DNA from: Chiloscyllium plagiosum
Taxonomy: Eukaryota
Direction of reading: 5' to 3'
Assembly (NCBI RefSeq): GCF_004010195.1
Contig: NC_057719.1
Span: 26,717,498-26,781,497, forward strand
Length of the DNA stretch: 64,000 bases
In this document: piece by piece, positions 1 to 64,000 of the stretch
How positions within the stretch are numbered: the first letter of the stretch is position 1
Layout: every line of letters begins with the position of its first letter
Notes under the pieces: generated by a model
Told to the model about the DNA's origin: nothing
The model's input: only the letters and a program-made list of their open reading frames with translations
Databases searched by the model: none
Made by a program: the position numbers and the translations under genes

Positions 1-354
1 GCCTGTTTACCTCCTCTCCATCATCCCTCTCTATCCACCCCTAACTGACCACTATGGAGCTACAGGATTGACCATGACCCATCACTTGAACGGCAAAGGC
101 ACAATCAAGAACATCCCAATCAGATTTATGACCATGGACAATGCTCTGGACTGTTATCTGAGGCTTCTCTTGAAATACTGTGCCAGACCATCCATTGATG
201 GGTGCCCCCATAGTCTTTGGTGATGACTAGTCTCCTAGAATGTTGCTGCTTAAGCAGACATAGTGCGCTTACTGCATAATCTGCTGGCATATGGAGTAGG
301 TGTGTGACTGGCGCAGCACACTGCCACACAGCAAGACGTATACCTTTTTGACTG

Positions 355-795
355 GGACGTCCTTGAGTTATAGGGAAAGGTTGAATAGGCTGGGGCTGTT
401 TTCCCTGGAGTGTTGGAGGCTGAGGGGTGACCTTATAGAGGTTTATAAAATCATGAGGGGCATGGATAGGCTAAATATACAAAGTCTTGTCCCTGGGGTA
501 AGGGAGTCCAGAACTAAAGGACATAGGTTTAGGGTGAGGGGGGAGAGATTTAAAAGGGAGTTTTTCACGCAGAGGGTGTTGTGTGTATGGAATGAGCTGC
601 CAGAGGAAGTTGTGGAGGCTGGTACAGTGACAACATTTAAAAGGCATCTGGGTGGGTATAAGAATAGGAAGGGTTTAGAGGGATATGGGCCAAGTGCTGG
701 TAAATGGGACTGGATTAGGTTAGGTTATCTGGTCGGCATGGGCGAGTTGGACCAAAGGGTCTGTTTGTGTGCTGTACATCTATATGATCTATGAC
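355..795 (+). mobile_element. CR1 LINE 3' fragment
   Basis: ORF motif SYRERLNRLGLFSLE..RLRGDLIEVYKIM...FFTQRV..VWNELPEEVV and a CTATGA-type tail. Confidence 0.93.
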
Positions 796-1944
796 TGAGG
801 TCTGCTGACTAGCAAGCCCAGCTTCCTGCTGGCGGTGACTGTGTTATCTGGCAGGGCAAGGCAAAACAGGGATGCTGTGAGCATGCAGGCAGGCGCAAAG
901 TAAATGAGCCCTTGAGGAGTAAGGAAGAACATACACTTCTGAAGAAAAATGGAACCAGACTCAAAATCTCTCCATGGATGCTTCCATTCCTGTTGAGCTT
1001 CTCCAGCACTCTCTGTGTTTATTGCAATGCCAGTAACTGGTGTGGCCCTGTCATGCATGTCTATGCTTCATGAGTGGCCTGCCGGTCTATAGGAGAGGAG
1101 CCATGATGATCGTGAGAGATTGGCAAATGCCTGTGTCCGTAGATGAGGGGTTCATGCAGCAGGTGCCCATGGATCATGCCTTGAGATGCTGTCCAGTCAC
1201 ACACAACATGAAAGTCCTTTACAGCAAGTGGCAAGTTGAATTCATTAGGTACATGCTCAATTTTCCATGTTGATATTGAGCTTATTTGACATATTTGGTA
1301 AAATAGAAAGCTGTACATTCATCAGGCAAGTTGGATTGTTAATAAGATGTTGAACAAGCAGTTATCCAGGCATCGTAAATGGTGCAAAAATGAAAATGAA
1401 AATATATCAACTTACAGGGAAATCAAGGGAAATAATTAATGATAGCTATAAATGTTAAATTCAGATGGATCTGTTTAAAAATGCATAATTTGCAAACACA
1501 ATGGCTTTCATTTGCAATACAAGTGCATTTGCAACATCAGGAACACTTCTGTCAGACCTTAATTTACCTCCATGTGAACAGAGGAAATTTTCTGCTTTTT
1601 GATTCAAGAAATATTCTTGGATGAAGTTTTTATTTGGCTGGCTCAGTTTCCCATGGTGGGTGTAGTTTGCTTGAAATTGAAAAAGATCATAGAATATACG
1701 CATAGATTATCTTTGGGGTAAATTGTCCACAAATCTGGTCACTTCCCCCAGGAAAGATCAATCATCATTGGGAGGTTTCTGTTGTTTGCATGTTTTATTT
1801 GGAGGCCTTCAAGGAGTTTTGAAAATTAAGGTGGTTCTTTTGATCGCAAGGATATGAACACGCACATTTTAAGAACCTATAATTTTTATTTTGCCACAAA
1901 ACTGACCACTGTACACCAATAACCTAGTAAATTATTTAAAACCA

Positions 1945-3590
1945 AAGAACTGCAGATGCTGGAAGTCAGGGACAAAAACAGAAATTGCTGGCAAAACTCA
2001 GCAGGTGTGGCAGCATCTGTGGAGAGAAAGCAGAGTTAACATTTCGGGTTCGAGTGACCTTTCCTCTGAACTGAATATAACAAGGAAAACATTGGTATAT
2101 GTGCTAAAGATGGGGTGGGGAAAGCAGGGAGGAGTGAATGATAGGTGGAGATGGAATCCAGAGAGAGAAACACAGTTAGGCAAATAAATGAATGGGTAAA
2201 GATAAAAGCCATGACTGTCAAACTGAATATTTGCTAATGGGAAACATTAGTAGCTGACAATGGATTTATATGGTAGTGACCCATGTGATGACAAGGCCTG
2301 GTGTGTGGGGATTAGGGTAAGGACCTGGGAGAAGGTTTTCAAACCCTAAAATTATTGAACTCAATGCTGAGTCCTGAAGATTGTAATGTCGCCAAGTGGA
2401 AAATGCGAAGTATTGGTTCATCTGGAACGTATGTTTGGGGATATTCTGAGTTCTGAAGAAGGGTGACTGAACCTGAAGTGTTAAACTTGAAGTTCTCTCC
2501 ACAGATGCTGCCAGACCTGCTGAACTTTTCCAGCAACTTCTATTTTTGTTTGGTGTGTTTGGGGCCTTGGATTGGTGAGGAGTGAGGAAGGAAATGGGCA
2601 GGTGCTGCATCTTCTGCGATTGCAGGGGGAGGTACTGTGGGAATGTGGGGGATTGTTGGGAGTGAAGGAGGAGTGAACCAGGGTGGCTCGGAGAGAGAGG
2701 TTCCTGCAGAAGGCTGGTAAGGGAGGGGAGGAGAAATGCATCTGCTGATAGCAATCTCCTCCAAGTGGCAGAAATGGTGGCTGCTGATCCCTGTTGCAGA
2801 TGCTGGTGGGGTGATAAGTGAGGACTGGGGGGGGTTCCCCATTGCTGTCGTGGGAGGAAGAGAAGGGGTGAAGGCTGAAGTGTGGAAGATGGGGGTTGGA
2901 CACAGCTGAGGGCTCTGTAAATCATGATGGTGGGGAATCCTTTGTCAAGGAAGAAGGTGGACATTTTGGAGCCTCCTGCATAGAAGCTGGCATAATCAGA
3001 GACAGAGAAATTAGAAGAATGGAATGGAGTCTTTACAGGAAGCAGGGTATGAGGATGTATAGTCCAGTAACTGTGCGAGTCGGTGGGTTTGTAATGGATA
3101 TTGGTGGCCAGCCTATCACCGGAAATGGAAACAGAGATGTTGAGGAAGGGAAGGTAGGAGTCAGAGATGGACCAAGTGATAGTGAGAAGAGAGTGGAAAT
3201 CGGAAGCAAATTTGATACATTTTTCACATTCCAAATGAGAGAGAGAAGCAGCACTGACGATGTCATAGATTTACTGGAGAAAGAGTTCCGGTTGGGGGGG
3301 CGCAGAGTAGGACTGCAATAAAGGCTATTCCATGAAGAGACAGGCATGACTGCTGTCCATGAGGGTCCCTATGGCCACTCCTTTGACCTGAAGAAAGTGA
3401 GAGGAATTAAAAGATAAGTTATTCAAAGTGAGGACGAGCTCAGCGAGGTGGAGGAGGTTAGTATGGATGGGGATGGTTCAGGCCCTTTTTCTGTGGAGAA
3501 GTGGAGAACACTGATGAGCACATTCTGATGGGGGATGGATCTGTAAAGGGACTGCATGTCCATGGTGAAGAGAAGGCGGCTGGTGAGCTT
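1945..3590 (-). mobile_element. Decayed Penelope-like element with inverted terminal segments
   Basis: RT motifs LLFTMDMQSLY.SIPH and LPFLNISVSISGDRLATNIHYKPTDSHSY. Terminal repeat (GCAGATGCTGG...GCAGCATCTGTGGAGAG) at about 1945-2070 and inverted at about 2450-2550. Confidence 0.85.
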
Positions 3591-3716
3591 GTTCCAATGG
3601 GTATCGTACTCCAAATAACTAGTAGTACTGGATTTGGGCGTGATTAAATTACCTGCTGTGGTTTTGTCTCCAGTAGGGTGATAGTGCCTATAACTTAAAA
3701 ATATGGCAATAGATAT

Positions 3717-6700
3717 TGTGGAATTGAAGAATCCAACTGATATTTATTACATACAAGGATTGTACTTCTTAGATACCCAAGCATGTGAGCTGATATTAAG
3801 TTAATTGGTTACACCAGAGCAACATGCTTTCAATAGCTTGTCTTGCTTCAAGTGATCCTGGGTAGGATGGTGTATCAGATCCTCAGGTCTCAGGTTGTAC
3901 ATAGTGATAACATCATGAGGATATCTTTTAAAAATAGACTGAACATGAGTCAGAACACAATATCCCCTTTCATATCCAAAGATGAAAGTTTCTCCCAAGC
4001 AGATGTACAAGGTTGCACATAGGCACTTGTTCAGTAATTGTGTGAACAAGTAAAACAGAGTTTACTAGACTAACTTTACAAAGTTAAGTGTAACACTTTG
4101 GAAATTTGACAACTTGTCCATATCATATACACATTGTTCTCAGTTGCAACTTGGTTGTATTGTTGCTGGTTGCTGTCACTCAACACCATCACACAATTAA
4201 CACTGAAGTGTTCTTCTCTCTTCTCGTATGTGATTGGTCTGCTGTACGTTGATCTGAACAGGCTTCTGTTCCGTCACAATGTAGCACTATGATCAGTAAT
4301 GACTTTGTAAGATCTGTTTTGGTTATATACTTTAGAAAACTTTACTGGTATCCAAGTATTCGTATTTCCAACTCAAACTATCTTTTTAGTATGCTGTTCT
4401 GGTAATTCTCTAGCTACTCATTTGTTGTGGATCTCTTTTATTTTCTTCTCTCTTTGAAAAGAACATTCAGAATGGTTAGACAGTAGGTTCCTGGACAAGG
4501 TTATTTGCACTTGCCTTCTGACCATAATTTATGCAGGGGATGGTAATCATTTCTCCATTGGTGTTGCTAAAATGAAACAACACAATGAGAAAATCTTGCT
4601 TTATTGCTCGACACTTAAAAATCATTGACATTATAGTGCATACTGTATGTTCCGCTAGACTATTTGAGTGTCAATGGCAATGTAATGATGTGATATAGGT
4701 CCCTAAACATCACTAAATAATTTTCTTGTGTACTGTGGTTTATTATCAGATATTATCCATCCCTGGATATAAACTGAAAATGTGTCTTGCTAAATTGTTG
4801 TACAATGGAAAATTTAGAGAAATAATCCATCACACAAATGTAATCACACTCATGCACCTTGAACAGATCTGTTGCTACATCTTTCCAGGGAGTTGATGGG
4901 ACACTATGTGAATCTGAAGGATCCCTTTGCCACTGGGCTGATATGTTTAGCATGCCTCGTTTATATGCATGATTCATGGAATATCCTGATTCATCCCTGC
5001 CCAGTACAAGGTCACCTGTGCTATATGTCTCATGTATTCTATACCCATCTGTCCCTGCTGTAATATGGTCATGACATTTTGGCATAAAGATTTTAGAATT
5101 AGGATTTCTTTACCATTGAAAATGACTTGTGTTATGGCAAGTTCTTCTCCGTAAGGGAAAAATGAACAAATCTTTTGCATCTTTAATATTGTCATCTCTC
5201 AATGATGATCGTTTACAACAATTCTTGTTGCCATCTTTGGCAGTTGCTGGTTGCAACTCTTCACACTGGCTCTCTCCAAATTGTGACGGATCAACGTTAA
5301 GAATGACAAAACTTCATAGTCTACAGCGTGAATGTATAAAGCAAGAGGGGAATTTTGGTCTTTTCATGGTAGGCCAACCTTTCTCACTGTTAACATCCTT
5401 ATACCTGGTTTAATCTTCCCTCAAAGTCCGATCCTTGGAGATTGTTGCCTGAGTCCTTTAAGTCATGCATGATCTGTCAACAGTCAGTGCCAATTAAATT
5501 TCATGAACTGTGACAATAATGAGATCTGTACATTCTGCTGGACCTACAACTACCAAGTGGGAGCCGTGATGGGCTTGGGTATTGGTGCTGCAGTGTGATT
5601 CTGCCAACACATTGGGAATTGGTCTCTCATGTGCAGAATAATGGAATGCCACTTGCTGTGGTATATGTCATTCAGGGTATGTTGTGGTAATAGCTCCTGT
5701 GTCAATTTTAGCTTTTTGTGTATGTTGTTTGGTTTTTTCAGGAAATATGATGTTACTGGCGTCATCAATGGACTATTAATCCAGAGATCCAGGTAATATT
5801 CTCGGGTCTTGAGTTTGAATCCTACCATAGCAGATGATGGAATTTGAATTCAAAATGATGATGATGAAATCACTGCCAATTGTCAGAAAAGACCTGTTTG
5901 ATTCACTAATGTCCTTTAGGGAAAGAGATCTGCCAGCCTTACCTGGTCCGGCCTACATGTGACTCCAGATGCACAGCAATGTATTTGACTGTTAATTGCC
6001 GTCTGCGACGGTAATGAATGCTGGCCAGGTGATGCACACATCCTGTGAATTAATATTTTTAAATAAGATATCAAAAGTCTGGTCTCTTCGAAACTTGCCT
6101 TTCACTTGGTTGACTCTGAACTTCATTGATGTGTTTGGGATTTTATATCTTTTCTATAACTGTGTAAATGTTGTGGTGTTGTGCCATCTTATTGGTTACC
6201 TTGATTTGTTCTGGCATCTGGCTTAGTATTTGGAGCCAGATTTCATGTACATGCATGCTGAACACCCCTTGGTGCAACATACTTTACAGATAATATGGAC
6301 AGCTTTGGGGTAAGTGCAAAAAACTGCACTTATTATAGATCTTGTTGGTTTGGTGCACTTTGTTGACCGCAGATTAGCCTTGGTTACATTAAAAGTATGC
6401 AATTATTGTTGGCCAGCCATTTTTCCCTCGTATTTCTGTCTATCGTCAAGCAACTTGTCAATGGTATTGCCCTCTCCTTACCCAAAGATCATTCTTGACC
6501 ACTTTAATAGATGTAGATGCAATGACTCACTCGATGAGCTTTGCTCTGAGACCATCTTCAGGAACATCACAATTGTATCATTTGCTGTGGCATTTTCTGA
6601 CAAACTTGTCAACAACTGTTGGGTTTTTTTGTCTCATGACATAAGTTGGAGACTGTTAATCCTGAAATTAACTTTTACTTCAACCTGGTCTTTGAGAACT

Positions 6701-7500
6701 TTCACCATTTTTTTCTGAGTCTTTTTAATTGTCCATAAAAGAGTTGGATGTGCTAAGCCTGTGATTGCCCATTTACCAATGTTGAGTTCTTTTCTCAGAA
6801 TAATCTATCCTTTGGTAAGACCATAAGATATATGAGTGGAATTAGGCTGTTTGGCCCATCAAATCTGCTCCACATTTGAACAATGCCGCTATGTTTCTCA
6901 GTTAAATCTGTAAAATAGAACTGCATGCTTTGTACCTTTTTTTTTAAATTAAGGAATTCACTGATTTCTATCCAACACATAGTTAAGTGATTGGTTGCAA
7001 AATAGCCTTTTTAAAAAAATTAGATCAGCATTCCTCTTTTTTTTAAATAGAGAGAAAGTAATTTGTACAGGTCTGTAATCTTTAGTTTTAATTGCATTTG
7101 TAACTTCAGCCTTTTTAAAAAATCAGGCAATCTCAGAAATTCTTGTATCTTCAAAGTACACACATTCTATTAAAAAGTAAATCAACATTGCCTTCTTGAT
7201 GGTCACTGCCCTATCTACAATCTGTGTTGGCTGTCTGGAATCACAAAAATGATGCTGCAAATTGTCTAAGTTCTCTGATGTTCAAAACTGTTGTCAGTTA
7301 GTCTTCAATTAATTTTCCAAACATCCACCAACAAAAATTAGAGTTTTCTTTATATATGGCCACTGATGCTAACCATAAGATGATTCTGTCTCTTTCAGTG
7401 TGTTCTCATCTGCTGCTGCAAAACTTATGCTATATCCTGCAACACACAAAACTTGGTGAGGCGATTGAGGAATTGAAGAATACAACAGATGTTTAATACA
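3717..7500 (-). mobile_element. Decayed Ty3/Gypsy LTR retrotransposon
   Basis: Integrase motifs GEELAITQVIFNGKEILI...GQMGIE...LYWAGMNQDI and PWKDVATDLF...YICVMDYFSKF at 4753-5195. Gag-like remnant at about 6230-6720. 3' LTR at 3717-3959 (TGTG...CACA) preceded by the polypurine tract GAAAGGGGA. Matching LTR end at 7466-7500. Confidence 0.82.
5740..6050 (+). mobile_element. Deu-domain SINE (SacSINE1-like) nested in the Gypsy element
   Basis: tRNA-like head GGACTATTAATCCAGAG...GAGTTTGAATCC, then TTCACTAATGTCCTTTAGGGAA...CCTTACCTGGTCCGGCCTACATGTGACTCCAGA. Confidence 0.75.
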
Positions 7501-7639
7501 AAATAAAAGCCAAAAGAACTGCAGATGCTGTAAATACTGTAAAAACAGAAATGACTGGAAATGCTTAGCAGGTCTGGCAGCATCTGTGGAGAGAATCAGC
7601 GTTAATGTTTCAGGTTGAGTGGCCCTTCCTTGGAAGGTC

Positions 7640-8250
7640 TAGGACACCATCCTGAGGAACTCCTGCAGAGATGACCTCCAGCAACCATTTTCCTATATTC
7701 CGGGATTGACTCCAATCAGAGGAGAGTTTTCTTCCTGATTCCCATTTTTGCTCGGTTCCCCTCGAAGACGTGCTCAGACAAATGCGGCCTTGATGTTAAG
7801 GGCTGTCACTCTCACCTCACCTCTGGAATTCAGCTCTTTTGTCCAAGGCTGTAATGAGATCATGAGCTGAGTGCCCCTGGGGGAGCCTAAACTGAGGATC
7901 ACAGAGCAGGTTATTGCTGAGCAGGTGCTGCTTGTTAACACTGTTGATGACACCTTCCTTCACTTTACTGATGATGAAGAGTAGACCAATAGGGTAGATT
8001 GGTCCTGCATTTTGTGTACAGGACATACCTGGGCAATTTTTCACACTGTTGGTTATATGCCAGTGTAGTAGGTGTACTGGAAGAACTTGACAAAGGGCAC
8101 AACAAATACTTGAACACACAGCCTTCAATAATATTGCCGGAATATTTTCAGGGCTTGTAGCCTTTGCACTATCTAATGGCTCCATCCATTTTTCTTGATA
8201 TCATGTGGAGTGATTCAAACTGGCTGAAGAATTACATTTGTCATGCCTCA
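7640..8250 (-). mobile_element. CR1/L2-clade RT fragment
   Basis: LDSAKATSPENIPAILLK...PIGLLFIISKVKEGVIN...HLLSNNLL.DPQFR...GHSAHDLITAL. Confidence 0.78.
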
Positions 8251-8479
8251 CTGGAGTAGCATGCTGGCAGTCTGCCCAGTTTAATTCCTTTTTTCAGACT
8301 TATTAAATGGTTGTTACAAATGAATGGTTTCCGAGGCTTTTGCAGAGAACTGGCGAGAGTTAACCATATTGCTGTGGACCCAGAGTCACTTTTTTTTAGT
8401 TTCAAAAATATGTTTTATTCATAAAAAAGTATCTCTATATGCATACATATTCACCATCGCAATTCGGTTGTGTACAGTG

Positions 8480-8690
8480 GCATATGAAGAAACAAACATT
8501 GGAGTTTAACTCGATCCATTTAACTTCAACATAAAGACCTTACATAATGGTCTTTCCCCACTGTGCCTTAGTGGCAGCTGCCCCAAGCTTCAGTGCATCC
8601 CTCAGTACCGAGTCCTGGATCTTGGAATGTGCCAGTCTGCAACACTCATTCAAAGTCAACTCCTTCCTCTGGAAAACCAAGTTTCAGGCA
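8480..8690 (-). mobile_element. Tx1/L1-like 3' fragment
   Basis: Minus strand encodes a decayed VFQRKELT..ECCRLAHSKIQD.VLRDALKLG-like C-terminal motif. Confidence 0.5.
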
Positions 8691-9399
8691 GGCCAAGTAA
8701 GGACAGCAGATTTACTTCCCTGAAGGACATTAGTGAATCATTTAAATGACTATTACTGGACTTATGATCCAGTATGATCGCTGCACAATCCTATAGTATT
8801 TATACTAATCCACCTATCATATCTGCAGCCCACTTATTTGCACATCTAGTAAGGAAGATTAAATATATGTCCTCTATAAATAGCCCTCTTGCAAATTGCC
8901 ATTAGTGAATGTGAATTGATTGTTCTCCATAGGGTGCATGTGCTTGACCACAACAGTACATTGTTTGTTTCATGATTATTTATTTATTTGTTCTTTCTCG
9001 GGATGTGAATGTTGTTAGCGAGATCAGTATTTGCTGTCCATTGTGGATTTGAGAAGATGATGGTGAATTGACTTCTTGAAGCTCACGTGTCCATCTGGTT
9101 TAGGTGTACATACAGTTCTTTTCCAACCCGATATAACATGCAATGTCATTCAGAGAATGCCATTCCAGAAGTAATGGCAAAGTAAAGGGTTGCCCTACCA
9201 ATTGCTACAAGAATTGTGAGTTTAGACAAAAACATTTATTTTTATCCAGTGCTCATGGAGTTGCCATTGGGGTCATGTAAACAGCAGAACTGGAGGCAAG
9301 TCAAAATCTTATTTATAAATGGCTGTTAAAACTGTTTATCAATAGCACCTCCTGAGGGATTCACTTATTTTGCTTTTCTGTACATTCTTCATAGTTTTT

Positions 9400-9730
9400 T
9401 TTATTCATTCACAGGATGAGGACATCTCTGGCCTGGTCAACATTTATTGTCCAGAGGGCAGTTAAGAGTCAAACACATTGCTGTGGATCTGGAGTCACAC
9501 GTAGACCAGACAAGGATGGCAGCTTCCTTGCCTGAAGGATATTAGTGAACCAGGTGAGCGGCTTTTCCAACAATCAACAATGGTCGCCATGAGACTCTTA
9601 ATTTCAGATTTTTTTTGTTGAACTGAAATTCCACCATCTGCCATGATGGGCTTTGAATTCAGGTCCCCAGAACATGACCTGGTCTCTGGATTAACAGTCC
9701 AGCAATAATACCATCAGGCCATCGCCTCCA
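9400..9730 (-). mobile_element. Deu-domain SINE
   Basis: Reverse complement of the 5740-6050 family (TCTGGAGTCACACGTAGACC...GAAGGATATTAGTGAACCA...CTCTGGATTAACAGTCCA). Confidence 0.75.
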
Positions 9731-10559
9731 CATTTTCCTTAATCTTTACAATTAATCAGTTTCATATAAGGATATGTTTTCCCTCTTGTTAGTTCCCTCA
9801 CTACCTTGGTAGGCCCAGCCTGACAGCTATATCCTTTAGTGCTACTGATGGGCTTTGAATTCTCCCACCCAGAGTACATTCTGTGCACTTGCCACCAGTT
9901 CCTGAAGTTCTACGATTACTCTGCATTACAATATTTGCTTCTTCTAGCCTCTCAATGCCCCTCATCACTTTAAAAACTTGCTTCATGTTCCCTTGCTAGC
10001 TCAATTTCTTATTACCAATGAAAATAAATATTGACAGCATCTAAAAAGCATTTTTAAAAAAAAATTATTCAATTTTGTGGTCACACTAGCAAAGAAACCA
10101 ACACAAAATATGAATCCTACTAAAATGGCAGTAGCCTTTCTTTCATAAGTCCGTTTAATCTTTTCATTTGACCTGACTATATTTCAAAGTATTAGTAATG
10201 GTGTCATGACAAAGACAGTTACTGATTGCATCATTTTTACTTGCTATAGAGATGAAGCTAAACATTTACAGTTATTTGATCTTAGTTTGGTAAAAATGGG
10301 TAAGTTGCAGGAACTCGGTTGTTTAAAATGTAGCACCCTGACAAAACGTTTATTAGCTCAGGGCTACTATTATGGATTACAAGCCTCGCATTAGACAAAC
10401 ACAATTTTTGAGTTGTGTTCAACATTTTAATAACCTACTTGATACTTGCTTTGCTTACTCTAAAACAGTATTTAAAAAATACTGAGCACCACAAGTAAGA
10501 AGGAGTTAAATGCCCCTTATATTTGCTGAGGCATTGCCTTCTTGATTTTGTCTTTGGCT

Positions 10560-10884
10560 GTAACATCGTAGGTCAGGTATCCGTTGATATGAGCAGTCTG
10601 ATGTCTGTGACAGGCGAGAGGGAGGAACTGTTGGACGCCAATGCTGATTGACACTTGCTTTCTCCATATATTTCAAAACTGTGAGAGCTTAGAAACCAGC
10701 AGCTAGCGACATCGTATCAGAGCGCTGATAACGTTCATTAATACGTAGATTAAAGGTCCTTCTGTTGTCAGTGTTTGTTTGAGCGAATATTAAAGGTGAA
10801 GCTTCTGTATATCTCGAACATTGAAAAATAATTTGAAGAGTCTCAACTCTTCAAAGACAAGGAAAAGCAGATATAGATCAAAAG
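10560..10884 (+). promoter_or_regulatory. GPHB5: Candidate GPHB5 promoter and 5' UTR
   Basis: Non-repetitive and locally CpG-richer than the flanks. CCAAT at 10638-10642, TATA-like TATATTT at 10667-10673, then an ATG-free leader up to the ATG at 10885. Confidence 0.5.
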
Positions 10885-10898
10885 ATGTGGAGTCACAG
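10885..10898 (+). CDS. GPHB5: GPHB5 inferred exon 1, coding part (ATG TGG AGT CAC AG = MWSH + first 2 nt of Arg)
   Basis: ATG at 10885 with A at -3, followed by a consensus donor CAG|GTGAGT (GT at 10899). Joining to the acceptor exon starting at 18345 (A CTG AAT...) gives the in-frame MWSHRLNHHHIIWGSLLL. No ATG seen in 10644-10884. Inferred without transcript data. Confidence 0.72.
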
Positions 10899-11599
10899 GT
10901 GAGTGATACCCTGGTTTGGAATATTTTGACTTTGCAAAGTAAAATCAACATGACTTAACCCTTTGACATCTTATGTTATTTTAACTTTTACAGTGGCCAA
11001 GTGATGCCTAATAGCGCAGTTTTCGTTTGGCAGTGGTACTTATACTAATTGATTGTATTACATTTGAAGGGAAGATAGTGTGCAGAACTCTACTGCACTA
11101 TCACAAATTTTAATGCTATGGAAGACCTACTTTTCTCTCTGATTGTAAGCTTAAAGTTTAAAGAGGATTCATTGGGCCCACTGATTTGCTTTTAAGATTT
11201 AAGCTTCAAAGGCCCCTAACTATAGTTATGGTGTTAGCTCGTGTGAAACCAAAGCTGTGCAAGGCTACTTCCTTTAGGAAACATGTCAAATTAATGTGTA
11301 TTCAACACAATTACAATGTTCATTTTGAGTGCATTATAACCTTTGCTAAAATGCCTTAGAAAAATGCAGTTACCTATTATTTTTGAAGTTAACCTTTCAA
11401 AGTCAAAATGATACTTTTAACCAACATTTATTTTAATGCAAAATGTCCTAAATTACTTAAGACTTTTAAATTGAATACGAGGAAGATTTCTTTGAAGACT
11501 GTAAAGTTAAAACAAATAATTACACATCGTTTGTGCATAGTCGCATTTCACACACTTTTGTTTGTAAAATAATACTTTCACGTGCCCTGTGGTCTGTGT

Positions 11600-12310
11600 C
11601 ATAGAGTCATACAGCATGGAAACAGAATCTTTGGTCCAACTCATTCATGCTGACTAAGTTTCTCAAACTAAACTAGTCCCACTTGCCCGCATTTGGCCCA
11701 TATCCCTTTCCTATTCATGTACCTGTTCAAAGATCTTTTAAATGTTGTAACTGTATCTGCAACTATCACTTCCTCCGTCAGTTCATTCCATATATAAACC
11801 ACCTTCTGAGTGAATAAGTCGCCCCTCAGATCCCTTTTAAATCTTTCCCCTTTCCCCTTAAAATTATGTCCTCTAGTTGTGAACTGCCCTATCTTAGGGA
11901 AAGGTCCTGCGCTATTCACCTTACCTTTGCTCCTCATGATTTTATAAACCTCTATAAGGTCATCCTTCAGTCTCCTACACTCCAGGGAAAAATGTCCCAG
12001 CCTATTCAGCGTCTCCTTAGAATTTAAAATCTCTAGTCCTGGTAACATTCTTGTAAATCTTGTCTGAAGCCTTTCCAATTCAATAATGCCCTTCTTATGG
12101 CAGGGCAACTAGAACTATATGCAGTACTCCAAAGGTGGCCTCAGCAACTTGACTTCCCAATTCAATACTCAATTCTCTGACCATTGAAGGTAAGCGTGCC
12201 AAATGCCTTCTTCACCACCCTGTGATGCCACTTTCAAGGAATTATGTACCTGAACCCCTAGGTCTCTCTGTTTGACAACACTCCCCAGGGTCTACCATTG
12301 AATGTGTAAG
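11600..12310 (-). mobile_element. CR1 LINE 3' fragment
   Basis: LERLQTRFTRMLPGL...DDLIEVYKIM...FTQKVVYIWNEL. Confidence 0.92.
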
Positions 12311-12315
12311 TCCTG

Positions 12316-12405
12316 AGTGTGGTATTGGAAGAGCACAGCAGGTCAGGCAGCATCCGAGGAGCAGGAGAATAGATATTTCGGGCATGAGCCCTTCATCAGG
12401 AATGA
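12316..12405 (-). mobile_element. Penelope terminal fragment with hammerhead-like core
   Basis: Minus strand reads CCTGATGAAGGGCTCATGCCCGAAATATC...CGGATGCTGCCTGACCTGCTGTGCT. Confidence 0.75.
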
Positions 12406-12741
12406 AACTTGTTGTCAGATTCACTGGCTAGTGTAAAACTGACCAGTACAGACCAGTATGTCTGCTTTTTTGTGTCTGCTGTTCAGTTAGGCTGTTAGGC
12501 CACAGCTGAGCATCCTCAGGGAAAAGGAATATCCAATCAGTCTGAAGTTCCAATCCAAGTAATGGTCAAGAGACTCGATAATGAAGTGTTCAAGTGTATG
12601 GATAAGAATGAGCAAAAAAAATGCCTTATTTGTCGGGCTCACCACAATCAAACAGGCACTAAAGGAATGTCTGCATTTTTATAGCCCAGTACATAAGCTC
12701 AGGCCATCTCATAGTGACTATAGAGTATTTTGGAACCATGC

Positions 12742-12908
12742 AGAAGTGGGTACTGCAGATGCTGGAGATTAGAGTCAAGATTAAGGTAGTGCTGGAAAAG
12801 CACAGCAGGTCAGGCAGCATTCAAGGACCAGGAAAATCAATGTTTCAGGCAAAAGCCCTTCATCAGAAAATCCTGATCAGATCCTCGGATGCTGCTTCAC
12901 CTGCTGTA
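12742..12908 (-). mobile_element. Penelope terminal fragment inserted in an older SINE-like repeat
   Basis: ACTGCAGATGCTGGAGATTAGAGTC...GTTTCAGGCAAAAGCCCTTCATCAG. Confidence 0.72.
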
Positions 12909-14739
12909 TTTTGGAACTGTGGTCACTGTAAGGAACATGGTAGCACACTGTGCACAGCAAAGTCTTATTAATGTAATACTAACCAAGTACTGGCCAAAAC
13001 AATGGGGAGACTTTGCCTTTTCTTCTTCAAAATTGCTTTGGGATCTGTTACATCCATCTGAGAGGAGCTTGCTTTATTGCCTCATTCAAAAGATGGCAGC
13101 TATTAAAGTCATGTAGCTCTGCTCCAGCAAGAAACATCATTGACAACATCCATCTTTTCCCTATCATTGATACGTCTAGAGGCAGATGTATCTCTTACAT
13201 GTGCTTGACATACTGATATAATGCTATACTTGATGGCACACAGCCCAACTGGCTGATATAAAATTGGGCATCTCCAGTTTTGGCAATGCCTAAATTGACT
13301 AGAAATGCAGAAAAAAAAGTTTGAAGCAATAATGTAGAAAAGATTACAGAAGGATTTCTTAAAGAGCCAGGCACTCTTGCAGGTAAGTAAACTTTATGGA
13401 ACTTTCTTAATTGGAATGTGGCTGATAGTTCTCTGGGAATGTTTTTGGGGGTGTTTTGATGAATTCACCAGAGAGATTGTTGCCATATCTTTACAAGGTT
13501 AGCAGTGAAGTAGGTGGCCTGTGCACTTAAGGACTGCTACAGCTATGGGGAGCCAGTAGCCATGCATCTGGGTCTGCAACATGGAGCAGAGACTGCTGGC
13601 AGGATAAAGTCTGTTCACTGTCTGTTACAATCAGTGCCAGACTTCTCCATTGTTTTTGATACTAACAGGAGGCCATCGAGTTAGCCAATGTGAAAGCCCA
13701 ATCAGTGCCTTCCATCACCCTTTGAGATCTTCACCTGAGTCCTCTGTATTAACATAGGAACATAGGATTCAAAAGCAAAATTCAGCCATTTGGCCCTTTG
13801 ATACTGCTGGACCATTTAATAAAATCATGGCTGACCTGGTTGTCGTCTCAGCTTGACTTTCTATCTTCATCCTTTAAGTCAACTCCATTGTCAATCAACA
13901 ATCTGTCAGCCCTCATTACACTTAAAGACCCAGCCCACCCTATTAGCTTCTGGGAAAAACCTACAAACAGCCCTCAGAGACAAAACAAAAACTCTCCATC
14001 TTCGTCTTAAACTCATGTTCAAACTATATTCCCTCGTTTTAGTTTATACCACATAAGGAAATATACTCAAGATATTCAACCCATCCAGTCCATGCAAGAC
14101 CTTATGTTTCAATATGATTGCCTCTCATTCTTCTAAACTCCAATCTGTCCTATCTTTATTAGGCAAGCCTTTCATCGCAAGAATGAGTTGAGTGAGCTTT
14201 CTCTGAACTGCTTCTAAAGCAATGATATCTCCCCACCCCGAGTAAGAAGACCAAAACTGTCGACAGTTTTCCAGATGTGGTCTCACCAAAACCCTACAAA
14301 GCTGCAGTCAATCTTTGTTACTTTTATATTCCATTTCCCTTGCAATAAATAACAACATTCAATTTGCCTTCCTAATCATTTGTTAGAGGTACATACTAAC
14401 CTCACCCTCCACTGAATTGGCAAATTAGCCATTGCTTCATTCTAGCTTGCTTGTAACTCACTTGTGTCCAGTGACTCACCACATGCACAGTTTGAAAAAT
14501 TCTTTCATGGGGTGTGGGCATCACTCCCAAGGTCAGCATTTGTTACATATTCTTCATTGGCCTAGAACTGAGTGGTTTGTTCAGCCATTTCAGTGATTCT
14601 AGGTTCAAGTTCCACTTCAGGATTTGACGATCAAGAAGGATGGTTCATAATAAAGCCAAACACATGGAGTATCAACTTGAAAATCTTTCTAATGCACTGA
14701 TGGCAGGTAGTAAGGGAAGGAGAAATTCTTGGTTATAAG

Positions 14740-15150
14740 GAGAGCCTGGATAGGCTGGGGCTTTTTTCACTGAAGCATAGTAGGTTGAAGGGTGACCTTA
14801 TAGATGTTTATGAAATCGTGAGGGGCATAGTTAAGGTAAATAATAAAGGTCTTTTCCCTAGGGTGAGGGAGTTCAAAACTAGGGGGTACATTTTTAAGGT
14901 GAGATGAGAAAGATTTAAAAGGGACCTGAAGGGCAGCTTTTTCACACAGAGGGTAGTTCGTATGTGGAATGAACTGCCAGAGGAAGTGGGAGATGCAGGT
15001 ACAGTTTCAACATTTAAAAGACAGGAATAAGAAAGGTTTAGAGGAATATGGGCCAAGCACAGGCAAGTAGGACTAGTCTAGTTTGGGAAACTCATTCAGC
15101 ATGGACACGTTGGATTGAAGGGTCTGCTTCCATGCTGTCTGATTCTATGA
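14740..15150 (+). mobile_element. CR1 LINE 3' fragment
   Basis: GGGTGACCTTATAGATGTTTATGAAATC...TGGAATGAACTGCCAGAGGAAGTGG and a CTATGA tail. Confidence 0.9.
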
Positions 15151-16175
15151 AAGGAAAGAATCACTCAAATTGGTGTTGGTCACATGTAGGTCAGAATGGC
15201 AGAGTTCCTTCCCTAAAAGGCATTAGTAACCTTGATAGATGTTCATGATCAATGATCACCATTACTGAGGTTAGCTTATCTTCCAAATTTTATTAATTGA
15301 ACTCAATTTCCACCACCAACCATGGTGGGACTTGAACGCATATCCACAGAGCATTAGACCAGGTACTGCATTACTAATCCCCACCTCTATAGCCCTCACT
15401 AAGAAATTTGCAGTTCCCAGTGTGTGAATTAGAGGCTGAGTGCCAGATTAAATGATAGTGCCTCTTCAAAACTGCTCTAACGTAGCTCTCTCGGGATCCT
15501 GTGGCTGAGTAGCTAAACGTTCTTCAGCATGTCATAGCAAAAATCAAGACGGCAATAAAAGCAGACTGCTGGCTGAAGCTGTGGAGAAACAGAGTTTGTG
15601 TTTTGAGCTCACCATGATTCTTCGTCAGTTCTGACTTGAAATGTTAACTGTGTTTCACTCTCCACAGGTTCTGCCACATCTGCAGAATTTCTCCAGCACA
15701 TCCTGCTTTCATTTTGAAGTTCCAGGATCCATAGTATTTACTTTTATCAAGAGGAAGAAGTTTGGAGTAGGGGAAATAGATAGGGCTGGAAACCAGGCAG
15801 TCCATTATGACACTAAAAGCAGCTTGCTCATCAATCAAGGTGAGGGAGAGAATGAGTATTGAGTATGAGCATAAGGCAGGAAGATGCCATCATCTTCAAT
15901 CTTCCCAACAATGTCAAATGCCACAGGTCCCACAATAGAGAGAACCAGCTCATCCACTGTGGCTCAGGAGATAAAGATGTCTTTGCCCCTGGCTGGGTCT
16001 GCTCCTTTCCGCTGTACATCTCTATTTCTCAAAAGAGAGACAGCAAAATATTAGTAATTGTGTTGCGCTGTGCTTGAATGATGTGTGACATTGCTGAAAT
16101 AGCTGAAGGAAGAAGTGGTTGGTGTGGGGTAATTAAAGTGTGGTATTTGGATATTAGACAGGTGTCTGAGTAGGC

Positions 16176-16720
16176 AAAAGCGAGGACTGTAGATGCTGGA
16201 AATCAGGGTCTAGATTAGAGTGGTGCTGGAAAAGCACAGCAGGTCAGGCAGCATCCGAGGGTCAGGAAAATTGACATTTCGGGCAAAAACCCTTCATCAG
16301 GAATGAAAGCAGGGAGCCTCCAGGGTGGAGAGATAAATGGGCTGAGCTGGAAGTTTGGAACTGGGACAAGGTGGGGAGAGGGGAAATGAGGAAACTGGTG
16401 AAGTCCACATTGATGCCCTGGGGTTGAAGTGTTCCGAGGCGGAAGATGAGGTGTTCTTTCTCCAGGCGTCGGGTAGTAAGGGAGTGGCGGTGGAGGAGGC
16501 CCAGGACTTGCATGTCCTCGGCAGAGTGGGAGGGGGAGTTGAAATGTTAGGCCACGGGGCGGTGGAGTTGATTGGTACATGTGTCCCAGAGATGTTCCCT
16601 AAAGCGCTCTGCGAAAAGGCATCCAGTCTCCCCGATGTAGAGGAGACTGCATCGGGAGTAACAGATACACTAAACGACATTGGTGGATGTACAGGTGAAA
16701 CTTTGATGGATGTGGAAGTG
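16176..16720 (-). mobile_element. Penelope-like element 3' part (GIY-YIG tail and terminal repeat)
   Basis: MQVLGLLHRHSLTTRRLEKEHLIFRLGTLQPQGINVDF and a terminal CTGATGAAGGG...CCCGAAA. Confidence 0.88.
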
Positions 16721-17909
16721 TGTCAGGTACTGCAGAGAGGTTAGCATTGGGGATGTGGTGTACTGAGCAGTGCAAGACTTTGTTGTCCAGTGGGTAAGAG
16801 CTATCAGGTGAAGATACATTCAGTGACACTGACCACTTGTTTGAGATCATCAGACCTCTTGCAACATAGCTGCTGGACCCTAACATCCAGATTCTGGAGT
16901 TAACCTTCCTCACCACTCGTTCCTACTCCCTTCTAAGGGTAATCCTCGAGGGTCTCATGGCACACAGTGGGTCCATGCTTTTTCTTGCTGTCCACTGAAA
17001 TGACTAAATCATCCACTGTCATTTCTGTCTGGATTTCAGTGTTTTAATTACCTCCATATTTCCCTTAAGATAGTTTGCCTTTCAAAATGCGGAGGTTTCC
17101 CTCAGCAAGCCACACTATTGATGCCACATACTGTGTGTAGAGCTGACTGGCAGCATGGGGAAGAGCTCATCGGCACTAGCAGCAAGGCAAACGGTATTGA
17201 AATCATGCAGATGAGGAGTGTAGGTGTGAAAGGGTACAAGCACACTGCAAAGTGTGGCTTTCCCATTCCCACCGAAATCAGGGCTAATGTATTTGTATTC
17301 CAGTACCTCTCTGATTACTGTGTTGAAGTGCCAGCATACATTTTGTGCTCAGTTTACTGAAAAGTGGTGAGGAAGAAAAATGTATAGAGTACAGCATAAG
17401 GCAATCATTCCAAGCTAGGACTGCACCACAAAACGTATCAGTTGGGGTCCACTGTATTTGCCCAGGAAACTTGCTGCAAACCAGCACGAAGTTCAATGTG
17501 TATGCAAATTATAGAAGTAATGTTTATTCACAGCCCTCTCCAGGTTTGGAGCCTGAGTGATCACAATCTGAACTATGCAATTTGTAAACTGTTTTCTCAG
17601 ATCTATTTTAACCAAACAAAATTTCAAAGGAAGCAATTCGTTCTGCTATGTGAGGAAAGACTGCAAGATGAAATGCTTCTTCTTTCAAGGTTCTGTACTA
17701 CCAATCACCTTGTGCATTGGATTTGATGTGACTGTTGATTGTTTCTAGGCCTTTGTGTTACTTTTCAATTCAGGAATACAAAACTGTGCAAATTAAATGT
17801 AGTTGTGCTATATTCATTTTTCTTAGGTGCAATTTTTTAGTGTAAATTACATAATTCACATTAAACCACTAATATTAATGTAGCATTTTTAATTAAATTG
17901 TGAGTTGTG

Positions 17910-18180
17910 CATATTGCCCAGAATCAGCCACATTTATGTGGGTCTGAAGTCACATATAGGTCAGGCCAAGGAAAAGATGCCAGATTTTCTTCCCTAAAAG
18001 ACATTAGTGAAGTGAATCAGATGGTCTTTTTATGATGATAGGGATACATGGTTGTCATTAGACAAGTTTTCATTCCAGATATTTATTGAATTCAGAATAT
18101 AACCATTTACCATGGCAAGATTCAAACACATGCCTTGAACATTAGCTTGGGTTCTGGATTACAAGTGAGGCAATATTACC
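17910..18180 (-). mobile_element. Deu-domain SINE just upstream of GPHB5 exon 2
   Basis: GGGTCTGAAGTCACATATAGGTCAGGCC...TTCCCTAAAAGACATTAGTGAA. Confidence 0.7.
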
Positions 18181-18344
18181 TTGAATTGAGAACCTCCAGA
18201 GAGACACGATTGATGTCATAGAGTCATAGACCTTTTTGATCATAAAGGATCATTGGCTATACACGAGAGTATTGCATGATACTATAGTTTACTTATTTTA
18301 GTCTATTATTAGAATTAACAAATTAAAATATGTGTTTGTTTCAG

Positions 18345-18549
18345 ACTGAATCACCACCACATAATCTGGGGGAGTCTTCTTCTGCAGTTGCTGGTTGTCT
18401 ATGTCAATGTGCTTCCAGCCTCCAATATCAGCTTGCGGACATTCATTGGCTGTGCTGTAAGAGAGTTCACATTCCTGGCTAAGAAACCAGGATGTAAAGG
18501 ATTGCGAATCAACACGGATGCTTGCTGGGGACGATGTGAAACCTGGGAG
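18345..18549 (+). CDS. GPHB5: GPHB5 exon 2: signal peptide and N-terminal half of the cystine knot
   Basis: Acceptor TTTGTTTCAG|A. Translates (R)LNHHHIIWGSLLLQLLVVYVNVLPASNISLRTFIGCAVREFTFLAKKPGCKGLRINTDACWGRCETWE, then donor GAG|GTGAGC. Matches the recalled vertebrate GPB5 sequence LRTF(V/I)GCAVREFTFLAKKPGC.GLRITTDACWGRCETWE. Missed by the ORF track because it has no ATG. Confidence 0.97.
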
Positions 18550-19456
18550 GTGAGCCAGGAATCCTGACTGTATCATTTTCCTCCTGAATTCTATTTGCTG
18601 TACTCTGCTGGAGAACAAAGTAAAGTAAAACTTTACTGTCTTTGATGTGAAATCACAATGTCTAAAATCCAGAGATAGGTAGCTTTTTAAAATATTAAAA
18701 TAATATCAACTGAATATTTAACATTAAATCTACATCAATGGTGTCAGAAATCATTCAAATCCTATGAGAAAAGATGTGAGGCATTTTTCATAAATGTTGC
18801 AATGACATTTAAAATGAGTCTTTCAGCAATTGACCACTGGTAATATTATTACAGCTTTCAACACCTGTTCTCTAATGTGTCACAATTATTATCATTGTTT
18901 GCAGCATAATTTAATACTTCCCAGCTCACCAATGATTAATTAAAAACCCACTTAGTTCAACTAAGCAACACTGTTACTTTCCTAATCAGAATCACCAAAA
19001 ATAATCTCCTAAAAGATCATTCCCTACTAAAAAAAAATACACTTATAATTTAGAGAGACTAGTGAATATCAGTATGCAGAGGAAATTGGCTGGGCTTACA
19101 CAGAAAGTTAACAGACAAGTGCATCTAGCAATTGGGAAGGCAAATTATGGGGTATTGGAAGACAAGAGCAAGGAAGGCCTCTGTGGTTGTATAGGATTTA
19201 CGGGAGACCTTGCCTGTGTATGGTGTACAGTTTTGGGGCATGATGTTTTGATATTTTTTAAATAAAATGTTGGGTGGCTATGTTCGGTGATGACTAATAC
19301 ATGAAGTGGGGCGAGAGGGCTTCAAAGGAAGCTTAAGGGATGGCTTCTAGTCCACTCCCTTGCCTGCACTGATGCCTCCAATTGCTCAGTTTGAGTGAAT
19401 TGAAAATATTCCTCCCCCATCCAGGCAGGCACATGAAAGAACCACATGCAAGGTGA

Positions 19457-19640
19457 GATTGATATCCTTCTTGGTCATAAACAATCATTTGATGTGCATG
19501 GGTATGCTGTATTATACCATGTTTTATTGATATTTTTTCCCCTATGATTAGAATTAACAAACTAAAATGTGTGTTTGTTATAGACTGAATCATCACCCCA
19601 TAATCTGGGGAAGGCTTATTCTTCAGTCACTGGTTGCCCT
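19457..19640 (+). pseudogene. Diverged partial duplicate of the GPHB5 intron1/exon2 boundary (pseudo-exon)
   Basis: ATTAGAATTAACAAACTAAAATGTGTGTTTGTTATAG|ACTGAATCATCACCCCATAATCTGGGGAAGGCTTATTCTTCAGTCACTGGTTG aligns to 18308-18397 (ATTAGAATTAACAAATTAAAATATGTGTTTGTTTCAG|ACTGAATCACCACCACATAATCTGGGGGAGTCTTCTTCTGCAGTTGCTGGTTG). Weaker similarity extends about 90 nt further upstream. Confidence 0.9.
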
Positions 19641-20009
19641 GGCTTCTCAGCAGAAAGATAGCTACTTTATCACCCACTGGGAAGGCAGATAATTGGGAGG
19701 TGGTGAACTGAAGCCCTTAAGAGGCCACTGATTGACTACTTGATGGCCTTAATTGGTGGTGGGTTGAGAAAGTTTCAGTGTTTGACCTCCTTGTGGGTCT
19801 GCTCCTGGGCCTGGCCATTACCAAGTCCAGGCAGTGGGGCGGGTAGGGGGTCGTTATGACTGCCCCTCTTCCATGATTATGTTCAGGCCGGGGTGTCCCT
19901 GGAAAAGGAGCATGCAGCAACCTCTTTAGGGAGAGCTGGGCACTGCAGCAGGTGGAGCATTGCTCGTTCTGTGCTTTGCTTGTCCACATGGGTGATTTTC
20001 CTGGTGGTG

Positions 20010-23000
20010 CGGCAGTAATAAAGTTATTTATACTTGGTGTTTTCACTGTGTCTTGCAACTACTCATACACAAGATGGGTGCTGGAATTATAAGCGCTACT
20101 GCTGTGTGTGGGGGGGAAAGGGAAAAAAATAGAAAGTCCCAGTGGACACACTTGCCCAGAACTTAGTGAGATGACAAGAAAGGGGGTGAGTATCAAGCTA
20201 GTGCTAACTTGCCTATTTGTTTCACTTTCTCACCACCTCCGGGGAAGGGAAAACCATATTTTTGGTTCCACTACTAAAGGAAGGTATCTTACAAAGGGGT
20301 AGAAAAAGAACAAATCATATAAAGGTTCAGGCTAAAAGGTCAGTCATTAAAATTAAATTAAATTAAATAATTGAAGTAGGGCTGGGTACAAAAAATAAGA
20401 GAAGACACCATGAGAGAAAGCTACTGGAGGAATCTCTACTCAGGCTGCTTAAAGCAGGCTAAACATTGTGTTATTTAAAAGGAGTAACCTTTCTGGACTA
20501 ATACAGAATTTTTTTCAGGAAACAAGGAGAATAAAGTGTGAGTTATAGTGATGCATCAAAGCATGGGGAAACTTCCAAGACATCTGCAAAGGGCAGAAAA
20601 ACCTTCATCGTGGCCACAAAGACTGGGAAAACTTCTCAGTACAACAGAAAACCAGAGAAGGAACAACAACAACCAAAAAGTAGATAAATTACTTATTCAC
20701 ATTAGGAAGCTATAACATCAGAAACAATATTGTTAGAAAGACTTAGAGTCAGAGTCATAGAGATGTGCGGCATGGAATCAGACTCCTCGAAGCAACGACC
20801 AGATATCCCAAACCAATCTAGTCCCACATGCCAGCACCTGGCCCATAACCCTGTAAACCATTCCTATTCATATATCAGTCCAGATGCCTTTTAAATTTTG
20901 CAATTGTACTAGCCTCCACCACTTCCTCTGGCAGCTCATTCCATACACGTACCACCCTCTGTGTAAAAATGTTGCCCCTTAGGTCTCTTTACCCTCTCAC
21001 CCTAAACCTATGCCCTCTAGTTCTGGACCCCCCACTCCAGGGAAAAGACTTTGTCTATTTATCCTATCCATGCCCCTCATAATTTTGTAAACCTCTATAA
21101 GGTCCCCCCTCAGCCTCCAACATTCCAGGGAAAACAGCTCCAGCCTGTTCTACCTCTCCTTACAGCTCAAATCCTCCAAACCTGGCAACATCCTTGTAAA
21201 TCTTTTCTGAACCCTTTCAAGTTTCACAACATCTTTCCGATAGGATGGAGACCAGTATTGCATACAGTATTCCAACAGTGGCCTAACCAATGTCCTATAT
21301 AGCTGCAACATGACCTCCCAATTCCTGTACTCAATACCCTGACCAATAAAGGAAAGCATATCAAACATCACTATCCTATCTACCTGCAACTCTACTTTCA
21401 AGGAGCTATGAACCTGCACTCCAAGGTCTCTTTGTCCAGTAACACTCCCTCGGACCTTACCATTAAGTGTATAAGTCCTGCTAAGATTTGCTCTATTTCA
21501 GAAATAGGCCAAATGGAACATAAAATTGAAGATCTCGGGGAAAACAATTCTTGTTGTACGGAACAGCTTCAAAACATGACTTTAAGACAGAAGCTGAACA
21601 AGTACATATACTTTTGTATGCAACTGGGTGTACAGCAGACACTGTTATTGCTTGCCAAGTGGTAAATTAAATACCAGATAAATTTCAAGAGACACTAAAT
21701 CCTCTGACAATTATTTCAGCCTCAGAATCAATAAAATTCTTGCAAGGGCAAGATTAAAGTAAAACTGTGCAAAATCCATGGATGATTTTATCCAATATCG
21801 ACAGGCTAATGGACAGATGCAGTAATGCCAACAATAATCTTGTCTCTCATGCTATTAAAGACTGGATCGTTGTTGGCATTACAGATGAGCTTTTCAGATT
21901 TATTAAAGTCAAAAGAAGATCCAGCTCCAGGGAAAACCATTCAGTTGGTGAATGAAGCCGAAATGTGGAACTAAAGCTGTTCAATCCTAAGAAAATAAGA
22001 TAAAACCAAGACACAGGAGAGCTATGGAACCTATTCATTTCTTAAAGTACAAAGCCACAAAAGGCACACCCGATCAGCCAATGAAGCAGTTAGGACAGAC
22101 ACCAGACATTAAAGAACTGTGCCAACACCGCGGAGCAAAGAAAGCTCACAAACGCAAAGGGTGCCCTTCCTTAAATACCGAACGCTGTTTTTAAAAGTGA
22201 ATCAATAATGTGCTGAAGCAGGAGACGGCTACAGAAAAGTAAAATACCAGAGAATTTCCCACACAAGGAGAGAAATGAAGCAAAACAGCCGTCAGTAGAA
22301 TATTAAAGCAATATTTTCCTAGGGGAGAATCTTTTGATTTTGATAATCAAATACTTATGCATCATATGAATTTCAATTTAGACACAAAGCAATTTTATTG
22401 GTTAGTGACCCTTGATTGATACACGATGCTTATAGCCAATAGAAACTCAACTTTATGCTGAAGGGGCACTGAACCTAATTTTAAAGATAGGCTGCAAGGA
22501 ACTCGCCTGTGTCAAGGTAGTAGAAAACCTGTATGTACCTTACAACCAAGAATTCTCTCTCCTGAGTGGAAGGTTACATATCAAAGTCAATTTCATTCGA
22601 AAGGTTAAGCAAACAGAATCTAAAAAAAGTTGCTTTGAATATGAATTGAATAAAAGGTTTGACTGATTTAAAATCTAATGCAATGTTACACTAAGTGAAG
22701 ATGCTAAATCCTTTATAAACCCTGGAATATACTACATTGCTTCATGAAACCAGTTGAGAACCAACTTATTGAGGTGTCACAAATTGGAATCATTTTCCTG
22801 GGCGCAGAACTAACAAAGTGGTACTGAGACAGGTTTATCATACCTAAGCCTAGTGATACTGTTTATGTTTGTATTCAACTCAACACATTAGTAGCAATAG
22901 AAATTCACCCTATGTCCACGGTTATAACAGTCTAGCCAAAATCTCTAAGAGCTGAGTTTTCAGAAAATGCGAAGCATATAGCTGATTTTGTGAGCACTAT

Positions 23001-24620
23001 TGGATGAGCAATCAGGAATACTTATCACGTTTATAATACCTTTTGGAAGATATTGTTTCAGTTAATTACCATTTTGGTATTGCATTTGCACCAGAGATTT
23101 TCCATTGAGCAATATCAGATATCATGACATTGTTGGGGATTTATATGTTGCATGGATGTTATGTTGATCAATGGGAAACAGTTGAAGAGTATGATCAGAG
23201 AATATGTGAAGTCTGAAAATGTTCACCAGCTGAAAGTCTCATATTTAATAATATGTACAAATTCTCCAAGGAATCCATCCATTTCTGTTCACCACATTGT
23301 TGGTCTAAAGGTGGTCATTGAAATGGATCACAAAATTTGGATTATCTACTGGACAAGGAGGAATTTACAAGAATGCCTCCAAGAGTACAAAGATTTTGAC
23401 TTTGCCTCATGAGATTTGCCTATGAAAAAGTCTAGATGCAGACATTGGTAGATGAACTGTCCAGAATAATGGTATGACAGCCTTACCAATTGCGATGCAG
23501 ACTTCATCTAAGAAGTCAACCTGGTCCAAGCAGCACAATGGCCAGCAGGTCACAAATGATCCAGCCAAATTTGACAAGAACAAATGAGGGCTGAGGAATG
23601 CCATATTGCACCAACAATTGGCCCACATCAAAGACCCAATGGTATGACTATGAAAGTGCATTCTGAACACAAGAATTGATAACATCATTATTGATGATAT
23701 TTAAATGTATGAGGAATGATGGGTCAAACCCAGCTTTACATCAAGAGGACATCTTGGTTATTTGGGAATCATCAAATGCTGCATGAGAGCTAAGATATCA
23801 GTGTGGAGGCCTGGAATCTGCAGGCTCATTGACAAACTCATTGCCAATTATTAGATATGAGCCAGACAATGGAACTTTGATTACATACCAAATTCTCCAG
23901 ACCTTGGGAATATGTAGGGATGGCTTGGTGTGTTTTCAGCTGAAAGGCTTACCTCATCATCGTGAATTATTCCTCTTGATGGATTGAGGTTAAGACATTG
24001 AATAGGAGGACTACAGAAGCAGACAACAGACTTGCGACTTCTCCAACACACAGCCTCCCATATATGGTGATGGAGGAAATACAGCCACAATTCATGAATC
24101 AATGCTTCAGCAACTTTTCAGCCAGTTCTGAAATTGAGCATGTCATAAGTTAACCACAGTACCCACAAAAACTGGCTCCACATTTACGCCTTCCTGATTA
24201 CTAAGTAGTACATTATAAAGAGTAATTCTATTAAACACAGCTGGTGACAAACATTGCAATAAATGCTATCAAATAAGTAACATACCAGAACTACAAGTGG
24301 GGCAATGGGCAAGAATCAGGGATTTAAACAGAAAAGGTAGAATCATCCTTGGAGCTGTGAGGCCATAGAGATCATACATCATCCATCCTGAAGGGGCTGT
24401 AAAAAGGATGTGTGGGCACATCAGCCCATTATGACTGAGCTTTTGACAGTAAACACCAGCCATTGTGTTGATGTCACAGGACTTTGTCACAGAGAAAAGG
24501 AGTTTGTGGAAGAACGATCTGAGGCTAGTGTGCGCCTAATAGTTTCTACCACATTATAGGTCATATTGATGTTACCTGTTAATAGCGCAACTCATCTGGT
24601 GTTAACTAACATAGGAAAAT
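20010..24620 (+). mobile_element. Heavily decayed Ty3/Gypsy element in GPHB5 intron 2
   Basis: Gag-like IKDWIVVGITDE at about 21850. RT LDEQSGILITFIIPFGRYCFS*LPF/GIAFAPEIF at about 23000-23105. Integrase zinc-finger-like remnant at about 23720-23830. PBS-like TGGGTGCTGGAA near 20075 and a purine tract near 24490. Boundaries are approximate. Confidence 0.78.
20745..21495 (-). mobile_element. CR1 LINE 3' fragment nested in the Gypsy element
   Basis: LQLYRTLVRPLLEYCMQYWSPSYRKDVVKLERVQKRFTRMLPGL. Confidence 0.93.
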
Positions 24621-24833
24621 GTACTTCTAGTGTATCAGTAAAACTTTTAACACCTTATGGTGATGAAGTTGAATCCAGCAAAAATAAAAGTAGGTTGAAC
24701 AGTGTTAGGGTTACAATTATAGTATTACTGTTTGTTTCACTTTGTTTTGAATATATGCACGCAGGCAGCAAATGGTTCTACTTGCTGTTCCCGAAATTAT
24801 TTTCTAAATATTGTTCACTGCTTTTGCTCATAG

Positions 24834-25022
24834 AAACCAGTCCTTGATCCTCCATACATTGAAGCACACCATCGGGTCTGTACCTATAACGAAACCAGGT
24901 TCATCACAGTGAAACTACCCAATTGTCGGGCTGGGATAGATCCATACTACACGTATCCTGTAGCAATGCGGTGTGACTGCGGTGTCTGTTCAACTGCCAC
25001 CACTGAGTGCGAGACTCTGTAA
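24834..25022 (+). CDS. GPHB5: GPHB5 exon 3: C-terminal half and stop
   Basis: Acceptor CTTTTGCTCATAG|, phase 0. Translates KPVLDPPYIEAHHRVCTYNETRFITVKLPNCRAGIDPYYTYPVAMRCDCGVCSTATTECETL*. With exon 2 this gives 10 Cys, the NET sequon and no seatbelt, as in GPB5. Confidence 0.98.
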   Translation, partial: KPVLDPPYIEAHHRVCTYNETRFITVKLPNCRAGIDPYYTYPVAMRCDCGVCSTATTECETL

Positions 25023-25061
25023 AATCTCCAGTTTTACTTGAAGCTGCAAAACAAACATCAC

Positions 25062-25514
25062 ATTAAAGTTTTTTATTTTTTGGAGAATTTTGATTTGTTG
25101 GTTGAAACTGAAATTAAAATTTATATCTCCAGAAAAGCCTTACCTGGTGACAATTCTTCCCTGAGGTTATTTTGCAGCAATTAAAAAGAAAACATTGAAA
25201 ATGATTTGGACATACATTTAATAATTTACAAAGATCTGTTTAGAAAAGTATCAATTTTTAAAAGCATTCTTCCTAAACTATACTAAACATAGTAGAAACA
25301 GAGACACACAGAAACAGGTCAGTTACCTATCAAGTCTACACTTGTATAAAAATCAAAAATACTGGAAATACTCAGGAAGTCAATAGTGCGAAAGAGTTTA
25401 TCAGAACTACCTGTAGGTTTGACAGCTAGTTCAATCTCACTGTACAGTGCATTCACCACACCATACCATAATCTCCTTTTTAACTCAACTAAATAATTCC
25501 ACATTTTTAATAAA
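25062..25514 (+). other. GPHB5: Candidate GPHB5 polyadenylation signals
   Basis: ATTAAA at 25062-25067 followed by a T/GT-rich tract, further ATTAAA copies nearby, and AATAAA at 25509-25514. Confidence 0.4.
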
Positions 25515-26587
25515 AGATATAAGATTTTAACTCTTTCAAAACCCATCCTCATAATCAGTTCAAACTGTGCCCCATCCATGTGGCATCTGTTTCAATAATG
25601 GTTTCGAAATTTAGCATTCAAACTCTTCACTCCGTAGATAAATGTTCTCCAACCTTTCCATAATTTTTTCTTTTAATGATCAATTAGTACATGAAGACCA
25701 ATTGCAATATTGAGGTCAAGTATGGAAGGGATGTGTGAAGAGGAAAGGAGGGAGAATAGAGACAAAGGAAGTAAGAGGCAAGGGAGAGTGAAGAGAGCTA
25801 CAGGAGGAAGGAGGAGATGGCTAATTGAACATGAATGGGGAAATGGGAGGTCTGGAGAAAACAAGAAGCAGGGGTGCAAGGTATGACTAGGAAAGAAAAG
25901 GCATAGGGAAAAAGGCTAAGGATGTCAAATTCTGTCAAAGACCATTTTTCATTTTGGAAAGTAAAGAAAGTTTCACTACTGCCAGGTCTGGTGAGAGGAT
26001 GGAAACACACCTTGCTTTAGCATAGTAACATGTTTTTCATTGATGATTAGTCACATTATATTGGAAAGGAGAATCTATGTTGAAAGGAGAAGTACCTTTC
26101 TAAAAGGGGTCATACTGAGACACATTCTGTTTGCAGTATACTGCATGTACACTGTACAGATATATGCAGCAGTGTATGTAGCATTGCCACCCCCTGGTCA
26201 GGGTGTGCAATTGCACCAATTTATGATAACAGTCTCAGTTGTAATATGTTTCTTGTGGTAATGACCCATTTGAAACTTTCACATTCTATCACAACAGTGT
26301 GTACCTGTTGGTTTTACATGAGCAATTATGGCTGCTTTCCATGTTTAATGTATCATAGATGGATGCCATACATACCACCATGCCAACCAACTACTTTCCA
26401 CTTTGTACATTACGTAGCCTTTAATGTTTTTAAATCATCTATTTGGTTTCTTCAGCTTTACATAAATTATTTTTCCCTTATCTCCACTCCACTCTCACCC
26501 CCTTCTCCTCCCACTCCCTTAACATTCCACATCTATAAACAGTTATCCCCAATAATGGTCAACTGAATCTCCTCGATTGCATCCCCA

Positions 26588-26900
26588 GGCAGCACGGTGG
26601 CACAGTGGTTAGTACTGCTGCTTCACAGCACCAGGGACCCAGGTATCAGTATGGAGTTTGCATGTTCTCCCCAGATCTGCTTGGGTTTCTGCCGGGTGCT
26701 CTGGTTTCCTCCCACAGTCCAAAGATATTCAGATTAGGTGGGTTGGTCTTGATAAATTGCCCGGTAGAGTCCATATGCAGGCTGGGTGGATTAGCCATGG
26801 TAAACCTAGGATTAAAGGGATTGGGTGGGATGTCTTTCGGAGGGTTGGTGCAGACTTGATGGGTCAAATGACCTCTCTCTGTAGGGTTTCTATGAATCTA
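26588..26900 (+). mobile_element. tRNA-derived V-SINE (HE1-like)
   Basis: A-box GGTGGCACAGTGGTTAG and V-domain GGAGTTTGCATGTTCTCCCC...GGGTGCTCTGGTTTCCTCCCACAGTCCAAAGA. Confidence 0.85.
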
Positions 26901-27134
26901 TGTATACCCTTCCCATGTTGACATTCAAACTGCCCACAATTCTCCAGCTGCAAGCTGATTCACATCAAGATCCCTTTCCTCTTTACACCATCTACAATCT
27001 TACTAATTAGCTTGGATGTTCTTTTCACAATCTTATAAACATTAATATTTCACATTTTATAATACATACACTACTTATCCATTGCACTAGCATACCTATG
27101 TCTTGCTGTAGCTTTTCACAGCCATTTCTGAAGG

Positions 27135-27228
27135 AAGTTAAAAATCACAAAACACCAGGATATAGTCCAACAGGTTTATTTGGATAACCCTGTTGGACTA
27201 TAACCTGGTGTTGTGAGATTCTTAATTT
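27135..27228. repeat. Fold-back inverted repeat (40-bp arms, 14-nt loop)
   Basis: 27135-27174 matches the reverse complement of 27189-27228 at 35 of 40 positions. Confidence 0.9.
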
Positions 27229-27261
27229 TGTACACCCCAGTCCAATAATAGCACCTCCAAA

Positions 27262-27570
27262 TGGCACGGTGGCTCAGTGGTTAGCACTGTTGCCTCTCAA
27301 GGCTAGGGACCTGGGTTTGGTTCCAGCCTCGGGCGACTGCCTGTGCGGAGTTTGCACATTCTCCCTGTGTCTGAACGGGGTTCCTCTGGGTGCTCCAGTT
27401 TCTGCCCAAAGATGTGGGGGTTAGGTGAATTGGTCATGCTAAAAGTTGCCCATAGGTGCATTAGTCAGGGGTAAATATGGGGAATGGGTCTGGGTGGGTT
27501 ACTCCACAGAGTGTTGGTGTGGACTAGTTGGGCTGAAGGGCCTGTCTCCACACTGTAGGAAATCTGATCA
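27262..27570 (+). mobile_element. tRNA-derived V-SINE (HE1-like)
   Basis: GGCACGGTGGCTCAGTGGTTAGCACTG...GGAGTTTGCACATTCTCCCTGTGTCTG. Confidence 0.85.
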
Positions 27571-29379
27571 TAAATCATTTTTGAAGCAGTGTTTAATGGA
27601 AATGCAGCATTTAATTTTTAGGTAGCAGTCATCTGCACTGAAAGATACTGATCATGACTTTGAGATCAACAACAAGTAAAGAGTGCCAGATATTCGCTGC
27701 ACTTAGCCACAGACTTAAATGCACTTTTGTATGCTCTACTGTACATTGATTTTGACTGTTAATTACACCAATGTAGTGAATTTTGCAGGGGAGCTGGGAG
27801 CTGCCCAGTGTGAGCAGGGTAAGAAATTACGTATGCTCTTTAGCCAACCAGACTGAAGAATCTTTACTGAGACCTGAAAAATGTGTCACCAGGAACTGTA
27901 AAGTAGAACATTAATTTCGATGACAAATTATACACAAAGAGTAAAATAAAGGAAAATAGTTTGGAAAGTGAGAAAAGAAACAAAATTAAAATAATTATAC
28001 ATGTAATTTTTAAGAGGTGCTAATTATATTACAATAATTATATAGAATAACAAGTAAAACCTTAAGGAATGAGACTTCACATTTGTAAATTTAATTTTCA
28101 GTGTTCAAGAAATTGTTTAGTGATAATCAAGATTTATCATGGTGCTAAACATTTACTTAGACCAGATGTGACAAGCCTTAAAATTTTCAGGCGCATTTAC
28201 TGGGTAACTATTATGTAAGTATTGCAATTTCATGGCTTTTCATGTGTTTCAATGCAGAGTCTCTCACTAAGATTCCATTATCTTGATGTTTCTGAAAGAC
28301 CACAACAACTAGGACAATTCCCTGAATTCCGTGTTTAACTGCACATGTGCAGCCACAAAATATTGCTGTCTGACTTACATTATAATAAAATCATCAAGCA
28401 CGATTGATATCACTGTTAATTAAGGCTAATGCCCTTGTGAAACAATTGGAGGTTTGGTATATTTAATATTAATCTGATGTACACAAAATTTATTTCCATA
28501 TTAGAAATCTAAGAAAACATGGAATCGGAGAAGACTATTCCACACCACCAAAGCGCTCTTTCCACAGCACTTGTTCATTCTACATCAACATAGACTAGAC
28601 TCCACCCACACAACTTATTCATTAAATTTCCCAGAATCATCAAATATAATCAGCCGGGATTTCAGAATATTTACTTGTATTTTCATATTCATGGTTGAAA
28701 CACTATTTGAATCTTTTCTTAATAAAAGTTTGGGTAAACAGAAAAAGAGAAGTTCTAGTTAACACTAGTCTATTCCTCATGAGTGTTATAAAGAACTCTT
28801 TTTACAATCAGAACACAGATGTCGAAGAGATACATGATTATAATCATTAGCAATAAAGAGCAGTGCCTATTCTCAGTTCCTGGTAATGATACCCCTTCCA
28901 TTCATTAAACCTCTGTACAATAAACAGTGATTTTGTTTAGCATTCAGTGGGAACGTGCCTGATTTACATACTAATGATGATAATCCATTTCCCTGTGTCT
29001 ATGTGGAAGAACAAAATTTCAATATTTTCTGTAAAACAAGATATGTTCTAGGAGCAGTATCATTAGAAATTCAATTTTCTGTCATAAAATTTTAAGTTAA
29101 TAAAAGTGAGATACATAAATAAACTTTTGCTGTTGCAACATTGCTTGTTTTAAAGCTTCCTGGCACTACTACTGTTGCTGAGATCCTTATCCATTCTTTC
29201 TTGAGCTCAAAACTTCTCCATTAATGTTGTCACCAAATTGTAGAACATCATTGTATACAAACTGCAAATTTCTATCATATTTATTTAACCCTGTACTAAA
29301 TACCTCTGACCCATTGCACATCCATAAGAACCCTCAACAACTTTCACAAATGCACGATAGAAAGAATTCTATCTGAATA

Positions 29380-29790
29380 TAGTACGGCAACTGCTCTACC
29401 TAGGATCATAAGGAACTACAGAAAGTTGTGAACGCAGCTCAGACCATCACGCAAGCCAACCTCCCAACCATTGATTCCATCTACAGAAAGGCAACCAATA
29501 TAGTAGGCGCCTCCCACCCCAGTTATAATCTCTTCCAACCTCTTCCATCAGGCAGATAATATAAAAGCTTAAACACACTCACCAACAGGTTCAAGAACAG
29601 CTTCTTCCCCGCTGTTATTAGACTTCTGAACGGATCCCTCAAAAATCAAATATAATATTGATCCTGCTTTTTTGTGCACCTTCTTTGCAGGCATAACTTT
29701 GTATTCCTCGCCCTATTCTATCACCCGATGCGAAACAAAATTTTACTGTACCTAGGTGCATATGTGACATTAATTCTCAAATCTAAATCA
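29380..29790 (+). mobile_element. Rex1/Babar-like LINE 3' fragment
   Basis: Encodes YGNCST.DHKELQKVVNAAQ...F.PLPSGR.YKSLNTLTNRFKNSFFPAVIRLLN. Confidence 0.75.
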
Positions 29791-29859
29791 AATCACTGTG
29801 GTCTTATCTCTATCAACCTCCACTGGCACCCTGCCTACCCATACTGCACCGAAAGGTCA

Positions 29860-30775
29860 GAGAGTCACAGAGATGTACAGCATGGAAATAGACCCTTCGG
29901 TCCAACTCATCCATGCCAACCAGATATCCCAACCTAATCTAGTCCTAATTGCCAGCACTTGGCCCATATCCCTCTAAACTCTTTCTATTCATATACAAAT
30001 ACAGCATTTGAAAGGCATCTGAATGGGTACCAGCCTCCATCATTTCCCCTGGCAGCTCATTCCATACATGTACCACCCTTTGCATGAAAAATTTACCCCT
30101 TGGGTCCTTTTTAAATCTTTCCCTTCTCACCCTAAACACCTGTCCTCTAGTTGCGGACACCCTCACACCAGGGAAAAGGCCTTGTTTATTTACCCTATCC
30201 ATGTCCCTCATGATTTTATAAACCTCTACAAGGTCACCCGTCAGCCTCCGACACTCCAGGGAAAAACAGCCTCACCCTATTCAGCTGCTCCCTATAGCTG
30301 AAACCTTCCAACCCTGGCAATATCCTTATAAATCTTTTCTGAACCCTTTCAAGTTTCACAACATCCTTCCGATAGGTGGGAGACCAGAATTGTACATAAT
30401 ATTCCAAAAGTGGCCTAATTAATGCCCTGTACAGCTGCAACATGACCTCCCAACTCCCAGCTTTGACAAAGGGTCAGTTAGACTTGAAACATCAGCTCTT
30501 TTCTCTCCTTACAGATACTGCCAGACCTGAGATTTTCCAGCATTTTCTCTTTTGGTTTCAGATTCCAGCATCCGCAGTAGTTTGCTTTTATCCCATACCC
30601 AATGCTCTGACCAGTAAAGGAAAGCGTACCAAATGCCTTCTTCACTATCCTATCTTCCTGTGACTCTACTTTCAAGGAATATGAACTTGCACTCCAAAGT
30701 TTCTTTGTTCAGCAACACTTCCCAGGACCTTACCATTAAGTGTACAAGTCCTACCCTGATTTGCCTTTCCAAAAA
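29860..30775 (-). mobile_element. CR1 LINE 3' fragment interrupted by a Penelope terminal fragment (30460-30590)
   Basis: LQLYRALIRPLLEYYVQFWSPTYRKDVVKLERVQKRF. The insert is flanked by TCCCA at 30455-30459 and 30591-30595. Confidence 0.9.
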
Positions 30776-33524
30776 GCCAAATTTAAATTCCGAGCACTTT
30801 TCTTTAAATCCCTCAGTAACCTCATCTAATATAACTTTTTAATCTCCTATCTTATGCTACAATGTCTTTTTGTCTTTTGAGTCTGGTTTCCACAGAGACC
30901 CCTGTCAACCACCTCTAACATGTCAGTAGCAAAGTATAGAAAAGGAAAAAGAGTGCATCTGTCTAGTGGCTTTCATAATCTCAAGAGGTCTCACCCTTCT
31001 TTACAACCAATTAACCACTTTTCAAGTGCAATCGCAATGCAGGAGCTAAATTATACAGCAAGGTCCCACAAACAGCACTCTATGAATGACCAGAAGATAT
31101 TTTTTAAAACTGAATTTGGTCCAAAGATTGATATCAATCAAGTTGTCTCAGCCTCACCTTCTCTACAAAATAAAGAAGCTGCATTTGTATCAGAAATCCA
31201 AATGTGCTTTGTTGTGTCAACACAGACTTTCCAGTATAACTGCTATTCTAATATAATCAAATGTTGCAGTCAATGTGGAAACAGAAAAATGGCTCACTCA
31301 TACAACAATGAGAAAATTATCAATTAACACACTTTGGTGACAATAGGTTGAGGCATAAAAATTGCCAGAAGATTGATAGAGGATCTTTTGTATCACTCTG
31401 ATCAAGTAGTTACAGCCTCAGTTTAACATCGGAGTTAAAAAGAACAGCACCCACAGAATACCATGCATTAAAATTGAGGTGAAGTGAGAGTCTAGATTAT
31501 GTGAATTAATCCCTGGAGTGGATTTTAAAGTCACAGCTTTCTATCTAATAGGTGAAACTATGACCACTAAGCCAAGACTGAGTGAAATTTTTAAATCAAC
31601 ATATTTATTTTTCAACTATGACTAACTCATCTATTACTGTTTGATTCTAACCTTTACTGTGTGAAGCAATATTTTAGCAAATTAACCCAAAGTACTTCAT
31701 CTTCCTACAATTTAATTTCCTATTTGATACATAAAGTTGACAAAATAATACCAATTATTCATGGATATGCTATGCTGAATAGGCAACAATGTAAATATAG
31801 CTCCTAAAAACAGAGCAATCCTTAATACAAATCACTATTACTGACAGATCTGTTATTCTTGTTTGAAATGATTTGCTTTGCAATTGGATTTGTATAATTG
31901 TAATGTTTTATTATATTTCTACATTTAATTAGTACTTGTTCTTAATTGCTAGCTGTTGCAATAAGAATGTAATCCTCCTCACAAGTTGTGAGCAATAATT
32001 ATTATAATTATGTAACTATTTTAATCGTGTGGGAGGTGCTAAAACATTTGTTACACCTTATTAAATCACAAACTTGTTATTCCTTTGGTTAGTAATTTGA
32101 TTTTAGCTAATCACAAATAAATCACATTGCGATTTGAATAAACATTTTATATTTAATGCTTTGTAATTCTAAGTTTATCCTTTTATACAGAATACAGATT
32201 TGTACTAATCTAATATACATTGCTGCAAAATGATAATTCTATCCATTGGCTTTGCATATTCTAATGGCTTTATTTCAACAATACATTTGATCAACTAACG
32301 AGGAAGAATTTAATACTAAAATGGCCCATTGCTGGGTGATGAGGAAGGCCCAGAGCAGATGAGTACAGTGCAGAGGTGACCTGGAGGGAGGTCTGGACAT
32401 CTTGTTGAGTTTGAAATTCATTCAGGCGGAGAGGTGAAGAGACAAAGCAGATTCTTTATCTCAAGAAAATCGTTAAAGGAAAGGTCGCTTGGTGTTTGCG
32501 AGCACAGAGGCGAGATTGGACAAATGGATGGGGTTGGCAGCAAGTGAAAGGATAGAAGGATTCAGAAGACTTTTGGTAGACATGAGTTAGTGAAGCTTGT
32601 GATACTTGATACCTAACAGAAAGAACATACTTTTTTTTGAAGTACCATATATGTTGGTGTCTCTGGAGACAGATGATTGCATGTGACTGTACATGAAATT
32701 GCAGTGATAACACCAGTATAAGGAGTCTTGAATAGTTTGAAAATATCTGTAATAATGTATTATAAACATGAAGGATAGAATTTCAGTTGGGATCCGTGTA
32801 GAATAAGCCAGAATTGGAGATGAAAAGACTGAGTATTTCTTGAACTTTTGTTTTTTAATTTCAGTTAACTCCAGCAACCTGAGCATTTCACTTTTGCAAG
32901 GGGCAGTTGGACTTTGGAATTATCTTTCGATACAGAATGGGTCTCACCCAGAGGCCAAGGCTATTGCAAATATGCAGAGAATTTGGTTAGCGACTTCAAG
33001 ATAGAGCAGGGCTTGACTGTCAATAAATAGCACACATGGCTGGAAATACAAGAACATCTCCAAAAAAAAAACCCAAGCGACTTCACCTGAAAATATAACG
33101 AGTGGAGGATATTTAAATAACTTAAGTTGGTGGTTTCTCTGGCAAAATCGAGCTGAGGGTAATTACATAAATTAATCTAAGTTCCTTACAGCATTGCAAT
33201 CTGTAGGGGTGATTGACACTCTTTTGTGCAATTAATTGTCTATTATATTTTGAACTCACTAAGCAAATTCTTGGAGATTAATTAAAGACAAAGAGGTCAG
33301 TATAAATGCGTCTTCTAATAGATTTAATAGGTTTTTTTTGATGACTACTCTACTTCATATCGAAATAAGATTGGTACAATTTGAAGCTATTATGGATAAT
33401 ATTGAGCAATAGTCCATAATATAGGACCATGAAAATAACACTGAAGTTAAACAATTCAGAGTATTAGGAATCTTTGGGATGCAGCAAAAGTGGGTTAAGA
33501 GTGAATTATCAGTCAGTTACACAT

Positions 33525-33825
33525 CTGTCCAGAACTAGAGGGCATAGGTTTAGGGTGAGAGGGGAAAGATATAAAAGAGACCTAAGGAGCAACTTTTTCA
33601 CACAGAGGGTGGTACGTGTACAGAATGAGCTGCCAGAGGAAGTGGCGGAGGCTGGTACAATTGTAACATTTAAGAGGCATTTAGATGGGTATATGAATAG
33701 GAAGGGTATGGAGGGATATGGGCCGGGTGCTGGCAGGTGGGACTAGATTGGGCTGAGATATCTGGTCGGCATGGACTGGTTGGACCGAAGGGTCTGTTTC
33801 CATGCTGTACATCTCTATGACTCTA
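33525..33825 (+). mobile_element. CR1 LINE 3' fragment
   Basis: SRTRGHRFRVRGERYKRDLRSNFFTQRVV and a CTCTATGACTCTAT tail. Confidence 0.92.
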
Positions 33826-34489
33826 TATATGCAAATGGTGGCAGGGGGAACCTTTGGTCTTAGAATCACTTAGAAAAATTATGATGCCGTAACTAGAGCA
33901 AGATTTTCTGGGCCTTACTTTCAAGTCTTGGAAGCGCTCAAAACATAGTCACCAATGAAAGAGAGGTGGAGCCAGGGAAGGCAAGACATTCTGTCTCCAA
34001 CCAAGTCCAAAGAATACCGCTCCCCCAAAAACCTACCCTTCACATTCCACTCCTCATCTCAGAAAATAACTGTGAGGAGATTACGCCTGGGAAAGAACAA
34101 AAAATAAAAATCAAACAAAGGAAATAATAAAAATTATGGACAATGGGTTGCAAGATAATCAATTCTATAGTCTTATCATTAAAAATTGCTTAACCAACTT
34201 TGGTGTGTTCAGTTTTCCTAATGTTTAAAATAGACATTCAGACCAGAGAAAGAAAGCAGATGAGCAAAGAATTCATATGTAATTAATTGTATTACATGCC
34301 TGGGATAGAAAGCCTAGAATGAACAAGTCAAATCAAATTATGTCAAGTTTTGAAACTAACTTAGAAATTGTGTGCTTGTTCCAGTAAGAAACATGAAAGC
34401 TGTAGAATTGTTAAAAAAAATCTGAATACATAGCTTCGCTACCTAATCTGGACAACACCTGACTACCACAGCTGATGGTAATACTCAAA

Positions 34490-36720
34490 TTCAATGAAAA
34501 ACAAAATCCAGAATTAAAAGTCGAATGATGATCATGAAATCATTGGGGAAAAACCCATCTGGTTCGCTAATTCCTTAGGGAAGGAAACTGCCGTTTTTAA
34601 CTTGCCCTAGGCCTCCATGTACCTCCAGATATTCAACATTATGGTTGACCTCGGACTGCCCTAAGAAGGGACCTAGCAAACCACCCAATTACATCACTTC
34701 AGGCTGCTTTGTCCTGGATGATGGCAAATTTCTTGACGAGGAAGTATTGTTGGAGCTACATTCATCCAAGTGCAATCCGCCTCACTCCTGACATATTATA
34801 CCTTGGACAAGCTTTTGAGAGACAGAAGGTCAGAATTACACAGTTGGTCCAGATCAATTTCTGATCAATGGTAACCCGCAGGATAATGATAATGGGGGTT
34901 TCAGTGATAGTAATACCACTGAATGTCAAGAGGCAATGATCAGCTTCCCTCTTGTTTGAAACAAGACAATTGCCTGTCACTGTGGTGTGAATGTTACTTA
35001 CCAATTGTCAGCCCAAACCTGGACATTGTTCAGACCCATGGACTTCTTCAGTTTCTGAGGAGTCTCAAATGGTGATGAATATTGTGCAGTGAATATCCAT
35101 GTCTGATATTATAATGAAAAGAAAGTCATTGATGAGAAAGCTGAAGATGCTTCAGCTTAGGACACTATCCTGAGGAACTCCAGGACTGATGTTATCGAGC
35201 TGAGATGACTGACCACCAACCATAACCATCTTCCTTTGTGCCATATATGACCCTCAACCAGCAAAGAGTTCATTCCCCCTCCCAGATTCCCATTGACTTT
35301 TCATTTCACTTGGACTCCTTCATGTGCCACCTGGTCAAGTTGGCCTTGATGTCAAGGGTTGTCACTCTCAGCTCCGGAACTCAACTCTTTTGTTCATGTT
35401 TGCATCAAGGCTGGAGTGAGATCAGGAGTCGAGTGGGTCTAGCTTTGTGTCACTGAACAATTATACCTGAGCAAATGCTGCTTGGTAGCACTTTTGATGT
35501 GCAAGAGTGGATTGATAATTGGCCAGGTTGGATCTGTGCTGCTTTATGTACAGTAAATACCTGGGAAATTTTCCACACTATGAGAGAGATGACATAGCAG
35601 ATTGGAGAATAAGTCAGGCCATGAGGTAATCCCACATAATTTGTAACTGATCTGCTGCTGCTGATGGCTCATAACATCTCTTGCATACCCAGTCTAGAAT
35701 TGCATGAGCTGAATGAATCTTAGTGCAACACAACACAATGGAGGGTACCCTCACTATGAAGGTGGGACGTTGTCTCCACAAAGTCTGTGTGGTGGTCACT
35801 CTTACGGTCACACACAGACGCATCTGCAACAGGCAGGTTTGTAAAGATAAGGACTCCATCAGGAGTGCTGCTGCCAAGCCACTCTGGGCAACTGAGTTTG
35901 AAGTCTCCCACTCAGGTATCTAGTAACCAGCAGGAAATCTCCATGCCCATGTTTGGCTGGATGCTAAGAGACTTCACAGGGTCAAGAGTCAGTGTTGAGG
36001 AATCGGAGATTATCTCCCTCTTGACTGTCTGCCTCAGTGTTGTCACCTTTGTTGTGTCTGTCCCGTCACTGGGAACAGAGTTTGTCATCATTACTGGTGT
36101 CTTAGTCAATGCCACTTGGTCTGTCCAATTGCATTCCTTTTTGGGATTTCTTTTGAAGATACAACTGAGGACATTAGAAGAATAAGTGAGAGGAGGGTCC
36201 TGCGCTTCTGGAAAAAACGTGCAAGAGAGTGGGCTTAGCGACTTCTCAAACAGTATGAAAGAATAGCAGCACCATCGGACAAGTGTACCGATATAAAAAG
36301 GGCAGCGGTGGCCAGAGATAAAAACTACAAACACAGAATTAAATCTGTTTCCACAGAATGATAGGGAGATAGCTCGCTGACTGGTGACTTTCTTTTCCAT
36401 GTCTTTTTTGCTTGTTATAGCAGCTGAAGAGTACAGTTAAGAAATTCACTTAGGAGATTGTTGGGCAGAGAATACATTGTGGCTGTAATATGTGGGAGTT
36501 GATGGACATCTGTACAATTTGTAGTGACCACACCCATTGCAAATGTTAGCTTCTTGAGGAAGCTCAGTACAGAGTTGATGAGTTGGCATCTGAGCTGTGA
36601 CATCAGGTATGAAGAAGAGCTATCAGGACACTATTTCAGGAGGCAATCACACCCCTTTAAGTTAATCACATTACCTTTGGTGTGTGGGCGGGGACAGAAG
36701 AATGTGACTGAAATACTCAT
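34490..36720. mobile_element. Cluster of old fragments (Deu-SINE, CR1/L2-like RT, Tx1-like)
   Basis: CCCATCTGGTTCGCTAATTCCTTAGGGAAGGAAACTGCC, and ITETPIIIILRVTIDQKLIW on the minus strand with similarity to 7640-8250. Confidence 0.6.
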
Positions 36721-39700
36721 TAATGTGCTGCCTTTATCTTCCTAGTTGCTGGACTCCCTGCAATGTACAGTACTTGAAATTTGTCATACCATTAAATTGC
36801 CATCTTTCATTTAAAATACATATCCTAAGTCATCACTTGCCATCCTCCTCAATCTTCAAATGCTAGCTCAATTATGAAGAGCTTGTAAAATGCAGTTAGC
36901 ACTACTTTGACAGCTTTACTGCATGTCAAAAAGGTACAGAATGAATATTGTATTAGCACCATGTTGTGAAATAAATAATTTGCTGTCCTTTCAGTGCAAA
37001 CATAAAAAGGATGAATGTTCAACTTACTAAAAAATCTGAGCACTTCTAAAAATTTTCCAAGGCATCAAATCTAATCAGAACAAAATGTAGACGACAACGT
37101 CCAATAAACTTTTACTTTCATCAAAAACTATGCACAATAAACAGAATTATACAAAAATTAAGAGTACAAAGCAATTGTCATAAGTGATTACTTAAATCTG
37201 TTGCATAGAAATCAAAAGCAAATATGGAATTACACATACAAATGCTAATTACAAGTTTCCTTTCATATTTTAACAAGGTTAAATTATGTGGAATTTGCAT
37301 TTCTATTGGGTTTAAATTATTGCTTCTTCTGAAACATTAATACCTGTATTTACTTAATACATAGAAACAATATTAAGGCACTAAAAAGATATTGTACTTG
37401 GATACCGTAAGCAAACATATTAGTCAACTTAGAGAGAGAGAGACTCCGAGCACAGAATTCTACCCAGTAAAATTGTAATTACTTTCCAACACTTTTATAG
37501 AGATTTCATGGTTACCAGTTTGTGCCAAGTGGAAAAAAAAGTATTAATTACATGATTCTTATTTCAAGTGCATCATCTTCTGAGTTGAGCAAGAATTGTA
37601 TCTAGACATAATGTCACATGATTTAGATCTTTGCAACATACAAAGATTTGATCAGATTAGTGGTACGTTCCCATTTTAAGTTTAATGACGTAAATTAATG
37701 CTTATTAATAATTGAATTTTTTAACAAAGGAGACAATTGATATAACAATATGATCTTACAACTACAGTTTACTAATTGACATTGTGAAATAGTCACCTGA
37801 TTATGTTTTAAAGTGTGCTTGCCTTGATTACATATTTTATCATGTGTTTAGAATCTTTCATACATACTTTCACCAAACCATTTTCTGGGAGAAAAATAAT
37901 AATTATTATTTACTGATAATGCATTGAAATTTGCTGGGAAGTATGAATGGATGATGTGGGGAATCTTCTTTGAAAAGCTGGATGAAAAATATTCTCAAAT
38001 GCACCAACTGGTACTTATCTATCGTTAATACTTGTAGAGATATGTTGGCCAGTTTTTTCTGCAATTTAACTTCTTATCTGAAAAGCAAAACCATGGTATC
38101 AATCCCATAAGCACTGATGTCAAGCTGATCCTTATGATTGCAGAACTTACTATACCCAAAGTACATATTATAGAAAGGCATTTAAAAAACATAGCTAATA
38201 CTCTGATTTGCTATTCGGGGCAGTAGTCTTCTGTAAAGTAAATTGAAACAAATGAGTCAAAACATTATGTACTGTATAAGCCAACAGTAAATCCACAAAA
38301 GTATTGTTAAGAACTTTTGTGACCCAACATTAATTATTAATTGATATATTTTATCGAGTCAAAAATGTCAATGATTACGCATGCAACATCATTGATTTGT
38401 TCAGTCTGGTTCTTTAAGGACATTTCATTAAGATCCTTTTAAATGAAAACCACAAAGAACTACTTTTGTTTCGGTTCTTGCATTTTGATGCTTCAGATTT
38501 TTGTTTTAAATTAAGACAGAATTGTTAATGTGCGTTGAAGGGAAATCAACAATAGACACAAATAATTTCAAAATGCAATTAGTGCCAATCACACCTGCTT
38601 AAGAGTGGTGGGGATTTGCTAACTAGATGATATGACTGATAGGTAGATAGATAGACAGACAGCCCTCAAACTTAAAATAAAGTCAAAATTTTAAGTTGGA
38701 GCTGGTGACAAATCAAGCAATGACATATGGACAATTGTAATAACTGGCATAAGATTTTTTTTTAATTCTAAAGTTTGCATCCCCAAAACACTTGTGCTTT
38801 GCAACACAGCATTCAGCTTATACAATGAATTTTAGATAAATTACTATACCGTGCATACTTTTATTATTTATCCTGAGTGAAGTTATGGTGTTTGATAATC
38901 CTATAGACATCTTACCTGCAGTAGATTGCTGTTCTTTGAGCTCATAAAAAGGGTAATTGCAGTGTGGAGTGATATAAAATACCACTATGTTCACGAAACT
39001 TCTGTATGTATTAAAAGTATAGTATTTCCTGACCAACAATTAAACTGGTGACTGGAAGACCACAAACACTTAAGCTGAGAAACTGGTCAGGAAAATGCCA
39101 CAGCCAGTAACTGTATAAGTATTGGAAGAATAAAGAGCGGTCAGCCCAACACTCTTGTTTTAAGAAAGATTCCAGTTCCTTAAATAAGCAAACGAGTTAG
39201 TTGAATCATTGAAAAAATATCCACAGACTGTATAATCACCACAGCTATATGGATGTAATTTCTATTAATATCATTTTGATGTGGTATTAGATCATGCTGA
39301 GAGACTATTTTAAGTGGCATCTAAATATCCTTGAGAAATTGAAGTTCAAAGCAGTGCTCTGTAAATTCCTTCATACATTCTCCATTGCAAATTACAGCTA
39401 CTGAATGAATGATCTGTTACTAACTAAATGGCACTAACACCATTTTCACTCATTTTTCCATTGCACTCTCCACTGCAACCATCCATCAAGGCCAGTGAGA
39501 CAGATAAACCTTTTCTTCCAACTAGCTCTCATCTATCATCAGAATACTTGTTTACCTGCCTGCCTGCCAGTCTCTAATTGCAATTTTAAAAACAAGCTTA
39601 AAATTTGAAAGCTAATTAATTCAGGAAGTCTCTAAGTGAAAAGCAGGCAGGGTTTCCATTGAGAATATTTCCAGAGCAAAGCAATTAGATTGTGGATTTG

Positions 39701-41027
39701 TAATTGTTGAGATGTCCAATTTCTAATCTGTTGTGCAGTTAGACTGGCTGGATGTGTAGTAATGTCTGGATTGGAGATTTTTACATTTTCAAATACAAAA
39801 ATTGCATTCATATAGTGCCTTTAATGATCTAGGTACATCCCTGAGTACCTTACAACTGGTGAATCACTTTTAATGTGTAGTCAGTGTCACAGCTTTTAAG
39901 ATTAGAACTTTGTTGTGTACCATCCACCTATTTCACAAATTTATTCAAAAGGGCTGAGAAATAATTTCTTTTTATAGAATACTTCCTATTTCAATTTGGT
40001 TTTAAGTATTGCATTGTTTTTTAAAAAATGGTAATCTGGAAAGTGCCAGGCAGATTAACATGGAATTCTGCTGATTGGTCAACTTGATTGAAGGAAATAA
40101 CGTTTGTCTAGTTGTCATTTATTGATGAATGGCTGCAATATATTGTAATTATATAGCACAGTAATATGTTGACTCAATGTGCAGTGTTTATTGCTGTTGA
40201 GTCCAGAGAAAAAAAGATACTAGCCACCCAGAGAAGCTCATATACGAGCACATTTATCACAATGTTGCCTTGGCCATGAAAAAGTCCTGGATCACAGGAA
40301 CATGTTTTTTGTACTGGATGAAATCACCCAAATCCCCATCCTTAAAAGCTACATGCAATTAAATTGAACATTTTGTATTTTTTTTTGTTGAATCGTTTTC
40401 CACTGGAGATCAGGTTGAAAGCCTACTGTCAGCAATTCTGAAGACACTGGAGTACATTTAGCAGGTTAGAGAATTTGTTTACTTTTTCATCCTGTTCTAA
40501 GCTCGCACAGTGAAGAAATATAAATGTCAGCTTGTTTCATCCTTATTGTCTTAACTGGTCTTTTCCATTACAAATAAACAGCTAATTGCTTCTTGTCCAA
40601 CAAAACTATCATTTAAACCACAAGTTATGAAATTGTGCTTTAGATCCAAACATGGTGCTATGCTCATTTCATAAAAACGTTTTATCACATCATGACTTCT
40701 TTTTGAAAAGTGTTTCTCAAGCACAGGAAAAAAATTTCTGGGCACTACGCAAAGTAATAGTACAGTACACAGCATGAGAAAGAGGAAGGGAAATGGAATG
40801 GACTTTCTCCTTTACAGAATCAAACACATTTCTTCAGAATGGAAGATGGAGGCAGTTTTTGAGAGGAGGTGAGGTGCTTTCACAAAACAGGATGCAGAGT
40901 TCAGATTTTGAAAGGGCAGGAGCATAGCAATTTTACAGAGATTTGTCCACGATGGTTAGGAAGGGGTTAGAATTTCAGTTTACGAGCATCAAAGGTTGCA
41001 TTCGCAGGTATAAGGAGGGGAAGAATA

Positions 41028-41081
41028 ACACATACAGACAGACACACAGACAGACAGACAGACAGACACACACACACACAC
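41028..41081. repeat. Compound (CAGA)n/(CA)n microsatellite
   Basis: ACACATACAGACAGACACACAGACAGACAGACAGACAGACACACACACACACAC. Confidence 0.9.
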
Positions 41082-43968
41082 GTTTGAAAACCAGGAAGAA
41101 CATAGTAAAAATAAAAACTTGAGGACGATAATTTTGCCAGAATTACAGGATTTAGGGGTACAAGCAGGACACAAGTGGTGTCATTTTGAATGAGTTATTA
41201 CCTGTGGAGGGTAGACACGGCACAGGCAGCAAGAGGAGGATTACTGGTAGCAAAAAATTGGAGACAGTGGTGGGGGGTGTAATTTTTCAGGGATAGAAGA
41301 AAACACTTTAGGTCAATGAAGAAGCTGAGCACAATGCCACATCCTGATAAAATCTTCCCAGTTGCGAAATGAAACTGCTAAAGCCCATTCACTTTCAAAG
41401 ATACAACATCGGTCTCATCCATTTTAAACTAGTACTGGAATTTACCAAAATCCCCTTCGCTTAAAACCCTTCAGAGGCTGAACTTGTATTTCAAGCTTTA
41501 AGGACTATTTACCCTATTGCAATCAAGTGGAAGTAATCATACACAATGTTAACAAGTTTTGTTGACTGGATTTCTTAAAGAGATGATTGCTTGTTTCCTT
41601 CCATGAAAATCAAGTTCAAATTGCAAAATCTAATTTCCAAGCCCAATTTTCAGTACTCACCCCAAGTTTTTGAATAAGAGATTTATCTTTTTAGTTAAAA
41701 GGAAAATCAACCTAATGAACTGCAAAGATGCAGAACACATTGGAAAATAAACTATACAGCATGCTTCCAAGCATATTTACACTGATGTCTCACTCAATCT
41801 CCTGATGCACTTGAACAGCATCCCAAGGGAATTCTTTTTTGACAGCATCAACTGAATATATTTAAAACAAATGATTACTAATGGCTACACATGCAAGATA
41901 AAGCATGTAAAGACAGTATTTAAGACCAAAACATCATTCAATTGAATGAAGAGTTATTCCTTTTTAAACTGATTTCTAAATTATCATCCATAGTAATTTA
42001 AAAGATATTATTCATGGCTTTGTATCTACTAATGTCAAAAAAAGAAGATGCCTAGTTTATTTTGTGCTTAGCTTTTTCTCCCCCACCTGGTACGTAGGCC
42101 CATCAAAGTAAAAGCCCAATCGATCATTTAAGGTGAACTGTCCAATGTTTCAGGAGAAATAAATTATATTGCCTATTCTGTCAACGTATATTAAGTCAAT
42201 ATGTTAAAGTGCCTTACAAAGTTTAATTGAATATAGTTGTTAATGATTACTGATACAAGAACTTCATAAAGCTCCAAGTATGGATTGCCTCACTCCAACA
42301 GATGTTGACAGACTTGTCTGTTGATTGCAATAAACGAGGAGGTGAATACATACGTATTGTGCTTCATTCAATAAAAAGAATGCAAGTTCAAGATTGTAAT
42401 CCCCCTTTTGTCAGTTGTCAGAAAATATACCTTGGAACTTGCAAGTAAGTATAGTCCTTCCATGCATGAAACAAAAGTTGGATTCCTACTCCAAGCTGCA
42501 ATGTTCAGGATATCAGTAAGAATACAGTAATTAAAATAGTACAAGCTGGATTGACTCTTAAGAAACAAAGATTGCTGAACAGAGACAAATAAAATAGTAG
42601 CAAATGGTCAATTAATTAGATCTGTAAAAATATAATCAGTTGATTAGATCAGAACCCCTATTACATTAAGTTATATCTTAGCTAGTTTTAATTGAAAACA
42701 AAGGAGTTTCCTGTTTGTTTGCCCATAAGTTTAGCAGATCACCGAAATATATCAACGCAGCCTACTAAAAAATTTCATGTTAACTATGGATTCCAATAGG
42801 AACAGTTAGAACACTACCATTTAACAACATTTCTGAATGCTCAAACTTAATGAATCGTTCAGCCTAGAAAATCAGAGCTCACAGTTCATACAGAATTTGT
42901 CTGTATTTAGACGTGTAACTATCTACATTCAGATTATTTCGCATACTGATAACGTTTCCATGTGATGTTTTATGGATACCATATCTAGTAACAAATGAGG
43001 TAATGTGTCTCTCATTTAAACTATACACTAATTCCACCCTCTTCTCTCAAACTTTCATGGTCTGTGAAATCATGTGATGGTAGATATTCCATTAGATTTT
43101 CTTCATTTTTGAGCCTCCAAAATCTGAGTTTGAGATACCATAGCCCACGTTTTCTCTCAGACTTGGCTTCCTGATCATGTTAGTTATATTCATATTTTAA
43201 CTGCATGTAATAAGTACTGAAAACGCTAAACAAAAACTTTGAACGCATTAATTCCAGGAGCCTTTTCATGAATAGGTAACTAAGCAATCAAAAAAGGGCA
43301 ATGTACTCTGTGGTGATCCCAAGTTCACATCACTTGTGATGACTGAGAAAACTCCTGAACACAAAGTACCTGAAAACATTTTGACCTACATTATTTTGCC
43401 AGCTGGTGAATAGTAGCCACTTGCATGTGCAAGAAATGCAAATAAAATGTTGGCTCTTGCAAGCCAGCTCTTATTAACAAAACAACTAATAAGAGCCAGA
43501 CATGACTGATTGGAATGTATCTTATCATATCAGGCATATTTATTGACTTCAGTTACCACTGGCGCAAATATCTGGTTTTGGCGAAGCAAAATGATAAATT
43601 TGAGACACAAAAATATTGACTTGTACTTATTTAAGTAACAACAAAAATCTTAACAGGATGCAGCTAATTAAGGTAGCACTAAGTTAGCATTCATGAAAAT
43701 GGATCTGCAAAATGCCAAAGTTATGATTTCAAACACACAGAAAATATCTGGTAAACACTATGCAAATAGAAGGAAACAGATTGAAAGTCCCAGTGACATA
43801 ATAGCAGAATTGATAATGTTGGTAAATATATTTGGAAAATCTTATACTGGCAAATCAAATCAGGATGACTAACACCTTCTGACTGCGCCTGTATTGTTCT
43901 GGAAAGCTTGGGAGTTGTTGGAACAGTTTGAAATGATTCAACTCAACAAAAAAGTTAGTTAAATTGGA

Positions 43969-44247
43969 GTGCTATTCATTTTACACAGAATAATTGTTGT
44001 CAGCACAACCCTAATTTCAAGTGATAAATATAACTAACATATATTTGCATAACTTAAGTCAGGATGTAAATTATACTTACCAGCCATTTTTTAGCTGGTA
44101 TTTATTAATGGTCCAGAATTTACCAAATGATGGGTGATTTAGTGGCACTTACCTTCATTAACTATGTAAATCATCTGGTAACTTGTGGCAAGGAAGGAAA
44201 TACCCTGTGAATTGCAAAATCACCACAAGTTGCAGGATGAATAGCAC
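43969..44247. mobile_element. Old MITE-like element bounded by 11-bp inverted repeats
   Basis: GTGCTATTCAT (43969-43979) and ATGAATAGCAC (44237-44247) are perfect reverse complements. Confidence 0.45.
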
Positions 44248-46338
44248 CATTGATATTTAAATTCTAATTCTCCCTTCACTTTTGTCTATCTCTCTCATTC
44301 AGTTCCAACCTAGTTCTCCATATTATACTTTCTGCACATTCTTTGACTCCAATTCACTCTCCTGCTCAATCGTTCCACAGTTTCCTTCTCAAAGCTTCAA
44401 TTTCACTACTTAAATGAGTTACACTCAAGGTCTCATTGTTTATCAATGCTCCAAATGTCCTTTTTCACCCCCTCACTGTGCCCTTATTAGCTTACAGTTC
44501 CAACTGCTTACAGGACAAACATTTGAGATGAAGGGTGAGGGAAGAACTTTAATAGGGCACATTATAAAGCTGACAAACTCCAACAAATCCTAGGCTAAAC
44601 GCTTCATGAATTGAAGGGAGTTATTCTGGATTTACAGTAGCACTTGAATTCAAGTCAAACTGAGGTACAGCATGAAGATATTCCTACTAGACTTTTCTGG
44701 TCACGTTGATATGTAGCTCAGTAAACATCATGGCCTCAACGTAGCTTTGTGTGTTCCTTTGTACCAGTCTGAATCAAAAAGAGTTGTTCTACTTGACCTG
44801 AAGGTGGTCCAAGGCAGCTTGCATCCAAAATGTGACACTGTACTTTCAGAAAGTGAACATTACTTTTGAATATTTAGGACAAATAAACAAAAACATGGTG
44901 TAAAGAATGGAAAAATAATATACATTAGATATTTATCATGGAAGGAGTAATGAGAGAATCTATTCACCAAATTACCTCATCAACTATTGGTTTGCTTAGG
45001 TTGGTAGCAGGAGAGGTCAGGTGAAAAAAAATCACAGGAAGGCCTGACGCACGCTTCTTTACTATTAATTGATCGAATGCATGCCAATGCCAGAAAGTAA
45101 TTAAGCTACTTGTTACTGAGACCATTTTATTTTTCCTCCCCGTTTCTACTTAATTGCACTATTAACTGCAGCCAAGTCGAGAACTGGTGATGTGATCGCA
45201 GGCCTCTGCCTCCAGAAGGTTGTACGTGAATGAGCGGTTAGAAACCCTTTCAAATTTTCTCCTCCCTGCTTTGGAAGTGCACCCACCCTCTGCTCAGTAT
45301 TAACATACTAGAGTAAAAGAATCATTCCCCAGTGACGCCATGCATCAATACACCAATGCAAGATGCTGCCAACATACTTAGCAAGTAGATTTACTCCTTT
45401 CTACAAAACTCAACACCATGAATCCTGGTTTTACCTAAAATGCTACGTGAATTTTAGTCAGAGGAAGGTATACTTAAAATGGAGTATGCAAGTCATTGTC
45501 ATCACTAAGAAAAACAAACAAAAAACAAATATATGTTGCTTGGGTACAAATGTTTAAAGTTGTCGTCATGAGAGATGGAAATGAATCAGTTAACTTGTTA
45601 TGGAGTTAGGAAAGCTAGGATTTCATGATCTCATTTAAAATCTTAGGTGTTCAATTTGATATGTAGTGCAGATGTTATAAAGTAATGCCAGCTTGCTAAT
45701 GATGTCATGTGGCCATCATCACAATGCTTCAGAAATATTAGCTTAAATGAGTTATTCATTAATCCCTACATGGCTACAAGTGTTCAGATGTCTACTGTAA
45801 GTTGCAATAAATGCTTGTCCAGCTTAAGGAAGGCAGTACAGCATAAATACTACTGAGGTCTTCAAATTGCATTAGCTGAGCTTATAAATAGCTGCATAAG
45901 GCCACGAAAAAATTAGCCAAAAGTAACAGGTTTTCGATGCAGTGCTTCAATGTGTTCTGTCTAACACCTTTGGCTTTTTTACTCCTCAGACTTCCCAGTA
46001 ACATCTCTGCCATAAGAACAGACATTTTTTTTAACAATGGCTCAGTGCTTTGCGGCCAGGATCAAGAGAAGATGTATGCCTGGCAAATTGAAAAGTGACC
46101 GGTACTTAGCAGTAAACTAATATGACATTTGTGAGGTTCGATAGTTTTAAGTTAGTCCACTACTGCAGATGATTCCTCACTGGACCCGCTCTCCATCTCT
46201 TCTTCATATTAAGGAACCAGGAAAGAATTTTTTGTTTCCTTTTCCAAATAAAAAGCTTACTGCTTTTACAATCAACTTTTCTTATTAGTCAACCAGAACT
46301 TGCTTTCTTGCAACATTCCTTTGTCCTTGTGCATTCCG

Positions 46339-46485
46339 TCATATTATTGCACAACACACACGACATTTTGCACAACCTCTTTTCCTCTTTTTGGGATGGA
46401 AAACTGTCAAAATTGCTTCATCAAACACAGCTTTCAATCCTTTCTGTGTGAGGGCAGAGCATTCCAGGTAACACTGTGCTCCAAT
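46339..46485 (-). CDS. RHOJ: RHOJ terminal coding exon with polybasic tail and CAAX
   Basis: Acceptor TTTTTCAG|. Translates [48 protein letters not shown]. Recalled human RHOJ ends ...[27 protein letters not shown]. The upstream exons were not found in the window. Confidence 0.96.
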
Positions 46486-47289
46486 CTGAAAAATAAAATA
46501 AAGGAAATCCACTTTTGCTTTCAGTTGTGAATCTAGTTTAGGTTTACATCTATTGCCATATGAATCTGATGCCACATGGGTTTAAATTAGCTATGAATTT
46601 TAATTAAAACATTCAGGCATACTGTAGATTCTTAATATCACAGTACAAACCATGAGCCATAAAAAAAAATCATCAAATTTTGAAGTGTAAAATGTGAAAC
46701 TTTAGTTTCCTTAAACTACACAACATTACAAAAAATGTCCAAACTGGTTAGGACAGTGCTCGGTCATTGCTGATCCCATTTCGCATTAGTTTACCTGAAA
46801 TTACAGAGTAATATTGTAGATTTTAGGGTGAGGTAGTGACACAGAGGTAATAATTGGTGGATTCAACTCATACTCTTGAGGACAAGGGTTCAAATCGACC
46901 ATGGCAGCTGATTGAATTTTTAAAAAAATTCAATAAATGATAAACTTGGACCATATAATACATAAATGGTGCTATGAAACTACCATTGAACTGCCTTTTT
47001 AAAAATTGCAGACCCCACTGGCGAGGCCAACATTTATTGCCCATTTAAAGAACAGTGGTTCTACGCATGTTAAGGTTTTTAAAGCACTCAAATAGGGGTA
47101 ACAGCCAAATGCATCTAAGCAAAAAAAGCAATACTGAAATTAAATAATTACATCACTAATCAAAAGGTTTTTGATCTGCTCCCAATCTCAATACAAATTT
47201 TGATAAACTGACTATTGTTTCCAAACATAGCTGTGATTCTTTGATATGCAATTCCAAGTTTAGCTGCTCATGTTCAAAAGTTTGAGTCA

Positions 47290-47830
47290 GAATGATAGTG
47301 ACCAAAGCACAGAAAAAGGCTATTTGGCCAATCAAATCCGTGCCAATCCCAATTGCTTAACTATTCTAACCCCATTTTCCTGCATTTGGCCCATAGCCTT
47401 GTATGCGCTGGAATCACAAGTGCACATCTTAAACACTTCTTGAATGTTATGATTTCTGCCTCTATCACCCTTAAATGACAAAACGCAGTAGACCCAGCAC
47501 TGATCCTTCTGGTACGCGATTAGTCACAGGGGTGCAGTCTGAAAAGCAACCCTCCACCACCACCTTCTGCCTCCTGCCTTTGAGCAAATTCTGTATTCAG
47601 TACTCCCTTCAGTCTCCTCTGCTTCAAGAAAAACATATCCAGTCTATCCAATCTCAAACTCTTAAGCCCAGACAACATCCCGGTAAATTTCCTCTGCACC
47701 TTCTCCAGTTCAAATCACTCCACTCCTATAATGTGGATTTCCAGAACAGCACACACAATACTCTTATAATGGCCTAACTAACTTCTTATATTGTTCCAGC
47801 ATAACCTCCCGGCTCTTAAACTCTTTTCTC
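47290..47830 (-). mobile_element. Rearranged CR1 fragments in the last RHOJ intron
   Basis: CATTTGGCCCATAGCC, CCCAGCACTGATCCTTCTGGTAC and GACAACATCCCGGTAAATTTCCTCTGCACC CR1 motifs. Confidence 0.7.
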
Positions 47831-48566
47831 AGCTAATTGAACATTAACGTTTTCTGCTATCAGCAAAATTCCCAGCATACCTAGAATGCATAACTGAAGC
47901 AGTGAAGACCAATGAGAGAGTTTTGAGAGAAATGTCTACCTTCTTAGCTTCTCACAGCAGGGCATTGGTTTTTATAAATAAATAACAACTACCAAATGCC
48001 TTTTCAGCTATTTTAAACAACAAACAAAACTTGTTATTGAAATTATGAAACAAATGTTGGTTTAGGCTAAGAAGCAACCTTTTGGCCAAATATATCTGTC
48101 ACAGATATAAAGTTGTGAACCTGACTGCAGCATTAATAGAAGCAGTCTTATTCCACTTGAGTTCGGCACCTTCTGAGAATACTCTTCGAGCCAAAGTTGA
48201 AAATCGTTCAGCGGGGGGAGGAGACTACCAAAATTGTTCGACAATTTATGAACTTAACGCAGTACCTTTTTTAAATTGGAGCAAGTGGATACATCACTTC
48301 CTACTTTCTGAGATTGGCAAAGCAAATAATTCACTTCACATGTGTTCAGGTGACAATAGTCTTGAGAGCTGGAATTTGCATTCTGCACCTGATGGTGTCA
48401 AACTAGCAGTGTAACTAACCACAGGTGGGTTAGAGAGAATTTTCCTTTTATTAGTGGCAGCAGATTTGACAGCAACTTAGATGGAAACTGGATATGTACT
48501 TGAAAATGTAAGGTATGAAGGGCTACAGGGAAATAGCAGGGGAGCAGGCCAAATTGAGTAATATTT

Positions 48567-48965
48567 TCCCTGGAGTGTTGGCGGCTGAGGGGTGACGTTA
48601 TAGAGGTTTATAAAATCATGAGGAGCATCATAGGATAAATAGACGTGGTCTTTTCCCGAGGTGGGAGAGTCCAGAACTAGACGGCATAGGTTTAGGGTGA
48701 GAGGGGAAAGATATAAAAGGGACCTAAGGGGCAACTGTTTCATGCAGAGGGTGGTGCATGTATGGAATGAGCTGCCAGAGGAAGTGGTGGAGGCTGGTAC
48801 AATTACAACATTTAGAAGGCATCTGGATGGGTATATGAATAGGAAAGGTTTAGAGGGATATGGGCCAAGTGCTGGCAAATGGGACTAGATTGGGTTGGAA
48901 TATCTGGTCAGCATGGACGAGTTGGACTGAAGGGTCTGTTGTTTCCATGCTATACATGTATAACT
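48567..48965 (+). mobile_element. CR1 LINE 3' fragment
   Basis: ESRTRRHRFRVRGERYKRDLRGNCFMQRVVHVWNELPEEVV. Confidence 0.92.
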
Positions 48966-49246
48966 CTTCCAAACAGCTGGCATAGGGAAGATTGGCTGAT
49001 TGGCTTTCTTTCATGCAATTTCCCTTCAATTTACCAGAAGAAACAATAACACATTACTGTTAGCCAATTTCTTTCACTTAAAATAAACCCATACAAGCCA
49101 ACACAACAGAAGTTTTCATTCTTAAAGGCTTTCTGTTTTTTTTTTAAAGAAAGAGAAAATGTACTAGCATTGAAGCATCAGCTTTGTTTTCTGGAGAACA
49201 GTTCATGACAATGCAAAATTCTGTCCCCCATGCAGTCGCTAACTGC

Positions 49247-49286
49247 TGCATTACTGTGACCAGTCTTGCATTACTGTGACCAGTCT
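49247..49286. repeat. Perfect 20-bp tandem duplication
   Basis: TGCATTACTGTGACCAGTCT twice. Confidence 0.95.
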
Positions 49287-49374
49287 TGGCATAAAAAAGG
49301 CTCCTGCATGAGACTTGCCTAATTTTGAATAGTCAGAATTCTTATCATGCAAAACTCTCCAAAATAGGAATTAC

Positions 49375-49470
49375 CTCTTTAGCCAACTTCACACCTTGTT
49401 CGTATGTGATGGGTTTTTCCTTCATATGAATTAATCGGGCCAGTGTTTTGGGATCATCTCTTAGATCAAT
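49375..49470 (-). CDS. RHOJ: RHOJ internal exon (equivalent to exon 4), Rho insert region
   Basis: Acceptor TTTTGCAG|, donor GAG|GTAATT. Translates [32 protein letters not shown]. Confidence 0.96.
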
Positions 49471-49854
49471 CTGCAAAATATATTTTAATGGGAAAATGTT
49501 AGACTTTCATATCTACTTTCCAGTATAATAACTTTACCAGAGCACTCACTGTTGTTTACCACGAGAGCTAATTTCCATAAAATAAAACTTGATGTCCTGT
49601 GCAATGGAGAACTGAGCTGTCAACTTATGAAAACACTTTCACAGTCTGCCTTCAGGTTTTGCTACAAATGTGACCGTATTTCATTTGGACTATATCAGCT
49701 CACTTATTTTGCGGTTTTCTTATTATTTCCCTTAAATGAAAAACATCACCCACAGAGAAATAAGGTTTTAATGGAAAACTAATGGTTTTGCAAAGAAGCT
49801 AGATGGAGTGAGAAAAAAACATCCATCCCAGGTCTTTGCAATGTGGTATCATAC

Positions 49855-50019
49855 CTGAGTTCCAATCAGTACATAAGGCACATGCGGCATACACGCTTTA
49901 AGCTCAGGCACCCACTCCTCTTGCACGTTGTGGTATGATGCAGGATTTACCACAGAGAAGCAGATCAAAAACACATCAGTGTTTGGATAAGAGAAAGGTC
50001 TCAGTTGATTGTAGTCCTC
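49855..50019 (-). CDS. RHOJ: RHOJ internal exon (equivalent to human exon 3)
   Basis: Acceptor TTTGTTATAG|, donor CAG|GTATGA. Translates [63 protein letters not shown] is diagnostic of RHOJ/TCL. Confidence 0.96.
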
Positions 50020-51759
50020 CTATAACAAATAAGAGGAAGTCAAAAGTAGTATAAAACCGTATCAACCCAAATTTATTCAGCTTTATTCAGACATTAATTT
50101 TACCTGTACGCTTGCAAAACATTTTAGAGCACCTAGCCAAGATTTTAATAAGTTACATTCACAGAAGAAATCCAGGTGGCTGGATTCACCTCCTCAATGC
50201 AATGGGCTTAAACGAACATTTGACTGCATAGACATTTTCATAAATCAGTTTAAAAATAAAATACAAGGCATTGTGCAACAGGTAAACAGCTTTTTACAAC
50301 TACTCAGCTTTCAGCACCCATTTAAAGGGCGGCACTCATAACTTACCTTTAATTTTCTCACTCTTCAGAGCATTTACTAAGCACATTCTATGCAGAACAT
50401 TGCACAAAAGATTAATATTCACCACTTAATATCAGTCCATAGATATTTATTCAATTCCACATTCTTTAAAAAGCTAAATGGGTGAGAATTCTACAATGCA
50501 TAATTCTATAAAGTATAGATTGATATTTAATGAGGAAGCCAATCTTCAACTTTTTAGAAGCAGTCTTCCTATAAGCCTTTTACCTGAGATAGTCAATTAA
50601 GAATCAGTCTTAAGATCAACTATAGGTAGCACAGCTATATTACAACAAAACAATAAAAAGAGTAATGCTTTCATATTGATAGTACTCCATCCATCAGCCA
50701 GCTTGGTGACAAACTGCACAATTAGAACAGGATCTTCTACTGCACAATTAAAGTATTTGACAATTTTCCAAGATTATAAAGCTGATGTGGTGCTGTCTCA
50801 ATTTTACACTGCACGCAGTAACTGCATACCCATGCATATAAAAAACTAAAACCGCATCACATGTCAAAAGGTATCTGAATGATCAAATAGAATTTGAAAA
50901 AAAGGGAGTCTGTTAAAAGGAGTACACAAACATTAAGAGAGAGCTTCATATTATTGCCAAGTGGTTATTCATAAAATCAATTTACAAGTCAAAGAACCTG
51001 AATTCTCCCAAATTAAAAGTACGAAAAACTGAACAGTAGACTGTTACTACATCATTCCATTTGACTTCACAGCATGAATCAGTCAATGGTGCAGCACAAT
51101 TTAAAATTGAAGCACCAGAAAGGTACAAAATATTGAATTATAGAGAATGAGCTATTCACTGCCAAAATATCATTAATGATTTTATTAAATCAGGTCTTTT
51201 TTCTTATCAAGAGTCAATGGTTTAACTTGGCATTAATAGAATATTTTTAAACAAAATAGGATACAAATAAGCTATTGACATTGACGGTGGATGTTGGAAA
51301 CAGTGAAGAGGTTACATTTTTTAAACAGTGAATGCAGGGATTGCTGAAGCAACTTTGTTTAATGTCACATTCAAACACAAAATGTTAAAGAGGCAGAAGG
51401 GAGGCCTGAATTTTTCAGAGACTCCCTCAAAAGTGGGAAAAGAGAGGTGGGTGGCTGGTGGCGATGCACAAAGACTTTTTGTGTTTGGCAATTCAAAGTT
51501 TTGAAAGGGTAGACTGTGCCTTCAGAGACTACCAGTCAGCGTGGCTGGTTAAAGAGTGATAAGCCAGTCATAGATGCCACAGAACATTACCCAGGTCCCA
51601 AAGCAAAGAGTGTTAGGGGGCAACCAGGAACTGTGTTCACTTGGCATTGCCCAGGTGGCACATGAACATTCAGTACTGGCACACTGAAGGAGGCTGATAC
51701 TCCACTGGTACCACATGTCCAGAAGAGTAACAAGGCTGCCAAGGATAAGTGAATAGCAC

Positions 51760-51885
51760 CTACGATGAAGAGTTTATGCTCAAAAACATCAACTCTCCTG
51801 CTCCTCAAATGCTGCCTGACCAGCTGTGCTTTTCCAGCACCACACTCTCAACTCTGATCTCCAGCATCTGCAGTCCTCACTTTCA
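51760..51885 (+). mobile_element. Penelope terminal fragment
   Basis: GATGAAGAGTTTATGCTCAAAAAC...GCTGCCTGACCAGCTGTGCTTTTCCAGCAC...CAGCATCTGCAGTCCTCAC. Confidence 0.75.
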
Positions 51886-51999
51886 CTTACCTAGAAGTGA
51901 ATCTCCAGCTGGCAATGCAGGCATGACTCTCAGGCCCCCCAGAGGTGAGGAGATGCTACACCTTCCACTGGGAAGCTAAAACCCTGGGCAATGTGAGAA

Positions 52000-52800
52000 C
52001 ATGGAAGAGAAAGGAGAGACAGGACAGCTACAGAGGCCACATCCTCAATACAGAAACTACCAAAGATGGAGAGAGATGCTTGGAGATGACAGAACTAGTG
52101 CCACAGGGGACTAACTTTCCAGGTAGATGGTCACAGACAGATGACAGTCTCATCGTTGAATGCCTTGCCGCACTGGTCACAAGATTGATAGAGGTCCTCA
52201 AAGTCCTAACGTCTTGACCATCTTTTCTTGCTGCAGATCTTAATATTACTTTTAAAAATCTGCAAAACTCACCAACTTGTCATTGATGGCCATGGGGGAC
52301 AGGATATTCATTTAGAGAGAGATCACAGCAGGGTATACCTCCACCACTCCGTCCAGCTAACTTGTCTGACTGCAGCATTAACTTCCTCCATGTGTGTACT
52401 CTTTCTCCAGAAGACACAGTCATGATGCCTTCACCCTCCACTACTCTACACTGCCTCAGATTACACTGAAAATGCATGAATGGATCCTTGGTGACAAGGG
52501 ACATATTTGTGAGCTAGCTCCTGGCCCACCACGGAAAGCATCAGACATGGCAGAGAGAAGATAACCAGTGACACCTGGTCAACAAGACACCTGGTCAGCA
52601 GGCCACTGGGCTTCTGAAGGTGTAACTCCAGTGCCTGAACCAGTCAGGTAGTGTGTTTCAATGTTCTCTTGCTAGGGTCTCAATTGTTGCGATGATACAC
52701 TGTATTGTCTGAAGAGGCCTCCTACAAAAGGTGTGAAACTGAGGATTGAGGCCTTGAAAAGAGACAGGAGGAGGAGCAGGAAGAGGTGTCGAGAGAGGAG
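52000..52800 (+). mobile_element. Decayed PIF/Harbinger transposase
   Basis: WILGDKG at about 52481, AERR, and QATGLLKV*LQCLNQSGSVFQCSLARVS, matching the Harbinger DDE motifs WLLGDKGY and EQAIGLLKMRFRCLDRSGGALQYSP.RVS. Confidence 0.7.
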
Positions 52801-53374
52801 GCAGAGGAAACGAGTTAGAAAAATGTCTCTGCTGTGTGATGAGATGGATGGGGATGGCCTTCCTCCTGCCAGAATCCATGGGGAGGACCTCTCTCCACTC
52901 TCACACAATCTACAACACTAGATCAAAAGGTCACAATGATCATCTGCAACAAGAGGCAAATCTTTCCATCAATGGCACAGCATTTACCTTACTCTGTGCA
53001 GTCCTCGCATATGTACCCCCCCCTCAACATTCTGGAATATTTCCATCACTGAATTCCGCACTAACAACAAGCTGGGCATTTGCATCAATCACAAACTCAA
53101 CTGTATTACCATGTAAATACATTGTAGTTACAACAGTAGGCAAGAAATCTCAGTGAATAACTGACCCCCAAAGCCTTTCTACCATCTACAAGGCACTAAT
53201 TAGGGATACTCCCCACTTGGGTGGATGGGTGCAGCTCCAATAACACCCAAGAAGCTTGACACGATCCAAGACAAAGCACAATTGGCAACAAATCTACATG
53301 CAAATCACTCCCTCCACCATCGATATACACTAGTACACACTGCTGATTCACAAATCAAACTGCTCCCATTTTCT

Positions 53375-55420
53375 CAGCCTGCTCCTGCCCCACCGACCTA
53401 ATCTCTTCCTACCTTGACACCGTCCTGTCCCCCCAGGAACTCCCCACCTATGTTCGGGACACCACCCACTCCCTTCACCTCCTGCAAGACTTTCATTTTC
53501 CCGGCCCCCAATGCCTCATCTTCATCATGGACATCCAGTCTCTGTACACATCGATCCGCCATGAGGAGGGTCACCAAGCCCTCGGTTTCCATTTCTTCCT
53601 CTCACGCTGTCCCAACCAGTACCCTTTCACTGACACCCTCATCCGCCTGGCTGAACTGGTCCTCATCTTCAACAACTTCTCCTTCCAATCCTCCCACTTC
53701 CTCCAAATGAAAGGGGTAGCCATGGGAACCCACATGGGACCCAGCTATGTCTGCCTGTTTGTCGGGTACATGGAACAGTCCATCTTCTGCAGTTACACCG
53801 GCGCCAACCCCCACCCTGTTCCTCCACTGCATCGATGACTGTATCGGCGCCACCTCATGCTCCCATGAGGAGGTTGAACAGTCCAACTTTACAAACACCT
53901 TCCACCCCGACCTCAAATTCACCTGGACCATATTGGAAACCTCCCTCCCCTTCCTGGATCTTTCCAACACCATCTCTGGCAACCAGCCTACCACAGACAT
54001 ACACTACAAGCCCACTGACCTCCACAGCTACCTAGACTGCACCTCCTCCCACCCTACCTCCTGTAAAAACACCATCCCTTATTCCCAATTCCTCTGCACC
54101 CACCACATCTGCTCCCAGGATGACCAATTCCACCTCAGAAAGTCCCTGATGGCCTCCTTCTTCCACGATCTCAACTTCCCTTCCAACATGGTTGACGATG
54201 CCCTCCAGCGCATCTCCTCCACTTCACACACCACCGACCTTGAACCTCACCCCTCCCAAAGCAATAAGGACAGAAACCCCCGTCCTCACCTTCCACCCCA
54301 CCAACCTCTACATACAACGCATCATCCTCCATCACTTTCGTCACCTCGAAACAGAACCCACTACGGGAGATATATTTCCCTCCCCACCTCCATCAGCGTT
54401 CCGAAAAGACCATTCTCTCCGCGACTCCCTCATCAGGTCCACACCTGGCACCTTTGCCTGCCACTGCAGGAAGTTCAAAGCCTGTACCCACACCACACCC
54501 CTCACCTCCGTCCAAGGCCCCAAGGGATTCTTCCACATCCATCACAAGTTTACCTGTAGCTCTACCAATGTCATCTACTGCATCAGTTGCACCCAGCGTG
54601 GTCTCCTCTACATCAGGAAGTCAGGACGCCTTCTTCCGGATCATTTCAGATAATATCTCTGGGACCTGCGCCCACCTCCCCCACCGTCCCATGGCTGAAC
54701 ACTTCAACTCCCCTTCCCATTCCATTAAGGACATGCAAGTCCTGGGTTTCCTCCATTGTCAAACCCTTATTACCTGGACCCTGGAGGAGGAACACCTCAT
54801 ATTCCACCTTGGGACCCTGGGATAAATGTGGATTTCAATACCTTCCACATTTCCCCTCCCCTCACATTATCCCAGTCCCAAGCCTCCAACTCGGCACAGC
54901 CCTCCGGTCCGGTCCATCACTCCCCCCTGACCTACTACCTTCTCTGCCACCTTCATCTACCTATCGCTTTCCCAGCTACCTCACCCCCCCCCCCCCCCCC
55001 CCCCACCCCCNNNNNNNNNNNNNNNNNNNNNNNNNNNNNNNNNNNNNNNNNNNNNNNNNNNNNNNNNNNNNNNNNNNNNNNNNNNNNNNNNNNNNNNNNN
55101 NNNNNNNNNNNNNNNNNNNNNNNNNNNNNNNNNNNNNNNNNNNNNNNNNNNNNNNNNNNNNNNNNNNNNNNNNNNNNNNNNNNNNNNNNNNNNNNNNNNN
55201 NNNNNNNNNNNNNNNNNNNNNNNNNNNNNNNNNNNNNNNNNNNNNNNNNNNNNNNNNNNNNNNNNNNNNNNNNNNNNNNNNNNNNNNNNNNNNNNNNNNN
55301 NNNNNNNNNNCCACCCCCAACCCCCATTTATCTCTCAGCCCTGGCCCACAAGCCTCATCTATGATGAAGGGCTGATGTCTGAAATGTTGATTCTTCTGCT
55401 CCTCAGATGCTGCCTGACTC
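53375..55420 (+). mobile_element. Penelope-like element (RT, GIY-YIG and terminal repeat), frameshifted, spanning a gap
   Basis: MDIQSLYTSIRH...KGVAMGTHMGPSY, CIDDCIG, DIHYKPTDLHSYLD, FTCSSTNVIYCISCTQRGLLYI, and a terminal ATGATGAAGGGCTGATGTCTGAAA. Confidence 0.93.
55011..55310. other. Assembly gap (300 N) after a poly-C run
   Basis: Run of N. Confidence 1.
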
Positions 55421-56124
55421 GCAGTGACCACTTCCATCTAGAAGGACAAGGACAGCAGTTATGTGGTAGCACCATCACCTACAAACTTATTTCCAAGTCA
55501 AGATGCCACCGTTCCTTTGGCATCACTGGGTCAAAATCTATGTACTGCCACCCTAACAGTGTTGTGAGTGTACAAATACCAGATGGATTGTAGCAGCTCA
55601 CTAACATCTTTTCAGAGGCAATTAGCAATGAATAGTAAGTAATCCAGCCAGTGATGCTCATGTCCGATGGATGCAAAAATGAGAAGAACATCTTTGCTCT
55701 GGATATTAGAACTGCAGCTCCCTTGTAAAATCTTACATGCTTCTGGGGAAGATCGTAGCTTTGGCAGAACCCACAGATGCCTGCTTGAGGAACAGAAGCA
55801 GGTTCACAATGGATGTCTTCCGAGTCTGAGTGAATCCTACTAAGGACCACAAAGCCAATTGTGGAATGGTTAGACCACAGATGGAGGCTAGTCATTCTGT
55901 GCTCATGTTGGCTCTCTGCAAGAACGATTCACCTACTGTCACTCATCCTGCATTGCAGATAGCCCTGCAAATCTTTTCTTTGAGATCATGGTCCAATTTC
56001 CTTTTTGAAAGTCATGATTGAATCTGCCTCCACCACACACTGGCAGTGCAGTGCAGATTCGAATCTCACACACACACCAAAAGATTTTCTCATATCATAA
56101 TTGTTTCTTTTGCCATAAACCTAT

Positions 56125-56530
56125 AATGGATGTAGATTTGCTCGCTGAGCTGGAAGGTTCCTTTTCAGACATCACCATACTAGGCGACATCATCATGAGC
56201 CGCTAGATGAAGCGCTGGTGATATGACTCGCTTTCTATTTAAGGGTTTATGTTTCCTTGGATTGGTGATGTTGTTTTTCTCAGGGGGCGGTAAATGAGAT
56301 CCAAGTGAATGTGTTTGTTGATAGAGTTCTGATTGGAATGCCATGCTTCTAGGAATTCTCGTGCATGTCTTTGTTTGGCTTGTCCTAGGATGGATGTGTT
56401 GTCCCAGTCGAAGTGGTGTCCTTCCTCATCCGTATATAGGGATACTAGTGAGAAAGGGTCATGTCTTTTTGTGGCTAATTGATGTTCATGTATTCTGGTG
56501 GCTAATTTTCTGCCTTTGTCCAATGTAGTG
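56125..56530 (-). mobile_element. Second Penelope family, GIY-YIG tail
   Basis: RKLATRIHEHQLATKRHDPFSLVS.....GHHFDWDNTSILGQAKQRHAREFLEAWHS. Confidence 0.85.
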
Positions 56531-56554
56531 TTTTGGAACCAAATCTGCTGAGAA

Positions 56555-57320
56555 TTTCCAGCAATTGCTGATATTAACTTAAATCTGTGCCCCCAGATTC
56601 TCAATGAAAAAGTAACTCTATTTACCTTGACTTGTCCAATCATATTGTGAGCACCTCTTCCAAATCTCCTCTCAACTTTCTCTTCTGCAAAGAGTAAACT
56701 GTCCCAACTTCTCGAATCTATTGAAATTATTGAAGCTACACATCCTGTAACGTGTCTTATGAACTTTTTCTGAACACACTCTAATGCCTTCACATTGCTT
56801 CTTGAGCTGCTCACAATACTCCATGACACACACCAGTGTCTAACACAGGTTCAACATACTTTAAAACTCTACACTCCTAGTTATGAAATCCATGATGCTA
56901 AATGCTTTATTACTTATTGAAGGTTGAAAGGATGATGTGTCCATATAGTCCCAGGCCTCTCTATTCCTACAGCCCCTTTAGAAGTGTAGCCATTATTTTG
57001 TACTGTTGCTCCTTCCTTCTCCTAGTAAAATTATGTTACACTTGATGTAATAGCAGAAGTAGGCCATTTCTGAACTTGTGCCCTGTACAGCGTCTAGGTC
57101 ATTTATATGGATCAGGGAGAACAGGGTCCCAAACAGTCATTGGGAATGCCACTACAATCTTCGACTACTACAATTTCCTGTCACACACTCGGTCAACTTC
57201 TTATCCATATGTCTAAATTTGCTTCCAACTCTTGTTATGTAGAAGATCATGTTTACCAAATTAACAGGCTTACTCATCAACCCTCACTTCAAAAAAGCTC
57301 CAGCAAGTTAGTTGAACATG
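56555..57320 (-). mobile_element. Old CR1 fragments
   Basis: NVKALECVQKKFIR and LRIWGHRFKL motifs. Confidence 0.65.
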
Positions 57321-58699
57321 AATAAATTGTTGTTGGTTTGATTTAAATAAATTACCTTTTCTCAAATGTCTATTAAGCTGTCCTGAACCAATATCTGTCA
57401 GAGTACGTCGGTTGGTAACTATATGTCGAGAAAGATCTGATGCACTGACTTTGTGCTAATTGCTTGGGAAGTTTAATTGATAGCCCTCTTGTTCAGAAAT
57501 TACAGGTTGTGATGGGCCCAGCACATACTTGGTGCCCACAGTTTAGAAATGAAAAAGGATATGATGTTGTGGTTTACGAGCAATTCAAGAGTTAGTAGAT
57601 CCTCTGACCATAATGATTCACTTCTCCTTGGTTAAGAGCGTGGTAAACACAGAATTGGATAATTGCAAACATAGCAAATATTTTATTAACTAGCACCTAG
57701 GGGAAGCAGAGTGATCAATTATTTCGGATAATCAAGAGGCACGCATAACTGCAGTAAACCTTGATGAAGCAAAGCTTCCGGACATAAATATCTCTCAAAA
57801 CTCTATGTAAAAACATCAACATATCTCTTAAAATCAATGTAAAAACACACTAAGTAATATAAACATAATGCCCATATCACATACTTTATTTACAGCAAAA
57901 TACTGACATTGCAGTATTTGAAACAGAAAATGTTGTCAGTTTATCAAGATTAGTTGAATAAGATGCCAGTTAAAACAAAGTTTGCTGATCCCACCCTGCT
58001 CCAAAAAGGAAGAAGCATTCTGGTAAATATTGGCCAAATTAATCTACATCTGCAGTAGAAAATCTACAAGAGACCACTGTCAAAGTTTAAACAAATTCGT
58101 AATTGTAGACTTGGAAGTTAATAATAGACACTCAGTATGAACTTGTTGAAGGCAGATCATATCTGATAAACCTGATTAACTTATTTTGAAGTAACAAAAG
58201 AGGTTAATAAAGGTAATAGAGTGTATGTATTACAGGGGACATGGTGATCTTGTAGTAACGCCACTGGATTAGTAATCCACAGATCCAAGCCCAGACTCTG
58301 GAGGCATTCATATGAATCACATGGCAGCTGGTATAAATAATTATTCAATGAATAAATCAGGAATTAATCCCCCACCTTTGGTGTTATTGCACTGCCTTGA
58401 TGGACTTGGAATGCAAATTGATTATTAATTTGAATCTTGGGTGATTTTGTGGTGTCAGACCATAAGATATTGGAGCAGAATTAGACCATTTGACCAATCG
58501 AGTCTACTCCACCATTCAATTATGGCTGATACATTTCTCAACCCCATACTTCTGCCTTGTCCCTATAATCCTTGATCCCCTTATCAATCAAGAAGTTATC
58601 TTCACTAGTCACCACCAAATATTCTTTTAAAAAAAAACCTTTATCCCTACATTTTTCTGCCTTTTTTGATAGCCAGCCAATATTTTACAGTATTTTGCC

Positions 58700-59120
58700 T
58701 ATGACACCATGGCTCTTATCTTATTTACCAGCCTCCTATGCGGTACTTTGGTAAAGGCCTTCTGTAAATCCAAAGAGATCATGTACACTGGCTCTCCTTT
58801 GCTAACTTGCTCAATTCCTCCTCAAAGAATTCTAAAAGATTTGTCAGGCATGACTTTCCCTTGACACAGGCAGGACAATTCAACTTTATTTTACCATGCA
58901 TTTCCGCATTATCTGCACACTCACATTTAATAATGGACTCTAAAATCTCACCAACAACCGAGGTCAGGCTCATTGATATATAATTGCCTGTTTTCTGCCT
59001 CCATCCCTTTTTAAACTGGTGTGTTACATTAGCCATTTCCCAGTCCTTGAGGACACTCCCAGCCTCCAGTGAATGCTGAAAGATCACCACCAATACCTCC
59101 ACAACTTTCTCAACCTGTAC
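58700..59120 (-). mobile_element. CR1 RT fragment
   Basis: DWEMANVT..FKKG.RQKTGNY..MSLTSVVG.ILESII...KGKSCLTNLLEFFE. Confidence 0.88.
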
Positions 59121-59410
59121 TTGAGTACAAGGGACAATAAAATCTGAGAAACATAAGAAACTTTGGGAGGACAATTACTCAAAGAGAACTAATTTGCAGA
59201 TTTATCAAGAAATGCATGGTTGTAGCAATAAATTGGATAAACCTTTCCAAACAGCAGGCACAGCCATGCCGTCACACTAAGATTCTACACGACTATAATT
59301 TTAATTTGCATTTATAAGTAAAACTGAAATCCAAAAATAGTGTTTTACATCACTAAACAACGAAAAATTAAGCCAGGTCAATCTTGAAAGCAAGTTACCC
59401 AATTTGATCT

Positions 59411-59910
59411 NNNNNNNNNNNNNNNNNNNNNNNNNNNNNNNNNNNNNNNNNNNNNNNNNNNNNNNNNNNNNNNNNNNNNNNNNNNNNNNNNNNNNNNNNN
59501 NNNNNNNNNNNNNNNNNNNNNNNNNNNNNNNNNNNNNNNNNNNNNNNNNNNNNNNNNNNNNNNNNNNNNNNNNNNNNNNNNNNNNNNNNNNNNNNNNNNN
59601 NNNNNNNNNNNNNNNNNNNNNNNNNNNNNNNNNNNNNNNNNNNNNNNNNNNNNNNNNNNNNNNNNNNNNNNNNNNNNNNNNNNNNNNNNNNNNNNNNNNN
59701 NNNNNNNNNNNNNNNNNNNNNNNNNNNNNNNNNNNNNNNNNNNNNNNNNNNNNNNNNNNNNNNNNNNNNNNNNNNNNNNNNNNNNNNNNNNNNNNNNNNN
59801 NNNNNNNNNNNNNNNNNNNNNNNNNNNNNNNNNNNNNNNNNNNNNNNNNNNNNNNNNNNNNNNNNNNNNNNNNNNNNNNNNNNNNNNNNNNNNNNNNNNN
59901 NNNNNNNNNN
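59411..59910. other. Assembly gap (500 N)
   Basis: Run of N. Confidence 1.
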
Positions 59911-61259
59911 ATGTCCCAAACTTTGGCTGACCTAATCAAACAAATAGTTTATCCCTTCAGCTATCTACAACAGGCAAGGTATCGACCATATCCAAACAGC
60001 CTGTACTTACAAAGCTCTAAACATTAGAGATGATTCCACAATTGGACAACACTGTGCTAAGCGTTATGCTGACAACCAATTCAGGATTGACAGTCAGGCA
60101 CATGTTTTGCACACAGGGCCTTGTACACACATGGCATTTGTTTCAACTGAACAAAATAAGTAACGGCCATTCTCTGGTTCATTCCAGGGGGCAAATGCTT
60201 GGACAAATCAGTGTCAGCCTGGTCTAAATTTAAGCAAAGCTCCACAGTATCAACTGATTTGCCCTTTCTCCAATGACAACACCTTCACCATAGTCCACTC
60301 AATAAATGACCAGCATGCTCTTCTCATGTGGTGTAAAAACATTCCCCTTTCTTGTGAAATGCTATGAGAGCAAGCTGAAAGCGTTTGACAAAGTGTCTGC
60401 TTTTCAAACAACATAAGTTCTGAATGACCAAATGATTAATATGAGGATATGTCTGGTGACCGTGATGAATACACTCATCATGGTATTGATCCCAATGGTC
60501 TGGCACTATTACCTTAGAGAATTGAAGTGGTGAATGGAAATTATCCCAGCCCCAGCATGTCCCCACCCCCACCCCGCGGTGATAGGGCCACTGCATAAAA
60601 TTCTACCATCGAGAGGGGCTGGCTGGTCAGCCATTAAAAGCATCATGAATTACTCTGGTGCTGCCTGTCTCAGGTTTCAGACAATGAAGCTGTCAGACAA
60701 ACAATCTAATCTTACATCAACAGTAGTGCCTGACTGACCCTGCCAAGAGAAGTCAACTATCACAATGCAGCATCCAAAACTGAGGATGAATGACAGTAAC
60801 TTTACAAACAGCATACTCATGTTAGCAAGAATAAGTCTGAGATACAAAGATATGAAGGATTGTAATGGGCAGTCAGAATTAACTATTCTCTCCTGAATTC
60901 TAGAAAGTACAAGGAAGTTGCGCTGAAAAGGCCCAACCAGAAATTGAAGCTGATTTTGGACTTTTTAAACTACTTGTATATTAGTAGTGTTTTACTTTGG
61001 ATATTAGCACCCAGCTCCAGCTAATTACACTAAACTATATATCTGGTCTTCTCAGACACATAGAAAATTATAGACAGGTTGAAAACTGGGACTTAAAATG
61101 CTAGCTAATGCGTGCCACTTTCCCAGAATTCAACTGAAAAAGTCACTATTTCACAGACAGCTGTTGAGTAGGAAGACTGCATCTGCCGTTAAAAAAAAGC
61201 AAAAAAAAAACTGAACTAACATTTGTATGCTGCAGCAGTAAGCAAAATACACAAGATAA

Positions 61260-62600
61260 ACCAGTGAGCCTTACGTCTGTTGTAGGAAAGGTTTTGGAAG
61301 GGATTAAAAGAGATAAGATTTATAATCATCTAGCAAACAACAATTTGATTTTAGATAGTCAACATGGTTTCGTCAAGGGCAGGTCGTGTCTCAGAAACCT
61401 CATTGAACTTTTTGAGAAGGTGACCAAGCATGTAGATGAGGGTAGGGTAGTTGACGTGTTATACATGGTTTTCAGTAAAGCCTTTGCTAAGGTTCCACAT
61501 GGCAGGCCGTTGGAAAAAATGCAGAGGCACGGAATTGAGGGTGATTTGGTAGTTTGGATTAGAAACTGGCTTCCTGAAAGAAGGCAGTGAGTAGTGGTTG
61601 ATGGAAAATATTCAGCCTGGAGTCTGGTTACTAATGATGTGCCACAAGGATCTGTTTTGGGACCACTATTTGTCATTTTTATAAATGACTTAGACGCAGG
61701 CATAGGTGATGGGTTAGTAAATTTGCAGATGACTCTAAAGTCGGTGGAGTAATGGACAGTGTGGAAGAATGTTACAGGTTTCAGGGGGACTTGGATAAAC
61801 TGCAGAATTGGGCTGAGAGGTGGCAAATGGAGTTCAATGCAGCTAAATATGAGGTGATGCACTTTGGGAAGAATAACAGGAAGGCAGAGTACTGGGTCAA
61901 TGAAAAGATTCTTAGTAGAGTGGATGTGCAGAGGGATCTTGGAGTCCATGTATATAGATCCTTGAAAGTTGCCACCCAGGTGGATAGTACTGTTAAGAAG
62001 GCATACAGTGTGTTAGGTTTCATTGGTAGAGGATTGAGTTCCGGAACAGCAATATCATGCTGCAACTATACAAAACGCTGGTGCGGCCACACTTGGAATA
62101 TTGTGTACAGTTCTGGTCCCCATATTTCGGGAAGGATGTGGAAGCATTGAAGAGGAGATTTACCAGGATGTTGCCCGGTCTGGAGGGAAGGTCTTATGAG
62201 GAAAGGCTGAGAGACTTGAACCTGTTCTCATTGGAAAGAAGGCAGCTAAGAGGGGATTTGATAGAGACACACAAGATGATCGGAGGATTAGATAGGATAG
62301 ACAGTGAAAGTCTTTTTCCTAGGATGATGACGTCAGCTTGTATGAGGGGGCATAACTACAAATTGCAGGGTGATAGATTTAAGACAGACGTCAGAGGCAG
62401 TTTCTTTACACAGAGAGTGGTAAGGGCCCTACCTGCTCGTGTAGTCAACTCAGCCACATTAGGGAGATTTAAACAATCCTTGGGTAAGCACATGGATGAT
62501 TTTGCGATAGTGTAGGGGGACAAGCTAAGAATAGTTCACAGGTCGGTGCAACATTGAGGGCCGAAGGGCCTGTTCTGCACTGTATTGTTCTATGTTCTAA
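61260..62600 (+). mobile_element. CR1 LINE, 1.3-kb 3' portion with RT
   Basis: SLTSVVGKVLE...[46 protein letters not shown], and a tail TGTTCTATGTTCTA. Confidence 0.95.
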
Positions 62601-63226
62601 ATTCCTGAACACTAAAGCGTAATGCCTAAAGGAATTAAGGTAAAGGCGACAGTAAATTTACAAGAGTAGGCCTATTCTTCAATCCTGCTCCCTCAGCCCA
62701 TCATTGGCTACAGTGTCTTGGGCTTCAAGGTTTAAAATCTCCTTTGTAGAAGTAGCACCTCTTCTTACAAAACACAAACACACTCACAGAAGAGAAAAAC
62801 AAGTTAAAGAAATCAGGTATTGCAGTAGACACACACTAAGTATTCTTCCACAACACAAAGTGACTAAAAGTCAACTTCATTTGCAAAGACATGTAGGAAA
62901 TCAAGTTGTCAGAGAAGCCAAAAATATTAAGTAATAAAAAAAAGCTACTTGGACACAAATATAAAAAGGCCTATAGCTTGCAGCTTTGTTTCCACTCACT
63001 TGCACACTTTCCAATAGCCCAGGGTTTCCTGTACACTTGCAGTTAACTCAGAGTGACACATAAATACAAGTCACTGATTTATTAATTCACATATGAAGTG
63101 TGGAATACCTGGTAGGAGCCACAAAGATAAAAAGGTCAGATTTTTGTATTATCATCAAGCCTCCATAGACCTTTAGAAATATCATGTGGAACCCATTTCT
63201 TGTCAGCTTCCATTTTTAGAGAGATA

Positions 63227-63351
63227 CAAAGGAACCTCAATTATCGGGCATTTGATTATCCGAATATCAGATTATCCGGCAAGATCCAGCATTCAAGTAA
63301 CCAACCGAAATAATGCTCACCAGTGTCCTTCAGATAATCGAGGTTCCTCTG
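63227..63351. mobile_element. Tc1/mariner-pogo (Tigger-like) MITE
   Basis: TA|CAAAGGAACCTCAATTATC ... GATAATCGAGGTTCCTCTG|TA: 19-bp TIRs with 2 mismatches and a TA target duplication. Confidence 0.85.
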
Positions 63352-64000
63352 TATTCTGGAAAATAATTCACACAACTCAAACTCTGCAAAGCCACAAAAA
63401 CACAGTGCTGAGTTCAAACGGTCCCCAGTTTGGCTGCTGCAAGGACTTAACCTAAAATGCTGCAGCCACAAATTGATGAAAGAGCCATGTGCTCTTGAAG
63501 GATGGATACAATCTGTACAACTATTATGACGTGATATTTTTAAGACAAACTGCAGCTGTCATTGGAAGTTTAAAAAAAAAAATCGCCTCTGCAATGTAGT
63601 GCAGGATAACAAAGAACACTAGCATCTGGTTTTGCAGTTTGAGTTCTTTGTTGACATTCCCCCTGAGGCTGATAATACATTATTATGAATGCTTGACAGT
63701 TTCCAATGTTATAATCTCAGTAGGCAGGGACTGAGCTTGTAGTTTGATTGACAATTAAGGCAACTATTTAAAAGTTTGGGTAGAAATTTAAAAAAAAAAT
63801 AAACTAATCGAGATTTGCCTATTTTGGGTACTGGAGGATTAGCTGTGAAGAAGGAGGGGCATCTGGGATTGGTTGGTAGGTATAGGGTGACATTGGCGAG
63901 GAGTGTTTTGGGGCCATGGTGGTTTTAAGGCTGTGAGGACTGCAAGGCTGACCAAATTCTAAAAACATTATGGAGTCCTAGAGAAGCCTCTAGCCAGCAC

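Follow-up and report, generated by a model that had tools for sequence, protein, structure and literature searches.

The GPHB5 (thyrostimulin beta) gene of Chiloscyllium plagiosum, found on the forward strand of a 64,000-nucleotide stretch of contig NC_057719.1 (hereafter the window), carries a CTG in exon 2 at the place where most bony vertebrates have their start ATG. This CTG very probably replaces the former start codon, and translation is predicted to begin at an ATG at position 10885, in an upstream exon that would be spliced in frame to exon 2, the upstream ATG having likely been gained before the old one was lost. Judging from protein models, the upstream start is not private to C. plagiosum, several automatic annotations of sharks and rays already showing it.

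The coding part of the upstream exon (10885..10898), likely the true start, encodes M-W-S-H and two bases of an Arg codon. It reads AAG ATG TGG AGT CAC AG|GTGAGT in the window (10882-10904), the ATG standing in the context AAG ATG T, with A at -3. An in-frame TGA lies 17 codons upstream, and an ATG-free stretch (10644..10884, with a possible acceptor near 10772) likely contains the 5' UTR part of the exon; among the 1312 ATG-to-ATG gaps of the window 11 are as long as these 241 nt, a weak and post hoc indication. Beyond the putative intron 1 (10899..18344, 7446 nt, phase 2, CAG|GTGAGT ... TTTCAG), the acceptor AG at 18343-18344 opens exon 2 (18345..18549), whose first base, A, is followed by the CTG (18346..18348, Leu6), and which encodes the remainder of the predicted signal peptide and the first half of the cystine knot. 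Exon 3 follows after an intron 2 of 6284 nt (coding part 24834..25022, through the TAA), both introns having GT..AG borders, and a likely 3' UTR with AATAAA at 25509 occupies 25023..25514. Joined together, the three coding pieces, all on the plus strand, give 408 nt and a 135-aa product with zero internal stops and ten cysteines. The first-pass annotation had proposed that ATG 10885 splices in frame into such a precursor; sequence and frame agree with this, as does the whale shark GPHB5 (Rhincodon XP_048455790.1), identical at 131 of 135 residues including the first five, and the exon at 10885..10898 is likely joined to exon 2 in this way. It had also described exon 2 as devoid of in-frame ATGs ahead of the cystine knot and the intronic frame as closed, and indeed 18200-18552 contains no in-frame ATG and the frame upstream of exon 2 holds three stops in 30 codons.

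The domain search identified exon 3 as a cystine-knot domain (PF00007, Cys_knot; 52.6 bits, cut-off 24), and exon 2 alone gave zero family matches in the same Pfam-type search. Exon 2 is 97% identical to Rhincodon GPHB5. The predicted protein has ten cysteines, no seatbelt pair, and sequons at residues 32 and 92; ten cysteines, the lack of a seatbelt pair and a conserved N-glycosylation site are the features that define GPHB5 (PMC6752823, PMC12691860). Among the best 120 matches listed, with the top one at 97%, the proteins are all GPHB5 or unnamed/hypothetical, and the gene tree places two GPB5a-type proteins in a supported clade of their own that excludes the shark proteins. A minus-strand exon at 46339-46581, which we take to resemble the C-terminus of RHOJ, had no Pfam match. 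GpB5b is neighboured by PPP2R5E and KCNH5, not by GPA2 (PMC6752823).

The upstream ATG exon is not readily explained by chance, because the donor after 10898 has the top score among the 1094 plus-strand GT sites in 1-18340 (under a rough matrix of donor-site frequencies), and the pattern M-[W/C/S]-S-H-AG|GT, built on elasmobranch proteins, has a single instance across the window, at 10885, and none on the minus strand, the chance expectation being 0.0005 in the 18.3 kb upstream. Nevertheless, a different first exon might give the start in C. plagiosum, for instance the plus-strand piece at 5742..5792 together with that at 2260-2301, leaving the exon at 10885 a minor one. These upstream pieces match a Chiloscyllium punctatum RefSeq model (tblastn), an open in-frame ATG precedes 15 of the donors with scores of at least 6, and the 10898-18345 junction is absent from the RNA joints listed (15 of 1959, all 15 derived from repeats). 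However, 5742-5792 overlaps a repeat (80% over 85 nt to 9618-9701 reversed), its donor scores 6.3 against 13.1 for the donor after 10898 under the same rough matrix, its type of N-terminus is confined to one of the 14 elasmobranch models, and another model of C. punctatum draws on a further piece. Furthermore, none of the four deviating N-termini among those 14 models recurs in a second species. We consider another first exon quite improbable.

Sequencing runs X1, X3, X4 and X5 were aligned to 5620-25600, with an output dominated by repeats. A contig of X1 (record 8) matches from the acceptor of exon 3 to 25455 with zero differences, covering part of the likely 3' UTR, and carries 147 more letters ahead of exon 3, as in a spliced transcript; these letters would correspond to exon 2. 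Contigs of X3 and X4 cross the 10898 donor unspliced, and X5, consisting of raw single-cell reads of which about 2% were read, has zero depth in the exon bins. A search of runs with exon 2 recovered the stretch in four of 16 rows, from one study, none of them listed as RNA. Contig depth in the bin of the ATG exon was 7.5 in X1 (0.3-3 in repeat-free intron bins), 18.4 in X3 and 7.1 in X4, the latter two with a higher background; these depths were not counted as evidence.

The comparison with other elasmobranchs (14 models from 13 species) relies on automatic gene models, which may copy one another. The N-terminus M-x-S-H-R-L-N is present in nine of them, and a tenth (Pristis) is shorter by exactly two codons, with the frame intact. 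Carriers of M-[W/C/S]-S-H-R-L-N span carpet sharks, a hexanchiform, skates and stingrays, and the four-residue peptide of C. plagiosum is identical or nearly so in the nine. The same 135-aa precursor and five-residue start are seen in the RefSeq proteins of Rhincodon (XP_048455790.1, labelled 'isoform X2'), Stegostoma (XP_048394337.1), Heptranchias (XP_067847146.1) and Leucoraja (XP_055497170.1), which differ by just 4-34 substitutions and are silent on any change of start codon. The remaining four models have other N-termini and rejoin the rest at Leu6, preceded by Arg, Gly or Leu, as a phase-2 junction onto an exon beginning with A predicts; these four N-termini are probably wrong. The first-pass annotation had expected automatic annotation to truncate or miss the gene, an expectation too pessimistic for the nine RefSeq models that contain the N-terminus, if less so for the four that do not.

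At the old Met position, Leu is found in all 14 elasmobranch models and Met in 181 of the 291 other proteins. The window also contains, within intron 2, a decayed partial copy of the end of intron 1 and the first 53 nt of exon 2 (19466..19636, plus strand; 76% identity over 171 nt, 86% over the last 95 nt), which retains ag|A CTG. Therefore, the CTG is not a sequencing error, being matched both by Leu in all the elasmobranch models and by this copy. The copy itself was rejected as a second gene or a useful alternative exon, its frame ending at a stop after 35 codons.

Outside elasmobranchs, gap-free alignments of the alligator, sturgeon, coelacanth and mammal proteins place their Met opposite Leu6, which bears out the earlier identification of the CTG with the bony-vertebrate start. 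A Met lies 31-37 residues ahead of the first Cys in 222 of the 291 proteins, so that, as far as sequences indicate, vertebrates in general do not have the coding mini-exon; had they shared it, the first-pass reading would have lost its basis. Bichir, sturgeon, coelacanth and the majority of tetrapods carry this Met at -35, and two GPB5a-type paralogues carry it at -33, GpB5a and GpB5b being two-exon genes that arose from an early genome duplication (PMC6752823). Exon borders in these species were read from protein models only. Of the 24 models from outside elasmobranchs that reach beyond the Met, 12 (mammal, alligator, turtle and coelacanth models included) have Ser or Arg just ahead of it, fitting AG|C ATG or AG|A/G ATG, which points to the same position of intron 1; the pattern does not fit the other 12, mostly frogs. 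The frog model of Pseudophryne (M-S-S-Q-T-M, 135 aa) was set aside as a homologue of the shark exon, as it may come from intron read-through and the remaining frog models are different in this region. In sum, the GPHB5/GpB5b of tetrapods, coelacanth, sturgeon and bichir shares with the shark gene the ten-Cys cystine knot, the N-glycosylation site of exon 3, the distance between the signal peptide and the first Cys and likely the position of intron 1, but it starts at the exon 2 Met and encodes 130 aa in two coding exons (PMC6752823), where the shark has Leu and a third, upstream coding exon.

The Met has been displaced in other lineages as well. Val or Thr occupies -35 in Anolis, Sceloporus, Phrynosoma and Pogona, all four of which have an earlier Met, and the model of the agamid Phrynocephalus has both Mets. 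The models of gar, bowfin and teleosts begin further upstream, and two saury isoforms differ by one codon directly after residue 4. These recurrences, like the sharing of the state by sharks and rays, go beyond what had been noted for C. plagiosum. Iguanian lizards and gar/teleosts likely switched start codon independently of sharks and rays. The gene tree (42 chosen rows from 305 anchored proteins, mature region only) has support on eight of 38 inner branches and no resolution in its deep part; it was discarded as proof of independent losses, whose independence therefore rests on the known species tree.

These distributions could also mean that early jawed vertebrates already had the exon-1 ATG, alone or along with the exon-2 ATG, and that lineages lost one or the other. 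The exon-2 Met is absent in both elasmobranchs and neopterygians, and a saury model has a shark-like first piece of four residues. In addition, the first residue of the elephant shark sequence given in the supplement of PMC6752823 is an internal Met, 18 residues ahead of the first Cys, hinting that chimaeras lack the exon-2 Met; however, the authors trimmed the signal peptide from this entry, and its first Met thus proves nothing. Against an ancestral upstream start, the Met at about -35 is kept in the bony fishes, tetrapods and paralogues named above, and the upstream peptides are unlike in length and sequence (four codons in sharks, about nine in gar and most teleosts, five and eight in two lizard groups). 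Dating and polarity are based here on bony vertebrates and two paralogues; no chimaera N-terminus appeared among the matches listed in protein searches or among the listed members (15 of 42) of the Rhincodon protein's cluster. An ancestral upstream start is rather improbable, and a gain in the ancestor of sharks and rays is preferred.

The first-pass annotation had also considered initiation at the CUG, as the only start or a substantial one, which would yield the ancestral 130-aa precursor, for instance on transcripts whose first exon lacks an ATG. According to PMC3105428, no other non-AUG codon initiates as efficiently as CUG, and an A at -3 is beneficial; the spliced context at 18346 is AGA CTG A, Leu6 is invariant (14 of 14), and gene models show alternative upstream exons. 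Nevertheless, if the exon is spliced in, a usable AUG in frame precedes the CUG by five codons, conserved and in the AnnAUG context called 'optimal' in PMC3025576, and the CUG is followed at +4 by A rather than G. The invariance of Leu6 was rejected as an indication that the CUG is used, since nine elasmobranchs are invariant at 15 of their first 30 positions, and any first-base change in ATG yields a near-cognate codon, with Val or Thr in lizards. No evidence came to light in favour of CUG initiation, which is unlikely in shark GPHB5; as the whole or main source of the protein it appears extremely improbable. Highly improbable, too, is that the shark and ray CUG is still a working start and that the choice of first exon acts as an AUG/CUG dial, giving the 135-aa form efficiently and the 130-aa form weakly. 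If true, this would put a splice-controlled dial on a hormone subunit, at the site of start-codon loss in at least three vertebrate lineages.

Under the preferred explanation, the ancestral ATG would have sat one base inside exon 2, and in the ancestor of sharks and rays an in-frame ATG would have arisen 14 nt ahead of the exon-1 donor. The signal peptide would have tolerated the five-residue extension, and the exon-2 ATG, then redundant, could have drifted to CTG through one substitution; this order, gain before loss, is more likely than the loss followed by rescue first proposed. A scanning ribosome would reach ATG 10885 first, with its A at -3, and make the 135-aa precursor, whose signal peptide would be five residues longer. 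The hydrophobic core (residues 15-25) has a mean of 2.36, within the 1.98-3.0 spanned by 11 homologues (hydropathy only), and by the usual rule cleavage would presumably follow Ala30. The mature hormone subunit is likely unchanged by the move. The same two-step turnover likely occurred independently in iguanian lizards and neopterygian fish.

Related cases exist among paralogues and alternative starts. FSHB and TSHB retain a non-coding exon 1. The paralogous human LHB has a five-codon coding first exon (primer ATG GAG ATG CTC CAG|GTAAGA; PMC5943644), in a different gene and in phase 0, whereas the shark GPHB5 exon is in phase 2. In PMC3025576 and PMC3105428, a second nearby in-frame start is common, which supplies the redundancy needed for turnover; however, those cases are conserved alternative starts, while the downstream AUG of sharks is gone, and known non-AUG starts lie mostly upstream of the AUG, while the shark CUG is five codons behind it. 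No description of the start-codon move was found in the literature searched, a set that excludes key subscription papers on chondrichthyan GPB5, and the available parts of PMC6043452, PMC4341566 and PMC3280201 hold nothing on the upstream exon. A thyrostimulin beta subunit is expected to pair with GPA2 and to activate a glycoprotein hormone receptor; according to reviews, a single-chain catshark construct does activate it, and the elephant shark dimer does not.

The mechanism is ordinary, and the finding is of modest interest as a repeated start-codon turnover. For sharks and rays it fixes the N-terminus to be used in cloning and annotating GPHB5, where four of 14 models look wrong. More broadly, exon 1 of one small gene has seemingly taken over the start from exon 2 on at least three occasions, once in sharks and rays, once in gar, bowfin and teleosts, and once in iguanian lizards, among which Phrynocephalus shows the state with both Mets. 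This makes a testable case of turnover by way of a redundant intermediate, one that may be favoured where the ATG sits a single base away from a splice site and the signal peptide is tolerant.

The GPHB5 gene, which encodes the thyrostimulin beta subunit, occupies three exons on the + strand of the window, and its coordinates in the first-pass annotation were reproduced: a coding exon start and donor at 10885-10904 (ATG TGG AGT CAC AG|GTGAGT), an intron 1 acceptor at 18343-18344 (+) followed by an exon 2 whose first bases are A CTG, an exon 2 region (18200-18552) free of in-frame ATG codons, and an upstream intronic frame closed by stops. Exon 3 (24834-25022, +) matches PF00007. The exons, spliced by script, yield a protein of 135 aa with 10 Cys and zero internal stops, identical to whale shark GPHB5 at 131/135 residues and to that of the zebra shark at 129/135, a similarity that points to a carpet shark as the likely source. 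Tail to tail with GPHB5, an exon with a CAAX-like C-terminus is found at 46339-46581 (-); this piece, which has no Pfam match, resembles the last exon of RHOJ.

Among the matches listed in protein searches and cluster look-ups, 14 elasmobranch models from 13 species were retained (the shark protein cluster was covered by 15 listed members out of 42, and the others may include Rhincodon isoform X1 or a chimaera). Nine of these 14 models begin with M-[W/C/S]-S-H-R-L-N (Rhincodon, Stegostoma, Heptranchias, Hemitrygon, Hypanus, Mobula hypostoma, Leucoraja, Amblyraja and Rhinoraja), and that of Pristis begins with M-S-R-L-N, two codons shorter. The upstream-start N-terminus is therefore already present in the RefSeq automatic annotation of sharks and rays, so that the expectation that ORF-based annotation would truncate or miss the gene finds little support. 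The remaining 4/14 have other N-termini, namely Scyliorhinus torazame (reading through the intron), Mobula birostris (partial) and two Chiloscyllium punctatum models. The C. punctatum RefSeq model would imply a different first exon, built from pieces matching 2260-2301 and 5742-5792, but a repeat overlaps the second piece, whose donor scores 6.3, and no other species of the set shares this N-terminus. The GenBank model of the same species, GCC33478.1, draws its N-terminus from 10601-10630 (+), 280 nt before the ATG exon, and is probably a mis-prediction.

Counting back from the first Cys, on which 305/308 proteins could be anchored (a redundant set that includes fragments), all 14 listed elasmobranch models have Leu at -35 (Leu6 of the 135-aa protein, encoded by the CTG at 18346-18348 in this window) and none has Met at -31 to -37. 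Among non-elasmobranch proteins, Met occurs at -35 in 181/291 and within -31 to -37 in 222/291, which argues against an upstream coding mini-exon being the general vertebrate state. Judged from these protein sequences, Leu at the old Met position together with the upstream start is common to sharks and rays, lineages that split some 250-300 million years ago.

The proposal that the CTG sits at the start-Met position of bony vertebrates is borne out by the Met of sturgeon, bichir, coelacanth and tetrapods, which aligns gap-free on shark Leu6. Ser or Arg, as expected from the acceptor AG plus one exon base, precedes the Met in 12/24 non-elasmobranch models extending upstream, while the other 12, mostly from frogs, do not fit. 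In addition, two GPB5a-type paralogues have Met at -33, and the consulted passages of PMC6752823 treat GpB5a and GpB5b as products of an early duplication, with coding sequence in two exons. Together, these protein models suggest that the exon 2 ATG is likely ancestral and the CTG derived. The elephant shark entry in the PMC6752823 supplement, where signal peptides are trimmed, has as its first residue an internal Met that lies 18 positions ahead of the first Cys, at most a hint that chimaeras too may lack the exon 2 start.

Among the 1094 GT sites that precede exon 2, the donor after 10898 ranks first under a rough donor matrix. This rank is rare; the frame of the ATG alone is not, since an open in-frame ATG accompanies 15/69 upstream donors scoring 6 or more. 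Across the 64 kb, a single site shows the shark/ray peptide pattern immediately preceding AG|GT, with 0.0005 occurrences expected in the upstream 18.3 kb. A 241 nt ATG-free stretch before this ATG is weak evidence, 11/1312 gaps between ATGs reaching that length.

RNA placement was swamped by repeats: the 15 joints listed of 1959 were all repeat-derived, and the 10898-18345 joint was not among them. A 771-nt contig from sequencing run X1, at depth 92.5, agrees with the window at every position between the exon 3 acceptor and 25455; the 147 letters ahead of this match would fit a spliced exon 2-3 transcript. In runs X3 and X4, contigs continue across the donor after 10898 without splicing, which is the behaviour of genomic DNA or pre-mRNA. 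The putative splicing of the ATG exon is thus argued from conservation and gene models. Contigs of X3 and X4 also show clusters of substitutions and small indels at 18568-18655, and those of X3 at 21735-21753, which may be divergent intronic alleles or small rearrangements. Within intron 2, 1.24 kb downstream, 19466-19636 (+) is a decayed tandem copy of the end of intron 1 and the start of exon 2. It retains the acceptor, possibly a cryptic one, and the CTG; its frame stops after 35 codons. In place of Leu17 (CTG) of the working exon, the copy carries ATT, which encodes the Ile found in other sharks.

The feature itself is real, and we consider it probable that shark GPHB5 starts at the upstream ATG. 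Scanning ribosomes would reach ATG 10885 before the CUG, and its context, with A at -3, fits the one called 'optimal' in the consulted passage of PMC3025576. Initiation at the CUG appears highly improbable: its -3 base is likewise an A, but its +4 base is A as well and the codon lies behind an AUG. Nor is the invariance of Leu6 remarkable, since 15 of the 30 N-terminal positions show no variation across nine species. Because the hydrophobic core of the 135-aa product (residues 15-25) resembles that of homologues, starting at the upstream ATG would lengthen the predicted signal peptide by five residues and leave the mature subunit unchanged. The order first suggested, loss and then rescue, is likely reversed: since losing the only start would disable the gene, the upstream ATG probably arose first and the exon 2 ATG was lost afterwards. 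The shark/ray start position is an old trait with an ordinary mechanism.

Similar changes are found elsewhere. Among iguanian lizards, models of Anolis, Sceloporus, Phrynosoma and Pogona lack the usual Met and have Val or Thr in its place, a single substitution away from ATG if the codon is GTG or ACG. The short models among them begin 6 or 9 residues further upstream, with the two lizard groups differing in upstream Met position; the Phrynocephalus model carries both Mets. Residue -36 is Ala in all five lizards and Ser in a Pogona model reading through the intron. GPB5b models of gar, bowfin and teleosts also begin earlier, and those of bichir and sturgeon do not. Comparison of gar with alligator gar models, and of two saury isoforms, suggests a coding first exon and a tandem acceptor. 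On the known species tree, this implies at least three separate start changes (sharks/rays, lizards and neopterygians); the gene tree supports squamate, neopterygian and batoid groups, its deeper forks being without support. Human LHB, of the same family, likewise has a five-codon first exon, according to a primer in the part of PMC5943644 consulted. In the same tree, a second reedfish GPB5 (P0093, Erpetoichthys calabaricus) groups with coelacanth GpB5a (support 100/98), sharing 73/94 residues with it and 67/94 with reedfish GpB5b, in contrast to the GpB5a loss in non-teleost ray-finned fish inferred from gar and sturgeon in the passages of PMC6752823 consulted.

None of the literature passages reviewed speaks of shark GPB5 having a coding first exon or an altered start; the chondrichthyan N-terminus may already stand in the sequences or supplements of Jeanne et al. 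2025, Dos Santos et al. 2009 or Buechi and Bridgham 2017. The remaining interest lies in the same start-codon move having apparently been repeated at one gene in three vertebrate lineages.
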